NCBI GenBank assembly: GCA_963753595.1
Contig: CAVWCX010000006.1
Coordinates: 1-64,000 of the forward strand
Direction: 5' to 3'
Source: Candidatus Methanoperedenaceae archaeon
GTDB lineage: Archaea > Halobacteriota > Methanosarcinia > Methanosarcinales > Methanoperedenaceae
DNA length: 64,000 nucleotides
This document shows positions 1-64,000 of the stretch, in pieces. A program made the position numbers and the translations under genes. Positions within the stretch are counted from its first letter, which is position 1; every line of letters starts with the position of its first letter. The notes below the pieces were generated by a model. The model was not told the DNA's origin, did no database searches, and worked only from the letters and a program-made list of their open reading frames with translations.

Positions 1-115
1 ATCTTTTTGACGAAGTATTTTGGACTGGGAATTCCAGGACTACACTGGAAACCTTTAAATGTAATTACTTTCAATTTCTTATTGTTGGCAATTGATGTCA
101 GGGGAGGTGACACAA

Positions 116-280
116 ATGGCTAAGCAAATTGAATGTAAATCCGCGGGGATAGACTGTCCTTTCATGCTTCGCACAGAGAATGATGACGAGCTTGTCTCGT
201 TCAGTCAGCAGCATGTAAAGAAAATGCATAAAAAAGATATGTCAAGACAGGACGTCCTTAAAATGGCAAAGAATGTGTAG
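116..280 (+). CDS. small metal-binding protein, DUF1059-like
   Basis: GGAGGTGA SD at 103-110 precedes ATG 116. The protein has the C-x6-C ... H-x4-H pattern (ECKSAGIDCPF...QHVKKMH) typical of DUF1059. Confidence 0.8.
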   Translation: MAKQIECKSAGIDCPFMLRTENDDELVSFSQQHVKKMHKKDMSRQDVLKMAKNV

Positions 281-307
281 GCAAAGGTCGCCTGCCCATT
301 TTTTTTT
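277..307 (+). terminator. hairpin plus T-tract terminator
   Basis: gtaggc/gcctgc stem followed by a T9 run right after the stop codon. Confidence 0.55.
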
Positions 308-453
308 AATGTTATGAATATTTTCACATAATATCAAGGGACGTTTTTATAATAATATCAGACTTCAGGCTTCCAACCTTTCATAGAAAGCGAATTGATG
401 GTAACCGACCTATGAAAGCAGCCGCACGTAAATGCAGGAATCACACTGAAACA

Positions 454-485
454 TTTATATTACAAGTGTTACAATATTGTCACAC
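454..485 (+). promoter_or_regulatory. TATA box and palindromic operator of the MNT-HEPN operon
   Basis: tttatat at 454-460, then the 20-bp palindrome gtgttacaatattgtcacac (466-485, one mismatched pair) abutting ATG 486. Confidence 0.6.
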
Positions 486-1025
486 ATGTTACAAAATTAT
501 AACAAATGGAAAGTACTTAAAGTCTTTTTTGAAAATCCCATGCCGAATGATGCAGGATTTCAACTGAGGGAAATTGGCAGAATAACATCTCTTGCTACGA
601 CATCTGTCAAACTTTACTTAAATGAACTCATTGACGAAGGATTGGTTATCAAGAAAAAACACAGGATATTTGCATTTCCGGTTTATCGGGCCAATATGGA
701 TAGCACAGAATTCAAATTCCTAAAAAAAATAGATACAATGATAACGATTAAGGAATCGGGCTTGATAGAACATCTCGAAAACCAATGCATGCCCGACGTT
801 ATAATTTTGTTCGGCTCTGCATCAAAAGGAGAAGATACGATCGAAAGTGATATTGATTTGTTCCTGCTCTGTAAAGAAAAAAAACTCGAACTTGAAGATT
901 TTGAGAATAAAACAAAGAGAAATATAAGCCTGTTCTTCAGCGAAGACTTTGGTGAAATAAGTAATGAATTGAAAAATAATATAATAAATGGAGTCATCCT
1001 GAAGGGATATTTAAAGGTGTTCTGA
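486..1025 (+). CDS. HTH-fused minimal nucleotidyltransferase (MNT antitoxin)
   Basis: N-terminal wHTH (LREIGRITSLATTSVKLYLNEL) and GS-x10-DxD motif (FGSASKGEDTIESDIDL); ATG 486 preferred over TTG 477. Confidence 0.85.
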   Translation: MLQNYNKWKVLKVFFENPMPNDAGFQLREIGRITSLATTSVKLYLNELIDEGLVIKKKHRIFAFPVYRANMDSTEFKFLKKIDTMITIKESGLIEHLENQCMPDVIILFGSASKGEDTIESDIDLFLLCKEKKLELEDFENKTKRNISLFFSEDFGEISNELKNNIINGVILKGYLKVF

Positions 1026-1435
1026 TGGAAGAAGGTATTATAAAAACAGCTCCCGACAGGGAAAAAGCAAAATCTATCTTGAAAATGGTGGAAACCACAT
1101 TGGAAATGATAGACACAATTGATTCAAAGAAATTTTCCTCTCATGTTGTTAAGGAGTATTATGAAGTTGTCCGTGAACTGATTACGGTGATTTTACTTCT
1201 GGATGGATATAAAACACATGGAGAGGGAGCACATAAGAAGTTGATAGAGTATATGGAGAAAAATTATGGGGAATTCAAAGGGCATGAGATCTCCCTCATC
1301 GATGACCTCAGGGTTGTGAGGAACAAGATCGCATATAATGGTTTTTTTGTAACAGATGATTATCTTGAACGAAAAAAGAAAGATATTCTGATGATTATAG
1401 ATAAGCTACGAATAATCATATATAAAAAATTATAA
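1025..1435 (+). CDS. HEPN-like toxin, partner of the MNT
   Basis: TGATG overlap with the MNT gene; helical 136-aa protein with RNKIAY (R-x4-Y variant of the HEPN R-x4-H motif). Confidence 0.7.
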   Translation: MEEGIIKTAPDREKAKSILKMVETTLEMIDTIDSKKFSSHVVKEYYEVVRELITVILLLDGYKTHGEGAHKKLIEYMEKNYGEFKGHEISLIDDLRVVRNKIAYNGFFVTDDYLERKKKDILMIIDKLRIIIYKKL

Positions 1436-1452
1436 TTTTTTAAAAATTAATT

Positions 1453-1486
1453 CCGGATAAAGCTGCCCGCAAACAGCCCTATCCGG
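1453..1486 (-). terminator. hairpin between convergent genes, probable terminator of the cytochrome operon
   Basis: On the minus strand CCGGAUAGGGCUG...CAGCUUUAUCCGG pairs fully using G-U wobbles and is followed by a U-rich tract. Confidence 0.55.
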
Positions 1487-1511
1487 TCACTTCCCCAACT
1501 TCATTGCAAAT

Positions 1512-2780
1512 TTAGTGCCCGTCATTCGGGTAATCGGGATGATCCCTAAGGACTGGCATCCTGTTAACGATCCATCGGTAAACCAATACCTGGATTATGA
1601 TAACTGATATGACTACCAGCACTTCCTTCCAGTAGAAGAGTTCCCCGCGGGGGAGCTGATAATTGAATGTCAGCAATGTCAGGTTGAACCTGTTAAGGAT
1701 TATTCCGATCATCGTCACCGCAGCTGTTACCTGGATAAGTTTAGCGTTCTTCTTCATTACCCCATAATAATACAGGAATGGGACAATTGCAAGGATCGCC
1801 ATCTCAACCAGGAACCAGTGACCTGTTGGCGTATCGAGGTATTTCCATGCGCCTTCATGTGTAATGCTTATCAATCTCATTCCCAGATATGTAAACATGA
1901 CCAGCGATGAGGCTTTCCCGAGGCCGATCGTAACATCATCGATACTTGCAAGATATTCTGGTGATGCCCGTTCCTTAAAGTAGATCGTAGTTAGTTTACT
2001 GACCACTATCATCAGGGCCATCGCAGCTCCTATTGCTGAGATAAGGGCAAGCCACGGCAGGTATGATGTATACCAGAGCGGATGCACCTTACCCGGCGCA
2101 AGAAGGAACATGGCTGACAGAGCTGACTGGTGCAGCGTAGAGAGCATTACTCCGAAGATTGTAAGACCCAGTGTCATGCTCACTGCTATCTTTCGCAGAT
2201 ACCCCTGGTTTAGCCATGCAAGGATCGAAGGGCAGAACTCAAAGAATTGCACCGATAGATACAGGGCTACATGCCAGGCCACAAGGAACATTACTGATGC
2301 TGTCCCGAAGGATATGGCCATTGGATAATATATTCTCCACGGACGGCCAAGGTCTATCATCAGGAATATTACTGCAAACAGGTATCCCAGGAAACCCAGC
2401 AGGATCGCATTCTTGACAATAGGCTGGTATCTCTTAACCCCGAAAATATAAACTCCTGTCCCAATGACAAATCCTGATGCTGAGAACGGAACTCCACTGA
2501 ATAATCCCCATGTCAGGAATAGTCCCCAGGGTTGTTCGTTCGAAGCTTCCGTTACCTGGTCAAGTCCATATATGAACCGCATTGCTATAAGGAATAGACC
2601 CGCAAAGACAATGAGACCTGCACCAATGTTAAGAGGAGTGATGAGTGTCTTCATATATTCTTTAAACGATAGTCCCAAAAATATCTTATCCCTGAGCCAG
2701 TGCGAAATTATCTCTGCTCCGGTCAGTTCATCCCTGGGATACACATGTCTTTCCACAGTTTCGTTTCCAAATTCATTCAT
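1512..2780 (-). CDS. NrfD/HybB/HmcC-family integral membrane quinol-interacting subunit
   Basis: About 10 TM helices; motifs PWGL, DLGRPWR, LSTLHQSAL, HPLW, LNRFN. Confidence 0.9.
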   Translation of the reverse strand: MNEFGNETVERHVYPRDELTGAEIISHWLRDKIFLGLSFKEYMKTLITPLNIGAGLIVFAGLFLIAMRFIYGLDQVTEASNEQPWGLFLTWGLFSGVPFSASGFVIGTGVYIFGVKRYQPIVKNAILLGFLGYLFAVIFLMIDLGRPWRIYYPMAISFGTASVMFLVAWHVALYLSVQFFEFCPSILAWLNQGYLRKIAVSMTLGLTIFGVMLSTLHQSALSAMFLLAPGKVHPLWYTSYLPWLALISAIGAAMALMIVVSKLTTIYFKERASPEYLASIDDVTIGLGKASSLVMFTYLGMRLISITHEGAWKYLDTPTGHWFLVEMAILAIVPFLYYYGVMKKNAKLIQVTAAVTMIGIILNRFNLTLLTFNYQLPRGELFYWKEVLVVISVIIIQVLVYRWIVNRMPVLRDHPDYPNDGH

Positions 2781-3687
2781 GTTTTATATCCTCCTTAGTT
2801 TTTCCCTCATGTCCTTCATGCGGTTTATTATGTGTCGCCATATAGAAACCTCCAAGCAGGGCAGGCCATGTGACAAGCGTTAGATTTACCATTCCAAGGA
2901 AATCCTTGGTCAGTTTCGGAAATGATGTTGTCCCGATATTTCCAGGGAACCCCATTTTCTCAAATGGCAGTTTTGAAATATACAACCAGCCAGTTCCCCC
3001 TGCTTCTGTTTCACCATACACATGGTCGATATATTTATCCGGCTCACCCCATATTCTCTGCTTTGCCATTTTCAACAGGTCTTTTCTCTTTCCGAATTGT
3101 ATGGCTTCAACAGGGCATGCTTCTGCGCAGGCGGGAATGAGACCATCTTTTATCCTCTGGTTGCACATGAAGCATTTCTGTATCTTGGGCTCGAACGCGC
3201 TTGAATATTCGAAGGCCGGGACATAGAATGGACATGCTGTAATGCAATAACGGCATCCGATACACAGTTTTTCATTCCATACAACGGGGCCTTCGTTTGA
3301 TTTTGTCAATGCTGCTACCGGGCACGCTGTAACACATGCCGGTTCGTCGCAATGCATGCACTGGACCTTGCGATATACCGGTTTTCCATCCTCGCCCTCA
3401 AAGCGATTGACAACCGTATATGACTGCACATCTGCAACGTAAGGTTTCCTCTGTTCTTCAAAAACCGAAGTATCTTCAAATGATGTTTTCGCAGGTGGAA
3501 GATCATTCGCCTTGTTACAGGCACCTTCACAACGGCGGCATCCGATGCATCTTGTTGTATCAGTCAGCATACCCAGGCGGTCAGGGTTACCTTCAAAATC
3601 CGTTGCGCCTAGAACGCTTTCGCTGCCCAGGACGCTTGCTGCAACAACTGTTCCGCCGATCTTGAGTAAGTCTCTCCTGTTTATCAT
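2773..3687 (-). CDS. Tat-exported 4x[4Fe-4S] ferredoxin-like subunit (NrfC/HybA/HmcB family)
   Basis: Tat signal NRRDLLK; CIGCRRCEGAC, CMHCDEPACVTACP, CIGCRYCITACP, CFMC...CAEACP; C-terminal TM helix. Confidence 0.92.
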   Translation of the reverse strand: MINRRDLLKIGGTVVAASVLGSESVLGATDFEGNPDRLGMLTDTTRCIGCRRCEGACNKANDLPPAKTSFEDTSVFEEQRKPYVADVQSYTVVNRFEGEDGKPVYRKVQCMHCDEPACVTACPVAALTKSNEGPVVWNEKLCIGCRYCITACPFYVPAFEYSSAFEPKIQKCFMCNQRIKDGLIPACAEACPVEAIQFGKRKDLLKMAKQRIWGEPDKYIDHVYGETEAGGTGWLYISKLPFEKMGFPGNIGTTSFPKLTKDFLGMVNLTLVTWPALLGGFYMATHNKPHEGHEGKTKEDIKHE

Positions 3688-3690
3688 GAT

Positions 3691-4500
3691 CTATCCTCCA
3701 ATTGGTTTATGGCATCCCTCGCATGTATTGCCTGATCGTCCTGCATGATCTTCTGGCACTATAGCCGCTCCTGCAACTCCTTTTGAATGGCAATTAAGAC
3801 AGGTATCATGATAAACTATCTTTGACTCCACGCCTCCATTTGGTATCCCTTTCGGATGGCACCTGTTACATGTATCCCATGTAAGCTGGTGTGGGCGATT
3901 TGGCGCTGAAACTACAGCGGATGTTTTTAACTCACCTGTGTGGCAATTAATGCAGCTTTGCGGGCCGCTGCTGAACTCTCCCGGATGGCAGGAAATGCAT
4001 CTCTCGTGATAAGCAGCCTTCAGGCCCGGTTGGGTCGAATCATGCGGATTTGCCGGACTATCATGGCAATCCTTACAGGCATGGATCTCATCCCCGCTGT
4101 TATGGTGGCATGTATTACAGCTGACCTTATCGCTCATGATCTTATGAAACTCAGTCGCAGGCCCGTATTTGATTGAAAGATACTCTGATTTATTGACAGT
4201 TGGCCATTCATTATTCGAAGCAAGTGTGACCTGCCCGATATTATCCGGCGGTATGGTCACTGTTGCTTCTGAAATATTAGGAGGTGCTGCAACATCAGAA
4301 GTATCAGAAGATGTTAGTAAGATCGCCCCACCCCCGAAGACCAGTGCAAGGGGAATGACGAACGAAACTATTGTTGACCTTCCCATCTTATCCCTGGAGT
4401 TTACCAGTATCCACAGGGCGATAAACCCGAAGCAAAATGCTATAACGATCAGGTATTCGACCCCTTTGACAAACGTCATGAATTCAAGTAGTGTATTCAT
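3691..4500 (-). CDS. membrane-anchored heptaheme cytochrome c (c3-like) with HmcD-like N-terminus
   Basis: 7 CxxCH motifs (CNTCH, CKDCH, CISCH, CINCH, CNRCH, CLNCH, CEGCH); two N-terminal TM helices; TLLEFMTFVKGVEYL at the start. Confidence 0.88.
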   Translation of the reverse strand: MNTLLEFMTFVKGVEYLIVIAFCFGFIALWILVNSRDKMGRSTIVSFVIPLALVFGGGAILLTSSDTSDVAAPPNISEATVTIPPDNIGQVTLASNNEWPTVNKSEYLSIKYGPATEFHKIMSDKVSCNTCHHNSGDEIHACKDCHDSPANPHDSTQPGLKAAYHERCISCHPGEFSSGPQSCINCHTGELKTSAVVSAPNRPHQLTWDTCNRCHPKGIPNGGVESKIVYHDTCLNCHSKGVAGAAIVPEDHAGRSGNTCEGCHKPIGG

Positions 4501-4578
4501 TTTAACTCCTATTTTTATTTATTTCAATTTTTTGTATTTTTTCTTCTGCTATCCTGATTTTATCCAAAATTCCTAATT

Positions 4579-6021
4579 TTATGGCACTCGTATTAACACC
4601 TCACAACAATTGTCCCCGTGTGACAATAATTTCTTAATATCAAGCTGGGCCCGGTTCCCAAAAGCGTGGTTCATTGCCCCCTTAAAAGTTTCCCTTATCG
4701 TATGGCAGATATATTTATCGACTGAATTGCCTTCTGAGACAATATTGCATTTCTTGATTGTATACAGTAGATTTTTCCCATCCGCTTTCCATTCGCTTTC
4801 CCTGTGGAGTTTTAAATCAATTATTTCAAGAGCTTTCTGGAAATTCTGGAATTCCCAGCTTTTTATATTATTCTCTTTTTCATACTCCTGCATCAGGGAT
4901 ACCCCGATCCTTTTTCCCAATGCGGTCAAAGATACAGGTATATCAGGAATGTTCTTTAGCCCTTTTAGGAAAGCCATGAACATTATCAGGTCCTGGTCAA
5001 CCCTGCTGTTACTGATCTTGAGGTTGCTTACTATCTCGTTGATCCTGATTCCCACATCAGGCCTGTGTGTCAACACGACCATATTGGCAGTTGACTTGGC
5101 ATCATACAGGTGGCCGTTCGCTTCAAGAAGTGACACTATGCTTGTTTTTAGTTTATCTATTACCTCTTTGTTCCTGTAATTATGGAACAATATGAGGTTT
5201 TCCCGGTCAACCTCTACCCGGTCCACAACTCTTGAAGTTTCATATACTTCCTTTATCAGGGACAGCATTTCGTTAAGAGGTATTTCCTGGATCGGTTTCT
5301 TGGCAAGCGTTTCTATTGTTATCTCACCCATCGGTACTTTGCCTGAAAGCAGGTCCTCAAAGTAGTTCCTGTGAACTGTTACCATATTGTAATTGCTCAG
5401 GAGATGTCCGTTTATTATTGATTTCCAAAAATCCGGGCGGCTTTTGATGGCCTGGATCACTTCATTCAAACCTCCAAAAGAGGTTATCAGGCTTTCGTAT
5501 CCTTGCTTTTTATTTGATTTTGATAATTCAATCCTGATACCTCCATCAAGATTAAAAACCGAAGTTATCTCAAGCGGAGCATGCTCAGGTGAGTTTTTCA
5601 CAAGATACTGGGCAAGCGTTCTCGCAACAAATCTTATTTTCTGGGGCGAGCCCTTGACTTCTATCAATACCCCTGATGCAGTTGTATCACTATCGCATTT
5701 TAAGGAAAGGTCAACATCCCACTCCAGGTCGCTGAATTTGTGCTGGAGATAACTTTCAAGTTTTCCTATCGAATTTATCAGCATGGGATCTATCAGATCA
5801 TCCAGTACATTGTCCGGGACAAGCAAACCATCGGTTTCGTTGAGCATCCATTTGAACAGCGTATTATCAATTGTGGATATATTCTCAAGTTCACTGTTTT
5901 TTCCAGCCCCATCTATGATCTCTCTTATTGCGGCGCTGAAATTCCCTTTATGTTTTTCAACATAAGGTTCCATCTTTTCTATGCAATCATTGTCAAGAGA
6001 GATATGTCTTGTAACGATCAT
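4579..6021 (-). CDS. RHH + V4R/MetOD1-like protein, paralogue 1
   Basis: N-terminal TRHISL...HKGNFSAAIREII (RHH-like); C-terminal C...ICHTIRETFKG...GDNCCEV; colinear with 6513-7955 and 9822-11258. Confidence 0.8.
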   Translation of the reverse strand: MIVTRHISLDNDCIEKMEPYVEKHKGNFSAAIREIIDGAGKNSELENISTIDNTLFKWMLNETDGLLVPDNVLDDLIDPMLINSIGKLESYLQHKFSDLEWDVDLSLKCDSDTTASGVLIEVKGSPQKIRFVARTLAQYLVKNSPEHAPLEITSVFNLDGGIRIELSKSNKKQGYESLITSFGGLNEVIQAIKSRPDFWKSIINGHLLSNYNMVTVHRNYFEDLLSGKVPMGEITIETLAKKPIQEIPLNEMLSLIKEVYETSRVVDRVEVDRENLILFHNYRNKEVIDKLKTSIVSLLEANGHLYDAKSTANMVVLTHRPDVGIRINEIVSNLKISNSRVDQDLIMFMAFLKGLKNIPDIPVSLTALGKRIGVSLMQEYEKENNIKSWEFQNFQKALEIIDLKLHRESEWKADGKNLLYTIKKCNIVSEGNSVDKYICHTIRETFKGAMNHAFGNRAQLDIKKLLSHGDNCCEVLIRVP

Positions 6022-6056
6022 AATTACCCCACGTTCCCGATCCTTTCGAGATTCAT

Positions 6057-6338
6057 TTACACTTTTCCAAATTGCTCATAGAGAAGTTCTTTCTCCCGTT
6101 TCAATTCGGCTTCCCTGCGCGAAAGGGCGTTCATGGCCTCATTTGCTCTTACTGAAACCGTTATCCTGTTCTTCCTGTCCAACATGTATTCCCGCAGTCC
6201 AACTGCAAGAAAAACCGCCGCTGTGACTGGCAATAAAATGACCCATCCTGTCAGGAAAGCTACAAAACTTTCAGATGGCAGGAAATAGACACTTCCTATC
6301 ACGACACCGGCTGCAACATACCTTTTCCAATAATTCAT
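6057..6338 (-). CDS. small membrane protein (93 aa) with charged coiled-coil-like tail, paralogue of 11353-11520
   Basis: GGTGA SD before ATG 6338; two hydrophobic segments around YFLPSESF; tail EAMNALSRREAELKREKELL. Confidence 0.75.
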   Translation of the reverse strand: MNYWKRYVAAGVVIGSVYFLPSESFVAFLTGWVILLPVTAAVFLAVGLREYMLDRKNRITVSVRANEAMNALSRREAELKREKELLYEQFGKV

Positions 6339-6373
6339 ATGCTTCACCCAATTATGATTATTCAATGCCAATG

Positions 6374-6437
6374 TTAAAAGAATATTTGACAGGATGATAG
6401 CATGGAAAGCCATGAATAGACATACTATGACATAAAA
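6374..6437 (-). promoter_or_regulatory. promoter of the small protein-regulator-Hmc-like unit
   Basis: ttaaaagaatatttga (6374-6389) is identical to 8000-8015; TATGACATA palindrome at 6426 lies at the same 52-bp offset as TATGGCATA at 8052. Confidence 0.55.
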
Positions 6438-6512
6438 GAGGAATGATATGCCATTGAATGGCCTTATGAATGCAATATATGGCAAAATGACAGGATTATT
6501 CTGGAAATAAGG

Positions 6513-7955
6513 TCAGTGCATTCTTATCATCACCTCGCAGAAATTATCTCCATGTGTCAGTAAATGTTTCGCGCACATCTGGGCTTTGTTTCCAAAAGCA
6601 TAACTCAAAGCCCCTTTGAATGTCTCCCTCACAGTATGACAAACGTAAGAATCAAATTCATTTCCATTTCCTGCAATATTACATTTCCTGATAGTGTAGA
6701 GCAGATCCTTTCCCTCCAGTTTCCATTCACTTTCCCTGTGCAGTCTTGAATCGATGTTTTGCAATGCCTGCTGGAAGTTATCCAGAGTCCATGTCTTGAT
6801 AAGATTCTCCTTTTCATATCCCTGCATTAAGGATTTTCCTGTCCTTCTGCCCAGGGATGTCAGGGATATGGGAATATCAGGAATGTCCTTTAATCCTTTT
6901 AAAAATCCAAAAAATACCAGAAGCTCCTGGTCAAGCCTTGTGTTGCTGTTTTTCAAAGTTTCAACAATCTCATTTATTTTTATGCCTACATCAGACCTGT
7001 GGGTCAGTATAATTATGTTGGCCGTTGCCCTGGCATCAAACATATGGCCATTTGCTTCCAGGAGTGAATGACAGCTTTTTCTTATTTTTTCAATAGCTGC
7101 CCTGTCCCTGTAGCTATGGAATAAGATCAAAGTGTCTTTATCGATTTCAACCCTGTCAACTATCTTTGATGTTTCAAAGACCTCTTTCATAATATGGAGC
7201 ATTTCTTTGAGAGGGATTTCCTGGATGGGTTTTTTTGCAAGATTTTCTATTGTGACCTCCCATGCCGGTATTTTACCCTCAAGCATGTCCTCAAAATAAT
7301 TCCTGTGGACAGTGACCATATTATAATTACTTATCAGATGCCTGTTGAAAAGGGATGTCCAGAATATGGGGCGGCTCTTTACGGTCCTGATAAGCCCATC
7401 TGTCTTTCCAAAAAAAGTCTCAAGGCTTTGCAGTGCATCTTTATTATTTGAACCTGATAATTCAACTTTTATACCTTCGTTAATGTTAACGACTGATCTG
7501 ACCTCAAGAGGTGTAATTTTAAGTGAGTTTTTGACTATATACTGCGTAATTAAGCTTGTAATGAATTTTATTTTTTGATGGTCGCCTCTTATCTCCATCA
7601 ATACTTCACCAGGGAAAATATCATTATCACATTTTAATGTGATGAAAATTCCCCACTTAAGTTCCTCGAACCTGCGATTCAGATAACTTTCCAGTTTGTC
7701 CATCGAATTCATCATCACTGGATCTATGAATTCATTTAGTACATCAGAAGGAAGGAGTTTTTCATCTATTTCCTTAAGTATCCAGTTAAATAAGGACTGG
7801 TCTATTGCCGATGAATTGATCCTGGTATCATACTTTTCCGCATGGCAAATCATATCCCTTATTGCAGCGCCGAAATTCCCGCTATGCTTCTCCACATACG
7901 GTTTAAATTTCTCGATATATTCATCTTCAAGGGATATATGCCTTGTAATATTCAT
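6513..7955 (-). CDS. RHH + V4R/MetOD1-like protein, paralogue 2 (stand-alone)
   Basis: TRHISLEDEYIEK...HSGNFGAAIRDMI; NYNMVTVHRNYFED; VCHTVRETFKG...GDNFCEV. Confidence 0.8.
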   Translation of the reverse strand: MNITRHISLEDEYIEKFKPYVEKHSGNFGAAIRDMICHAEKYDTRINSSAIDQSLFNWILKEIDEKLLPSDVLNEFIDPVMMNSMDKLESYLNRRFEELKWGIFITLKCDNDIFPGEVLMEIRGDHQKIKFITSLITQYIVKNSLKITPLEVRSVVNINEGIKVELSGSNNKDALQSLETFFGKTDGLIRTVKSRPIFWTSLFNRHLISNYNMVTVHRNYFEDMLEGKIPAWEVTIENLAKKPIQEIPLKEMLHIMKEVFETSKIVDRVEIDKDTLILFHSYRDRAAIEKIRKSCHSLLEANGHMFDARATANIIILTHRSDVGIKINEIVETLKNSNTRLDQELLVFFGFLKGLKDIPDIPISLTSLGRRTGKSLMQGYEKENLIKTWTLDNFQQALQNIDSRLHRESEWKLEGKDLLYTIRKCNIAGNGNEFDSYVCHTVRETFKGALSYAFGNKAQMCAKHLLTHGDNFCEVMIRMH

Positions 7956-7980
7956 GTTCTTCTTCCCACGTCCTTAATTA

Positions 7981-8063
7981 AATCTATATATTGACATTCT
8001 TAAAAGAATATTTGAGAAGATATTCTGGTTTTCTGTCCCTTTGAGGTTTATTATGGCATAAAA
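7981..8063 (-). promoter_or_regulatory. promoter of paralogue 2
   Basis: 7981-8004 matches 11541-11564 at 23/24 nt; 8000-8015 is identical to 6374-6389; TATGGCATA at 8052. Confidence 0.6.
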
Positions 8064-8110
8064 TGGCAATAAAAAAAGAAAAAGCGTTTTTCCTGATATC
8101 CTATAACATA

Positions 8111-8941
8111 TTATACCACCTTCAGGACATACGTCTTAATCGCTTCCACAAGTACGCTATATGATATCCACAGCATCCATACACAAATTACCAGGAAGAG
8201 CATCGTGAATATTATTTTAGCAAATCCCACGATAAATAGATTATCATTTTTCGTATGTTCTATATTTTCTGGTGCTGCAATTTTTTGGTTTTTCATTGCT
8301 TCTTCATATTCCAGGGGATGCTCATGGCGCATTTCCTCCTCTGGAATATTGCCTGTCAGCCACGAAAGATTCGGGAATTTCTCAAAATGCTCGTCATAGA
8401 AGTGTCCTATAAAGACTGCTATGGAAGCAAGGACAGCCTCCCAGGTATGGAAAAGGCCTGCTATCTGGATAAGCCCGATCGGGAAATATTTCATGGCTTC
8501 AAAAGGCTGATACATTAATAATCCCGTGAAACCCATTATCACTGCTCCGAATCCCGCCCCGAAATATTCGAATTTCTGTTTCCATGAATATCTTCCGAAT
8601 TTGGGATGCTCATCGGAATACCGCAGGTAATACTTTATCTGCTGTTTGAAGTCATCAAGATCCTTGAGATTGAACAAAACATCATAGCGAGGTTTCTCAA
8701 GAATATGATATACAACATGGTATACACTTACCCCGATCATGACAAAACCGGAGATATGATGGATCAATGTCCTGTTATCGAATCCCCCTACCGATGCAAT
8801 CATCCACCGTGACCACCACTCTTCCGGGAACTTCAGGGGAAAACCCGTATACGCAAGCAGTATGAACGATATGAAAAACAATATATGCTGTATGCGCTGA
8901 TTTAAGGTAAACCGTCTGAATTTTAATTCTACCATGTTCAA
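8111..8941 (-). CDS. cytochrome b subunit (FdnI/Ni-Fe hydrogenase b-type, CbcL b-domain-like)
   Basis: RFTLNQRIQH, YTGFP, IHH, YHV, GRYSWKQKFEY, FHTWEA, GHFY, EHPLE; multiple TM helices with His ligands. Confidence 0.88.
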   Translation of the reverse strand: MNMVELKFRRFTLNQRIQHILFFISFILLAYTGFPLKFPEEWWSRWMIASVGGFDNRTLIHHISGFVMIGVSVYHVVYHILEKPRYDVLFNLKDLDDFKQQIKYYLRYSDEHPKFGRYSWKQKFEYFGAGFGAVIMGFTGLLMYQPFEAMKYFPIGLIQIAGLFHTWEAVLASIAVFIGHFYDEHFEKFPNLSWLTGNIPEEEMRHEHPLEYEEAMKNQKIAAPENIEHTKNDNLFIVGFAKIIFTMLFLVICVWMLWISYSVLVEAIKTYVLKVV

Positions 8942-9849
8942 TGCCTCCTTCTTATTTCGAATTTTGATGTGATCCCCATGAAAATCAGTCCGATCGTAAA
9001 GCTAAGTTCAAAAAGGATCATGATTATATAGAAATAAGTCACAAGCTTTTTTACGTCAATGGAAAGCAACTGGACCGACTGTTCTTCATGGATCTTACCT
9101 CCGGTGATAAAGACATTATTTGCGCCCGGATGACAACCTTCTTTTCCACATGTTGACGGCAGATTCTTTGGATTTATTGCCGATTTCGGATCGCTTGCCT
9201 GCCTGGTATCATGGTTTTCATGGCAATCGGAACATGCTGCAAGTAACCTTCCGCCGCTTGCATATGACTTATAATGGAAAGATTTTTTATAAGTGTCAAA
9301 CCTGTCTGTCCTGATACCATAATATAAGGCTTGCATCCTGGTCTGGTTTTCATGGCATTTTGCACATGTCTCGGGCACATTTGCTGAAAATGTGGATGAA
9401 TCAGGGTTTTTTGATGGAAGGATATTATGGACACCATGGCAATCGGTACACGAAGCTGATGTCCTTCCTTCTTTGAGTCTTTGCCAGTGAATGCTTTCTT
9501 GATATACCCGGGTTTCATTCTCATGGCATTTTGCACAAAAGTTCGTGATATTTAAAGGTGAAGGTTTTCCTGTAAAATTCGTATGCATCACATTTATGGA
9601 CACAACACTTCCACTGATTTTCGTATCTCCGCCATGACAATCCGAACAGAGATTTTTGTTGAAATGCACGCTTTCCCGGAATTCATTTACCTCCCGGGAA
9701 TGGCAATGATAACAGGAAATATCTATGTTCTCATCCTGCGCAGATGCGGTCGTCAAAAAGAAAATGACGATCAATGTCAGGACTATTATCTTGCCAATCT
9801 TTACTGTGTTAAAATCTGGTTTTATTGAATTCGTATTACCACCTCGCAA
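8938..9849 (-). CDS. multiheme cytochrome c (6 CxxCH + 1 CxxxxCH) with signal peptide and C-terminal TM
   Basis: CYHCH, CSDCH, CAKCH, CTDCH, CAKCH, CSDCH, CGKEGCH; ATGA overlap with the cytochrome b gene; start codon uncertain (no in-frame ATG before the signal peptide). Confidence 0.85.
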   Translation of the reverse strand: MRGGNTNSIKPDFNTVKIGKIIVLTLIVIFFLTTASAQDENIDISCYHCHSREVNEFRESVHFNKNLCSDCHGGDTKISGSVVSINVMHTNFTGKPSPLNITNFCAKCHENETRVYQESIHWQRLKEGRTSASCTDCHGVHNILPSKNPDSSTFSANVPETCAKCHENQTRMQALYYGIRTDRFDTYKKSFHYKSYASGGRLLAACSDCHENHDTRQASDPKSAINPKNLPSTCGKEGCHPGANNVFITGGKIHEEQSVQLLSIDVKKLVTYFYIIMILFELSFTIGLIFMGITSKFEIRRRH

Positions 9850-11258
9850 AAATCATCACCTTTAGATAATAATTTTTGAACTTCCAATACCGCTTTATTC
9901 CTGAAAGCATAGTTCATTGCCCCAATAAAAGTCTCTCTTATAGTATGGCAGATACATTTATTGGGATCATTCCGGGTAATGCTGCAATTACTCACACGAT
10001 AATTCAGGTTATTCCCGTCAAGAGCCCATTCGCTTTCCCTGTGGAGCTTTGAGTCAATATTTTCAAAAGCATTTTTGAATTTTTCCAGGTTCCATTCTTT
10101 TATTTTATTTTCCAATTCATATTCCTTCATAATAGATGTACCAAGTCTTCTTCCCAGAATAGAAAGAGATAAAGGAATATCGGGAATGTCCTTCAGGCCG
10201 TTCAGGTAAGTAATGAACATCAATAATTCCTGATCGAATTTATTTGTGCTGTTTTTCAAATTGCCTATTAATTCATTGATCTTTAAACCGATATCAGGCC
10301 TGTGTGTCAGCATTATCATGTTTGCTGTTGACTTTCCATCATATAAATGGCCGTTTGATTCAAGCAGGGTCAAAAAGATCTTTTTTAATGTATCCACAGC
10401 TTCTTTTGTCCTGTAATTATGGAAAATGACCAGTGTATCATTTTCAATCTCGATCCTGTCAACAACCCTGGAGTCCTCATAAACTCTTTTTAATAGAGCA
10501 AGCAGATCACTAAGAGGTATTTCATTGATCGGTTTTTTTGCGAGAAATTCTATCGTCACTTCCCCCCTCGGTATATTATTAGAAAGTATATCCTCAAAAG
10601 AGTTTCTATGGATCGTGACCATATTGTAATTGCTAAGTTGATGACTTTTGATGATCGGGATCCAGAAATCAGGACGGCCCTTTACTGCCCCGAATATTGC
10701 GTTCATTCCCCCGAAAAAAGTGATCAAGCTGTCTTGTGACTCTGTTTTATCTGACCGTGATAACTCAACTTTTATGCACTCGTTAAAATTGGCGACTGAC
10801 CGCACCTGCAGCTGTGAGCGGGTGAGTGAATTTTTCACGAGGAACCGGGACACAATGCCCGCAATGAATTTTATTTTCCCGGGTGTTCCTCTTATTGTCA
10901 AAAGGACTTCGGTTGGAAAATCGTCGTTATCACATTTCAAACTAAGGTTTACCCCCCACCCAAGTTCTGTTAACCTCTGGTTAATATTTTCTTCAAGTTT
11001 TCCCATCGAAATTATCAACATCGGATTGATAAATTTATCAAGAACATCATCAGGAACCAGTATGTCATCGATCTCCTGAAGCATCCAATTGAACAATGAA
11101 GTATCTATGGCTGATGAATTCATGGCCGGATTATATTTTCCGGCAATGCTTATCATATCCCTTAATGCAGCCCCCATATTCCCATTATGTTTTTCCATAT
11201 ATGGGTCCATCTTTTTCAGGTATTCATCGTCAATGGAAATGTGTCTTGAAATGTTCAT
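9822..11258 (-). CDS. RHH + V4R/MetOD1-like protein, paralogue 3
   Basis: SRHISIDDEYLKK...HNGNMGAALRDMI; NYNMVTIHRNSFED; ICHTIRETFIG...GDDFCEV. Confidence 0.8.
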   Translation of the reverse strand: MNISRHISIDDEYLKKMDPYMEKHNGNMGAALRDMISIAGKYNPAMNSSAIDTSLFNWMLQEIDDILVPDDVLDKFINPMLIISMGKLEENINQRLTELGWGVNLSLKCDNDDFPTEVLLTIRGTPGKIKFIAGIVSRFLVKNSLTRSQLQVRSVANFNECIKVELSRSDKTESQDSLITFFGGMNAIFGAVKGRPDFWIPIIKSHQLSNYNMVTIHRNSFEDILSNNIPRGEVTIEFLAKKPINEIPLSDLLALLKRVYEDSRVVDRIEIENDTLVIFHNYRTKEAVDTLKKIFLTLLESNGHLYDGKSTANMIMLTHRPDIGLKINELIGNLKNSTNKFDQELLMFITYLNGLKDIPDIPLSLSILGRRLGTSIMKEYELENKIKEWNLEKFKNAFENIDSKLHRESEWALDGNNLNYRVSNCSITRNDPNKCICHTIRETFIGAMNYAFRNKAVLEVQKLLSKGDDFCEVVIRIQ

Positions 11259-11279
11259 GATCCTCTTAAAATGTTAAAG

Positions 11280-11309
11280 AGATCCTGCATGAAATTTCAC
11301 GCAGGATCT
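11280..11309 (-). terminator. 30-bp near-perfect intra-operon hairpin
   Basis: agatcctgcatgaaatttcacgcaggatct; the single mismatch becomes a G-U pair on the minus (sense) strand. Confidence 0.6.
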
Positions 11310-11352
11310 TTTACCCCCGTCTCTCTTCATTTCTATGTTGGTCATGTAGTTC

Positions 11353-11520
11353 TCAGGCGCTTGCTACTGATTGCATCATATACACAAAGATAGATGCTGG
11401 TATCAGGAACAATCCTCCTGCAAAGGCGGCAAGGAATGTTTCTGCCGGGAGATAATATGCTGCTGTCATGAAAGCTGCCGCAGCTATTGCAGCTATTATA
11501 TATTTGGTTTTATTTTCCAT
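11353..11520 (-). CDS. small membrane protein, 55 aa (absent from the ORF track)
   Basis: Hand translation MENKTKYIIAAIAAAAFMTAAYYLPAETFLAAFAGGLFLIPASIFVYMMQSVASA; GAGGTG SD; shares YxLPxE[ST]F...G...LxP with 6057-6338. Confidence 0.78.
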   Translation of the reverse strand: MENKTKYIIAAIAAAAFMTAAYYLPAETFLAAFAGGLFLIPASIFVYMMQSVASA

Positions 11521-11540
11521 ATTTCATAACACCTCAATAC

Positions 11541-11575
11541 AATCTATATATTGACATTATTAAATAATCAGTTGA
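11541..11575 (-). promoter_or_regulatory. promoter of the small protein-regulator-CbcL-like unit
   Basis: TATA-like TTTAATAA on the minus strand, followed by TGTCAATATATAGATT shared with 7981-7996. Confidence 0.6.
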
Positions 11576-11899
11576 TAATAAAATGTTGGGAAAAGAGTAT
11601 AAGCCGCCATATCCGATTTTTCGTGGGAACAAAACACCAATAAATAAAATAGCGTGTATTATATAATTTAAATAAGTTCATATTACTAAAAGATTGGAAT
11701 TATAATTGCATGAATTCTATATATTGGCTTAATAAGTCCATTAATTTTTTAAATATGGATTATTGAAGCCATGGGATATGAGGAATTGCCATAAATTTTT
11801 TCATCGGACATCGGTTAAGGAATTCAACACATGTAAATTTTTCACATGAGGTTTTAATGGCCATATCCTTCATACGCATGTCCATAAATCACTATAATT

Positions 11900-14080
11900 A
11901 TGATACGCACAAGATTTGGGCTTGCACTATTCGTAATGATTATATTAACCGGGCAGGCAATGGCTGCCGATGTAAAAGTATTTCCTCCAGGTTATTTAGC
12001 TAACGAGGGAGGAACTTTTGATTTGAATGTAACAATAGACCCGCAGGGAGCAGCAATTGCAGGTGCGCAATTAAATATCGGGTTTGACCAGACAAAGATC
12101 AGAATAAATAAAATTACTGAAGGGAACTTATTCAAACAGAATGGAGCAGGCACTTTCTTTGCAAACGGCATTATAAATAATTCAACAGGTACTGTGATAA
12201 ATATTTTTAGTGTAGTAATTGGCAGGACGAATGTATCAAATCCTGGCACATTCATTATTATAAATGCCACAGTCATTGGTTCATCAGGTACATCCGGAAT
12301 AAATCTTTCAAATGTCAAGATCAGCAATTCTGACGCCCGGCCTGTACCTTTAGTATTATATAACGCAAGTATGACCATTAACAGCCCGCCAGTACTTTCA
12401 CAGATCGGTGATAAGAAGATTTTTGAAGGCCAGGCCCTGAATTTCACTATATCTGCAACCGATAATGATCCAGGTATCCTTGTATATTCAGCTTCAAACC
12501 TGCCGGCTGGGGCTACTTTTGACCCCGCTTCACAAACTTTCACCTTGATACCTGATTTCACACGATCCGGCATTTATCAGAATGTACATTTCGAAGTTTC
12601 AGATGGAACGTTTACGGATTTTGAAAATATCACAATAACAGTGAATAAGCGTTCAAATATTATTGTAACGCCATCAAGCAAGATAGTGAACACCGGGCAG
12701 ACATTCAGCATTAACATATCTATTGACCCAATGGGTAATCCGATCGCAGGGGCAGAGCTTTCTCTTTTGTATGACGGATCGCTCCTTAACGTGAATAACG
12801 TTACAGAGGGAACTCTTTTCAAACAAAACGGATCAAGCACGATCTTTAACGGTGGTGTAATAGAGAATCCATCAGGAAAAGTAAACAATATTTATGGATC
12901 GGTCCCTGGTCCTTATAATGTTACAAATGAGGGGACCTTCATTGTTATTGACTTGACGGCAATTGGTTCATCAGGAACACCCATGGTCAATATTTCGGAC
13001 ATAATGATAATCGACCAGGCCGGGAATCCGGTGGCGTTCAATCTGATCAATGGAAGCGTATTAATAAACAGTCCGCCAGTGCTCGATACAATTGGAAATA
13101 GAATCATTGGGGAAGGCCAGGCACTTACTTTTACTTTATCAGCGACTGATGTAAATGGAAATGCGCTTACATATTCCGCAAAAAATCTTCCTTCTGGCGC
13201 GGTGTTTGTTCCTGCAAACAGGACCTTCTTGTGGACACCAGACTTCACACAATCGGGCAATTATCCGGGTATTCATTTTGAAGTATCCGATGGAAGTGTG
13301 ATGGATAGCGAAAATGTTACGATAACTGTGAATAACGTCAACAGGGCACCCACATTTACTTCTTATCCTGGCAATGGCTCATCATTTAACGAAACAGAGG
13401 TTATTCCAATCAGTATTATAGCAAATGATCCTGATAACGACACGCTTGGCTACATAATAAGATTGGATGGCAAACTGGTGAGTACGGCGGCAAATTATCT
13501 ATGGATTACTAACTATTCCAGTTCAGGCAATCACAATATTGAAATAATAGTAAACGACGGGACAGTATCTGTTACGAGGACAACAATGGTTTATATCACA
13601 GAATTGCCCGTGCAAACGTCTATTAATATTATTAAGAATCCAGGTTTTGAATCAGGAAAGTCTTCATGGACGTTCTATACGAACGGCAAGGGAACATTCG
13701 GTACAGCATCTGGCTATCAAGGAAATAATTCTGCCAGACTTAATTTGATCAGTATTGTTTCTCCCCAGAACATCCAGTTATACCAGAAAGGGATAACACT
13801 GGAACCAAACACTCCCTATCGGCTCAGTTTTGCGGCTTATTCGACTACAGGACATGATCTTTCGGTTTTAATACTGAAACATGGTTCACCTTATACTAAT
13901 TATGGATTATCGAATTATGTGGCAAATCTTGGCACTTCATGGGGCAATTATTCAGTACAGTTTACAACATCCGGATTTTCAGGAAATGTAACCGACGCTC
14001 GTTTGATGTTCATGCTTGCAGGCTTTGCGGCAGCAGGAGACAGCTACTATATCGATGATATACGATTGGAGAAGATCTAA
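11900..14080 (+). CDS. secreted scaffold: cohesin-Ig-cohesin-Ig-Ig-CBM4_9-like
   Basis: Signal peptide (GQAMA/A); two cohesin-like units (IDP.G..IAGA.L...D......TEG.LF); He_PIG/cadherin-like NSPPVL..IG...SATD...NLP.GA repeats; C-terminal NPGFESG...YYIDDI. Confidence 0.8.
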   Translation: MIRTRFGLALFVMIILTGQAMAADVKVFPPGYLANEGGTFDLNVTIDPQGAAIAGAQLNIGFDQTKIRINKITEGNLFKQNGAGTFFANGIINNSTGTVINIFSVVIGRTNVSNPGTFIIINATVIGSSGTSGINLSNVKISNSDARPVPLVLYNASMTINSPPVLSQIGDKKIFEGQALNFTISATDNDPGILVYSASNLPAGATFDPASQTFTLIPDFTRSGIYQNVHFEVSDGTFTDFENITITVNKRSNIIVTPSSKIVNTGQTFSINISIDPMGNPIAGAELSLLYDGSLLNVNNVTEGTLFKQNGSSTIFNGGVIENPSGKVNNIYGSVPGPYNVTNEGTFIVIDLTAIGSSGTPMVNISDIMIIDQAGNPVAFNLINGSVLINSPPVLDTIGNRIIGEGQALTFTLSATDVNGNALTYSAKNLPSGAVFVPANRTFLWTPDFTQSGNYPGIHFEVSDGSVMDSENVTITVNNVNRAPTFTSYPGNGSSFNETEVIPISIIANDPDNDTLGYIIRLDGKLVSTAANYLWITNYSSSGNHNIEIIVNDGTVSVTRTTMVYITELPVQTSINIIKNPGFESGKSSWTFYTNGKGTFGTASGYQGNNSARLNLISIVSPQNIQLYQKGITLEPNTPYRLSFAAYSTTGHDLSVLILKHGSPYTNYGLSNYVANLGTSWGNYSVQFTTSGFSGNVTDARLMFMLAGFAAAGDSYYIDDIRLEKI

Positions 14081-14359
14081 CCAGCCGAGATGTGGGGCAT
14101 CTTAAGACTCAGGCGACTGAGGATAAATTGGCCATGGTTTGTCCCAACCGCAGTAGGATAGTGGAAAATGTGCTATACTCAAGTTCGAAAATAACCGAAA
14201 TTTCCATGAAAAAATAAAACCGCAGATAAGCGTACTATTAACACTTTTGGTCAACTTTATCTTAACGGCCTGGGGTTGCGACCCCATACCCCAACGGAAG
14301 CACCGACTATAGCAATTAAAAAATTTTTTAGCCAATAAGGTTGAAGTCAATGATTTTAA

Positions 14360-14854
14360 TTATGGTTTCCAAACCTTAAGCCATTCTACTTTTTCGAAAT
14401 CGCTATCATTTGTAATAATATTCACGATATTATATGACTTGGCAAATGAAACAATATAAGCGTCTGTTGCCAAAAGAGAATATCTATGTGAAATGATCAA
14501 TGATTCTGCCAGTGTGTTGATCTTTTCTTTCAAAATGATGAAACCCACATCGAATAACCTATCTATTTCATTCCAGCAAATATCCAAACTCTGGATAGTA
14601 TTCTTATCCGTTTTTAAAATTCTTATAGCATCGCCTGTATTTAACGCAAAACCTCTTTCAATTACTTCTGCGATCATTAGCCTGTGTAACAATTCATTCA
14701 ATACAATAGTGGGTATATATCCTTCAATTTTTCCAGATTCAACTTCATGAATAAGTTGCGTGCAGGGATTTCCATACTTTGGGTGATCAAGAGCTGAATA
14801 AATAAAAATATTGGTATCAAATAAAAGTTTCTCACCTGGATTTATCTGTATCAT
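14360..14854 (-). CDS. vapC: PIN-domain VapC toxin
   Basis: FDTNIFIY, E, LATDAYI, TNDSDF acidic PIN motifs. Confidence 0.88.
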   Translation of the reverse strand: MIQINPGEKLLFDTNIFIYSALDHPKYGNPCTQLIHEVESGKIEGYIPTIVLNELLHRLMIAEVIERGFALNTGDAIRILKTDKNTIQSLDICWNEIDRLFDVGFIILKEKINTLAESLIISHRYSLLATDAYIVSFAKSYNIVNIITNDSDFEKVEWLKVWKP

Positions 14855-14855
14855 T

Positions 14856-15041
14856 TTAGATTAACTCATCACTTTGGGCGATCTCTTCGATCATATCAGG
14901 ATCGTTTAGCTTTAAAGCTCCCTGAAATTCCTTTGCCTTTGATATTGATGTAATGCTAATTTCAACTTCTTCTCCTTCTTTTAAATCCAATTTGTTAATG
15001 GGTTTTAGCATAGCGTTTCTATATACAGCTTTTATTTTCAT
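14856..15041 (-). CDS. AF2212/DUF104-type antitoxin
   Basis: IKAVYRNAMLKPINKLDLKEGEEVEI; directly upstream of vapC. Confidence 0.85.
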   Translation of the reverse strand: MKIKAVYRNAMLKPINKLDLKEGEEVEISITSISKAKEFQGALKLNDPDMIEEIAQSDELI

Positions 15042-15414
15042 AATATATAAAACAACTTCAAGACGTAAAAATATATTGTTAGTGTTTATCTAAAAATTAG
15101 ATGGCGAAATTTTGAAAAACAAACTCCCGATAAAAGATCACATTTTCCAGCATCGGGACAAAAGTATCCGGATAATTCGACTATTAGCGAACATGAGTTC
15201 GTCAAATAGTGAAGCCAATTCGAGTTTTGACCACAAAAGATTTAATATAGTTCAAGATATAAGAGTACTCAAACCCATTAAAATCGATGGGCAGGAGGAA
15301 AAGGTACGAAGATAAGTTCAATGAGGATATATAATTTGTATTTTATCGGTTCAGGCCGATTATCCAAATACTTTAATATATGTACAGAGCATAGATATCA
15401 TCGTATCGAATGAC

Positions 15415-15485
15415 GGGTGGTGCGACTGAATAGCCGATAATTCGGCGGGTACGGCTTCCCTAACGGGGCTGAAGTTGTTTCACTC
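15415..15485 (+). promoter_or_regulatory. structured 5' leader (predicted three-way junction)
   Basis: P1 15415-26/15474-85, P2 15433-46, P3 15452-71 with a cUAACg loop; lies between the TATA-like tttaatat (15372-79) and ATG 15529. Confidence 0.4.
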
Positions 15486-15528
15486 AAATAATAATATGGA
15501 GGCTCTTCAAAAGGAGAATGGAATAATT

Positions 15529-18500
15529 ATGACAAAAAAATTGAATAGTTTTAAAAATATATTTTCTGTGCTTATGGCACTGTTGCTTTTAGGGATCGCG
15601 GCAGGGCCGGCGAGCGCGGCTATAACAGTCACTGGTGGTGGCAATAATATAATTGCCGGTGCACCAAGTCAGGCTGTTAATACTATAAATATAACGTCCG
15701 GTGCTGCTGCTGATTTAAGTACTACTATTAGTATTGCGGTACCTTCCGGATTAACGTTTAACAACACTCCAAGCGATTTATTTATAGGGACTATAGGAGT
15801 GGTAATGGTTGGTACGCCTGTGGTAACATCAACTTTAATAACTATCCCGGTGACTCAGTCGTCAGCTGCTGGTAATTCTGTATTGGTTAACGGCATCAAA
15901 CTGGATGTTTCTCCTACAGCAACAGTCGGCTCTAATTCCCTAACAATAACAAGTTTAGGTGGGGCGACAACTGGAAGTGTAGCAGTTACGAAGCCGACAA
16001 ATACACATACCTCAAAACCTTTAGCTAAAGGACAAAATGGTCAGGCTATTAACGACGTGGTTGTAGCATCAGTTACCACCGGTGATATCGGTACGGGTAC
16101 ATATATCAATCTGACGATACCTTCAGATGTTGGAGTAACATTCAATACAAGCGTATCTACTAGCGGATTAATTACAACTACTGGTACGGGAATAAAAAAC
16201 ATTGCCGTAACGCCTTACACAGTAAGTGCTATTATTAATGCGACTCTTAACGCAACTGAAACCGTGACTTTCACAACAGGTGTACAGCTCAATGTGACCA
16301 GCACTGCTACTAACTTTAGTTATAATGTGATAACAACAGCAGTAAACACAAGCTCACAGGCAGTAACAACAGTGGTTCAAAACAATGACACGTATGTAGT
16401 GCCAACAAATACGCATACCTCAAAAGCTTTAGTTAAAGGACAAACTGGTCAGGCTATTAACGCGATAGTTGTACAATCAGTTGTCACTAATGATATCGGT
16501 AATAATACATACATCAATCTGACGATACCTTCAGGTGTTGGAGTAACATTCAATACAAGCGTATCTACCAGCGGATTAATTTTAACTAATAATTCGGCGG
16601 GGCTAAGGAGCATTGCAGTAACGGCTAACACAGTAAGTGCTATTCTTAATGCGTCTCTTACCGCAACTGATAACGTGACCTTCACAACTGGTATACAGCT
16701 CAATGTGACAGGCACACCTACCAACTTTAGTTATAGTGTGACAACAACAGCAGCAAGCGCAGGTTCACAGGCAGTAACAACAACGGTTCAAAACAATGAC
16801 ACGTTTGTAGCGCCGAGAATTACATATGCAGGAGACACAGTATATTTAGACTTAGATGGACAAACTGGTAAAGCTATCAGCGCTGTGGTTGTACAATCAG
16901 TTGTCACTAATGATATCGGTAATAATACATACATCAATCTGACGATACCTTCGGATGTTGGAGTAACATTCGATACAAGCGTATCTACGAGCGGATTAAT
17001 TTTAACTAATAATTCGGCGGGGTTAAGGAGCGTTACTGTAACGGCTAACACAGTAAGTGCTATTATTAATGCTTCTCTTACCGCAACTGATAACGTGACC
17101 TTCACAACTGGTATAAAGATCAATGTGACAAGCAGTGCTACTGCGGGAACTGTTAACTTTACAGTTAAAACAACTGCAGCTAATACTGGCTCACAAGAAG
17201 TATCACAGGAATATACCACTGCAGGTATAACAAAGACCATAGTCACTGCCAGTACCATCAACAGTCCTGATGATGTTACATCACTGGGCCTGGGCAACAT
17301 AACCACCCTCACATGGACAGTAACAAACGCTACTTCCAGTAGTAACTTCGGAGGAAAGAGGGTAAATTTCGCCACAAATGGCACACCAAGCTCGTTGAAC
17401 ATATCATACGGTACGACTTCATCAGCTGGTACAGTAAGTGTTAACTTCACAGCGCCAGCAACGACTGGTACATATAATGTCACCGCAACAATTGATGGAA
17501 CAACTGTCAGTGACGTTGTCAATATAACCGTAATAGCTGGCTCGCCAACGAAGCTGGCAATAATCCCGGATACACCAAAGCTGGCACCTACTGGTGTCGC
17601 TACCATTACTGTAAAGGCTCAGGATGCGTCTGGCAATAACGTTACCACTGGACCGGGAGTTAACGACAGTGTACGTTTAGCGGTAGGCGGCGATGCATTC
17701 GTTACATCAACAAATCCGGTAAATATGTCTAACGGGACTGCCACCTTTACGGTGCAGAAAAGCACACCAGGAAGCACGGGTCTAACGGCACTAGACGAGA
17801 ACGGTACATCACCGATATTGAATTACGCTACTGGAACACAGGTTTTCACGCTTGATATCGGAAGCATAGTTTTGACGCCCAGCACAACATCACTGGCAGT
17901 TAACGGCTCTGTGGCAACTCTATCAGTGCAGCTCTATGACGTAAATGGAAATCCGCTTGCACTGCCGGGTCAGAGCATAACTATAACATCAAGCAATACA
18001 AGCCTGGCAACAGTGGGAACATCACCTGCCACTTCAAACGCTAATGGAATAGCAGTTTCGAACCTGACCAGCAAAAATGTGACTGGAGGAACAGTTTCCG
18101 TAAATGCTACCATAACCAACCAGACAGGTGTTACACTGTATAGTAATGTTTCAGTGAGTCTTGTACCGGCAACAGCAGCGCCAACATTGACCACAATAAC
18201 CGTCACACCGGCAACAGCATCGGTAGTTGTAAACGGCACTGTGAACTTCACTGCAACGTCGAAAGACCAGTTCCTTGCTAATATGACCGGTATCATAATA
18301 ACCTGGAACAGCAGCAACAGCACTGTTGGAACGATCAACAGCACAGGCGTGTTCACAGCACTTGCAAATGGTACAACCACAATCACCGCAACAAATGGTA
18401 GTGTGACCAGCAATCTGGTAACGGTTACTGTGACATCAATCAGTGTATTACCACCTGCAGTTGCAGCATGGGATGCCGACAGCAATGGAATTATCTCGAA

Positions 18501-18600
18501 GACAGAAGCTGTGGCAGCAGTCAGAAACTACCTGCATGGCGGCGGAATTTCCAAGGCAGATGCTGTAGCAGTAGTCAGGGCATACTTACACCCTACTTAG
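15529..18600 (+). CDS. large Thr/Val/Asn-rich cell-surface glycoprotein/adhesin with Ig-like repeats and a C-terminal dockerin-like motif
   Basis: Signal peptide (GPASA/A); three ~135-140-aa repeats; Big_1/Big_2-like domains; many NxT/S sequons; WDADSNGIISKTEA...GISKADA at the end. Confidence 0.8.
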   Translation: MTKKLNSFKNIFSVLMALLLLGIAAGPASAAITVTGGGNNIIAGAPSQAVNTINITSGAAADLSTTISIAVPSGLTFNNTPSDLFIGTIGVVMVGTPVVTSTLITIPVTQSSAAGNSVLVNGIKLDVSPTATVGSNSLTITSLGGATTGSVAVTKPTNTHTSKPLAKGQNGQAINDVVVASVTTGDIGTGTYINLTIPSDVGVTFNTSVSTSGLITTTGTGIKNIAVTPYTVSAIINATLNATETVTFTTGVQLNVTSTATNFSYNVITTAVNTSSQAVTTVVQNNDTYVVPTNTHTSKALVKGQTGQAINAIVVQSVVTNDIGNNTYINLTIPSGVGVTFNTSVSTSGLILTNNSAGLRSIAVTANTVSAILNASLTATDNVTFTTGIQLNVTGTPTNFSYSVTTTAASAGSQAVTTTVQNNDTFVAPRITYAGDTVYLDLDGQTGKAISAVVVQSVVTNDIGNNTYINLTIPSDVGVTFDTSVSTSGLILTNNSAGLRSVTVTANTVSAIINASLTATDNVTFTTGIKINVTSSATAGTVNFTVKTTAANTGSQEVSQEYTTAGITKTIVTASTINSPDDVTSLGLGNITTLTWTVTNATSSSNFGGKRVNFATNGTPSSLNISYGTTSSAGTVSVNFTAPATTGTYNVTATIDGTTVSDVVNITVIAGSPTKLAIIPDTPKLAPTGVATITVKAQDASGNNVTTGPGVNDSVRLAVGGDAFVTSTNPVNMSNGTATFTVQKSTPGSTGLTALDENGTSPILNYATGTQVFTLDIGSIVLTPSTTSLAVNGSVATLSVQLYDVNGNPLALPGQSITITSSNTSLATVGTSPATSNANGIAVSNLTSKNVTGGTVSVNATITNQTGVTLYSNVSVSLVPATAAPTLTTITVTPATASVVVNGTVNFTATSKDQFLANMTGIIITWNSSNSTVGTINSTGVFTALANGTTTITATNGSVTSNLVTVTVTSISVLPPAVAAWDADSNGIISKTEAVAAVRNYLHGGGISKADAVAVVRAYLHPT
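15998..17200 (+). repeat. three intragenic tandem repeats (~410-420 bp)
   Basis: 16468-16696 recurs almost identically at +420; the first copy is more diverged. Confidence 0.85.
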
Positions 18601-18619
18601 ACAAAGCAACAAAATTTAA

Positions 18620-18659
18620 GTTGGTATTCCAAAAGGAATATCAACAACTTTATTTTTTT
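18620..18659 (+). terminator. hairpin + T-tract terminator
   Basis: gttggtattcc-aaaa-ggaatatcaac followed by tttattttttt. Confidence 0.65.
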
Positions 18660-19179
18660 AATAATACAGACTCTTATTATCTATCTGGACCTTTGCCATC
18701 TCTACAGCATGTTTTGTATATTCTGTCCTGCTTATTTTCCCCCGGGTCAGCCATCCGATAATACCTTCAACGTATCCTATATCAGGTTTACCAGTGAGGG
18801 GAATAAATGCCTGTGATATAGTTATTCCTTCATCCAGGACTCGTTTTGTGCATACGGGAGGATATTCAAAAGCTGGCCCAAGACCAAGGTAGATACGCGT
18901 GCCGTCAAAGATTGCACAGCAGCAGAAGTTCATATAACCGCTTATGGTTCCAGGAACGGGGGATATGCCGTCTTCGATCCCAACCGAATATTCACAATCT
19001 TTGAAAACCGATCTTGCCCTCGTAATTGCACCTTTAGTGATCTCATCAATGCTCGTGGGTTGCTCGCTGACCCCGGAATTGCATGCCACACCTTTTACAT
19101 AATATGACTTGAAGACCTCCTGTACGGCCATTATTTTGTTCTTGTTCAAAGAGGCAACAATAATCACTTTTCCAGGCAT
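18658..19179 (-). CDS. yjjX: inosine/xanthosine triphosphatase (YjjX/DUF84)
   Basis: ASLNKNK, SGVSEQP, GAITRA, VGIEDG, GIIGWLT...SRTEY; ATG 19179 preferred. Confidence 0.85.
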   Translation of the reverse strand: MPGKVIIVASLNKNKIMAVQEVFKSYYVKGVACNSGVSEQPTSIDEITKGAITRARSVFKDCEYSVGIEDGISPVPGTISGYMNFCCCAIFDGTRIYLGLGPAFEYPPVCTKRVLDEGITISQAFIPLTGKPDIGYVEGIIGWLTRGKISRTEYTKHAVEMAKVQIDNKSLYY

Positions 19180-19685
19180 AACTTTCCTTTTTTCTTGAAA
19201 TATTTCCATCCGGTCTTACAAAGATGAACTCTTCCGATCGGGTCTTCTCTTACCCAGTCCATAAGGTAGAAGAACTGCGCTTTGTATTCGTCCACTGTTT
19301 CCTCGATGATTGGAGGCGGATCAGGGACACCAAGCCTTCGAAGATATTCAATGAACATCTCCTCCCCTTTCTGTTGGGCAATACCATCAATTTTCCTGAC
19401 TGTGAATTTATAGCCCTCATTTTTAAGCCATTGTGCTGTCTTATCATGGACACAGCCTGAGCATATCTCTATTTCCTCATCTTTCGGGACATTCAATTTA
19501 TTAATGCCTTCTTCAACAATATTTTTTGCCCCGGTAAGATAAGCCTTTTTCTTGAACATTTCCAGGTTGAAATATTCTATCGGGATAATATCATAATATA
19601 TCTCGAACGTCTCTTTCCTGACAACGATGATCCCCACACCTCCAATGGGTGTTCCCCACCCCTGGTCATCAACCTGGATCGTCAT
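19164..19685 (-). CDS. hypothetical protein with RNase HII-like N-terminal motif
   Basis: IQVDDQGWGTPIGG resembles the RNase HII GxDEAGRGPxxG motif; overlaps yjjX. Confidence 0.6.
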   Translation of the reverse strand: MTIQVDDQGWGTPIGGVGIIVVRKETFEIYYDIIPIEYFNLEMFKKKAYLTGAKNIVEEGINKLNVPKDEEIEICSGCVHDKTAQWLKNEGYKFTVRKIDGIAQQKGEEMFIEYLRRLGVPDPPPIIEETVDEYKAQFFYLMDWVREDPIGRVHLCKTGWKYFKKKGKLCLEK

Positions 19686-20134
19686 AACCTATTGATATAT
19701 TTTTAAATATATGATGGTATCTGTAATCTGAGTTAATATCAGTCTTTGCAAAAAATGTATGATAATTATAATCAAAAAATTGATTCGAAAGATATATAAC
19801 TTATAAGTATTATTATCATGATATGAGGTTAATTAATTCGTTATGAATCATCAAATTAAAGTTTCATTGATAGAAGATTTGAAGAGAATAAAGGGCGGAT
19901 ATAGACCAAAAAACCATTTATTTTTATTATATAATATTATGTATATATTTGTTTTCTTCAACCTATCGATTACACAATTAATGCGAAGTTATTTCCACTC
20001 AATTGAAGATAAGATTTCGCAGAACACACATGATTTATTTGCAAAAAACAATAATGAGTCAATAAAAATCAATGTAAATCTCAGGCATTGAAACTAGTAT
20101 TAAAATATTCCATATTCTTTATTCACTGATCAAA

Positions 20135-22087
20135 TCACTCTGCTTCTATTATTTCTTTAGCGAAATCCATCAATTCTTTCGATGGGTCACATCCTTCTTT
20201 TGTGATTGCAAAACATTCTTCATTCATGTATGCATCATTAACCATCTTACTTTCTGGAATAACGGCTACTACTTTTGAATCGAGAGTTTTCTCAATTTCA
20301 TCTATCAATTCAGGGTCACGTTTGTATCTATTTAATATCACACCCAGAATCTTGACATTCTTTTTATCCAGAAGTATTTTTATATTTACAGCATCCAATA
20401 TAGAAGGCTTGTTTGAATTAACAACGAGCAATACTTCAATATCATTACCTGATAATACATCTATAGCTTCTCTGCCAGGGGGCATATCAAGTATAATATA
20501 ATCATTGTCAAAAGGAAGATTTCTTAGCAAGTCAGTTATTTTTTGTGTTGTATCTTCTTTGCTGTAACCTTCCAGCATAACTCCTGGGGGAATTATTTTT
20601 ATCCCTTCAGGCCCTGCATATGTAACGCGATCTAACCCCATCCTTCCTTCTAAAACATCGATCAGGCCAACTGGAGTACTTTTCAAGCCGATAATTATTT
20701 CAAGATTAGGCATGGCCAGATCCAGATCCATCACGGTAACTTTTTTATGTAACTTTGAAAGCATTATTCCAAGATTGGCTGCAATAGTAGTTTTACCTAC
20801 GCCGCCTTTGCCGCTTGCAATGGCTATGATATGATATCTTCTTTTAATTCCTGGCCCTTTATTTTCTTCTTTTGTTTCTTTTTTATAATTTTTTTCCTCC
20901 GGGATATACTTTCTCAGAGATAAAAGCAAAATTGCAGCTATAAATATTAATATAATTGTTCCATATATATTAAATGAACTAATTTCTATAATATGATTAA
21001 CGCCCTTTTCGAATCCACCATTTGAAATAATATTTTGATCTGTCCCCTCTTCGTAGACCCATACATCATCAACCCAGAAAGTCCCATAACCGTTCAAGAT
21101 GTTTGCATAGACGTAAATATAAGAAGTATTAGAACGTGTTTGGAAATTCATCTTTTTTTGAGTCCAGTCATTCGTGCCTTTGCTGAACTCAGGGAGGTTT
21201 TTCTGTCGCACCACCTTCTTGTTGGAGTCAAGTTCCACTATCCTTACCATTGGCGCCATGCCACCTGCTTTTAAAGTCTTTCCCCATGCTGAGGAATTAT
21301 AATTTGTCTCAGGTTTCACGGGAATTTCATTGCTCCTCCATATACCGGACATCTGATTTTTATTTCCCATTATCTCGATCCTGGCTGAATGGCTGCCGTT
21401 ATGAGAGACTATTGGATCCCATGATGTATTACTGGTAAACTGCCATCCTTCCACAAAGTTTCCCAATCTTACTTCATCTTTCAAATTTTCATCAACTTGA
21501 TAAAACCAGAATAGAGGTAATGTAATAGCCAATAATATTCCTGCCAGAGCAAATGCTTTCATAGTTCTGTTTAATCCATTTTTACCGCCATAAAGTGACA
21601 TGACTGTTCCAACAATGATAGTAACAATTATCCCTGCAAGAAGGACTTCTGCATCGGCAATCCCATACCAATCGGGCTTATAATCAATTATCCCGATACC
21701 AAAACGGTGCATTGATAATGGCCATAAAAATGCATATGCAGGGTTGTAGACCAACGCATCTTCCAGCATGTGGGCTCCAAACCCAATGCCTGCGAATATG
21801 GAAGAATCTTTGAATTTCATACCTGTCGTTTTTAACAGAGACCCGACAAACACTGCAAAGAGGAATAGGGCTACCATGTTATGAAAATCACCGTGTTGCA
21901 AAGGAATTCCATTGATAAGGATACCAATGCCTAATTCACTAAACATATACCCTGCAAATATATCAAGATCCGGCGCCAGAGCAGCAGCTATTATGATCCA
22001 GGAATAATCCCGGCCTGTTTTTTTTTTGTGGATCATACTTGCGATTATCGCGATGGAAGCAGAGTATATGATGTGTTCTAAGAGCAT
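20135..22087 (-). CDS. fusion: YdjM-like membrane metal-dependent hydrolase - CBM4_9-like - TM - MinD/ParA ATPase
   Basis: EH...APDLD...HGDFHN...HMLED; W...Y..SAW...FWVDDV; TM helix; deviant Walker A ASGKGGVGKTT, DLDLAMPNL, ILDMPPG, GVILNR. Confidence 0.8.
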   Translation of the reverse strand: MLLEHIIYSASIAIIASMIHKKKTGRDYSWIIIAAALAPDLDIFAGYMFSELGIGILINGIPLQHGDFHNMVALFLFAVFVGSLLKTTGMKFKDSSIFAGIGFGAHMLEDALVYNPAYAFLWPLSMHRFGIGIIDYKPDWYGIADAEVLLAGIIVTIIVGTVMSLYGGKNGLNRTMKAFALAGILLAITLPLFWFYQVDENLKDEVRLGNFVEGWQFTSNTSWDPIVSHNGSHSARIEIMGNKNQMSGIWRSNEIPVKPETNYNSSAWGKTLKAGGMAPMVRIVELDSNKKVVRQKNLPEFSKGTNDWTQKKMNFQTRSNTSYIYVYANILNGYGTFWVDDVWVYEEGTDQNIISNGGFEKGVNHIIEISSFNIYGTIILIFIAAILLLSLRKYIPEEKNYKKETKEENKGPGIKRRYHIIAIASGKGGVGKTTIAANLGIMLSKLHKKVTVMDLDLAMPNLEIIIGLKSTPVGLIDVLEGRMGLDRVTYAGPEGIKIIPPGVMLEGYSKEDTTQKITDLLRNLPFDNDYIILDMPPGREAIDVLSGNDIEVLLVVNSNKPSILDAVNIKILLDKKNVKILGVILNRYKRDPELIDEIEKTLDSKVVAVIPESKMVNDAYMNEECFAITKEGCDPSKELMDFAKEIIEAE

Positions 22088-22091
22088 TTTT

Positions 22092-22754
22092 CTATTTATC
22101 AATTATAATTTCAGCTTTTTCTTCCTTCAAATCTAATATTAATTTTTTTGCACTTCTGCCTTCCTTGAGGGGTTCAAAGAAAATCGAACCTTCTCTAAGT
22201 GCTTTTGCTGCTAAATTTTTCTGAACTATTTCTGAACTTCTTTTCACCTGCACTTTTTCATATTGGAACCCTATATTATCTAATATCACAGTGGAAGGAC
22301 CTATGGTAAATGGTTTTTCTTTAGTATCTATGTTTTTAACAGTTATCCAGACATTCATGTAAAGGAACGAGGAGGATACTTTTGTTACATTGATTTCAAA
22401 TCCATTAATTATTAATGGAGTACCCATCTTTCCTAAAACAAATGTAGTTGTATTTGGCGTACGTGCCTGGGTTATTTTAGGCGTAGGTGCCGTGGTTTTC
22501 TTTGGTGTAGTAAAAATATTAATGGATGAATTATTGCCACTGTTTGAAGAGTTAGTTTTTATGACCGGAATTATACTATTATTCTGTTCTATATTTTTAT
22601 CTAAATACGAATAATATATTGTCAAAGCAGAGAGAATTACAACCATGGCCACTACTATATTGATATATTTTTTTGGAGATGTCTTTCCTTTCTGTCTTTC
22701 TTTCCACCCTCTAAATGAAGAACGTTTCTCCATTATCTTTTTTTCATCATCCAT
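22092..22754 (-). CDS. membrane-anchored DUF4352-like Ig-fold protein
   Basis: N-terminal TM, low-complexity linker, VWITVKN...LDNIGFQY...REGSIFFE. Confidence 0.65.
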   Translation of the reverse strand: MDDEKKIMEKRSSFRGWKERQKGKTSPKKYINIVVAMVVILSALTIYYSYLDKNIEQNNSIIPVIKTNSSNSGNNSSINIFTTPKKTTAPTPKITQARTPNTTTFVLGKMGTPLIINGFEINVTKVSSSFLYMNVWITVKNIDTKEKPFTIGPSTVILDNIGFQYEKVQVKRSSEIVQKNLAAKALREGSIFFEPLKEGRSAKKLILDLKEEKAEIIIDK

Positions 22755-23063
22755 ATTTTTATTTCCTCAATTCTTATATTCTTTAACAATTGATCCACAA
22801 GATAAAAAAAGTTATTGGAAAGATTACATTATTATACGGTAACTCCTATGTGAACGGAAATTGTCAAGAATAAGAATAATATTTTTCACAGGATTTTTGG
22901 ATCTAATTTCTGTCGAAAATTCATAGACATCTTCTCTTTTTGAATTATCCTTAAAGTTAATTATAGAGTTTCCATTCAATGTATAAGATACAAACGAATT
23001 TGCTCTTACTTTGTTGTATTTTTACAGATTGTCGGTTTTGTAAACGACCATAATCTTTGAGTA

Positions 23064-23115
23064 TTTTGCGTGGGTGTAAAATATTTAACAACAAAAGATT
23101 TTGCATCACACAAAA
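23064..23115. repeat. ~52-bp imperfect palindrome, second partial copy at 45377-45410
   Basis: Arms ttttgcgtgggtgtaaaat / attttgcatcacacaaaa; 23078-23102 is the reverse complement of 45386-45410 at 24/25 nt. Confidence 0.7.
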
Positions 23116-23503
23116 CAATAACTGTTAATAAGGTTTTTCATGCTTCATGCATGAGTCATGGGTTCATTATCGTTTGATTATATGGTAAAAACTATTATAT
23201 GATAATAATCATTATGATGATTTTTATGAACATGGGGTTCTTGCTGATGTTCATCTCTTCTTTTGAACATGCAACCAAAATTAACTAGTTCAAATTTCGA
23301 TTTGATACAAAATATTACCAGATCAGGCCTTTGTTCCCATGGATATTCATACGGGGGTGGGATATCTCAACCCATTTTTACACACAGTGCAAACGTTACA
23401 TACAATGTTCGTATGTATGTGAATTTGGTGGGGCAAAACAAACCTTTCAATGAAGTTTTTCAGTTGAGAAAAATCGGGGCGCTATTAAAATTGGGGGAAG
23501 TAG

Positions 23504-26251
23504 ATGAATAAGATACTATTGTTATTAATTGCACTTATGCTGATATCGGTATTGAATATAGCATCGGCAAGTGATATCTCGATAAATTCTACGGATCATT
23601 TTATTGAAATCAATGGAACAAAAAATTTTATATATGGTATGTATCAGATATGTGATACTTACCCCATTCTTGCAGAAAATTATCCCTATCAACCGTGTGC
23701 TACTTTTTTGGATTGGTTTGATAATATGACCTATTCACAATCAACTTTAAACGCCGCTTCATCGAGAGTTACCAGAGATGCAGAACTCATGGCTCTTTTT
23801 GATTCAGCGGGTATATATGCAAGCGCAACAGGGTTAGATAATTCACCAAATAATCTTGCATCAGTTCGTAACAATTCGTTTTTCTGGGGCTATAAAACAT
23901 ATCCTGACGAGCCGTCTAACGGAGCTAATGCAACAATAATCAATACAAGATTTGCAACAGCATTAAATCGGACAAATGCGATTCGTGCAGCTGACCCAAA
24001 TCATCTAGTTACAGTAACAAATTATGGATATAAAAGCGCAAGTGGAATAAACGTAACGCAGATCGCGGATATCTTAGAATTTGACCCTTATAACCTGAGA
24101 ACAAATTGTGGAAGTTATACATATTATTTATACAGTTCATGCACTGAAGTTGGTTATCATATAGATGATTGGTTATTTGCACAGGAATTTAATTTAGACA
24201 CACAACTTCTTCAACCCGCCGGAGTTACATCATTGGATGAATTTCAGATGCCTGTATTTCATGTATATTCTATGCAGAATAAAACACCCCACACTTCAGG
24301 GGGTTATAAATATTATAATCCTACAAAAGAACAACTCAGAGCTACTACTTATTGGGCTATAACCGTAGGATATAAAGGTATTCTTGGTTGGACAAATGCA
24401 TTCATAAATCCGCGTGACTCTTTTAGTTTAAATGGAACTGGTGCGAATAGAACTGCTGCAAGAATAATTAATGACATAGGTGGGGAAATAAACAGCCAAG
24501 AAATTAAAAACATATTAGTTCTTCCAAGTAAAAATCATTCTCGTTTTTATGGGTTACCACAAGATAATTATATCTCATTTTCTAAAAACCCTACAAGACA
24601 TGTATATTGGACTGATAGATATTCTCTATCATATAGATATTATCAGAACACTTCAAGTGGAAAAGATTATTTAATTGTTGCAAATAAACGAAATCAATCA
24701 ATAGACGATGTGGTTGTAACAATATCTGGAATGTCCGGTACTAAAACCGCACGAACCATCGGTCAAGATGGGGCTGGTAGTAGTGCACCAAACAGGATAA
24801 TAACAGTAACAAACGGCGCATTCACAGATTCTTTTGATGCTTATGCTGGACATGTTTATGAAATCTCATCAATTCAATCTGCACCAATAATCAGATCATA
24901 CAGCAATTCAATAAATAATAATGCTACAAATTCAATCACCATAAACACTTCTGAATCAGTTACTTTCAATGCAACAGCAAACCAGAGCATAACAAAATGG
25001 ACATGGATGGTTGGTGGTATATCTGACGGTAACGGGACAGACAAATATCATATATCCTGGTTAACTGGTGGTGTCCGTGATGTGGCAGTCATTGCATCAA
25101 ATGCCAATGGTAACACCCAAACAATTACATGGGCAGTAACAGTTACTCCATCATCGAACACTGATCCAAAGGTGGGGTATGGTGGCGTACCATTTAGTTC
25201 ATATAACTCTAATTTTGACCATACTACAGTGAATAAAGGTGATAATAAAGTCACTGTCGGGTTGTTAGCAGATAACTGTGATGATGGAACAAGCGATTGG
25301 TGGAACACTAAGTGGACTTGTACAAAAGGCGTACTGACACCGACAAACAAAATTAACAGAACAGAGGCAAGGCAGAATATAACAAATGAGTACACGGACG
25401 TAACCCTATTTGTAAAAACCAATGAATCTATAATAGGTCTATGGGATGCAACACTTAGGGACCTAAAATCAAGAAACTCTGTTTATAAGCGATATTATTA
25501 TGGAAAAACCTCCTCTTTGAACTTCATACAGACAGATGAAGGGTGGACGATTTTAAACAGTACAGGTACATCACGGATTATAAATACAGATTATTATAAT
25601 ATTTTTGATATTTCAGGGAAGAATCTGAATTTCTATTCTAGCACTGACTCTTTTGCATCCGCAAAGGCGATAGTTAGATTATCCGCAACAAATTCAACAT
25701 ATTCATCTGGTGATTATATTTCGTTATCAGGTACGAATATAACATTCGATGATATCAGACTTATTGAACATGATAGGTATGTTGGCTCATTGAAATCTCA
25801 TTATTCTGCAGGTACAGGGAATCAAACCGAAAGCATAAGAACCAATGTCACAACTCCTGCAAATACAAATTATACTGTCAGTTACCGTCAGAAAAATACG
25901 GGTTCATGGATCCCAATAGGGGGAACTTATACTGGAAACCAAACGCTTTTTATCTCTGGAACAAAATACCAGGATACAGAGATCAATATCACATTATTTG
26001 GAAATGGAACAGCGTTCCCGGATATTGAAACTGTTGAGTTCATAAGGGAACAAGCATCAGCAAGTAGAGTCAATCTGCGCTATGATGTAAATGAGGATGG
26101 AATCGTGGATAACAGTGACCTGATATTAGCTAGTCAGCATTTCAATGAGGATGTTTCAATTCCTTACCCGAGATACGATGTGAATATGGATGGGTTGGTC
26201 GATATTAACGATATTACAATCATAGGTAAGCACGTTGGTGAAAATGTTTGA
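23504..26251 (+). CDS. secreted glycoside-hydrolase-like protein with PKD/Ig domain and C-terminal dockerin
   Basis: Signal peptide; GY..YPDEP, ADILEFDPY, AITVGYKGILGW, FTDSFDAYAGHVY shared with 26529-28925; duplicated Ca-loop DVNEDGIVDNSD / DVNMDGLVDIND. Confidence 0.75.
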   Translation: MNKILLLLIALMLISVLNIASASDISINSTDHFIEINGTKNFIYGMYQICDTYPILAENYPYQPCATFLDWFDNMTYSQSTLNAASSRVTRDAELMALFDSAGIYASATGLDNSPNNLASVRNNSFFWGYKTYPDEPSNGANATIINTRFATALNRTNAIRAADPNHLVTVTNYGYKSASGINVTQIADILEFDPYNLRTNCGSYTYYLYSSCTEVGYHIDDWLFAQEFNLDTQLLQPAGVTSLDEFQMPVFHVYSMQNKTPHTSGGYKYYNPTKEQLRATTYWAITVGYKGILGWTNAFINPRDSFSLNGTGANRTAARIINDIGGEINSQEIKNILVLPSKNHSRFYGLPQDNYISFSKNPTRHVYWTDRYSLSYRYYQNTSSGKDYLIVANKRNQSIDDVVVTISGMSGTKTARTIGQDGAGSSAPNRIITVTNGAFTDSFDAYAGHVYEISSIQSAPIIRSYSNSINNNATNSITINTSESVTFNATANQSITKWTWMVGGISDGNGTDKYHISWLTGGVRDVAVIASNANGNTQTITWAVTVTPSSNTDPKVGYGGVPFSSYNSNFDHTTVNKGDNKVTVGLLADNCDDGTSDWWNTKWTCTKGVLTPTNKINRTEARQNITNEYTDVTLFVKTNESIIGLWDATLRDLKSRNSVYKRYYYGKTSSLNFIQTDEGWTILNSTGTSRIINTDYYNIFDISGKNLNFYSSTDSFASAKAIVRLSATNSTYSSGDYISLSGTNITFDDIRLIEHDRYVGSLKSHYSAGTGNQTESIRTNVTTPANTNYTVSYRQKNTGSWIPIGGTYTGNQTLFISGTKYQDTEINITLFGNGTAFPDIETVEFIREQASASRVNLRYDVNEDGIVDNSDLILASQHFNEDVSIPYPRYDVNMDGLVDINDITIIGKHVGENV

Positions 26252-26528
26252 AGTTGTCCATAAAAACAAGCTATTTTTTGACTTAATTATAAAAAATTAG
26301 TAATATTAAACGTTTAAAACCAAAAAAAAATTATAATATATCTTTAAAAACTCAGATAAACAATAAAAACTGTCGTTTAATATAAGTTAAATTAATGTAT
26401 CCAGTATTTTTATTGTTGCGAAGAAATCATTATTATCGAGATTTATATGAGCATCCTTAATGGGGATGATTATAAGTTATATTAATGAATGTGTGGTAAT
26501 AATGATACTAATAAGGAGACTTGAATAA

Positions 26529-28925
26529 ATGGGACCAAAAAAATATATCACGATTTTAGATACAGTTAAGAATAAATATGATAGAATAATATTTGTAACC
26601 TTTACATTTGCACTTATTGCCATAGCACTTGCTTATTTTGCTATGCCAGCTGCAGCAGGAACCAACCTTATGGCAAACCCGGGATTTGAAAGTGGCAGCA
26701 CTGTACCTGTGAACTGGAAGTTTGTAGCAAGCAATGGAAATACCCCTGTATGGGATACGACATCACACAGCGGTGCAAGATCAATAAAAATAAGCATTCC
26801 CGGGACAACTAAAAGTAATAGCGGATACCCATTATCCGATAAAATAAATGTTGAACCGTTGCAAACATACACTCTTTCAGCATGGATCAAGAGTCAAGGT
26901 GTCACAGGCGGGCCTACTTTAAGAGTAGTACAGTACGATGCTAACTCGATTAAGCTGAGCCAGGTCAACCTTGAATTCAGCCGAGGCACGAATGACTGGG
27001 TGCAAAAACAAATGGATATTCAAACTCTCTCAAATACTGCTTTTGTTATGGTCTATGCCAATATCTGGAGCGGATATGGAACTTTCTGGATGGATGATAT
27101 TGGATTGAGCTCAACAACTGCATCTTCTCCTGCACCAACTCCCACGGCCCAGGCTACCCCCACCCCAACACAAACACCTATCACAACTTCAATTTCAGGC
27201 ACAAACTTTATGGCAAACCCGGGATTTGAAAGTGGCAGCACTGTACCTGTGAACTGGAAGTTTGTAGCAAGCAATGGAAATACCCCTGTATGGGATACGA
27301 CATCACACAGCGGTGCAAGATCAATAAAAATAAGCATTCCCGGGACAACTAAAAGTAATAGCGGATACCCATTATCCGATAAAATAAATGTTGAACCGTT
27401 GCAAACATACACTCTTTCAGCATGGATCAAGAGTCAAGGTGTCACAGGCGGGCCTACTTTAAGAGTAGTACAGTACGATGCTAACTCGATTAAGCTGAGC
27501 CAGGTCAACCTTGAATTCAGCCGAGGCACGAATGACTGGGTGCAAAAACAAATGGATATTCAAACTCTCTCAAATACTGCTTTTGTTATGGTCTATGCCA
27601 ATATCTGGAGCGGATATGGAACTTTCTGGATGGATGATATTGGATTGAGCTCAACAACTGCATCTTCTCCTGCACCAATTCCCACGGCCCAGGCTACCCC
27701 CACCCCAACACCAACACCAAAACTCACACCTACACCTACGGGAGAAGCAATAAGGATAAATACAGATAAAACACTTAATGTAAACGGAAAGAAAACTTTC
27801 CCTGTCTACATGTATGGAATTTGCAATACATACTTTGAAGTGCATAATGGTGGAATGGTTGAACCTTGTGATCCTTTAAAGAACAGTGAGTTCCTGTTTT
27901 CTGCAGGCGCCTCTGAGTTCTATCAATATTTTGACCAATTAAACTATAAAAACAAGTTTGAACAAGCAAATGTTTTTTATAATTTCAACGCTATAGATGT
28001 AGATAATATTCCACAGGAACTTAAAACCAGTCCTTATTTTTTTGGCTATTATCAACCAGATGAACCTGTGGATAGTCAGTTATCAACGCATATTTCGTAC
28101 TATAACAAAATAAAAGCGAAAGAACCGAATCATTTGGTGATTCAAAATCATTATAGGGATATGAAAATGTGGGCACAGGCATCCGATATTATCACATGGG
28201 ATGTCTATACTATCAGGGAGACTTACCCATCCTATGTGAGAGAAGATTCTATTTATGTGTATGAACAGTTTTCGGAACAGAACTTTTTCAAAGGTACTAA
28301 CATAAATTTAATTAGCAAGCCAGTATGGGCAGTCATACAGGCTAATGGTCTAAAGGAAGGGGATAGAGTTGTCCCTACTCCTAAAGAAGCACGAGCGAAT
28401 ACGTACACTGCGATAACAATGGATGTGAAAGGTATTGGCTTTTGGAGTTATCTTGGGTGGGGTGGAAGCTCGGAGCCCACATCAGAATATCCAAATGGCA
28501 CAACAGGACTATATAACGACCCTTCATTACATTCGTACTATAAGCAATTAGGAAGGGAGTTAAAATCTCTAAATGATATTCTGGTTCTTCCAAGCAAAGA
28601 TTATTCCTGGCAATATCGAAAAGGGACAATGGTTTCGTTCAGTAAGAATCCAACTAAAACAGTATTATGGAAATCTCGTGAGGCTCTTAACTATATATTG
28701 AAACAAGACGGCCAAACGTGGTACCTTATTGTAGTAAACAAGGATTCCAAGCCAATAAACGATGTGAAGTTAACGATCAATGGGTTGACTGGAGCAATGT
28801 CATCAAAGACTCTGGGGCTTGAGACCAGCGGCAGTGGACGCGCAGGAAGAGTGTTAAATGTGAATAACGGACAATTCACGGATAGCTTTGATGGCTACGC
28901 TGTGCATATATATAAGGTTTCATAA
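26529..28925 (+). CDS. secreted 2x CBM4_9-like + PT linker + glycoside-hydrolase-like protein
   Basis: Signal/TM segment; two NPGFESG...FWMDDI domains; PT linkers; GYYQPDEP, SDIITWDVY, AITMDVKGIGFW. Confidence 0.78.
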   Translation: MGPKKYITILDTVKNKYDRIIFVTFTFALIAIALAYFAMPAAAGTNLMANPGFESGSTVPVNWKFVASNGNTPVWDTTSHSGARSIKISIPGTTKSNSGYPLSDKINVEPLQTYTLSAWIKSQGVTGGPTLRVVQYDANSIKLSQVNLEFSRGTNDWVQKQMDIQTLSNTAFVMVYANIWSGYGTFWMDDIGLSSTTASSPAPTPTAQATPTPTQTPITTSISGTNFMANPGFESGSTVPVNWKFVASNGNTPVWDTTSHSGARSIKISIPGTTKSNSGYPLSDKINVEPLQTYTLSAWIKSQGVTGGPTLRVVQYDANSIKLSQVNLEFSRGTNDWVQKQMDIQTLSNTAFVMVYANIWSGYGTFWMDDIGLSSTTASSPAPIPTAQATPTPTPTPKLTPTPTGEAIRINTDKTLNVNGKKTFPVYMYGICNTYFEVHNGGMVEPCDPLKNSEFLFSAGASEFYQYFDQLNYKNKFEQANVFYNFNAIDVDNIPQELKTSPYFFGYYQPDEPVDSQLSTHISYYNKIKAKEPNHLVIQNHYRDMKMWAQASDIITWDVYTIRETYPSYVREDSIYVYEQFSEQNFFKGTNINLISKPVWAVIQANGLKEGDRVVPTPKEARANTYTAITMDVKGIGFWSYLGWGGSSEPTSEYPNGTTGLYNDPSLHSYYKQLGRELKSLNDILVLPSKDYSWQYRKGTMVSFSKNPTKTVLWKSREALNYILKQDGQTWYLIVVNKDSKPINDVKLTINGLTGAMSSKTLGLETSGSGRAGRVLNVNNGQFTDSFDGYAVHIYKVS
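26668..27711 (+). repeat. 540-bp-period intragenic tandem duplication
   Basis: 26668-27171 vs 27208-27711 differ at one base (27139/27679). Confidence 0.95.
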
Positions 28926-29074
28926 ACTCTCAACTCAAATCAGGGATTGTATTGTGGGATAAAAACATGGAACTTCCCACGATCAATCCAATTGTAATGA
29001 TGAGCAGCGGATAACAACCCGATAAATTATAACTTTATATATTTGAAGATTGAATTAGAAGTGATTAGATTATC

Positions 29075-29980
29075 ATGAAAATAATTATACTCGGCGGGGC
29101 CGGTTTTGTTGGGCGGAATTTGATAAGGGTTCTTAATTCTGAGAATTATGATGTGAAAAAAATAACGGTATTAGATAAGGACAAAAAAGGTTTGGAGTAT
29201 GTAAGAAAATTCGGAGTAGAAGCATTTTGTACCGATTTGGCCGAAAAAAAAGATTGGGATGATAAATTTGAAGGGAAAGACATTATCATTAACCTAACAG
29301 CACAAATTTCATCGCCAGATAAAGAATTATTTTATAGAAATAATATATTATCTACTAAAAATATACTCGAAGCAGCCAAAAAGGCCAATGTAAAAAAAAT
29401 CATTCACTTCAGTTCTGCTGCAGTTCTTTCTGTTAGGAAAGATGATTATGCAAAAACTAAATTAGAGGGTGAAGAGTTAGTTAAGGAAAGCGGCCTTGAA
29501 TACTGCATATTACAGCCATCCATAATGTATGGCCCAACAGATGAAAAAAATATAGGGTATTTAATTAATTTTGCAAAGAGGTTTCCTTGTTTTCCGATAC
29601 CTGGTCATGGAAAATGGCCGAGGCAGCCTATATATATTGATGATATTTGCTACCTGATTATTTCAATGATAAATAAATTTCCTCGTAACGAAGTTTATAG
29701 TATTAATGGCAAAGAAGTGATTTATTTTAGAGATATGATTAAAATAGTTTTGAATCAGAATAGTGTTTTTAAGTTTAGATTGTTTTTGCCCGTAAGCGTG
29801 TTCAAGGTTCTAATGATGAGCTATCAGAAATTGACAGGTAAAATACAATTTACATCTGATCAGGTCGAATCACTGACATCTGGAGAAGTATTTCCAAATT
29901 ATGAATGGTGGAATGATTTCAATATTCGCATTACACCCTTTAAAGATGGAGTTAAACAAATGATAAATTATGAAAAATAA
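29075..29980 (+). CDS. NAD-dependent epimerase/dehydratase family protein
   Basis: GGAGFVG, FSSAAV, YAKTK. Confidence 0.85.
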   Translation: MKIIILGGAGFVGRNLIRVLNSENYDVKKITVLDKDKKGLEYVRKFGVEAFCTDLAEKKDWDDKFEGKDIIINLTAQISSPDKELFYRNNILSTKNILEAAKKANVKKIIHFSSAAVLSVRKDDYAKTKLEGEELVKESGLEYCILQPSIMYGPTDEKNIGYLINFAKRFPCFPIPGHGKWPRQPIYIDDICYLIISMINKFPRNEVYSINGKEVIYFRDMIKIVLNQNSVFKFRLFLPVSVFKVLMMSYQKLTGKIQFTSDQVESLTSGEVFPNYEWWNDFNIRITPFKDGVKQMINYEK

Positions 29981-30031
29981 AGAAATTATATAATTTAAAA
30001 AATATTAAAAGAATTTCTATCGATTTTAGAA

Positions 30032-30130
30032 ATGAAAACTCTTCAAGTGTCTGCTTTATTTCCTCCACATATTGGCGGAATAGGCAAAAATTTAGTTAAG
30101 AAAGGAACATGAGGTAACAACCACTTCAAA
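30032..30130 (+). pseudogene. N-terminal remnant of a GT4 glycosyltransferase
   Basis: MKTLQVSALFPPHIGGI...LVKKG, then a frameshift into HEVT; parallels the start of the following GT4 (MKILRVVAHLYPSSVGG...GHDVT). Confidence 0.55.
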
Positions 30131-30233
30131 TAAAAGCAAAGACAAAAAATTAATATAATTCCAATTAGATTGGAATCGAATATGAATGAAAAAATAAACT
30201 CAATGAAAATATGCATATAATGGGTGAGATTAT

Positions 30234-31334
30234 TTGAAAATATTACGTGTTGTAGCTCATTTATATCCATCATCTGTAGGTGGCGTAGAGTTACATGCAC
30301 ATGAAATGTCTAAGAAAATGGCTCAGCTCGGGCATGATGTAACTATTTTTACGACAGCAATCGGTACAGATCTTAAAAATGAATATGCAAATGGTTATAA
30401 CATTCGTCGATTTAAACCCCTTGTGAAATTGCTTGGAAATTCAATCACACCAGCTATGTTTTTTGAGATATTAGTAAAAAAAAATGATTTCGACATCATA
30501 CATGCTCATTCGCATCTGAATTTTTCGACAAATTTGTGCGCATTGTCACGAAAAATGAGTTCCTCTCCCCTGGTAATTACGAATCATGGCTTAAAATCAC
30601 AAACTGCTCCAGCATGGCTCCAAAATATATATCTAAAAACTGTAGCCAAATGGACATTTGGAGCAGCAGATAAGATTATATGTTATACAGAAACAGAAAA
30701 GCAAGAATTGATTGATTTGGGAATAAAATTAAACAAAATAGTTGTTATTCACAATGGCATTGACACAGATATATTTGTTCCTGGAAAGAAGGGGTTGCAA
30801 AATTTTGAATTGTTATGGATTGGCAGGTTTATTCATGGAAAAGGTGTCGATTATCTAGTCGATGCGTTCAAGTTGTTAATTTCCAGACATCCAGGTCTTA
30901 AACTTTTAATGGTTGGAAGAGGTCCTGATAGAGAAAGAATAAAGGCAAAAATTCATGTCTTAAAATTAGATAATTGTATTACCATCAAAGATTTCGTTCC
31001 AAATTATGAAATTGTAACATTGTATCAGAGCTGCAATATTTTTATTTTGCCTAGCCTTGAAGAAGGTGTTCCAAGAACGATATTAGAGGCTATGTCATGT
31101 GGTATACCCGTAGTATGTTCAAATTTGCCACAATTAGTGGATATTGTAAAAGATGGTGGATTTCTTGTACCCACAAAAGATCCACAAACACTGGCTGAAA
31201 GAATATCAGAGATATTATCAAATGAAATTATGGCAAGAAAAATGGGGCAATCAGGGAGAGAAAATATTAAGAACAATTATTCATGGAAAGATTCTGTGGA
31301 AAAAACCATTCGACTATATACGGAGTTGATTTAA
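30234..31334 (+). CDS. glycosyltransferase family 4
   Basis: IHAHS, HNGID, KGVDYL, PSLEEGVPRTILEAM. Confidence 0.92.
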   Translation: MKILRVVAHLYPSSVGGVELHAHEMSKKMAQLGHDVTIFTTAIGTDLKNEYANGYNIRRFKPLVKLLGNSITPAMFFEILVKKNDFDIIHAHSHLNFSTNLCALSRKMSSSPLVITNHGLKSQTAPAWLQNIYLKTVAKWTFGAADKIICYTETEKQELIDLGIKLNKIVVIHNGIDTDIFVPGKKGLQNFELLWIGRFIHGKGVDYLVDAFKLLISRHPGLKLLMVGRGPDRERIKAKIHVLKLDNCITIKDFVPNYEIVTLYQSCNIFILPSLEEGVPRTILEAMSCGIPVVCSNLPQLVDIVKDGGFLVPTKDPQTLAERISEILSNEIMARKMGQSGRENIKNNYSWKDSVEKTIRLYTELI

Positions 31335-31335
31335 T

Positions 31336-31482
31336 ATGGTAAAAACGGTACCAACTGGATACACAGTTTTTGCAGGTTATTTAGTATTGGCGAGAGAATT
31401 GATACAATATAATCCGATTTTTGATATTAATAATGGATGGATTAAATTTACATATTGGTTTAAGGAGGTTAAAAAATTATGA
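31336..31482 (+). pseudogene. C-terminal remnant of an NDP-sugar epimerase
   Basis: 48-codon frame ...ARELIQYNPIFDINNGWIKFTYWFKE resembles extended-SDR C-termini; retains an ATGA overlap with the next gene. Confidence 0.45.
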
Positions 31483-32768
31483 GTGCATTAAATACTATGA
31501 GATTGCTTCATCAGGTGCAAAAAAATCAATGGCTCAAACCTTCGGAATTAGAAGCTTTACAAATAAAAAAGGTTCGCGCCATAATTAGACATGCTTATGA
31601 AAACACTGAGTTTTATCACAAGAAATTTAAAATTGCAGGAATTGGACCAGAAGATATCAAGACTATAAATGATTTAGAAAAGATACCATTTACAACAAAA
31701 GCTGAACTTCGGGAAAATAGTATAGGATCCATGCTGGCAAAGGGCATTAATTTAAGTAGATGTCTAGTTACTGAAACAAGCGGTTCGACAGGTATACCAA
31801 CGAAAGTTGTTTACGATGAAATGGCTAATGATTTTAGTAAAGCGGTAAACATACGTTCACATATTGAAAATGGTTTGCATCTCAGAAGTAAATGGGTTGT
31901 TTTTGGAGACCCACATCATTTTCAGAAACCCCGTTGGTTTCAGCGATTTGGCGTCTTTAGTCCAACACAGGTTTCTGTATTTGAATCAGTAGAAAAACAA
32001 TTATCTATTTTACGTAAGTTAAAACCAGATGTTTTAGATGGTTATACCTCTTCAATCAGCCTTGTGGCAAAGGAGGTTGATAAAGGAAATATTAAAGATA
32101 TAAAACCTAAAGTAATCTTTGGAACTTCAGAACTTTTAGACAGTGAGACGAGAAAATATATAAATTCTGTTTTTGATGTCGAGATGATAGATCTTTTTGG
32201 TTGTGTTGAACTCAACAGAACTGCTTGGGAATGCAGTGAACATGCGGGATATCATATTGATGTTGACGCTGTTATTATGGAATTCATCAAGGACGGAGAT
32301 AATGTTTCACCTGGTGAACGAGGGGAAATTGTATACACAGGGCTATATAATTTTGCCATGCCTTTAATTCGATATAAAATTGGCGACATTGGAATCCCAA
32401 GCGATGAACTTTGTCCATGCGGACGTGGATTACCTTTAATGAAACTTATCGAAGGGAGAACGGATTCATTTATGCAGGTACCCAATGGCCGAATATTTTC
32501 CCCTATAATATGGACTGCAATAATGAGGGGTATTCCAGGTGTTGGACAATTCAAAGCAATACAAGAGAGAAAAGATTTGATACGAATTTTGCTCGTTAAA
32601 AATAATCATTTTTCCAAAATGACAATAGACAAAATTGACCATGATATTAAGGAAGTAATGGGGAAAGACGTTAATGTTGAAATTGAACTTGTGAATGATA
32701 TTCCCAGGGATAAATCAGGAAAGATTAGAGCCGCAGTATCAAAGGTGAATAGTGAAATTGAAAAATAA
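31479..32768 (+). CDS. phenylacetate-CoA ligase family (CapK-like) adenylate-forming enzyme
   Basis: PFTTKAEL, TSGSTG, MPLIRYKIGD, CPCGRG, IEGRTD, SGK. Confidence 0.88.
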   Translation: MSALNTMRLLHQVQKNQWLKPSELEALQIKKVRAIIRHAYENTEFYHKKFKIAGIGPEDIKTINDLEKIPFTTKAELRENSIGSMLAKGINLSRCLVTETSGSTGIPTKVVYDEMANDFSKAVNIRSHIENGLHLRSKWVVFGDPHHFQKPRWFQRFGVFSPTQVSVFESVEKQLSILRKLKPDVLDGYTSSISLVAKEVDKGNIKDIKPKVIFGTSELLDSETRKYINSVFDVEMIDLFGCVELNRTAWECSEHAGYHIDVDAVIMEFIKDGDNVSPGERGEIVYTGLYNFAMPLIRYKIGDIGIPSDELCPCGRGLPLMKLIEGRTDSFMQVPNGRIFSPIIWTAIMRGIPGVGQFKAIQERKDLIRILLVKNNHFSKMTIDKIDHDIKEVMGKDVNVEIELVNDIPRDKSGKIRAAVSKVNSEIEK

Positions 32769-33882
32769 ATTATTAGTCTGTACAACAGAATATTATCCTC
32801 ATGGATCAGGTATTGCGAATGTTGCGCATAATGTAGTTGAGCAACTCAGGATTAAGGGAATTGATTGTGAAGTATGTTCACCAACTGGACCAGATATTTT
32901 TATCGGAAACAGACAATTGATATTACATTTTGGGAGACTTGGTCTTTTATATTATTGGTTTAGAGTTGCTAGATATTTCAAAGGTCATTTGGGTTATAAT
33001 ATGATTTGGCTACATCAACCGTTATTTCCATTAAGCAATCCATTTTCAAAATGTTTAATCACTATGCATATAACAGCTTTTGGGCATTATAAAGCTACAA
33101 AAAGATTGAATTATCCAATGCACTTAAGATTATATTATTTATTTTCATCTATTTTAGAAAAATATTCCTTGTTAAAATTGAGTGCCGAAAAAAAAATTAC
33201 AACCGATAGCCCAGAAGTAAGTCGTGAATTAATTGAGATGATAGGTAATGCTATAAAACCTATATTTATTCCAAATGGTGTTGATACTAATAAGTTTAAG
33301 CCAATGAAAAATAGGCAAAAAATAAGGAAAAAATTCAATTTTTTGCAAGATCATATTATTTTTTTATCCGTGGGAAGACTTTCACGTCAAAAAAAAATAT
33401 TAACAATGCTTGATAGTTTTAAAATAATACAAGAAGAAATAAAAAATTGCCTATTAATAATTGCCGGTACAGGTGAGTTAAAAGAACATTTAAATAACTA
33501 TACAAAAGTGAATGAAATCAAAAACGTGTCTTTTATGGGTTTTATTCCTGATGAAGAATTGACAGAATTATATTCATGTTCCGATTATTTTATCATGACT
33601 TCTGAATATGAAGGACAACCACTAACGCTTCTTGAGGCCATGGCTTCAGGACTTCCCTGCATTGTTTCAGATATTCCAAATTTGAAAATCGTGGAAGAAG
33701 CAAAATGTGGCATTATTGTAGATTTTTCTGATGAAGATGAAGCTGTCCGAAAAATTATTGAGTATATTAAGGAATACAACTCGATCCATGCAAAAAACGC
33801 ACGTAAATATGCAGAAGAAAATCTGGATTGGAGTATAATTGCCGACAAATATTTGAAAGCGTTGGAAAGTATTAAGAGTTGA
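32752..33882 (+). CDS. glycosyltransferase family 4
   Basis: PNGVD, VGRL, SEYEGQPLTLLEAMASG. Confidence 0.92.
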   Translation: MKLKNKLLVCTTEYYPHGSGIANVAHNVVEQLRIKGIDCEVCSPTGPDIFIGNRQLILHFGRLGLLYYWFRVARYFKGHLGYNMIWLHQPLFPLSNPFSKCLITMHITAFGHYKATKRLNYPMHLRLYYLFSSILEKYSLLKLSAEKKITTDSPEVSRELIEMIGNAIKPIFIPNGVDTNKFKPMKNRQKIRKKFNFLQDHIIFLSVGRLSRQKKILTMLDSFKIIQEEIKNCLLIIAGTGELKEHLNNYTKVNEIKNVSFMGFIPDEELTELYSCSDYFIMTSEYEGQPLTLLEAMASGLPCIVSDIPNLKIVEEAKCGIIVDFSDEDEAVRKIIEYIKEYNSIHAKNARKYAEENLDWSIIADKYLKALESIKS

Positions 33883-34607
33883 TCACATTGATAAGAAATA
33901 AATTTCGAACATTCTCTAAAAACAAATGTAAAAATATCATTGAAAATGTTATTCACAAATATAATATAAATAATAACTATATAAAAATTCTTGATATTGG
34001 TGCAGGAAACTGCTGGTTGTTGAATCTTATTTCAAATAATTATATGAAAATAGGAATTGATTTACATGCGCACCAACATTTTATTGATGACACATTTAGA
34101 GAGTTTCTAAATACAAAATCATCGTATTTCGCATTTGGTGATGCGACAAAACTTCCCTTCCCCGATTCCACTTTTGATATTGTATTTTCAAATGAATTCG
34201 TATCACATGTGAAAGATATCGATGAAACGTTGGAAGAACAAATAAGAGTCCTTAAAAAAGGTGGTTTTCTCTTAATTATGGATTCTAATCCATTAAATAT
34301 ACAAACATTTTTTAGCTGTTTTATTGTCAATTATTTGACATCTCGAAACTCAAAAACTAAGAGAGGTGGGATGAGATGGCTATTTCATCGTGATGAGCCA
34401 TTTTATGAATTAGCCCCGATAAAAGGTGGGAAACGTATGGTGTATTGGAAAGATGAGAATATCCATACTAAGTTTTGGTGGAAAAAGAAACTAAGATCTT
34501 ATTCAAGCCAAATGGAATTTGAAATATCTATTTTCTGGTCATTTTTACCAATTTCTTCGTTCAAATTGATTGCCAATAAGATACTGGTGGTCGGAAAAAA
34601 GTTGTGA
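33879..34607 (+). CDS. class I SAM-dependent methyltransferase
   Basis: ILDIGAGNC, GDATKLPFPDSTFD, RVLKKGG. Confidence 0.9.
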   Translation: MITLIRNKFRTFSKNKCKNIIENVIHKYNINNNYIKILDIGAGNCWLLNLISNNYMKIGIDLHAHQHFIDDTFREFLNTKSSYFAFGDATKLPFPDSTFDIVFSNEFVSHVKDIDETLEEQIRVLKKGGFLLIMDSNPLNIQTFFSCFIVNYLTSRNSKTKRGGMRWLFHRDEPFYELAPIKGGKRMVYWKDENIHTKFWWKKKLRSYSSQMEFEISIFWSFLPISSFKLIANKILVVGKKL

Positions 34608-34641
34608 AAAACCATCCTAATCTATCAAGAGTGGTGAAACA

Positions 34642-35736
34642 GTGAAGATATTGATTATAACACTAAATACTTATGGCGGAATGAACCATTACGTTTCCCA
34701 ACTTGCAAATTCTCTCTCAAAAAAAGAAGAAGTTACGATAATAGCCCCGATTGGCATAGAGAAAAAAAATTTCACAAAAAATGTAAAAATAATAGAACTG
34801 GAACTTGGAAATGTGATAAAAAAGTTTTTTATCAACACCCTGATATTTACCAGACCCCTAAAATTTTTAATTACAATTTATAAAGAAAAACCAGAGGTAA
34901 TACATTTCAATGAGCAGCCATTATGGTTATGTTTTTTTTTACCATTTTTGATGAAATATCCTATTGTAACGACTATTCATGACGTAAATCCTCATTTTGG
35001 AACCAGAAAATTTGACCAGTTAATTGGAAAATGGATTTTTATAAATTTCTCTAATTGTTTGATTGTTCATGGTGAGAAGGCCAAATATGAATTAAAAATG
35101 AATAACAAATGTTATATAATTCCACATGGAGATTATTCTTTTTTTCTTAAATATAGAAAAGATGGCATAGATGAAGAAGAGAACTCCATACTCTTTTTTG
35201 GACGAATTGAAGAATATAAAGGTTTAGAATATCTAATTAAAGCAGTATCTTATATTTCAATAGATTATCCAGAAATCAAACTCATTATTGCTGGCAGCGG
35301 TGATTTTTGTAAGTATAAAATTATGATTCTTAACGATAATAATTATGAAGTGCATAATAGATTCATTTCAGATGAAGAAATACCATCTTTTTTCCAGCGG
35401 GCAAAAATAGTTGTCCTGCCATACTTAGAAGGCACACAAACTGGAATCATCCCGATTGCATATGCATTTAAGAAACCGGTGGTTGTAACTGACGTGGGCA
35501 GTATCCCTGAAGTTGTTGATAATGGAAATACAGGGTTTATTGTACCAGCAAAAGATTATATGGCTTTAGCAGAGGCAATAATAAAATTATTAAAGGATGA
35601 TAAATTAAGGAAAGAAATGGGTGAAAATGGTTATAGAAAAATGATAGTAGAACTTTCGTGGGATAAGATTGCTGAAAAGACGATTGAAATGTACAAAACC
35701 ATTTTATATTTAAAGAAAGTTAATAAACTAAAATGA
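34642..35736 (+). CDS. glycosyltransferase family 4
   Basis: TIHD, IPHG, FGRIEEYKG, LPYLEGTQTG. Confidence 0.92.
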   Translation: MKILIITLNTYGGMNHYVSQLANSLSKKEEVTIIAPIGIEKKNFTKNVKIIELELGNVIKKFFINTLIFTRPLKFLITIYKEKPEVIHFNEQPLWLCFFLPFLMKYPIVTTIHDVNPHFGTRKFDQLIGKWIFINFSNCLIVHGEKAKYELKMNNKCYIIPHGDYSFFLKYRKDGIDEEENSILFFGRIEEYKGLEYLIKAVSYISIDYPEIKLIIAGSGDFCKYKIMILNDNNYEVHNRFISDEEIPSFFQRAKIVVLPYLEGTQTGIIPIAYAFKKPVVVTDVGSIPEVVDNGNTGFIVPAKDYMALAEAIIKLLKDDKLRKEMGENGYRKMIVELSWDKIAEKTIEMYKTILYLKKVNKLK

Positions 35737-37943
35737 TAAAAATACCAGATATAATCCAGCTTAATGATTGGGCGCCAATAAAGTTCGTCAGTGCAATGGC
35801 AGCCATCCATCTATCAATGCTTGGAGCTATCGGTCTTGGTATTATAGGTTTAGATATCCCGATTTTAAGACAGATTATTGGTTTTGTTTATCTCACTTTT
35901 ATTCCTGGAATCATCATCTTAAGACTTTTTAGAGTGCATAATTTGGGCGTCTCTGTTACCATTCTTTTTTCCACAGGCCTGAGTGTTTCATTCTTGATGT
36001 TCAGCGGTTTATTTCTGAATTCAATGTTTTCATTTTTAAATATCAAATCTCCTCTTACATCATGGAACGTGGTTATTTTCATGTTTACTCTGTTGATACT
36101 ATTATCCATATTTAGCTACAAAACAGACAAATCTGATAAAAACGAGCTTAAGTATTTGAAAATCTCTCGTCCAGCTTTATTTTTGATTTTATTGCCGATT
36201 TTGAGCATTATTGGTACATATTTTGTCAATTTTCATAATAATAATATTCTGCTCTTCATTTTAATTGTACTAATTGCTTTGATCCCTGTTCTGGTTTTTT
36301 TTAAAAAAATTCCTTGTGAACTGTATCCTCTGGCAGTGGTAGTGATAGCAGTTTCGCTGCTTTTTCACTATTCACTAATTTCCATGTACATAATGGGTAG
36401 TGATATATTCACAGAATATTATGTTTACAAACAAGTTATTTTTAATGCTTACTGGAACCCACAAATGTTTGGTAATGTTGCTGCTATGCTCAGTATTGGG
36501 ATTCTACCCGCAATATATTCGAATTTCTTACAAATAGATGGGGCATGGGTATTTAAGATTGTTTATCCAATTATTTTTTCATTGGTTCCCCTTGGGTTGT
36601 ATTGTGTTTATCGGCTTCAATTAAAGAATGATGACATAGCATTTTATTCTGTTTTCTTTTTCATGTCACTGTATGTTTTTTTTACCGAAATGCTTTCTTT
36701 AGCCAGGCAACAAATTGCAGAGTTTTTCTTTGTTTTGCTCATGTATCTTATGATTCAGGATACGCTTGACAAGAATATTCGAAACATCTTGCTTCTTGTT
36801 TTTGGTGCGTCAATGATAACTTCCCACTATGGACTTTCGTATATTTATCTTGTTTTTATAATTATAATATTCTTATTTTCAATGGATATGATCAGAACGT
36901 TAAAAATCGGAGGATTGAAGGTATCTGAGTTTAATCTGGAAAAAAGGACAATGAAATTTTTTGTGGAGTTTTTTATAGTATTTTTACTATTATGGTATAT
37001 GAATATTTCAGGCTCTTCACCTTTTAATACAATTGTGAAAATAGGCGATAATTTATATGCAAGTATCTTTACTGATTTTTTGAACACTGGCACCCAAGAT
37101 AGAAATCTTCAAATGGCACTGGGCATTGCAGATCCATTAATTTCTTCTTTCGGGAGGCAAATCCATAGAAATTTACAAATTATAACCCAACTTTTTATAA
37201 TTATAGGATTTTTTAAATTAATTATTTATAGGGAGTATGCAAAACTCAAATCAGAGTATTTTTATTTGATCATAGCGTCATTTGTATTTTTATTCATATC
37301 GCTTCTTCCCAATTTAGCAGACAAATTTAATATGTCAAGAATTTATCATATAACGCTCTTCGCACTTTCTCCCCTTTTGATCATTGGGGGAATTTTTCTG
37401 ATCGAAAGATCAATAAAAATAATTAAGATTAAATATAAATTAAATCAAGATATTGTGTTTTTGATTTTGATTTTGGGGATAATGATCCCTTACCTTCTAT
37501 TTAATACTGGTTTTGTATATGAAATAACAAAAGACAAATCCACATCCATCCCCCTGGGAATGGACAGAATGAAAAATGATACTATTACCAAATTCGATAT
37601 TTATAGTATTTATACGCAAGAACAAGATGTTTACAGCGCGAGATGGTATTATAAATATAATGATGGAAATAAAAGAATATACGCAGACAAGGATTCGCAA
37701 GCGCATGTTTTACACAGCTATGGGATGATTTCACAATATAAGATCAATCGCCTATTTATAAAAGGAGATAATAGGGAACGTGGTTTACCTGAGAATTATT
37801 ATGTCTATATGAATAAGTTAAATGTGTGTGAGGATACTTTTGTGTTGAGAAATACATTAATAGTGAATTCATCTTCGGTTTCGTTATCAAATAAATTATT
37901 TAATATATATTCAAATGGTTGCGGAGAAATTTATAGAAAATAA
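35733..37943 (+). CDS. DUF2206-like polytopic membrane protein (possible glycan polymerase/GT-C)
   Basis: Many TM helices; GSDIFTEYY, AMLS, ARQQIAE, SHYG, IYSNG motifs. Confidence 0.75.
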   Translation: MIKIPDIIQLNDWAPIKFVSAMAAIHLSMLGAIGLGIIGLDIPILRQIIGFVYLTFIPGIIILRLFRVHNLGVSVTILFSTGLSVSFLMFSGLFLNSMFSFLNIKSPLTSWNVVIFMFTLLILLSIFSYKTDKSDKNELKYLKISRPALFLILLPILSIIGTYFVNFHNNNILLFILIVLIALIPVLVFFKKIPCELYPLAVVVIAVSLLFHYSLISMYIMGSDIFTEYYVYKQVIFNAYWNPQMFGNVAAMLSIGILPAIYSNFLQIDGAWVFKIVYPIIFSLVPLGLYCVYRLQLKNDDIAFYSVFFFMSLYVFFTEMLSLARQQIAEFFFVLLMYLMIQDTLDKNIRNILLLVFGASMITSHYGLSYIYLVFIIIIFLFSMDMIRTLKIGGLKVSEFNLEKRTMKFFVEFFIVFLLLWYMNISGSSPFNTIVKIGDNLYASIFTDFLNTGTQDRNLQMALGIADPLISSFGRQIHRNLQIITQLFIIIGFFKLIIYREYAKLKSEYFYLIIASFVFLFISLLPNLADKFNMSRIYHITLFALSPLLIIGGIFLIERSIKIIKIKYKLNQDIVFLILILGIMIPYLLFNTGFVYEITKDKSTSIPLGMDRMKNDTITKFDIYSIYTQEQDVYSARWYYKYNDGNKRIYADKDSQAHVLHSYGMISQYKINRLFIKGDNRERGLPENYYVYMNKLNVCEDTFVLRNTLIVNSSSVSLSNKLFNIYSNGCGEIYRK

Positions 37944-37954
37944 GAGGTTTTAGA

Positions 37955-38890
37955 ATGAGATCATTAATAACAGGATGTGCAGGATTTATAGGCTCTCACC
38001 TGACAGAGAAATTGCTGCAAGAGGGACACGTTGTAACAGGCATTGATTGTTTCACGGATTATTATTCCAGAAAGATCAAAGAGAATAACATAAAAAATGC
38101 ACTTGAACATGAAAATTTTACATTCATTGAAGAAGACATCGTGAACATTAGTGAATTCCCCGAAGTAGATTATGTATTCCACCAGGCTGCACAGGCAGGA
38201 GTGAGGGGCTCATGGGGTAAGAATTTTGAGATTTACATCCGGAATAACATCCTTGCGTCACAAAAATTATTAGAATACTACAAAGACAGTAGTCTCAAGA
38301 AATTCGTCTATGCATCTTCTTCATCTATATATGGAAATGTGGATGAACTTCCCATCCTGGAAGACACCCCTAAAAATCCATTTTCCCCTTACGGCGTTAC
38401 GAAATTGGCGGCAGAAAACCTGTGTTCTTTATATTATAAGAACTATGGCGTCCCTACGGTATCGCTTAGATATTTCACAGTCTATGGGCCGAGGCAGCGA
38501 CCAGATATGGGCATTCATAAATTTATTCACGCTGCTCTTAATGGGAATATAATTGAGATTTATGGGGACGGCTCCCAGACACGGGACTTTACATATATAT
38601 CAGATATTGTACAGGCAAATTTGCTCGCTATGAAAAACGGTGCAGGTGGTGAGAGATTAAATATCGGCGGAGGAGGCAGGATCTCAGTAATTGAATTATT
38701 ACAATTAATCCGAAATGCTGTCGGCAAGGAAATAAGAGTAAATCATGTTGAGTCACAGAAAGGGGATGTCCAGGATACATATGCTGATGTGACAAGAGCA
38801 AGGAAAATGATAGGATACGCACCAACTGTAGGAATAGAAGAGGGAATAAAAAGACATGTGGCCACATTTGTTAAATTAGCAAATCACTGA
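37955..38890 (+). CDS. NDP-sugar 4-epimerase (UDP-glucuronate/GalE-like SDR)
   Basis: TGCAGFIG, AAQAGVR, ASSSSIYG, YGVTK, RYFTVYGPRQRPDM. Confidence 0.92.
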   Translation: MRSLITGCAGFIGSHLTEKLLQEGHVVTGIDCFTDYYSRKIKENNIKNALEHENFTFIEEDIVNISEFPEVDYVFHQAAQAGVRGSWGKNFEIYIRNNILASQKLLEYYKDSSLKKFVYASSSSIYGNVDELPILEDTPKNPFSPYGVTKLAAENLCSLYYKNYGVPTVSLRYFTVYGPRQRPDMGIHKFIHAALNGNIIEIYGDGSQTRDFTYISDIVQANLLAMKNGAGGERLNIGGGGRISVIELLQLIRNAVGKEIRVNHVESQKGDVQDTYADVTRARKMIGYAPTVGIEEGIKRHVATFVKLANH

Positions 38891-38899
38891 AACACTACA

Positions 38900-39817
38900 T
38901 TATAAAACCATCGACGGTATCAGACCATGTATCATTGCTTTCAAAAATGATTTAAGAGATCTTAAATCCTTATGATACAGCACAATAATACCTCCTGTAA
39001 ACCACAACTCGAAAAAAAAGAAGTATAATAAAAATAAAATATATTGGTTCCATGTAGCATACCTTTTTACAAACCAGAACTGGTTTCTCGTAAGAAAATA
39101 AATTTTATTTCTATTAATATTAGAGGCAGATATCTTATGCCATATTTTAGCTCCTGGAACAAAAATGGAGATGTATCCAGCTCTGTATCCCCGCATACAC
39201 AAATCATTATCCTCCCAGTAGGCAAAATAGACAGGATCAAATAATCCAATTTTTTTGATCACTTCTTTTCTCAGTAAAATACATGAACCTTCTACATAAT
39301 CAACTTCTTTTATTTCATTGAACTGCCCATTGTCAACCTCATTTAGACCTATATGATAAGTTCTGCCTTTCCAGATATCAAGCTTACCCCCGGCAAAATT
39401 AATAATGTCTTTTTTTCGATTATAATCGTAATAATATACTTTAGGTCCAGCAAATCCAATCCTCGGATCACTCTGTACAACTTTGACCAGTTCATCCAGG
39501 AAATCTGGATCGACTACAGTATCATTATTTAAAAGCAGCACATAATCTGCTCCATTATTTATCGCTGTTCTTATTCCAATATTATTCCCTTCAGCATATC
39601 CCACATTGTTCTTATTTTCGATGATCTCAATATTATGATATCGTGTTTTGAAGTATTCCACAGATCCATCAGTTGAGCCATTATCGACCAGAAGAACCCA
39701 ATAATTGGGGTATGTTATCTGCTTAATGGATTCAAGGCACTCTATGGTATCATCTTTTCTGTTCCAGTTCAAGATAATTATGGCAACTTTTGGATTATAT
39801 ATTATTCCGGTTAACAT
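38900..39817 (-). CDS. glycosyltransferase family 2
   Basis: IIILNWN, VDNGSTD, LLNND, AYWEDND; start 39817 (ATG) or 39841 (TTG). Confidence 0.9.
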   Translation of the reverse strand: MLTGIIYNPKVAIIILNWNRKDDTIECLESIKQITYPNYWVLLVDNGSTDGSVEYFKTRYHNIEIIENKNNVGYAEGNNIGIRTAINNGADYVLLLNNDTVVDPDFLDELVKVVQSDPRIGFAGPKVYYYDYNRKKDIINFAGGKLDIWKGRTYHIGLNEVDNGQFNEIKEVDYVEGSCILLRKEVIKKIGLFDPVYFAYWEDNDLCMRGYRAGYISIFVPGAKIWHKISASNINRNKIYFLTRNQFWFVKRYATWNQYILFLLYFFFFELWFTGGIIVLYHKDLRSLKSFLKAMIHGLIPSMVL

Positions 39818-41021
39818 AGACTTCAATAATATTATCTTCAATACTTTGTATATATCTTTCTATATTATACTTTTCCTGTACTATTTTTCTCCCATTATCA
39901 CCCATTTTTTTTGCAAGGCCGGGATTTTCATATAATTTGATAATTTTTTCTCCCATCTCTAAGGGGTCTTCTGGGGATACAAGGTACCCGGTAATTCCAT
40001 CCTGCAATATTTCTTTCGTTCCACCACTATTTCTTCCAATTACAGGAACTCTGGCAGCCATTGCCTCTATAGTTGCTCTTCCGAATGCTTCATACAATGA
40101 GGTCATTAATAAAACTTTAAAATATGGATATATTTGAAAAATATCATTTCTATGTCCCGTAAAAATTACTTTATCATATAAACCTAATTCTGAGATCAAT
40201 TGTTCTAACTTTTTTTTAAATTCATTGGAATCCCTTCCTATTAAAAGAAGTTTAATATTTGGTATTTTTTGACTGGCTGCTTTAACTGCCAGGATAGCAT
40301 AATCTTGAGCTTTCCTTTCATTAATGTCTCCTATTACAGCAACTAAATAATCTTCTGGATTTATTCCTTTAATATCTGGAATTAAAGTCTGTCCTTCAAA
40401 TACATGAATATCTATTGCATTAGGAACGACTTTTATTTTATTTGAATAATTATCCGAAAATTGATTTTTTACTGCCAGGGAATTCGTAATAATACGATTT
40501 GAAAACTTCATTATGAAATCAAAAAGTAAACTATCTGGAAAGAAAAAATAAAAACCAGGATTATTTTTAAATATCTCTCTTAAATGCCAGATATGGGGGG
40601 TTCTAGTAATAAAGGCTGAAATAGCTCCTGAAAATATTACGGAACTATTGGTGTAAATAATTTTTATTTTTTCTTTTTTAATTATATTGATAAATTTAGG
40701 TGCGGCAAATAATTCCAATATAATGGAGTAAATAAATATTGAAATACTAACTGGTGTCCGAACCCACCTACTAACCGGATCATGAAAAAGCCACCAGGTA
40801 TATTTAACTTTATATGTCTTGATTCCAAGACTTTTCAGTTCTTCTTCGAATGCACCCGATCTGGGAGTAATGATAACTGGACATGGAATAGTTACAATTG
40901 GATCAAATATTTTTCGATCAATATTTTTTAATAATATTAACAAGCTTTTTTCTGCTCCGCCAACCATTAAGGATGTATGGGAGATGAAGAGAACTTTTAT
41001 TGGTTCGTTCTTATTGCACAT
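39795..41021 (-). CDS. glycosyltransferase family 4
   Basis: GGAEKS, WHLRE, SLYEAFGRATIEAMA. Confidence 0.9.
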   Translation of the reverse strand: MCNKNEPIKVLFISHTSLMVGGAEKSLLILLKNIDRKIFDPIVTIPCPVIITPRSGAFEEELKSLGIKTYKVKYTWWLFHDPVSRWVRTPVSISIFIYSIILELFAAPKFINIIKKEKIKIIYTNSSVIFSGAISAFITRTPHIWHLREIFKNNPGFYFFFPDSLLFDFIMKFSNRIITNSLAVKNQFSDNYSNKIKVVPNAIDIHVFEGQTLIPDIKGINPEDYLVAVIGDINERKAQDYAILAVKAASQKIPNIKLLLIGRDSNEFKKKLEQLISELGLYDKVIFTGHRNDIFQIYPYFKVLLMTSLYEAFGRATIEAMAARVPVIGRNSGGTKEILQDGITGYLVSPEDPLEMGEKIIKLYENPGLAKKMGDNGRKIVQEKYNIERYIQSIEDNIIEVYVNRNNI

Positions 41022-41273
41022 TAAATTTCAACTTCTCATTTAAAACTCTTTCATTTTACAACAATTTTATTTATATACCCTATTGTCTTTTATAATCACC
41101 AATAAGATATATCTGTATGTATATGGTTTTATGGGGTATATGCTCATTTATCGATTAAAAGGATAAGCGAAGAGTTTATGAGATAGCTAATACCTATTAA
41201 TAAATACAATAATATTCTATTAGAAGAGAAGCCATCATTTCCGAGTTCAAATTATCTATCACAGAGGAAAAAT

Positions 41274-42608
41274 ATGAAAGACCTAATTGCTAAGATCGAA
41301 AATAAAACTGCTAAAATTGCAGTCATCGGTATGGGATATGTAGGATTGCCACTTGCATTAACTTTTGCAAATGAATATCAGGTGGTTGGATATGATATAA
41401 AAAGTGAAACAATAAATTCCTTGCTGGAAGGGAAATCTCATATAAAGGACGTCAAAGAAGAAAAATTGCTAAAATATCTGGATAAAACTTTCATTCCAAC
41501 ATCTAATCATAATGACCTTGAAAAATGCGATTTTATATTCATTTGTGTTCCAACTCCACTTATGGAAGAAAAGGAACCAGATTTGAGTTTCATAAGAAAT
41601 GCATGTGATACGATATCACTGATCCTAAGAAGAGGCCATTTCGTAGTTTTAGAGAGCACAACTTATCCGGGTACTACAGAAGAATTAGTAGTTCCAATAC
41701 TTGAAAAGAATGGATTAAAAGCCGGCATTGATTTTGGTGTTGCATATTCTCCTGAGAGAGTTGATCCTGGAAGTAATCTTGAACTAGAGAGTATTCCAAA
41801 AATCGTAAGCGGAATTAACCAGGAATGTACGGATATAATAGCAAAATTATATGGAAGTGTCATTACTGATGTCGTTCAGGTAAAAGACTGCAGGACGGCA
41901 GAGGCTACCAAAATTTTCGAGAACATTTTCAGGAATGTTAATATTGCATTGGTAAATGAGTTCGCATTAATATGTGAAAAAATGGACATAAATGTCTGGA
42001 ACGTGATTGATGCTGCAGCTACAAAGCCATATGGATTTATGGCATTTTATCCTGGACCTGGGGTAGGAGGGCACTGTATACCTTTGGATCCCTATTATTT
42101 ATCATATAAAGCAAAAAAATATGGAATAATTCCCAGGTTCATAGAAATGAGCGGAGAAATCAATGATTATATGAAAATTCACACAGTCAATCTGGTATCT
42201 GAAGGATTAAAACAAATAGGAAAAAAAATTTCCAATTCTAATATTGCAGTCTTGGGATTAGCCTATAAGAAAAATATTGATGATACCCGCGAATCTCCAG
42301 TGAAAAAGATCATAGAAGAAATCATGAATTTAGGTGGAAGTATTAAAGTATATGATCCATATGCAAAGTCAATAGGAACTAGATTTGGAAAGATCATCTC
42401 AGAAAAATCATTAGATGACGCAGTGAAAAGTTCGAATTGTATTGTATTTACAGTAGATCATTCGGAGTTTAAAAAAATTGATCTAAAAAGAATAAAACAA
42501 TTGATGGAAAATCCTATTATTGTTGATTGTAAAAACATATTTGATGATGATGGTTCCCTTAATGATTTCATATATTTATGCATAGGTAAACCACTCAATC
42601 GATGTTAA
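41274..42608 (+). CDS. nucleotide-sugar dehydrogenase (UDP-N-acetylhexosamine 6-dehydrogenase, WecC/WbpA-like)
   Basis: GMGYVG, CVPTP, ESTTYPG, SPERVDPG, GVGGHCIP, DTRESP. Confidence 0.92.
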   Translation: MKDLIAKIENKTAKIAVIGMGYVGLPLALTFANEYQVVGYDIKSETINSLLEGKSHIKDVKEEKLLKYLDKTFIPTSNHNDLEKCDFIFICVPTPLMEEKEPDLSFIRNACDTISLILRRGHFVVLESTTYPGTTEELVVPILEKNGLKAGIDFGVAYSPERVDPGSNLELESIPKIVSGINQECTDIIAKLYGSVITDVVQVKDCRTAEATKIFENIFRNVNIALVNEFALICEKMDINVWNVIDAAATKPYGFMAFYPGPGVGGHCIPLDPYYLSYKAKKYGIIPRFIEMSGEINDYMKIHTVNLVSEGLKQIGKKISNSNIAVLGLAYKKNIDDTRESPVKKIIEEIMNLGGSIKVYDPYAKSIGTRFGKIISEKSLDDAVKSSNCIVFTVDHSEFKKIDLKRIKQLMENPIIVDCKNIFDDDGSLNDFIYLCIGKPLNRC

Positions 42609-42688
42609 ATATGGCATTTACTAATGACAATTAAAGTAAAATAGAAGTTACAGTATTAACCCCGGTATATAAATGAAGAGTAGTTAAA

Positions 42689-44182
42689 TTGAATATTAAA
42701 GAAACTATCAGCAAGTTAGCAAAACCGGGTGAGAACCTCTCTCAACGTACGGTCAGAAGTAGTTTTTGGGTATTTACCCTCAGGATAATTTCGCAACTTT
42801 TCGGTCTATTAAAGCTCTTTATTCTTGCGCGAATCCTCGCACCCAATGATTTTGGTTTAATGGGTATCGCATTTTTAACCATGGCAACTTTAGTAACATT
42901 TTCAGAAACTGGGTTTGAATCTGCTTTAATACAAAAGAAAAAGAATATCGAATCTTATCTGGATGTTGCATGGACTATTTTGATCATACGTGGTTTTGTT
43001 CTATTTATTTTGCTCTATTTAATTTCACCTTATGCAGCAATTTTCTTCAATGCTCCAGAAGCAGAATCTATAATTAAAGTAATTGGGCTTTCGCTGCTTC
43101 TTCAAGCATTTAAAAATATTGGAATTATATATTTTATGAAAGAATTGGAGTTCAGGAAGCAGTTTGTTTACCAATTCTCCGGTGTATTCGCCGATTTTAT
43201 TGTGGCGGTTTCTTCTGTTTTTATATTTAGGAATGTTTGGGCAATTGTATTTGGGTTGCTTGCAGGAAATTTAGCACTGCTGGTTGTAAGCTATATAATA
43301 CATCCATATAGACCACATTTAAGTTTAGATATAAAAAAAACAAGGGAACTTAATAATTATGGAAAATGGATATTCGGATCGAGTATTTTAGGTTTTATGC
43401 TGACCCAGGGAGACGATATAATAGTTGGTAAAATCCTTGGTATAAATGCTTTAGGTTTTTACCAAATGGCATACAAAATTTCCAATATGCCTTCAACAGA
43501 AATTGCAAATATACTTATGAATATAACTTTATCATTGTATTCTAAATTACAGGATGAAATTCAAGTATTAAAAGAAACTTTTTTAAAGATACTGCAATTA
43601 ACAAATTTCTTTTCATTTCCAATAGCAGGTTTAATTTTTATTATGTCTTCTGATTTTACGATGATCTTCCTGGGAGAAAAATGGATGCCAATGGTGGCAG
43701 CAATAAAGGTACTGGTTTTGTGGGGGGTAATAAGAGGAATGTTTGGAACCATGATTCCAGTATTTATGGCCATAGGAAAGCCTGCAATAGTAACCAAGCT
43801 TCAGACTGTACAATTAATATTAATGTTTATTTTTATCCTTCCTTTAACTAAAAAGTGGGATATTGTTGGAGCTTCGATGGCAGTTTTTTTGAGTGCTTTT
43901 ATAATGTTTTTTGTGAGGAACCATATTTTAATTATGACTATTAAATGCAGATATTATGAGTTTTACAAATTAACACTCTTCCCTTTGATTACTACTGTTG
44001 TCAGTATGTTATTTACTTTTTACTTTAACTTGTTTTTTGTTTACCAATCTAATATTTACTATTTTGTGGTTTCGATTGGAATTTTTTTGATGGCATATAT
44101 CTTTTCAAATTATATTATAGATAAATATTCAAATTATGGTATGTGGTTAATCTTAAAAGAAAGTTTAAATCGTTTTAGGTGA
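42689..44182 (+). CDS. Wzx flippase (WzxC-like)
   Basis: LARILAPNDFG, ALIQ, LGFYQMAY; about 12-14 TM helices. Confidence 0.9.
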   Translation: MNIKETISKLAKPGENLSQRTVRSSFWVFTLRIISQLFGLLKLFILARILAPNDFGLMGIAFLTMATLVTFSETGFESALIQKKKNIESYLDVAWTILIIRGFVLFILLYLISPYAAIFFNAPEAESIIKVIGLSLLLQAFKNIGIIYFMKELEFRKQFVYQFSGVFADFIVAVSSVFIFRNVWAIVFGLLAGNLALLVVSYIIHPYRPHLSLDIKKTRELNNYGKWIFGSSILGFMLTQGDDIIVGKILGINALGFYQMAYKISNMPSTEIANILMNITLSLYSKLQDEIQVLKETFLKILQLTNFFSFPIAGLIFIMSSDFTMIFLGEKWMPMVAAIKVLVLWGVIRGMFGTMIPVFMAIGKPAIVTKLQTVQLILMFIFILPLTKKWDIVGASMAVFLSAFIMFFVRNHILIMTIKCRYYEFYKLTLFPLITTVVSMLFTFYFNLFFVYQSNIYYFVVSIGIFLMAYIFSNYIIDKYSNYGMWLILKESLNRFR

Positions 44183-44199
44183 GTGGTTGATCAAGAATA

Positions 44200-45270
44200 T
44201 TATTTTAGAAATAATGTATTTAATAGATTTCTTTTTGTTTCACCAATTTTAGCTTTTAAAATAAAATTATATATTATGAGTTTTTGAATATATGTGATCA
44301 TAATAGAGAGTGAAGAAATACAAATAAATTTTAATATAAAATTGTTAACCCATTGAGGAAAAAAAGTGATGAAATATTCCCAGGCGAATAAAAATAAGAT
44401 ATGCCACAGATAAATCCACAAAGAAGAAGAGCTTATGAATGTTGTTGTATTGCTATATATATATTTTATGTATTTATGATTACTCAATGAATATAAAAAC
44501 AAAGATATGCCTATTGCATATAAAAGATAATACATGCGCGGTGGATATTTAAAAAGCTGAGTAGGAATAAAAGCATCAGAATTATAGAAGTAGGCTAATA
44601 AAATAAACAAGACTGTAACTATTGAAATTATTATATTAATAAACTTTTGATTAAGAGTTGGTAAACGCAATCCTAATCCAAACAAAAATCCATATGGGAA
44701 AATATAGAAAACATAATTTTTAATAAAAAAATCTAATAAAAATATATTAGTGTCTTTGTAATAAAAATAACTTATCTCATACAACATATAAAAACTTGAT
44801 AATAAAATAAAATATAGTAAGTTGTTATTTATTCTTCGATTAATTTTTAATAAGAATGGTCCTGTAATCGCTGCTAAAATAAATACCTTAATGATCCAGA
44901 CATATCCTATACCACCTATTAAGACAAAACTATATAAAATATATTTAAATGAAAAGGGATAGTCCAGTCCTTTTATCGAATAAAGTAAGAAATAAAAGAC
45001 AAAAAAGAAAATTAAAAAAGCCCAGGTTGGTAAAAGTAATCTTAGTATTCTTTCCCTTAAATATGAATAAAATGTATAAATTTTTTTTATAGATGTCATT
45101 CCAAAGACAGCACCCGAAATAATTACCATTAATGGAACATCGAAATTTCTTAGCTGAAAAATTAACGGAGGTGGATTTGTATGTGCTAAAATAATACAAA
45201 ATATTCCTATGGTTCTTAAAATATCATATCGAATATCCCTGTTAGGTAAATCCGGATTTTTATAGATCAT
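44200..45270 (-). CDS. acyltransferase family 3 (glycan O-acetyltransferase)
   Basis: DILRTIG..CIILAH, FDVP, RILRL, SLWIYLWH. Confidence 0.85.
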   Translation of the reverse strand: MIYKNPDLPNRDIRYDILRTIGIFCIILAHTNPPPLIFQLRNFDVPLMVIISGAVFGMTSIKKIYTFYSYLRERILRLLLPTWAFLIFFFVFYFLLYSIKGLDYPFSFKYILYSFVLIGGIGYVWIIKVFILAAITGPFLLKINRRINNNLLYFILLSSFYMLYEISYFYYKDTNIFLLDFFIKNYVFYIFPYGFLFGLGLRLPTLNQKFINIIISIVTVLFILLAYFYNSDAFIPTQLFKYPPRMYYLLYAIGISLFLYSLSNHKYIKYIYSNTTTFISSSSLWIYLWHILFLFAWEYFITFFPQWVNNFILKFICISSLSIMITYIQKLIIYNFILKAKIGETKRNLLNTLFLK

Positions 45271-45378
45271 ATGAGATCATATGTTTCCTTATGAGATTGT
45301 TGCTTTTTCAGTACGCCCCTTAGAGTGGACAATTTATGACCATTAGTTAAGGTACTATATATAAATTTAACTTCTTCG

Positions 45379-46697
45379 TGGGTGTAAAATCTTTTGGTGT
45401 TAAATATTTTTTGAAATGTTATTTAGCCAATAATTCTTCCTGATATCCAGATATTTTAAAGCTCCATCTGGTGTTTTGAAGATCCTTTTTAATGAATCAG
45501 GCATAGTAGTTCGATAATAGTTTTCAATGGGATTCGTTGTTCTTGAAACAAACCCATCCCTCATAAAAAGAGTGAGTCTTTCAAAATCATCCTCTATTTT
45601 TTGTATAAATTTATGGATAATTTTTGGTGTTGCATTTGATTTCTCCAACAATCCATTAAGTCTATTGATAGCGATATTCAAGTCGAAAGTTCTGAAAATT
45701 TCCTTAATTTCAGTAAATAATATGCATAATCGAATTTTATTGGTGTTTGAAATGAATTTAGATCTTAATTTTGGAAAAATCTCTTTGCCGATCATTTTAA
45801 AGAGATGAAAAATACAAAGTTGATGGTTGATTTTCAGTTCATCCATTATGCTTTTATATTCTCTTCTGTGATCCGTTGTAATTGCGTGGACTGGTATGCC
45901 AGATATCGCTTTTTCTATGAACGATTTAACTGTATCATATTGAAAATCATTGACGATCAACTCTTTTACTGGCTTATTGAGTATTGAATCAATCAAATTT
46001 ATTCGATAAAATCGCTTCCCATCGATCTTTAAGTATTGCTCGTCATAGCAATAATACCCAGATAAATTCGGTTCTATTGCTTCCGATTTTGGATTCATTT
46101 CAAAAATCCAGTTGTATATTGTTTGATGTGAAGGAGAATGATTGTAGAAAGAGTGAAATATCTTTTTCAAATGTCTGAATGAATTATAACCTGTCTTAAA
46201 GCTTTCACATATGTGATTTTGATAAATCCTGGCATATTGATGTCCTTTTTCTACGATAGCGTCAATGGGTGTGCTGAATTTCTTGTCACATGTTTTGCAA
46301 TAATAACGTCTCACATAAACTGTTTGATGACCAAATTCCGCCAATTTTAAATTGCGTGGATAATATTCCTGTTTTATCACTTTTGAAGAACTACATTCCG
46401 GACAATGGGGATATAGAATCTCAAATCTATTTCCGATATGAAATAATAGTTCCACGGGGTTATTTATATTTCTTGATCTGTTTTCTGATAATCGAGATGC
46501 AATTCCTTCTTTTATCTTGGGAACTTTTGAAATGTAATCGGATAATTTAAGTTGTACTGAAGCAATACAGTTTTCGAAAGTAGATACGATGTTTAGTTGC
46601 ATAAATATATATCTACTTTCATAATATTTAAATCTTTCTATTTTAATCTGTCAATAAAAAATAAATTCTTCTCCAACACCAAACTTTTTGACAGCCC
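45379..46697 (-). mobile_element. IS element (~1.3 kb), family uncertain (ISM1/ISNCY-like)
   Basis: Single transposase; imperfect terminal inverted repeats 45379-45401 vs 46675-46697 (17/23); no clear target duplication seen. Confidence 0.6.
45400..46602 (-). CDS. DDE transposase
   Basis: Zn-ribbon CPEC...CKTC, HTH (SHQTIYNW), YDEQY, TTDH, HQLCIFH, NPIENYY. Confidence 0.85.
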   Translation of the reverse strand: MQLNIVSTFENCIASVQLKLSDYISKVPKIKEGIASRLSENRSRNINNPVELLFHIGNRFEILYPHCPECSSSKVIKQEYYPRNLKLAEFGHQTVYVRRYYCKTCDKKFSTPIDAIVEKGHQYARIYQNHICESFKTGYNSFRHLKKIFHSFYNHSPSHQTIYNWIFEMNPKSEAIEPNLSGYYCYDEQYLKIDGKRFYRINLIDSILNKPVKELIVNDFQYDTVKSFIEKAISGIPVHAITTDHRREYKSIMDELKINHQLCIFHLFKMIGKEIFPKLRSKFISNTNKIRLCILFTEIKEIFRTFDLNIAINRLNGLLEKSNATPKIIHKFIQKIEDDFERLTLFMRDGFVSRTTNPIENYYRTTMPDSLKRIFKTPDGALKYLDIRKNYWLNNISKNI

Positions 46698-46824
46698 CGA
46701 TTGGATTTCTGTAGGGTTCTGAAATATTATGCAGCAACTTGAAAAAAGAGCAATTCCCAAAGGCCTCATCTTCATGGCTGCAGGCATAAGGGAATTGTTG
46801 ATATTTTTACAATTATTTTCTTCT

Positions 46825-46962
46825 TTATTTCGGCAAAGGTGCCTTGCGAGATCTCAGTTTTGCATTAAAATCGTCTAATCTCTTTTTTTCAGCAGGATCT
46901 TCTTTTGCTTTTACATTTTTCGCTGCCGTTGCATTATCCATTGAATTTTCCAGTCCAACCAT
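46825..46962 (-). CDS. small basic protein, 45 aa (absent from the ORF track)
   Basis: Strong AAGGAGGTGA SD; MVGLENSMDNATAAKNVKAKEDPAEKKRLDDFNAKLRSRKAPLPK. Confidence 0.6.
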   Translation of the reverse strand: MVGLENSMDNATAAKNVKAKEDPAEKKRLDDFNAKLRSRKAPLPK

Positions 46963-47026
46963 TTTTTCACCTCCTTCCAAATTTATTCTTCAATATTTTT
47001 GAACATAATAAATTTCAGCGCAAAAT

Positions 47027-47245
47027 TTAGAAATTCACCTTAAAGCGTTCTCTTTCTTTAGATCCATTTAGATTCTTTATATGAGATATGATCCTTTTTT
47101 CAGGAACTTTATATGCCCATCCGCTGAAACTGTCTACATACAATATTTCCTCATTGTAATTCTCTTCTACGAATTGAACCTGTCCTTTGTGTTTTTCATC
47201 TGATCCGACGTTGAATTCTACAACATCTCCTCGTGTGTATTTCAT
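47027..47245 (-). CDS. small hypothetical protein, possibly SH3-like beta-barrel
   Basis: GGAGTG upstream; GDVVEF...GQVQFV...LYV...VPEKRI pattern. Confidence 0.55.
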   Translation of the reverse strand: MKYTRGDVVEFNVGSDEKHKGQVQFVEENYNEEILYVDSFSGWAYKVPEKRIISHIKNLNGSKERERFKVNF

Positions 47246-47545
47246 ATTAAATCCCCACTCCTGCAGTTTACTCGCTGGTAAACAATCTACTAAATGAACC
47301 AGTAGTATTTAAAAGTATCCAATAGTTCATTTAATTTTAAACGATATTATGCTTGCCTGTGATATTACAGGATTTATTAACATTGTTGGGTTTAAGAAAT
47401 TAATGAAAACAAGGTTAAATGAAATTGACCGTTATGTTTAAATAAGGCATAAAGTATGGGATTAATAATCTATCAAAAGTGGGAAATCCAATTAATAATT
47501 AAGATAGAGTTGTGATTCATAAACCATTGAAAAAGGAGCAATCTA

Positions 47546-49270
47546 ATGACTAAAGTAAAAAATAATGTAAATTCCATGGAGGGCCTGCCTAAATGCCAGA
47601 CAGGGATCCGGGGACTTGATGAAATAACAGAAGGGGGATTGCCAAAAGGGCGCCCTACGCTGGTATGCGGCAATGCCGGGTGCGGTAAAACATTGTTAGC
47701 GATGGAATTTCTTATTCGCGGCGCAGTTCAATATAACGAACCTGGTGTCTTTATGTCATTTGAGGAATCCTCCGAAGAACTGTCCCAGAATGTGGCATCC
47801 CTGGGGTTTGACCTGAAAGACCTTGCAGAACGCAAAAAGATGTTTCTTGATCACGTTCGCATCGAAAGAAATGAAATCGAAGAGACCGGTGAATATGACC
47901 TCGAAGGGCTGTTCATCCGCCTCAACCACGCAATCGGTTCGATCGGTGCAAAGCGCGTGGTGCTTGATACCATAGAATCGCTCTTCGGCGGATTATCCAA
48001 TGAAAGCATTCTGCGCGCCGAACTTCGAAGGCTGTTCCGCTGGTTAAAAGACAAAGGCGTTACTGCAATAATTACAGGAGAAAGAGGTGAAGGCACCCTG
48101 ACGCGGTACGGGCTGGAGGAATACGTCTCAGATTGTGTCATCCTGCTTGACAACAGGGTGGAAGGGCAGATTTCCACCCGGCGTTTGCGCATCGTTAAAT
48201 ATCGCGGTTCAGCGCATGGCACAAATGAGTATCCGTTCCTGATAGATGAATTTGGCATTTCAGTTCTTCCCATTACATCACTTGGATTGCAACACGATGT
48301 ATCTACTGAACGGATATCCTCTGGCATTGCCACTCTTGATACCATGATGGGAGGGGAGGGATACTATCGCGGCAGCAACATTCTCGTCTCAGGTACGGCT
48401 GGGACAGGTAAAACCAGCATTTCGGCCCATTTTGCCAATGCAGCCTGTAAGCGCGGCGAACGATGCCTCTATTTTGCATTTGAGGAAGCTCCGAGCCAGA
48501 TTATCCGGAATATGCGCTCCATCGGCATTGACCTTGAGCCATGGATGAAGCAGGAACTTTTGGATATTTACGCTGTGCGTCCCACGATCTACGGGCTGGA
48601 AATGCATCTTGTAAAGATGTACAAGCTGATAAATGAATTTAAGCCGCAAGTCGTTATCATCGACCCGATTACAAATTTGATCACTGTTGGCAGTGAAACT
48701 GAAGTCAAATCAATGTTATCACGCCTTATTGATTTCTTAAAAATGAACCAGATCACAGCTCTTTTTACAAACCTGTCGCACGCCGGGGGTGCTCTTGAAC
48801 TGACAGAGTTTGGTATCTCATCGTTGATGGATACATGGCTTCTACTGCGCGATATTGAAATCGGAGGCGAGCGCAATCGCGGCCTGTACATATTAAAGTC
48901 CCGGGGCATGGCGCATTCCAACCAGATACGGGAGTTCCTGCTAACCGATAAAGGCATAGACCTGGTAGATGTGTATCTTGGTCCGTCAGGCGTGCTGACA
49001 GGCTCTGCGCGGGCTGCACAGGAAGCGCAGGAGAAAGCTTCTGACACTTTGCGACGGGAGGATATCGAACGTAAGAAGCGTGAATTTGAACGCAGGAGCA
49101 AAGCCCTGGAAGCACAAATCACAGCCCTGCGTTCTGAGTTTGAAGCGGCGCAAGAAGAAGTAAATAAGCTCACCCGGCAAGAAGAAATGCAGGAGGGCAC
49201 CCTGGCGCATGATCGTATAGAAATGGGACGTCTTCGTAAGTCAGATGTTTCTAATACAAACCTGTCATAG
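47546..49270 (+). CDS. kaiC: circadian clock ATPase KaiC (KaiC2-type)
   Basis: Two RecA-like domains ([11 protein letters not shown]; [11 protein letters not shown]); ISSLMD phosphosite; KSRGMAHS; coiled-coil tail. Confidence 0.93.
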
Positions 49271-49290
49271 ACAGTAAAGGAGAAAAGGAA

Positions 49291-49626
49291 ATGAAAAATA
49301 TAACAGAAACAGGACAAAAAAAACCAGAAATACCGGAAGCAGAATCCGATATGTGGGAACTGAGGCTTTATGTTGCAGGACAGACACCCAAATCCATGAC
49401 AGCATTTGCCAATCTTAAGAAACTCTGTGAAGAACACCTTGCGGGTAAATACAGGATCGAAGTAGTTGACCTCCTGCAAAATCCACAGCTTGCCAGGGGT
49501 GACCAGATACTTGCCATCCCGACGCTTGTAAGGAGACTGCCCCCGCCTTTAAAGAAAATAATCGGGGATCTCTCCAACACCGAGCGGGTTCTTGTCGGGC
49601 TTGATCTGCGTCCCTTCAAAGAATAA
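49291..49626 (+). CDS. kaiB: KaiB
   Basis: [12 protein letters not shown]...[21 protein letters not shown]. Confidence 0.93.
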
Positions 49627-49662
49627 GCAGGAGGAGATAGAATACATTTAAGGGGTTAAACT

Positions 49663-50001
49663 ATGATTGAAACAAAATTAAAAGATACGACAGGAGAATT
49701 TGAACAATCTCTTCAACTGGGAGATGCAAAAACATATGTCCTGCGTTTATACATTACCGGGATGACGCCCAGGTCTACAAGGGCTATCGTGAATATCAAA
49801 AAAATATGTGAGGAACACCTCAAGGGCCGCTACGAACTTGAAGTAATCGATATCTATCAGCAGCCCGAACTTGCTAAAGATGCACAGATAATTGCAGCGC
49901 CCACGCTTATAAAGAAACTTCCTCTTCCCTTACGGAAACTTATCGGCGATATGTCTAATAGGGAACGTATTCTTGTGGGATTGGATCTGCGACCCAAGTA
50001 A
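49663..50001 (+). CDS. kaiB: second KaiB
   Basis: LRLYITGMTPRS...IIAAPTLIKKLPLP..LIGDMS. Confidence 0.92.
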   Translation: MIETKLKDTTGEFEQSLQLGDAKTYVLRLYITGMTPRSTRAIVNIKKICEEHLKGRYELEVIDIYQQPELAKDAQIIAAPTLIKKLPLPLRKLIGDMSNRERILVGLDLRPK

Positions 50002-50008
50002 TAAAGTC

Positions 50009-52465
50009 ATGAAGAAAAAAGATGGATCATATGAGGAACTTCTGCTTGAAGTTGAAAAACTTCGTGATCAATTAGCGGAAAGTGAAGAAACTTTGCGAGC
50101 CATCAGGAGTGGTGAGGTAGACGCATTTGTTCTCTACGGGGAAAAAGGGGAGCAGGTTTTCACTTTGAAAGGGGCAGAGCAGCCCTACCGTATTCTTATA
50201 GAGGAAATGAAGGAAGGGGCAGTAACACTGGGCGCCGACAATTCTATCCTTTATTGCAACAGCGGTTTTGGCCGGATGCTGAAGACCCCTCTTGAAAAAT
50301 TGATCGGCACCAGTATTTTGCACTATGTTTCGCCAGCCGACTCGGAGATTTTTGAGGAATTATTGCAGCAAGTGACACAGGAGAGCAGAAACAGGGAAAT
50401 CTCCTTTGTGGCAGGGGATGGAACGTATGTGCCGATGTATCTCTCCCTCAATTCCCTGCAGCAGGACGGGATGGAATTGATCAATCTTGTTGCCATGGAT
50501 ATGACAGATCAAAAACGGGTGGAAGAGGAGTTACGAAGGACACGTGATGAATTAGAAATCAGGGTACTGGAGCGGACAGCAGAACTTGTAACTGCCAATG
50601 AAGAATTGTCTAATCAGAGCGAAGAAAGATACGGGGAACTGGCTCAAAGCATCGGGGAAGTCTTCTATGCCATGGACAAAAAGCTAAGATATACTTACTG
50701 GAATAATGCATCTGAAACTCTTACAGGAATCCAGTCTAAAGATGCTATTGGAAAATCTCTATTTGAGCTTTTCCCTGAGCTAAAAGGCACAAGAACGGAG
50801 AAGTTGTACAGGGAGGTATTAATAACACAGCGACTTCGTCATTTCGTGACCAGATACCGGGCTGGAGATAAGACCCTCACTTTTGAAATCAATGCCTACC
50901 CCTCTAAGTTCGGCCTCTGGGTTATCGCTAAAGATATCACGAAGCGCATGATGTCTGAGGAACTGATCCGGGAGCAGGCCGCCCTTCTTGATAAAGCGCG
51001 TGATACTATTGCAGTGCGGGATTTAGAACAGCGCCTCATCTACTGGAATAAAGGCGCAGAGAGTATGTATGGATGGACGGCAAAGGAAGCTTTAGGCAAG
51101 AATGCAGATGAGCTCCTGTATAAAGAAAAATCACCGAAACTGATCGATGCCCAAAAAACCGTTATCGAGATGGGGGAATGGATAGGCGAGCTGGACCAGG
51201 TGACAAAAAATGGTAAAGAGATTACCGTCGAGAGCCGCTGGAGCCTTGTGCAGGATCATGAGGGGAGACCGAAATCAATACTTATCATCAATACCGACAT
51301 CACGGAGAAGAAAAAGCTGGAGATGCAGTTCCTGCGGTCTCAGAGGATGGAAAGCATAGGCACTCTTGCGGGCGGCATAGCACATGACCTCAACAATGTA
51401 CTGACGCCAATTATGCTGTCGCTGCAAATGTTAAAAGAAAAAATCAACGATGAACATAGCCGGAAATTGTTAACTATTCTTGAGCAGAACTCCTGGCGGG
51501 GAGCTAATTTAATAAAGCAGGTTCTATCTTTTGCACGAGGTGTCGAGGGTGAACGCAATCCTCTCCAGGCAAATGACCTCATATCTGAAATCGGGAAGGT
51601 CGCAAAAGAGACATTTCCAAAAAATATCAAGATCAGAACTGACCTGAAAAAAGACCTATTTGCCATCTCAGGAGACGCTACACAGTTACACCAGGTTATA
51701 ATGAACCTGTGCGTGAATGCCCGCGATGCTATGCCGGATGGCGGAATCTTAAGAATCACAACTTCGAATTTTTTCATTGATGAGGATTATGAAAGTCTGC
51801 ATGCAGAAGCTAAACCTGGCTCTTACGTTCTCATTTGCGTCTCAGATACCGGGATCGGTATCCCTCCTGAGATAATGGATAGGATTTTTGAACCATTTTT
51901 CACGACAAAGGAGTTTGGCAAAGGCACGGGACTTGGCCTTTCAACAGTACTTGGAATTGTGAAGAGTCACAGCGGATTTATAAATGTGCATAGTGAGGTT
52001 GGAAAAGGAACGAAATTCAGTGTATATTTGCCTGCGATTAGAACCGAAGTAAAAAAAGAAGGAGAAGAACAGCTTAATTTGTGCATCGGGCATGGAGAGT
52101 TGATCCTGGTTGCTGAAGATGAAGGCCCGATTCGTGAAATTACTTCCTCGATACTGGATACATATGGGTATAAAGTGCTTGCAGCGGATGACGGTGAGAA
52201 GGCAGTGGCATTGTATGCTCAAAATAAGGATAAAATCAAAGTTGTTCTTATGGATATGATGATGCCAATTATGGATGGTCATGCGAGCATCCGGGCGATC
52301 CATAAGATCAACCCTGAGGTTAAGGTTATTGCTGTTAGTGGATTAGCAGAGAAAGATAAACATGCAAAGTTTGGAAGCTCTCATATAAAGGCTTTTTTAT
52401 CAAAGCCTTATACTGCGCAGAGATTGTTAAAAACCATACACGAAGTTATTATAGGTACAGAATAG
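50009..52465 (+). CDS. 3xPAS hybrid histidine kinase with receiver domain
   Basis: [12 protein letters not shown]-terminus; three PAS domains; AHDLNN; [24 protein letters not shown]; MDMMMP. Confidence 0.92.
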
Positions 52466-52471
52466 GATATT

Positions 52472-52858
52472 ATGAAACGTGAATCAGGTATGAAGGTCAA
52501 AATACTGATTGTAGATGATGAGAAAAGTATAGTCAGCGCCTTGAAGATGTCCCTTGAATCAGATGACTGCGAAGTTATCGAAGCGTATACTGGTGACGGG
52601 GCCATCCGAAAAGCACACAGCGAAGCTCCTGATTTGATCTTATTAGATATCATGCTTCCGGACTTGACTGGTTATGAGATATGTAACATGATCAAAAAAG
52701 ACCCATTGACCAGATCGATCCCGATCATTATGCTGACAGGATTGGGTGAGACAGGTAGAATCGCAGGCATGGAATTAGGGGCAGATGAATATATTACAAA
52801 GCCATTTGACCTGAATGAACTTAAAGTGAAAATTCGTACCCTGCTGCTACTAACATGA
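52472..52858 (+). CDS. single-domain response regulator
   Basis: IVDDE, LLDIMLP, MLT, YITKPF. Confidence 0.92.
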   Translation: MKRESGMKVKILIVDDEKSIVSALKMSLESDDCEVIEAYTGDGAIRKAHSEAPDLILLDIMLPDLTGYEICNMIKKDPLTRSIPIIMLTGLGETGRIAGMELGADEYITKPFDLNELKVKIRTLLLLT

Positions 52859-52903
52859 GCGGAAGGGAGCATTATACGCTAAATGACCTTAAATCGGAAA
52901 TTC

Positions 52904-54577
52904 TTATCCTGCTGCGGAATATTTTTCCCCATCGATAGGCAGTAAGAAGCTGAATGTGCTGCCTTTGCCGTATTTGCTTTTGACCGTGATCTTCCCCCCG
53001 TGCATCTCAACAAGCTGCTTTGTGATCGCAAGTCCAAGACCTGTACCCTCATATTTTCTGGATATTCCCGAATCAAGCTGCTCAAACTTCTGGAAGAGTC
53101 TTGGTAATTCCTTTTCCTTAATTCCAATACCAGTATCAGAGACTGATATTCTTACCATGTCGCCTTCTCTTTTTGCTGACACGGAAACGATCCCTCCCTC
53201 TTGCTTGCTGAATTTTATCGCGTTGCTCAACAGGTTGAAAATTATCTGCTTTAGTGCCCGCCTGTCAGCCTTTATAGACTTCAATTCAGGGTCGAATTCT
53301 TTTTTCAGGATTATATTATGCTCTGAAGCATTCTCTTTGATAATCTTGAGTATCTCATTTATTGTAACAGGAACAGATATTTCCTCAACAACCAGATCCA
53401 GCTTTCCTGCTTCTATTTTGGCAAGGTCAAGGATATTATTGATAAGGTCAAGCAAGTGTTTGCTGCTTTTAAGAATATTATCAACAAATAACTTCTGTTT
53501 TTTATTCAATTCACCCTGGGTCATCCCCTCCAAAATTATTGTATATCCTATGACAGCCGTTAGGGGGGTCCGCAGTTCATGGCTCATGATCGTCAGGAAC
53601 TCTGACCTGGCTTTGTTTGCGCTGATAAGACGCTCACTCTCAAAACGCAGTTCTTCCAATTTTTTGCGCTCTGTGATATCCTCGATAGCCAGGAGTATCA
53701 TTTCGGCGCCCGCCCGATTGAGCCGGCAGGCATTTAGCAGCATCACCTTTTTTCCTATCTCAGGAAACTCCATCTCAACTTCAAAACCCTGGAACTGGCT
53801 TTTCCCGGGAATAATTTTCTCAAGTAATTCTTTCAGCTGTGGAATATTCCACAGGCCGTTCCCAAGTTCATATACCGATCTGTCCTTAGTATCTTCGACC
53901 GGGATCTTGAACATTTTATAAAAGGCAGTATTCACTTTCTGAACCCGCTGATGTGAATCGAGGATCATAAGTGGTTCTCGTATCGTATCTATGACGCTTT
54001 CGGCATATGCAAGCGCCTTCGAAACTGCTTCCCCGGTCCGCTTGCGTTCAGTAATATCGGTTATGGCTGACCGGCAATAGCTGTAATTCCCCTTTCCATC
54101 CGGCACTGACAGGCTTTCTAATTGTACATCGAACTGAACTCCCTTTTTATCCACAAGTTTGAGTTCACAGGTCTGCCTGGCACCAGTCCTGAAGACGTTC
54201 CGCAAGTGCAGATAGAACACATCCTTACTGCCCGTGAAAATAAAAAGCGAAAATGGTTTCTTGATCAAAAAGCTTCTTTCCACACCCAATTTATTTGCTG
54301 CGGTGAGATTGACTTCTATGATAAGCCCATTTTTATCAAAAGTAAAATAACCAACAGGAGCAAAATCATACAAATCAGAAAACCTGTTACGCGACTCTTC
54401 AAGTTCCCTCTGTGCCGTGCGAAGTTCTTCATTTTGCATTTCCAGTTCGATCTGGTGCACCTGCAGTTCCTGGATCAAACTCCGGGCATCTTTGATAGAC
54501 AGCCCCTGCAGATCCTCAGTTTTTCCCCGTAGTAAATCCTCTGCACGTTTTCGCAGATCAGATACTTTTTTTGACAT
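52904..54577 (-). CDS. PAS sensor histidine kinase
   Basis: [16 protein letters not shown], two PAS domains, [20 protein letters not shown]. Confidence 0.92.
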
Positions 54578-54603
54578 ATTTTTCTGTCCCCGTGATCTTG
54601 AGA

Positions 54604-57531
54604 TTATCCTTTCCCTGCCCGCTCTGTGATGTCTTCAATGGCAAGAAGGATCATCTCTTTGCCTCTCCCCCCCTGATAGATCCGGCGGGCATTGAGCATC
54701 ATTCTCTTGTAGCCGAGGCGCAGGAACTCGTAATCAACCTCGAAATCATTGAAAATGGTGTCCCTGGGTATGATCTCCTCCAGGAACTCTCGCAACTTTG
54801 GAATATCCCATTGATGATTGCCTATTTCGTATATGAATTTGTTTTCAGTATCTTCCCTGGAAACCTGGAAAGTCTTATAGAAAGACTGGTTCGCCGATAA
54901 TACCCGAAGGTCCTTGTCCAATATTATAAGCGATTCCCGCACTGTATTCACGACGCCATCAGCATATATCCTGGCATCTCGTTCCATTTGCTCAATTTGC
55001 TTTCTCTGCGTAATATCAATAAATGTAATGACTGCACCATCGATGATATTCTCTGTAGTTCGATAGGGCAATATCCGCATTAAATACCATTGATTTTTAT
55101 TATTCTTAATTTCTTTTTCCTGGAAAACCAGGGTGTCGAGTACTATATTAACATCTGTAACCAGATTTTCATATTCCAGATTAGACACTATGTCACTTAC
55201 AGGGCGTCCGATATCTGTTTTAATAAGGTTGATTATTTTAGTGACCGCAGGAGTAAAACCTTTGATATGAAGGTCATTATCCAGGAATATAGTGGCAATT
55301 TCTGTGCTGGATAGCAAGTTGTTCATATCGTTAATGGCCCTGGAAAACTCTTCTATTTTGGCCTGATGTTCAGCATTAAGCGTCATCAGTTCCTCATTGA
55401 TGGATTGCAGTTCCTCCTTTGAGGCTTCCAGTTCTTCATTGGCGCTCTGCAATTCCTCGTTGGAAGACTGCATTTCCTCGTTAGTTGTTTTGAGTTCTTC
55501 ATTGGAGGTTTCAAGTTCCTCTATCGTCGCCTGGAGATTTTCTTTAGTGGACTTTAATTCCTTTTCCAGTTCAAAAGCACGTTCATTAATATGTTTTGAA
55601 GTATATGTTTTTTTGACTGGCCTTGAAGATTTAAGAGACTGGACATCCTCAAAAATGACCATCATCAGTCCTTTCATAGCTTCGGGTTTTACAATGGGTT
55701 TGACGACCAGGTTAATTGTCTGGACGTCTCCATTGGTCTTTACATACAAATCCTTAAAGAGAATGTCCTTTTTATGGGTGATGACTTTACGAATGGCTGC
55801 TTTCAATTCAAGTTTCAGGCCCTCGCGCGCCATTTCCAGGATGTTTAAACTGGCTCTTCCCGGAGCTGGTTCCAGGTATTTGCCAGTTTTACCATGGATA
55901 TAGAGAATATCCCCTTTTTCATTGATTATTACACATGAAGGGACATAGCTCTCAAGGAGTATCTTTTCAGTAAGTTCACCGATTCCCCTGGGTTTCAGGT
56001 CAAAGATTTTTATTTCATTGATTTCACGTGGCGCAATATGAATAAAATCCTCCATCAATGGTATAGTTGCCCCTCCCTTGCGTTTAAAAAATTTCCATTT
56101 TCTATCCAGGATGGAAAATATGTCTGTAAGTTCACCTATAGTTTCGGAATTCCCAAGAAAAAGAATCCCGCCCGGATTTAAGGAGTAATAGAAAAGGTGC
56201 AATAGTTTTTTCTGCAACTCAGGGCCCATGTAGATCAAAAGATTCCTGCAACTGACCATATCGACCTTAGAGAAGGGTGGATCTTTGATGATATTTTGAT
56301 GAGAAAATATTACCATTTCCCTGATTTCCTTTTTGATACTATAAGTATCAGGATTTTTTGTAAAAAACCGCTGTAAGCGTTCATGGGATACATCAACTGC
56401 AATACTATCGGGATAAACGCCTGCACGGGCAGTTTCAATAGCTGTCTTATCTACATCCGTGGCAAAGACCTGGACTTTGAGATCCCTTTTTGTCTCATCC
56501 ATATACTCCTTGCAGACCATAGCGATAGAATAGGCTTCTTCACCCGTGGAACAGGCCGGAACCCAGATCCGTACCGCATTCTTATTTTTAAAAAGGTCGG
56601 ATATTTCTTTCTTGAGGACTAGAAAGGCCTGGGGGTCTCTGAAAAAATTGGTAACCCCGATCAAAAGATCTTTGTAAAGCGTTTCTATTTCCTGCGGGTT
56701 TTCCCTGAGATAACGGACATAATCAGATATATTATCAATCTGGTGTATATTAATCCTTCTTTCTATCCTTCGAACGATGGTACTTTGCTTGTAAAGGGAG
56801 AAATCGTGCCCTGTCTGGTCTCTTATCAGGATGATTATTTTTTGTTGTGAATTAGTAGTGTCGATTACGTTATCGGTTTTTCTTACGCCTTTAATGGAAA
56901 ATTGTTTTACATATTTAAGAAGCTGCTGCGGCATTTTTTCAGGAGGCAGAATATAGTCAGCAAGTCCGGTAGCAATTGCACTTCCCGGCATGCCGTCATA
57001 TGCTGCAGATTTTACATCCTGGACCATGACCATACCTTCTTCCCCCTTGACAGCTTTCAAGCCCAGGGTTCCTTCAGTCCCCGTTCCTGATAGGATTATA
57101 CAGATAGCGTTTTCTCTTTTGTCATCGGCCAAAGACCGGAAAAAGAAATCTATTGGATGCCTTATCCCCTTGCGCACCACAGGTTCCAGTAAATGAAGCA
57201 TCACGTTAAGTATTGCCATATCTTTATTGGGCGGTATGATATAGATACGGTTTGGCTCTACCTTCATCCCTTCTTCAACCTGGAACACCTCCATCTTTGT
57301 ATATTTTTTTAATATTTCAGCCATGAGGCTCTTGGAAGCAGGGTCAAAGTGCATTATAATGACAAAAGCAATTCCGCTATCGTACGGCATATTAGAAAAA
57401 AATTTCTCCAAAGCTTCAAGCCCACCCGCAGAGGCGCCTATACCTACAACAGGGATGTCATCAACCTGGCTGTGAGATTTTACAGGCACGGAATTTTTGC
57501 CTGTTCTGGATTTTTTATCTTTTTTTATCAT
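54604..57531 (-). CDS. CheB-CheR-coiled coil-PAS fusion
   Basis: [38 protein letters not shown] heptad repeats, two PAS domains. Confidence 0.92.
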
Positions 57532-57980
57532 GTTAATAGAATTGTTATAACCGAAAATTTTTGCACTCTTCCTCTAATAATACTGTTTTGTATTTAAAAA
57601 ATCCGCCGAAATGTATTATATCAACGTTCATTTCTTTAATCAGGATTGTCTTAGCAACTATATTTTACTATCGTTTAGAAGTGGATAATCGATTAGATGG
57701 TTTTAAATACTAATGAATTATGTAGTATATTGTTTGCCAGCGGTGAACCAAAGGAGTGAGGAACTTATCGTGCCTGCCCTCTGCATCGCCTCCTGTACAG
57801 AAAATCCGATGCCTGGGGAAGGCACATTTCCTAAATTTATATTTCGAAAACAGCAGGAAAAGAAGATGGATAGTATCAAGGCAGGAAATATCGGGACAGA
57901 AAATGAAGTGTCAATGTATGACCAAAAATCCGGGCTTTCTTCTTTTGGACTGAATTTTGAAACCGGATCGTGATGTAAAT

Positions 57981-58154
57981 ATGCCTGAGGCAAATGAAAG
58001 TGGAAATGACTTTAATAATGGTTTGCTCGCATCCAGGGAGGAAAGAGCTGCACTTCTCAAAAACGGCCTCACAGGTAAAGATATAGAATCACAGTACCTC
58101 AAGATCAATAACATCCGTGTTATTGGTGTAAACTGGCAGGACTTAAAACCGTAA
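57981..58154 (+). CDS. small hypothetical protein
   Basis: 57-aa frame converging on the next gene; no recognised motif. Confidence 0.4.
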   Translation: MPEANESGNDFNNGLLASREERAALLKNGLTGKDIESQYLKINNIRVIGVNWQDLKP

Positions 58155-58162
58155 TAACCTTC

Positions 58163-58744
58163 TTAATCCATATCGGTAGTCCGTTTTAATCTCATTTTTA
58201 TTCTTGCCTCTAATTCCCTCGGGTCAAAAGGTTTTACCATATAATCATCTATGCCAAAACCTATTGCTTTAAGCTTATCATCTACAGTGCCCTTGGCAGA
58301 CAAAATTATTATTGGCAAATTCTTTGTAGAATCATGTTCTTTTAATTCTTTGCAGACCATGTAGCCATCCATTTCAGGCATCATTATATCAAGGATCAGA
58401 ATGTCAGGTGATCTGGCAAAGACCATCCCCAGGGCTTCTTTTCCATTTGCGGCTTCTAAGATCTCGTATTGAGCATCTAAAGAATATCGGATAATGTTAA
58501 TAACATTTTTATCATCATCCGCAATGAGTATTTTGATTTTCTCTTCAACTATTTCCCCTTCAGGTCTTAAAAACCAGATTTTTGTAGTGCCTATCTCTTC
58601 GCCATCAACCAGGTTTTTTTCTTTCATACCATCCAGGTATTTCAGGGCTGTTGCCTTGCTCATATTTACCCTGGCGACTATCTCGGTGGTTGTCAATTTT
58701 CCGTTTTTCAGTACTTTAAGCAATTCTTTTTCTCGCCAATGCAT
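58163..58744 (-). CDS. wHTH + receiver-domain transcription regulator
   Basis: LTTTEIVARVNMSKATALKYL; IADDD, ILDIMMP, YMVKPF. Confidence 0.88.
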   Translation of the reverse strand: MHWREKELLKVLKNGKLTTTEIVARVNMSKATALKYLDGMKEKNLVDGEEIGTTKIWFLRPEGEIVEEKIKILIADDDKNVINIIRYSLDAQYEILEAANGKEALGMVFARSPDILILDIMMPEMDGYMVCKELKEHDSTKNLPIIILSAKGTVDDKLKAIGFGIDDYMVKPFDPRELEARIKMRLKRTTDMD

Positions 58745-58932
58745 ATTTCACCGTTTATGTTTGTTTAAATTTTAATGAACATATATTGTTTTATGACTAT
58801 TAATCTTTGTGTGCGCAAGTAAGAATGATTTAAGATGATGTGGCAAAAAACAGGGAGTAATGTAAAGAAAAAAAGACTAAATAAGATGTTTGGGATTTTG
58901 TTGACAAAAAAATAAAAACAGGATAAATTTAT

Positions 58933-59260
58933 CTAATTACCCCTTTTCTTCTTGAACATTACCAGGTAAGCTATTGCCATTGTGGTCATAATTGGCAGTG
59001 CTATTGTTGGAAATTCAGGGATTTCGTCAAGTTTTGAAGTTGGTAGATTGCCGACATCTATTTACCTTGGTTTGCTCCGGTTGATCGGAATAGTGGCTGC
59101 CGGTTGAAATTGGCTGGTTGCCGAAATCTATATCAGTTATTACCAGGTTGCTGTCATTGATTTGCACTTTATAGGTTGCCGAGCCATTTGGAGAAAAGCC
59201 TGGTGCAGTCTGTATCCATCCGGATTGCATAATTTCCCGGACTGTGTAATTACCATCTGC
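58933..59260 (-). pseudogene. truncated, frameshifted SdrD-B-like / PEF-CTERM surface protein
   Basis: GNYTVREIMQSGWIQTAP...DFGN in one frame and EIPEFPTIALPIMTTMAIAYLVMFKKKRGN* in another; no signal peptide. Confidence 0.75.
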
Positions 59261-59329
59261 CCACTTATATGATTATATTATCCAATACTATAATCAAGAA
59301 CATGCGAAAGCTTTATACACCATGCTTTT

Positions 59330-59345
59330 CATGATTATAATCATG
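59330..59345. promoter_or_regulatory. perfect 16-bp palindrome downstream of a TATA-like box
   Basis: catgattataatcatg; gaaagctttata at 59306-59317. Confidence 0.4.
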
Positions 59346-59403
59346 TCAATATACTATTCAATTAAAGCAATGGTCCATTGATAATGGAGATGATCAATTC
59401 TAT

Positions 59404-59541
59404 ATGTATGCTTCTGTCATCCAGACTTTCTTTTCCGGTATCATTGCAGGTCAGATGATGGGTGAAAGCATCTTTGATGGATTGTTACATTCAGTTATTA
59501 TGGTGACAATAGCCTATGTCTTTTTTGTGGGGTTCCTATAA
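59404..59541 (+). pseudogene. C-terminal fragment of a PilC/TadC/FlaJ-type pilus platform protein
   Basis: VIQTFFSGIIAGQMMGESIFDGLLHSVIMVTIAYVFF; ends 2 nt before the pilin-like gene. Confidence 0.65.
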
Positions 59542-59543
59542 TT

Positions 59544-61358
59544 ATGACTGATGGACTATTAAAGTCTGAAAAGGGTATCTCAGAAATCGTTGGCACGATG
59601 TTGATATTGGGAGTTTTTGTATTAATGTTGACGTTAATACAGGCACGTGAAGTGCCAGAATGGAATAAGGCTGTTGAAATGGAACACAACGCAGTTGTTT
59701 ATGAAGACTTCCTGGAAATGAAAACGCACATTGAAGACATACCTGTTGTTCGGCTGCCAAGATCAGGCATTATCCATATGGGGGTTCATTATCCAAACAG
59801 GCCGATATTACTCAACCCGGCTGATACCTCAGGCACCCTTAACATGAAAAATGACACATGGATAAGAGTAGATTATACTCCTTTTAATAGTACGCCAACA
59901 TCTCTGAATATATCATCCGCAAGCATTACATACAAACCAAACTATAATTTTTTCATAAATGCACCGCTGCTTGTTTATGAACATGGGCTGGTCATTAAGG
60001 ATATAAATAATTATCTTTATACTGATACTGATCAGGCGATTTTTGGGACAGATATCTTAAATATATTGACCCTTGATTTTGCCGAAATATCCGAATCCTC
60101 TTCCGGCATAAAAGTCCTTAATTTTATTCCAGAATCAGTAGACAGCACCACAAACAATACGAATGTATCAGTTACTTTCTATACAAATTATCCTGAATTA
60201 TGGGATGTACTCTTAAGATATCACAATTTCATTCCTCAATATTCTGGAAATAATGTAATAACTATCGAATATTCAGGGAATATCACGATAAATGCTTACA
60301 GGATCAATGGTTCGTTACTTTCCGGAGTAGGAGTTACCAGAACACCCGCTCCAACACCAACATCCAGTCCAACCCCTACTCCAACACCGACACCTACCCC
60401 GACACCCACTCCGCCCTCACATAATTACACATATGTTACAAGTAACATTGCAACAAATGGGACAATTTCCAACTTTGTGAATATGAAGGACAATGCCACA
60501 GGCGCTTATGCTAACCTGGCAGAAGATGTTAATACTGTTTCAGGAACGATTTACAGGTGGGGATTTAATTCGACCTATGAGTCGTGGACTCCGACATGGG
60601 CTGGAAGTGGTGGGACAGTTACCACCACAGCCGGCTGGAAAGACGATGGTGACCCGGCAGGTGGCATTTATTCTCGTATATTTACATACTCAAATTATAT
60701 ACAAAGAACTTCAACATGGACATCTCCGGCTTTTACCTGGAATGGCGGCATACCTTCATCAGCAAGTCTTGATTTTGACTGGAGGGTCCGAACTTACTCT
60801 ACAGCCAGTCCTGGAAGTTATTATGTTAACCTGGTCAAGCCAGATGATTCTATTGTTCAGATATATCCGGCAACTTCTTTCAGTTCAACCAGTGATTGGT
60901 CTCATAAATCAAACAATTCATTAACACCAGGCGACTTTTCGCAACCAGGAAATTATCAAATCCAATTGGTCGCTGTATTGAACACAGGGTACGGTGGATC
61001 CAAGACTGTTGAGGTAAGATGGGACAATCCAAATATCACACTTGACACAACTACTTATAACCTGGATATCACCACAAATACTACAAGTGTCCCGGTGGAT
61101 ACGAATTATTATCTTGAAATAAACTACAGCCATGATGCAAACGAGACTGGCTATGTTGTTTTCGTTTACAATGGCACTGCATGGAACCTTAAAGGAACCC
61201 TGGCTTCAACAACATGGAGCCTTGCTAATTTCACACTCAGCAGCTCTGAAGTAATAAACGGGAATGTTAATGTGCGATATATTGACCAGACTCCTTCAGG
61301 AACAAACCAGGGCAACCTCTATATCGATTACCAGCGCATCCATGGAGTTACGATCTAA
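59544..61358 (+). CDS. archaeal type IV pilin-like protein with PT linker and C-terminal beta-rich (adhesin) domain
   Basis: Class III signal KSEKG/ISEIVGTMLILGV; VPEWNKAVEMEH; (PT)n linker. Confidence 0.75.
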   Translation: MTDGLLKSEKGISEIVGTMLILGVFVLMLTLIQAREVPEWNKAVEMEHNAVVYEDFLEMKTHIEDIPVVRLPRSGIIHMGVHYPNRPILLNPADTSGTLNMKNDTWIRVDYTPFNSTPTSLNISSASITYKPNYNFFINAPLLVYEHGLVIKDINNYLYTDTDQAIFGTDILNILTLDFAEISESSSGIKVLNFIPESVDSTTNNTNVSVTFYTNYPELWDVLLRYHNFIPQYSGNNVITIEYSGNITINAYRINGSLLSGVGVTRTPAPTPTSSPTPTPTPTPTPTPTPPSHNYTYVTSNIATNGTISNFVNMKDNATGAYANLAEDVNTVSGTIYRWGFNSTYESWTPTWAGSGGTVTTTAGWKDDGDPAGGIYSRIFTYSNYIQRTSTWTSPAFTWNGGIPSSASLDFDWRVRTYSTASPGSYYVNLVKPDDSIVQIYPATSFSSTSDWSHKSNNSLTPGDFSQPGNYQIQLVAVLNTGYGGSKTVEVRWDNPNITLDTTTYNLDITTNTTSVPVDTNYYLEINYSHDANETGYVVFVYNGTAWNLKGTLASTTWSLANFTLSSSEVINGNVNVRYIDQTPSGTNQGNLYIDYQRIHGVTI

Positions 61359-61378
61359 CTTCAAAAAATGGTAAAAGG

Positions 61379-61696
61379 CTAAGCCTTCAACATGATAAGC
61401 AGCATTTTGAACTTCTGTTCGGCTTTTACAGCATGCGGTACATTTGCCGGCATTATTATCAACTGTCCTTCTTTCATATCGTGATGTTCTCCCCCGATAA
61501 TAAAATGTCCTTCTCCTTCAATAACCTGGACCACAGCATCAAATGGCGCAGAATGCTCGCTTAATCCCTGTCCTGCATCAAAAGCAAATAATGTTATTGT
61601 GCCTGCTGGATTCTGTTTCAGGGTCTTGCTGACGACTGAGTCCTGGCTATATTCGATATGTTCTTTTAGAATGATTGGTAAAGACATAGGATCCAC
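61379..61696 (-). CDS. cupin domain protein
   Basis: TLFAFDAGQGLSEHSAP...MPANVPHAV. Confidence 0.9.
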   Translation of the reverse strand: MDPMSLPIILKEHIEYSQDSVVSKTLKQNPAGTITLFAFDAGQGLSEHSAPFDAVVQVIEGEGHFIIGGEHHDMKEGQLIIMPANVPHAVKAEQKFKMLLIMLKA

Positions 61697-62043
61697 ACAT
61701 TAAAGTCGTATTCAATACTAGAAATAATCTTTGATGAGGAAATTCCCTGAAATTGTGTCAGGTGGTATTATAAACTATATGCTTTTACCGCTAATGCTTT
61801 ATTAATTATAGTCAATAGATTTATACATTATAGGGTATTATCAGGATACTGCCCTTACAGAGGTAAATACGCAAAAAGAGGTAATACGAATGGTTGAAAA
61901 AGTTAATAATTACAGAACCGGGAATATCAAAAAATCGGGAAAAGGATATGTATCGACACAAGAATCTATATCAGGACAGAAAAGTTACTTTTGTAATAAT
62001 AGATTTATACAGGATATAACAATAAAAGTATAGGAGGAGAATT

Positions 62044-63921
62044 ATGGAAACGGTTAGTGCACATGAATCAATAATAAAAATGCATAGTATTTTGAACAAA
62101 GATAAGGTATCAAACTCTTTTGACAGGGCAGTAGCACAGGGAAAACGCTGTTCATTCTGTGAACAGGGTATAAGCTGCCAGCTTTGCAGCAATGGCCCCT
62201 GCAGGATAAAGCCTGGAGCAGACCGCGGGGTTTGCGGTATTGATGCCGACGCTATGGCAATGAGGAACATGCTGTTCTTGAACACCATGGGTACAACGGC
62301 ATATACTTACCATGCAAAAACTGTCGCAAAAACACTCAAAGCGACTGCATTGGGAAAAACGCCTTTCCAGATAAAGGATGAAGCAAAGCTTAGAAGTTTT
62401 GCAGGGAAGATGAATGTAAAGACTGACGGCAGCACAAAAGATATCGCAATTGCATTAGCTGATGCGATGACTGCGCAAATAAACTCTGATTCTGACATCG
62501 AGCTTTCAAACGTTCTTCGTTTTGCCCCGAAGTCAAGGATAGAACTCTGGAGAAAACTTGGCATCCTTCCTGGAGGACCACTTCATGAGGTCATGGATGC
62601 TACCACAAGCTCAATGACAAATATCGATGGCGATTATGTCTCGCTTGCAAAAAAGGCTTTGCGTCTTGGTATTTCATGTATTTACGGCTCACAGATCCCG
62701 CTTGAGATGGGACAGGACATCCTGTTCGGAACGCCACAACCACATGCAGTCAATGTAGATCTTGGAATTATCGACCCGACTTATGTAAATATTGCAGCAA
62801 ATGGTCATGAGCCTTTTATCGGAGCGGCACTTATCAAAGCTGCCCATGAGGCAAAAAACCAGGCTGCTGCAAAGAAAGCAGGAGCAAAAGGACTCCACAT
62901 TATCGGCTCAATCGAAACAGGCCAGGAACTCATCCAGAGATTCCCGATAGATGATGTGTTCGTTGGAATGACCGGGAACTGGCTGTCTATCGAACCAGCC
63001 CTTGCAACAGGCGGTATCGATGTTTTCGCAATGGATATGAACTGCTCACCTCCGGGAATGGGCGAGTACCAGGATAAATACAACACTAACCTTATTTCGG
63101 TTTCAAAACTCGTTAATGTCCCGGGTATGAAAGACCAGATCATCTATAAACCGGAAGATGCAGCAGCACAGGCCCAGAAACTCATAGATATAGCAATTAC
63201 GAACTTCAATAAGAGAAAAGGAAAGGTCACAAATCCATCAAATAAGAAGCAAAATGCTGTGATCGGTTTCTCGACCGAGGCATGCCTTGGCGCTCTTGGC
63301 GGCACTCTTACCCCGCTTCTTGATGTTATCAAGAAAGGGACCTTAAAAGGAGTAGTAGCACTTGTCAGCTGCACAACGCTGCACGACAGCGGCCAGGATG
63401 TCAATACTTTGAAAATGGCCCGTGAGCTCATAAAGAGGGATATACTTGTCATAAGCGCAGGATGCGGTAATGCTGCCCTTCAGGTTGGCGGTCTTACAAC
63501 CCTTGAAGCAAAGCAGGAAGCAGGTCCAGGTCTAAGAGCTGTATGCGAGCTTCTCAAAATACCTCCGGTCCTGAGCTTTGGAACCTGCACGGATACCGGA
63601 AGGATCACCCTTCTTGTGACTGCGGTCGCAGATGCTCTTGGCGTTGACCCGTCCCAGCTTCCAGTTGCAGTGACAGCGCCTGAGTATATGGAACAAAAAG
63701 CCACGATCGATGCGATATTTGCCCTGGCCTTCGGGCTTTATACCCACGTTGCACCCCTGCCTCCGGTTGCAGGAGCTCCACGTCTTGTGAAACTCCTGAC
63801 TTCAGACCTTGAGGGGATAACAGGCGGAAAGATCGCTGTTGAGACAGACATGGTCGAAGCGGCAAATGGCATAGAAGCCCATATAATGAAGAAAAGGTCG
63901 GCTCTGGGATTGCCAGCATAA
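62044..63921 (+). CDS. cooS: CooS/Ni-CODH family protein, non-canonical active site
   Basis: CSFC..ISCQLCSNGPC...GVCG; NGHEP; GSIETGQE; DMNC; VSC; AGC; GTC; EQKA. Confidence 0.9.
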   Translation: METVSAHESIIKMHSILNKDKVSNSFDRAVAQGKRCSFCEQGISCQLCSNGPCRIKPGADRGVCGIDADAMAMRNMLFLNTMGTTAYTYHAKTVAKTLKATALGKTPFQIKDEAKLRSFAGKMNVKTDGSTKDIAIALADAMTAQINSDSDIELSNVLRFAPKSRIELWRKLGILPGGPLHEVMDATTSSMTNIDGDYVSLAKKALRLGISCIYGSQIPLEMGQDILFGTPQPHAVNVDLGIIDPTYVNIAANGHEPFIGAALIKAAHEAKNQAAAKKAGAKGLHIIGSIETGQELIQRFPIDDVFVGMTGNWLSIEPALATGGIDVFAMDMNCSPPGMGEYQDKYNTNLISVSKLVNVPGMKDQIIYKPEDAAAQAQKLIDIAITNFNKRKGKVTNPSNKKQNAVIGFSTEACLGALGGTLTPLLDVIKKGTLKGVVALVSCTTLHDSGQDVNTLKMARELIKRDILVISAGCGNAALQVGGLTTLEAKQEAGPGLRAVCELLKIPPVLSFGTCTDTGRITLLVTAVADALGVDPSQLPVAVTAPEYMEQKATIDAIFALAFGLYTHVAPLPPVAGAPRLVKLLTSDLEGITGGKIAVETDMVEAANGIEAHIMKKRSALGLPA

Positions 63922-63944
63922 ATTGGAAATTTCAACATAGGAAA

Positions 63945-63967
63945 ATGGTGCACCCCCGGTGCATCAT
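63945..63967 (+). terminator. hairpin downstream of cooS
   Basis: atggtgcacc-ccc-ggtgcatcat followed by AT-rich sequence. Confidence 0.45.
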
Positions 63968-64000
63968 ATTATTTATGCATCATATTATTTATATTACTTT

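Follow-up and report, generated by a model that had tools for sequence, protein, structure and literature searches.

Organisation of the locus

The window, i.e. the whole analysed stretch of 64,000 nucleotides from a Candidatus Methanoperedenaceae archaeon, holds a cluster of ten genes that all lie on the minus strand, and the gene order and coordinates of the earlier note were borne out (Table 1). In unit 1, pepA, which encodes a small membrane protein, is followed by R1, the 7-haem cytochrome gene MHC_A and a cytochrome b gene. In unit 2, pepB is followed by R3, the 7-haem MHC_B and genes for an HmcB-like and an HmcC/NrfD-like protein. R2 is a stand-alone paralogue between the two units. A fourth R gene (R4) and a third peptide gene (pepC) are located on contig C28; no cytochrome genes were present in the 16 kb read around them.

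Table 1. Genes and sequence features of the cluster, in the order of transcription.
Feature	Position	Strand	Remarks
pepA promoter block	11537..11579	-	diverged copy of the shared element, TATA-like ATATATAG
pepA, 55 aa	11353..11520	-	two-helix membrane hairpin, YYLPAETF loop, without cytoplasmic tail
RNA hairpin in pepA/R1 intergenic region, then U-rich stretch	11280..11309	-	folding compared with shuffles
R1, 478 aa	9822..11258	-	RHH-like N-terminus, two alpha/beta domains, V4R-like C-terminal domain (predicted)
MHC_A, membrane-anchored multihaem cytochrome c, NapC/NirT-like	8938..9849	-	PF03264, E 1.7e-11
cytochrome b, FdnI/HydC-type	8111..8941	-	PF01292
T-run after cytochrome b, then shared promoter block upstream of R2	7972..8085	-	
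R2, 480 aa, peptide-type promoter	6513..7955	-	stand-alone paralogue
pepB upstream region, shared block and TGNCAT-type repeats	6339..6512	-	
pepB, 93 aa	6057..6338	-	two-helix hairpin, YFLPSESF, charged cytoplasmic tail
R3, 480 aa	4579..6021	-	starts 35 nt after pepB
MHC_B, 7-haem cytochrome c	3691..4500	-	HmcD-like N-terminal membrane helix
HmcB-like periplasmic four-cluster Fe-S protein, Tat signal	2773..3687	-	scores below the HmcB model cut-off
HmcC/NrfD-like quinone-interacting membrane subunit	1512..2780	-	scores below the HmcC model cut-off; PF03916
terminator-like hairpin and T-run, end of second operon	1453..1486	-	

The electron-transfer modules

In methane-oxidising Methanoperedens, the products of the two operons transfer electrons out of the membrane quinone pool towards outer cytochromes; nitrate, iron/manganese oxides and electrodes serve these archaea as electron sinks for methane. 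The translation of MHC_A contains six CxxCH motifs and one CGKEGCH (CxxxxCH), and the cytochrome b passes PF01292 with 65.2 bits (cut-off 30.1). MHC_B has seven CxxCH motifs and scores 24.7 bits with the HmcD model, below the cut-off of 34. For the HmcB-like (375 bits) and HmcC-like (386.8 bits) proteins these were the best-scoring families, with scores below the NCBIfam equivalog cut-offs of 420 and 550, respectively. The same head precedes two different menaquinol:cytochrome c modules, one of the cytochrome b and one of the HmcB/HmcC-NrfD type. Identity of the second module with the HmcABCDEF complex was rejected because HmcB and HmcC stay below the equivalog cut-offs and no 16-haem HmcA, HmcE- or HmcF-like genes are present in 1512-11575.

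Menaquinone:cytochrome c oxidoreductase clusters of Methanoperedenaceae were described by Leu et al. 2020 (PMC7327174) and Ouboter et al. 2024 (PMC10874420). According to the available text of both papers, their structural genes are those found here: a b-type cytochrome plus a multihaem cytochrome, and an NrfD-like protein plus a 4Fe-4S protein and a multihaem cytochrome. The cluster Metp_01713-22 in the available text of Ouboter et al. has the same ten-gene order, is upregulated on electrodes in a related strain and lists Metp_01716-18 and Metp_01721-22 as 'unknown proteins' (PMC10874420). By gene order alone, the former fit R3, pepB and R2, and the latter R1 and pepA. In the available text of the two accounts these five 'unknown' genes are assigned no domains, family, promoter element or role (PMC10874420, PMC7327174). 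The earlier note knew of no description of the system; this has to be softened for the cluster, which is already in print (PMC10874420), and holds for the function of these genes, for which the literature searched, in so far as its text was available, proposes no function.

Conservation of the cassette in Methanoperedens

The neighbourhood survey that the earlier note had asked for shows that the linkage to cytochrome operons and peptides recurs in relatives. The complete ten-gene order was found in 8 of the 16 Methanoperedens genomes sampled (8/20 loci), with variants in others. Among the 20 loci fetched from these 16 genomes, the arrangement small peptide, R, MHC_A, cytochrome b occurs at 10, with pepA orthologues leading, and the arrangement peptide, R, MHC_B, HmcB, HmcC at 12. 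Conversely, an R gene lies within 1.5 kb at 26 of the 30 best peptide loci (46 genomes), and 19 of 20 genomes with members of the R clade also have peptides (among G001-G024). These results support a cassette that is repeated and conserved across the genus.

The two-gene head is not universal, since in one genome R3 and the module come without any detected peptide and three lineages have the head reordered. G017, which is 99% complete, has R3 and the NrfD module, and no peptide was found in it. In G002, G006 and G022, R comes first, then the peptide, then MHC_A and cytochrome b, with peptide-to-cytochrome gaps of 23-58 nt. In a further genome (G019), two peptide genes precede MHC_A and cytochrome b, and a 48-aa N-terminal remnant is all that is left of R.

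The order R, peptide, cytochrome in the three lineages suits a role of the peptide in the complex itself. It might then be a subunit or assembly factor of the cytochrome b or NrfD-type complexes, with R as a merely co-located regulator that has no contact with the peptide. The two peptides kept beside the R remnant in G019 and the composition of pepA, nearly all membrane helix, point the same way. Yet R4-pepC pairs and lone pepC genes occur far from cytochrome modules, the NrfD module of G017 is accompanied by no detected peptide, and in the most frequent arrangement the R gene, 1.4 kb long, stands between the peptide and the structural genes. We regard this explanation as unlikely.

The small membrane proteins

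Translation of the genome in six frames yields nine occurrences of the motif Y.[LYF]P.E.F. Only three of them are within small membrane ORFs, and all three adjoin a full-length R. Peptide orthologues gave dN/dS values of 0.07-0.50 in all 38 pairs that yielded a value (45 compared), with 0.09-0.40 for pepA. Because of this position and these ratios, the small peptides are real genes. The Glu of the YxLPxE signature that had been read from them is not invariant, being Gly in some pepB orthologues. The loop Pro, the loop Phe, one Tyr and one Pro in TM2 are invariant or nearly so.

The cytoplasmic tail of pepB is charged (RKNRITVSV...) and consists of a strand plus a helix. PepA is almost nothing but membrane helices; as it has no such tail, a tail-mediated tether cannot be general. 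The source genome also has two single-helix relatives of the peptides, neither of them near any R, and lone peptide genes exist as well (L115-L117).

Predicted domain architecture of the R proteins

R1, R2 and R3 share 56-59% pairwise identity, and the R3 orthologues form a well-supported clade. None of the three has a match over threshold in the local Pfam or NCBIfam libraries. Among the matches listed, all 120 R homologues carry AF_0136_C (PF27313, Pfam 38.1) as their precomputed Pfam entry, among them one that is 99% identical.

Conservation across the family is widest in the 40 N-terminal residues, which weakly resemble a ribbon-helix-helix (RHH) domain, every RHH score being below significance. 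In the model an extended segment is followed by helices at 11-23 and 28-40. RHH_1 (PF01402, cut-off 20.5 bits) matches none of the three R proteins of the window at E 0.1; it is the most frequent sub-threshold Pfam family, with 3 of 36 R-family members and a best E of 0.075. Comparison with six RHH_1 proteins of the same genome gave a weak hhalign probability of 72% over 35 columns, and the N-terminus is in register with the RHH of NikR (NikR residues 2-39) at non-significant E-values of 0.31-0.81. The RHH-like strand, (S/T)(R/K)HIS, is nearly identical in the four paralogues R1-R4, which fits a common operator.

The middle of R is predicted to form two alpha/beta domains, and 280 residues are without a clear solved relative. 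The modelled C-terminal domain (residues 332-480) is of the Bet3/V4R-type alpha/beta fold, with structure matches at Z 8.9-11.1: Bet3 at Z 10-11 (best 2j3w_E, Z 11.1), the DmpR/MopR/PoxR phenol sensors at Z 9.2-10.5 (DmpR 6iy8_B, Z 10.5, rmsd 3.5, 129 aligned; MopR 5kbh_B, Z 10.0), H-NOX at Z about 9, and the V4R protein MJ1460 (2oso) at Z 8.9 with 128 aligned. Its ten-residue blocks have pLDDT values of 58-89, with 58-67 for residues 331-370. All 29 sequences compared have the cysteines C425, C439 and C473.

The label 'V4R/MetOD1-like' that had been given to the R proteins is thus appropriate at the level of the fold and does not extend to the Pfam models. Neither V4R (PF02830, cut-off 31 bits) nor MetOD1 (PF18546, cut-off 23.8 bits) matches the R proteins of the window; V4R reaches 17.8 bits in one distant homologue, and MetOD1 likewise 17.8 bits in 1 of 36 relatives, both below cut-off. 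When all six frames of the genome were scanned with V4R at E 1, the sole match was C12:36719-36898, the genome's one canonical V4R protein, and the R proteins gave none.

An RHH-like N-terminus and a V4R-like C-terminal fold together speak for a sensor-regulator layout. Five of six R-like genes in a subgroup that branches deeply within Methanoperedens are directly followed by PAS/GAF histidine kinases, which come with or without receivers. Alternatively, R could be a cytoplasmic ligand-binding or maturation protein for the respiratory complexes, handling for example a cofactor, quinone or lipid, and its RHH-like N-terminus could be structural or serve protein-protein contacts. Judging from the titles of the structure entries, the ligands of Bet3, V4R and H-NOX folds are lipids, haem and small hydrophobic compounds; R has no significant match to a DNA-binding domain, and the stretch of 280 residues would also suit such a protein. 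However, it is the RHH-like region that is conserved most widely and in register with RHH proteins, relatives share operons with histidine kinases and receivers, R2 stands alone with its own promoter, R4 lies away from the complexes, and four paralogues per genome are more typical of regulators. This alternative appears improbable to us.

A shared promoter element

The shared promoter motifs that had been seen upstream of the units were confirmed and sharpened by pattern and PWM scans of the genome. At up to 3 mismatches CAAATATTCTTTTANNNTTGNCAT has three matches in 2.89 Mb (pepB and pepC with 0, R2 with 2 mismatches); the reversed CAAATATTCTTTTANNNTTGNCAT as control has two in 2.89 Mb. The top five of the PWM scan are pepA, R2, pepB (twice) and pepC, the best match genome-wide being upstream of pepA at 11542. 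The consensus is about TCAAATATTCTTTTAANATTGNCAT, beside a TATA-like box. The blocks of R2 and pepB are located at 7991-8014 (2 mismatches) and 6365-6388 (0 mismatches), and the pepB upstream region also has an imperfect palindrome, AGGCCAT-N3-ATGGCAT (6448-6464), with 7-nt half-sites and one mismatched position. The upstream region of R4 differs and has AAAACGG repeats.

In 654,851 nt of relatives' loci the block has 30 matches. For 29 of them the script gave a peptide or R2-type gene as the immediate downstream neighbour; the remaining one was assigned manually to an R2 with an ORF called too long. No other part of these intergenic regions is as well conserved as the block, and that of pepA is conserved in 11 orthologous upstream regions.

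The upstream copies of the pepA, R2 and pepB type belong to one direct-repeat family (D6), the three regions being homologous over about 47 nt. As the blocks are paralogous, part of their likeness is due to descent. Possibly, the whole cassette is the product of repeated duplication, and the shared motif an inherited core promoter (BRE/TATA and surroundings) without co-regulation by R. The TATA-like box is indeed part of the block, and the TGNCAT clustering, high at pepB, is not unique, since 16 genome windows hold at least 5 sites. Yet upstream of the box a 16-nt segment has stayed within 0-3 mismatches between paralogues and in all sampled species, whereas the flanks have diverged and the proteins are only about 56-60% identical. 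Moreover, in the pattern scan of the source genome the 24-nt block occurs upstream of the peptide genes and R2 and nowhere else. Duplication without co-regulation is an improbable explanation.

The stable hairpin between pepA and R1 (z -4.25; 0 of 200 shuffles fold equally well) is lineage-specific: G004 and G008 retain it through compensatory changes, and four other lineages lack it.

A possible mode of action

Expression of menaquinol:cytochrome c modules differs by electron acceptor, according to the available text of Leu et al. (PMC7327174). The return to nitrate after electrode growth is slow, for which its authors, in the text available, blame unknown regulation (PMC13748539). The literature searched names no regulator of these modules.

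A possible interpretation, to which we give about an even chance, is that the R proteins are sensor transcription factors of these operons with the peptide as membrane partner; DNA binding, the signal, the contact of peptide and R, and co-transcription are inferred here. The R proteins would belong to an archaeal family of cytoplasmic sensor-regulators and form a branch of it that has expanded in Methanoperedens. In this layout an RHH domain at the N-terminus would bind DNA, two alpha/beta domains would follow, and the C-terminal Bet3/V4R-like domain with the three invariant cysteines would sense a ligand or the redox state. R dimers would bind the shared element, which would drive four units: pepA-R1-MHC_A-cytochrome b, R2, pepB-R3-MHC_B-HmcB-HmcC, and pepC. 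By this, R could tune its own level and that of both oxidoreductases according to a redox or ligand signal from the cytoplasm or membrane. The two-helix protein would be the first product of each unit. Its most probable role is that of a partner in the membrane, which would pass information from there on to R or keep R in place at the membrane; this is the weakest step.

On the side of a sensor transcription factor are the linkage, the cis element, the domains, the histidine-kinase context and the published acceptor response. On the other side are the lack of Pfam and NCBIfam matches over threshold, the sub-significant RHH scores, the peptide-free G017, the lone peptide genes and the differing upstream region of R4.

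More speculatively, and with a rather small chance of being correct, peptide and RHH/V4R-like R could form a new minimal membrane-to-DNA signalling pair, in which the peptide, sitting in the membrane, would signal how the menaquinone pool stands or how heavily the exit complexes are loaded, and would capture or release its cognate R, which would then act on the shared operator. If so, three to four pairs per genome would let the cell direct electrons into the cytochrome b or the NrfD route, and thereby to nitrate, metal oxides or electrodes. The locus offers testable candidates for the control of electron exit, i.e. a putative regulator family of four paralogues, a small membrane protein inherited together with it and a 24-nt element seen at these units and nowhere else, and a domain reading for the otherwise only catalogued family PF27313 'AF_0136_C'.

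Comparison with known systems

MsvR (methanogen-specific V4R-domain regulator) of Methanothermobacter and Methanosarcina binds DNA in a redox-sensitive manner via three V4R cysteines and autoregulates its own promoter, according to the available text of its description (PMC3729527). Like R in its proposed layout, this archaeal regulator combines a DNA-binding domain with a C-terminal V4R-type domain that has three conserved cysteines (PMC3729527). Yet MsvR has a helix-turn-helix where R has an RHH-like N-terminus, it comprises about 250 aa as compared with 480 aa and two extra alpha/beta domains in R, and the cysteine spacing differs. R is also accompanied by a putative small membrane partner, of which there is none in the available MsvR account (PMC3729527). 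Membership of R in the MsvR family was rejected, as no HTH was found and the cysteines lie in a domain that the V4R HMM misses. By analogy, R may work like MsvR without belonging to its family.

In its predicted layout R is similar to NikR and other RHH regulators that end in a sensor domain: a strand-helix-helix takes up about 40 residues at the N-terminus, and a domain for ligand binding comes after it. The sensor of NikR is an ACT-like nickel-binding domain, whereas the C-terminus of R is V4R-like. XylR/DmpR/MopR/PoxR, Bet3 (TRAPP) and H-NOX match the fold of residues 332-480 at 7-16% sequence identity; the partner domains differ from those of R, the XylR/DmpR type being sigma-54 AAA+ activators and Bet3 a TRAPP subunit.

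As to the modules, the HmcB-like and HmcC-like subunits match the models of the Desulfovibrio Hmc proteins best. The FdnI/HydC-type cytochrome b beside a multihaem cytochrome resembles CbcL of Geobacter. In CbcL the cytochrome b and multihaem parts are fused, whereas here they are encoded by separate genes, MHC_A and cytochrome b.

A ten-gene array with two peptide-R cassettes

The window is contig C6 of a 2.89-Mb genome that is 92% complete and was assigned to Candidatus Methanoperedens by the public names on near-identical proteins. Between 1512 and 11520 it carries ten genes, all on the minus strand (see table). The earlier note had described a cassette of a small membrane peptide and a protein of about 480 aa (here called R) which heads two quinol:cytochrome c modules. 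The occurrence of this gene order twice in the window was confirmed, and the case is stronger than stated. The paralogues R1, R2 and R3 share 56-59% pairwise identity. The genome encodes a fourth full-length copy, R4, on contig C28, where the gene of a third peptide, pepC (102 aa), starts 188 nt after it; no cytochrome genes were found in the 16 kb examined around this pair. Two further R relatives of about 345 aa each lack the C-terminal domain.

Features of the array in the window and of other loci referred to in the text
Feature	Position	Strand	Length	Description
pepA		minus	55 aa	small membrane protein; first gene of the array, before R1
R1		minus	478 aa	between pepA and MHC_A
MHC_A		minus		membrane-anchored multihaem cytochrome; six CxxCH and one CGKEGCH
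cyt b		minus		FdnI-type cytochrome b, after MHC_A
R2		minus	480 aa	beyond cyt b, past a T-run and 155 nt
pepB		minus	93 aa	small membrane protein, 174 nt past R2
R3		minus	480 aa	35 nt past pepB
MHC_B		minus		7-haem cytochrome with HmcD-like N-terminal helix, after R3
HmcB-like protein		minus		Tat-exported four-cluster Fe-S protein
HmcC/NrfD-like protein		minus		membrane protein; last gene of the array
Terminator-like hairpin	1453-1486			closes the ten-gene array
Hairpin	11280-11309	minus		between pepA and R1; stable (z -4.25), followed by a U-rich stretch
ORF	1025-1435	plus	136 aa	just past the operon end, HEPN-like by eye; preceded by a 182-aa ORF
Secreted proteins	11900-28925			several, large, divergent from pepA; cohesin, CBM_4_9, Ig-like and PKD domains
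Hybrid histidine kinase	49973-52465			in the window
CheB-CheR-PAS fusion	54604-57531			in the window
Prismane/CO-dehydrogenase family protein	62044-63921			in the window
Short R relative	G000:C7:176204-177752		343 aa	own genome; RHH-like N-terminus and two middle domains, no V4R-like end
Single-helix proteins	G000:C24:38048-38329; G000:C30:15239-15523		93-94 aa	own genome, outside the window
AAAACGG repeats	G000:C28 about 7700-7839			upstream of R4
R N-terminus ORF	L113 (G019:C13) 3795-3941	minus	48 aa	RHH-like N-terminus of R alone
Locus with R homologue	L058 (G034:C106) 1579-15873			other family; Rnf-like operon

Judging from the gene gaps and the placing of T-runs and promoters, each unit is probably a single transcript. 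The gaps from R to the multihaem cytochrome range from overlap to 110 nt and those from peptide to R are mostly 2-101 nt, while the structural genes of the modules overlap or lie 1-3 nt apart. The hairpin between pepA and R1 could attenuate read-through from pepA into R1; compensatory changes preserve its fold in the two closest relatives, and it is missing from four other lineages. One RNA run (X1) contained 13% of the sampled words. Its contigs over 1300-12000 were all short and from related strains, with 305 of 602 at 90-95% likeness, and provided no usable transcript starts, ends or junction-spanning pieces. The two ORFs just past the operon end may be a toxin-antitoxin-type pair.

Conservation in Methanoperedens

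The neighbourhoods of R genes were sampled at 20 loci in 16 Methanoperedens genomes, and the ORFs were classified against the ten proteins of the array. The complete order pepA-R-MHC_A-cyt b-R-pepB-R-MHC_B-HmcB-HmcC was present in eight of the 20 loci (G001, G004, G009, G011, G013, G021, G023, G024), and in two genomes (G003, G008) the two halves of the array lie on different contigs or places. The shorter orders were found in 10 loci (peptide-R-MHC_A-cyt b) and 12 loci (peptide-R-MHC_B-HmcB-HmcC). Among the variants, the peptide lies between R and MHC_A-cyt b in G002, G006 and G022; two peptides separate R from R3 in G014 and G018; an R with two peptides after it and no cytochromes occurs in G013 and G021; and R3-MHC_B-HmcB-HmcC lacks a peptide in G017. 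In the latter genome, which is 99% complete, a peptide profile search found no peptide.

The same linkage was approached from the peptide side, independently of the choice of R loci, with 1.5 kb on each side of the 30 best-scoring peptide places. An R match of more than 80 residues was found at 26 of these and a shorter one at another; the three places without R, extended to 7-10 kb, are lone pepC-type genes. Among the genomes G001-G024, the R clade (best E 1e-180 or lower) is present in 20, 19 of which have peptide matches. Three of the four genomes without such an R also lack the peptide. The exception is G019, in which a 48-aa ORF corresponding to the R N-terminus comes first, then two peptide genes and, directly after them, MHC_A-cyt b. 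Because the sampled genomes are kin, these counts are descriptive and not statistical. The 48-aa ORF itself could be either a deletion remnant or a stand-alone mini-RHH.

In a quick tree of 72 R sequences with SH-aLRT support only, the copies with links to peptides and cytochromes, 55 in number, fall into a single long-stemmed clade (SH-aLRT 100) made up of Methanoperedens sequences alone. The orthologues of R3 and of R4 fall into supported groups, and R1 and R2 are not separated. Outside the 55-copy clade no peptide was found beside R.

A promoter element common to the units

That the units share promoter motifs, as had been claimed, was borne out by several lines of evidence. The upstream regions of pepA, R2 and pepB belong to one direct-repeat family (D6). 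When orthologous upstream regions were aligned, one strongly conserved block stood out beside a TATA-like box, roughly TCAAAT(A/G)NTNNTTTTAANATTGNCATTA(T/G)ATA; the remaining intergenic sequence has diverged. A weight matrix built from these upstream regions was scanned over the whole genome and placed pepA, R2, pepB (two overlapping places) and pepC in the top ranks; the matrix had not been trained on pepC or on the exact places at R2 and pepB. Beyond this group the score falls from 24.1 to 22.7 and then to 19.7. With up to three mismatches, the pattern CAAATATTCTTTTANNNTTGNCAT has three matches in 2.89 Mb, at pepB (0 mismatches), pepC (0) and R2 (2); the reversed pattern, used as a control, has two. 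In 654,851 nt from 40 loci of relatives the pattern matched 30 times. A script put 29 of these matches immediately before a gene, which was a peptide gene in 25 cases and an R2-type gene in 4; the 30th was reassigned by hand to an R2 with an over-extended ORF call. As the block is common to these upstream regions, four units carry the element: pepA-R1-MHC_A-cyt b; R2; pepB-R3-MHC_B-HmcB-HmcC; and pepC.

The upstream region of R4 is different and contains AAAACGG repeats, which are kept upstream of R4 orthologues (L043, L044, L047, L050 and others). These repeats are a candidate operator distinct from the block at the peptide genes. Upstream of pepB, conserved palindromes ATGNCAT-N3-ATGNCAT are also present. 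TGNCAT clusters were dropped as an operator, since they are enriched at pepB but not unique to it: this region is one of 16 windows genome-wide with at least five sites per 160 nt.

Domains of the R proteins

Local Pfam and NCBIfam libraries gave no match for R1, R2 or R3. The precomputed Pfam entry of all 120 listed homologues is PF27313 (AF_0136_C, Pfam 38.1), and a literature search for AF0136/AF_0136 returned unrelated accession numbers only. The family is small: 1.84 billion proteins yielded 93 cluster representatives (E 0.001 or better). In an AlphaFold model built on 36 sequences (mean pLDDT 77), an N-terminal segment with helices at 11-23 and 28-40 is followed by three alpha/beta domains, two in the middle and one at the C-terminus.

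The V4R/MetOD1-like character ascribed to R earlier holds at the level of the C-terminal fold, but not in profile searches. Residues 332-480 match Bet3 (2j3w_E; Z 11.1, rmsd 4.0, 138 aligned), DmpR (Z 10.5), the phenol-sensor domains of MopR and PoxR (Z 9.2-10.0), H-NOX (about Z 9) and the V4R protein MJ1460 (Z 8.9). However, the V4R HMM, run against the genome at E 1, found a single other protein and not R, and sub-threshold V4R or MetOD1 matches occur only in single distant R relatives. Three cysteines of the C-terminal domain, C425, C439 and C473, are invariant across 29 R sequences with identities down to 26%.

No other part of the family is as widely conserved as the N-terminus. Against six RHH_1 proteins of the same genome it gave an hhalign probability of 72% over 35 columns, and with NikR the RHH regions align in register (E 0.31-0.81); RHH_1 is also the Pfam family that most R members match below threshold (3 of 36). 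This is consistent with, though not proof of, a ribbon-helix-helix. The middle 280 residues, modelled alone, reached pLDDT 90 and are not clearly related to any solved structure. Foldseek returned nothing from the PDB for residues 46-325 at E 0.001 or better, and the scores of a VIA-align comparison with 48,161 chains were middling, the best being Z 8.2. Among the matches were Bet3-family subunits (Z 6.1-7.5) and H-NOX (6.1-6.8) for the second middle domain and BcsD (6.0-6.9) for the first. R may contain three Bet3-like modules, which is a lead rather than a finding; hhalign detected no similarity between the three domains (probability under 1%).

The small membrane peptides

Read by eye, pepA, pepB and pepC each have two hydrophobic helices joined by a short loop Y-x-(L/Y)-P-x-E-x-F; pepB and pepC also carry a charged tail, RK(N/H)RI.VS.KP.EA.KA.ARRE.EL..EKE, which pepA lacks. 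The loop motif has nine matches in the six-frame translation of the genome, and pepA, pepB and pepC are the only small membrane ORFs among them. The motif YxLPxE of the earlier note stands in part. One tyrosine, the loop proline, the loop phenylalanine and a second-helix proline are invariant or nearly so, whereas the glutamate is replaced by glycine in some pepB orthologues. The peptides are genuine genes: dN/dS among orthologues is 0.07-0.50 in 38 of 45 pairs, the other seven giving no value due to saturated dS. A profile of 22 peptides matched 185 proteins at E 0.01 or better among 5.8 billion, the best 120 of which bear no Pfam domain or functional name, and 38 of 46 Methanoperedens genomes contain matches to it. 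An Atlas search with pepB as query gave no match above 0.84.

Related small proteins occur in other settings. The two single-helix proteins on C24 and C30 share the second helix and the charged tail with pepB and pepC and lack the first helix and the loop motif. No R or cytochrome genes lie near them; translations read by eye place an integrase-like gene beside one and a KaiC-like ATPase beside the other. On the opposite strand, before the 343-aa short R relative, lies the gene of a small (62-aa) membrane protein with two helices, whose sequence is not related to those of the three peptides. In the lineage with the order R-peptide-MHC_A, the peptide is split into two adjacent genes (L054, L113, L114; G056:C16; G002:C88), encoding a 74-83-aa hairpin with the loop motif and a 102-130-aa protein with a new N-terminus, the second helix and the tail. 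At least G019, G022 and G056 have this form, and G002 may have it too.

A possible role of the cassette

In more distant relatives, R is found in other company. In a deep-branching Methanoperedens subgroup, a PAS/GAF histidine kinase directly follows R in five of six copies, two of these kinases having a MASE3 membrane sensor; receiver proteins are present at some copies and KaiC at one. By translations read by eye, a subgroup at 40% identity adjoins Hdr-like genes, and universal-stress-protein genes are the neighbours of R in other families of the order. At one such locus (L058), an R homologue lies between two operons that by eye are Rnf-like and Mrp-like: it is convergent to the end of the former, upstream of which are cytochrome b and 8-haem cytochrome genes, and it adjoins the latter as well as a gene named, again by eye, for a universal-stress protein. 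The location of R beside signaling proteins and energy-conserving complexes fits a regulator.

The interpretation preferred here is that R is a sensor transcription factor. An R dimer of the RHH type would bind the shared promoter element; the V4R-like domain, via its cysteines or a bound hydrophobic ligand, would respond to redox or quinone-related signals; and in this way R would control how much is made of its own cassette and of the neighbouring menaquinol:cytochrome c oxidoreductase. Between the four paralogues the RHH-like strand hardly differs, which fits one operator common to the units. We consider the chances of this overall reading to be evenly balanced. The regulatory system proposed in the earlier note is plausible and testable, but unproven.

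The peptide gene is the first in each unit. The link of the peptide with R is tighter than its link with the structural genes, so that it most likely serves R as a partner located in the membrane. It may instead act in the respiratory complexes themselves: pepA lacks a tail, one genome is without a peptide, some peptide genes are solitary and in some lineages the peptide gene abuts the cytochrome gene. Even with a role as partner of R preferred, direct contact between the two proteins is doubtful in our estimation. Modelling R3 together with residues 46-93 of pepB, the tail, scored 0.00 twice with no controls run and is neutral as to binding.

Relation to described systems

The structural genes correspond to the b-type-cytochrome and NrfD-type menaquinone:cytochrome c oxidoreductase clusters of Methanoperedenaceae (PMC7327174, accessible text). 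According to the accessible text of Ouboter et al. (PMC10874420), the cluster Metp_01713-22 has the same ten-gene order as the array, is upregulated on electrodes and has a high baseline expression on nitrate; Metp_01716-18 and Metp_01721-22 are termed 'unknown proteins'. By order and number, these would be R3, pepB, R2, R1 and pepA. The claim that the system had never been described is therefore reduced: the genes are already in print as unknowns, but no function for them was found. The literature searched, which consists of main texts and includes few of the subscription journals, assigns no domains, promoter element or role to them and holds nothing on V4R or hydrocarbon binding proteins in Methanoperedens. 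In the available part of their paper, Wissink et al. (PMC13748539) hold regulation of an unknown kind responsible for the slowness with which nitrate respiration resumes. As far as the accessible text of PMC3729527 goes, the characterised regulator nearest to R by architecture is MsvR.
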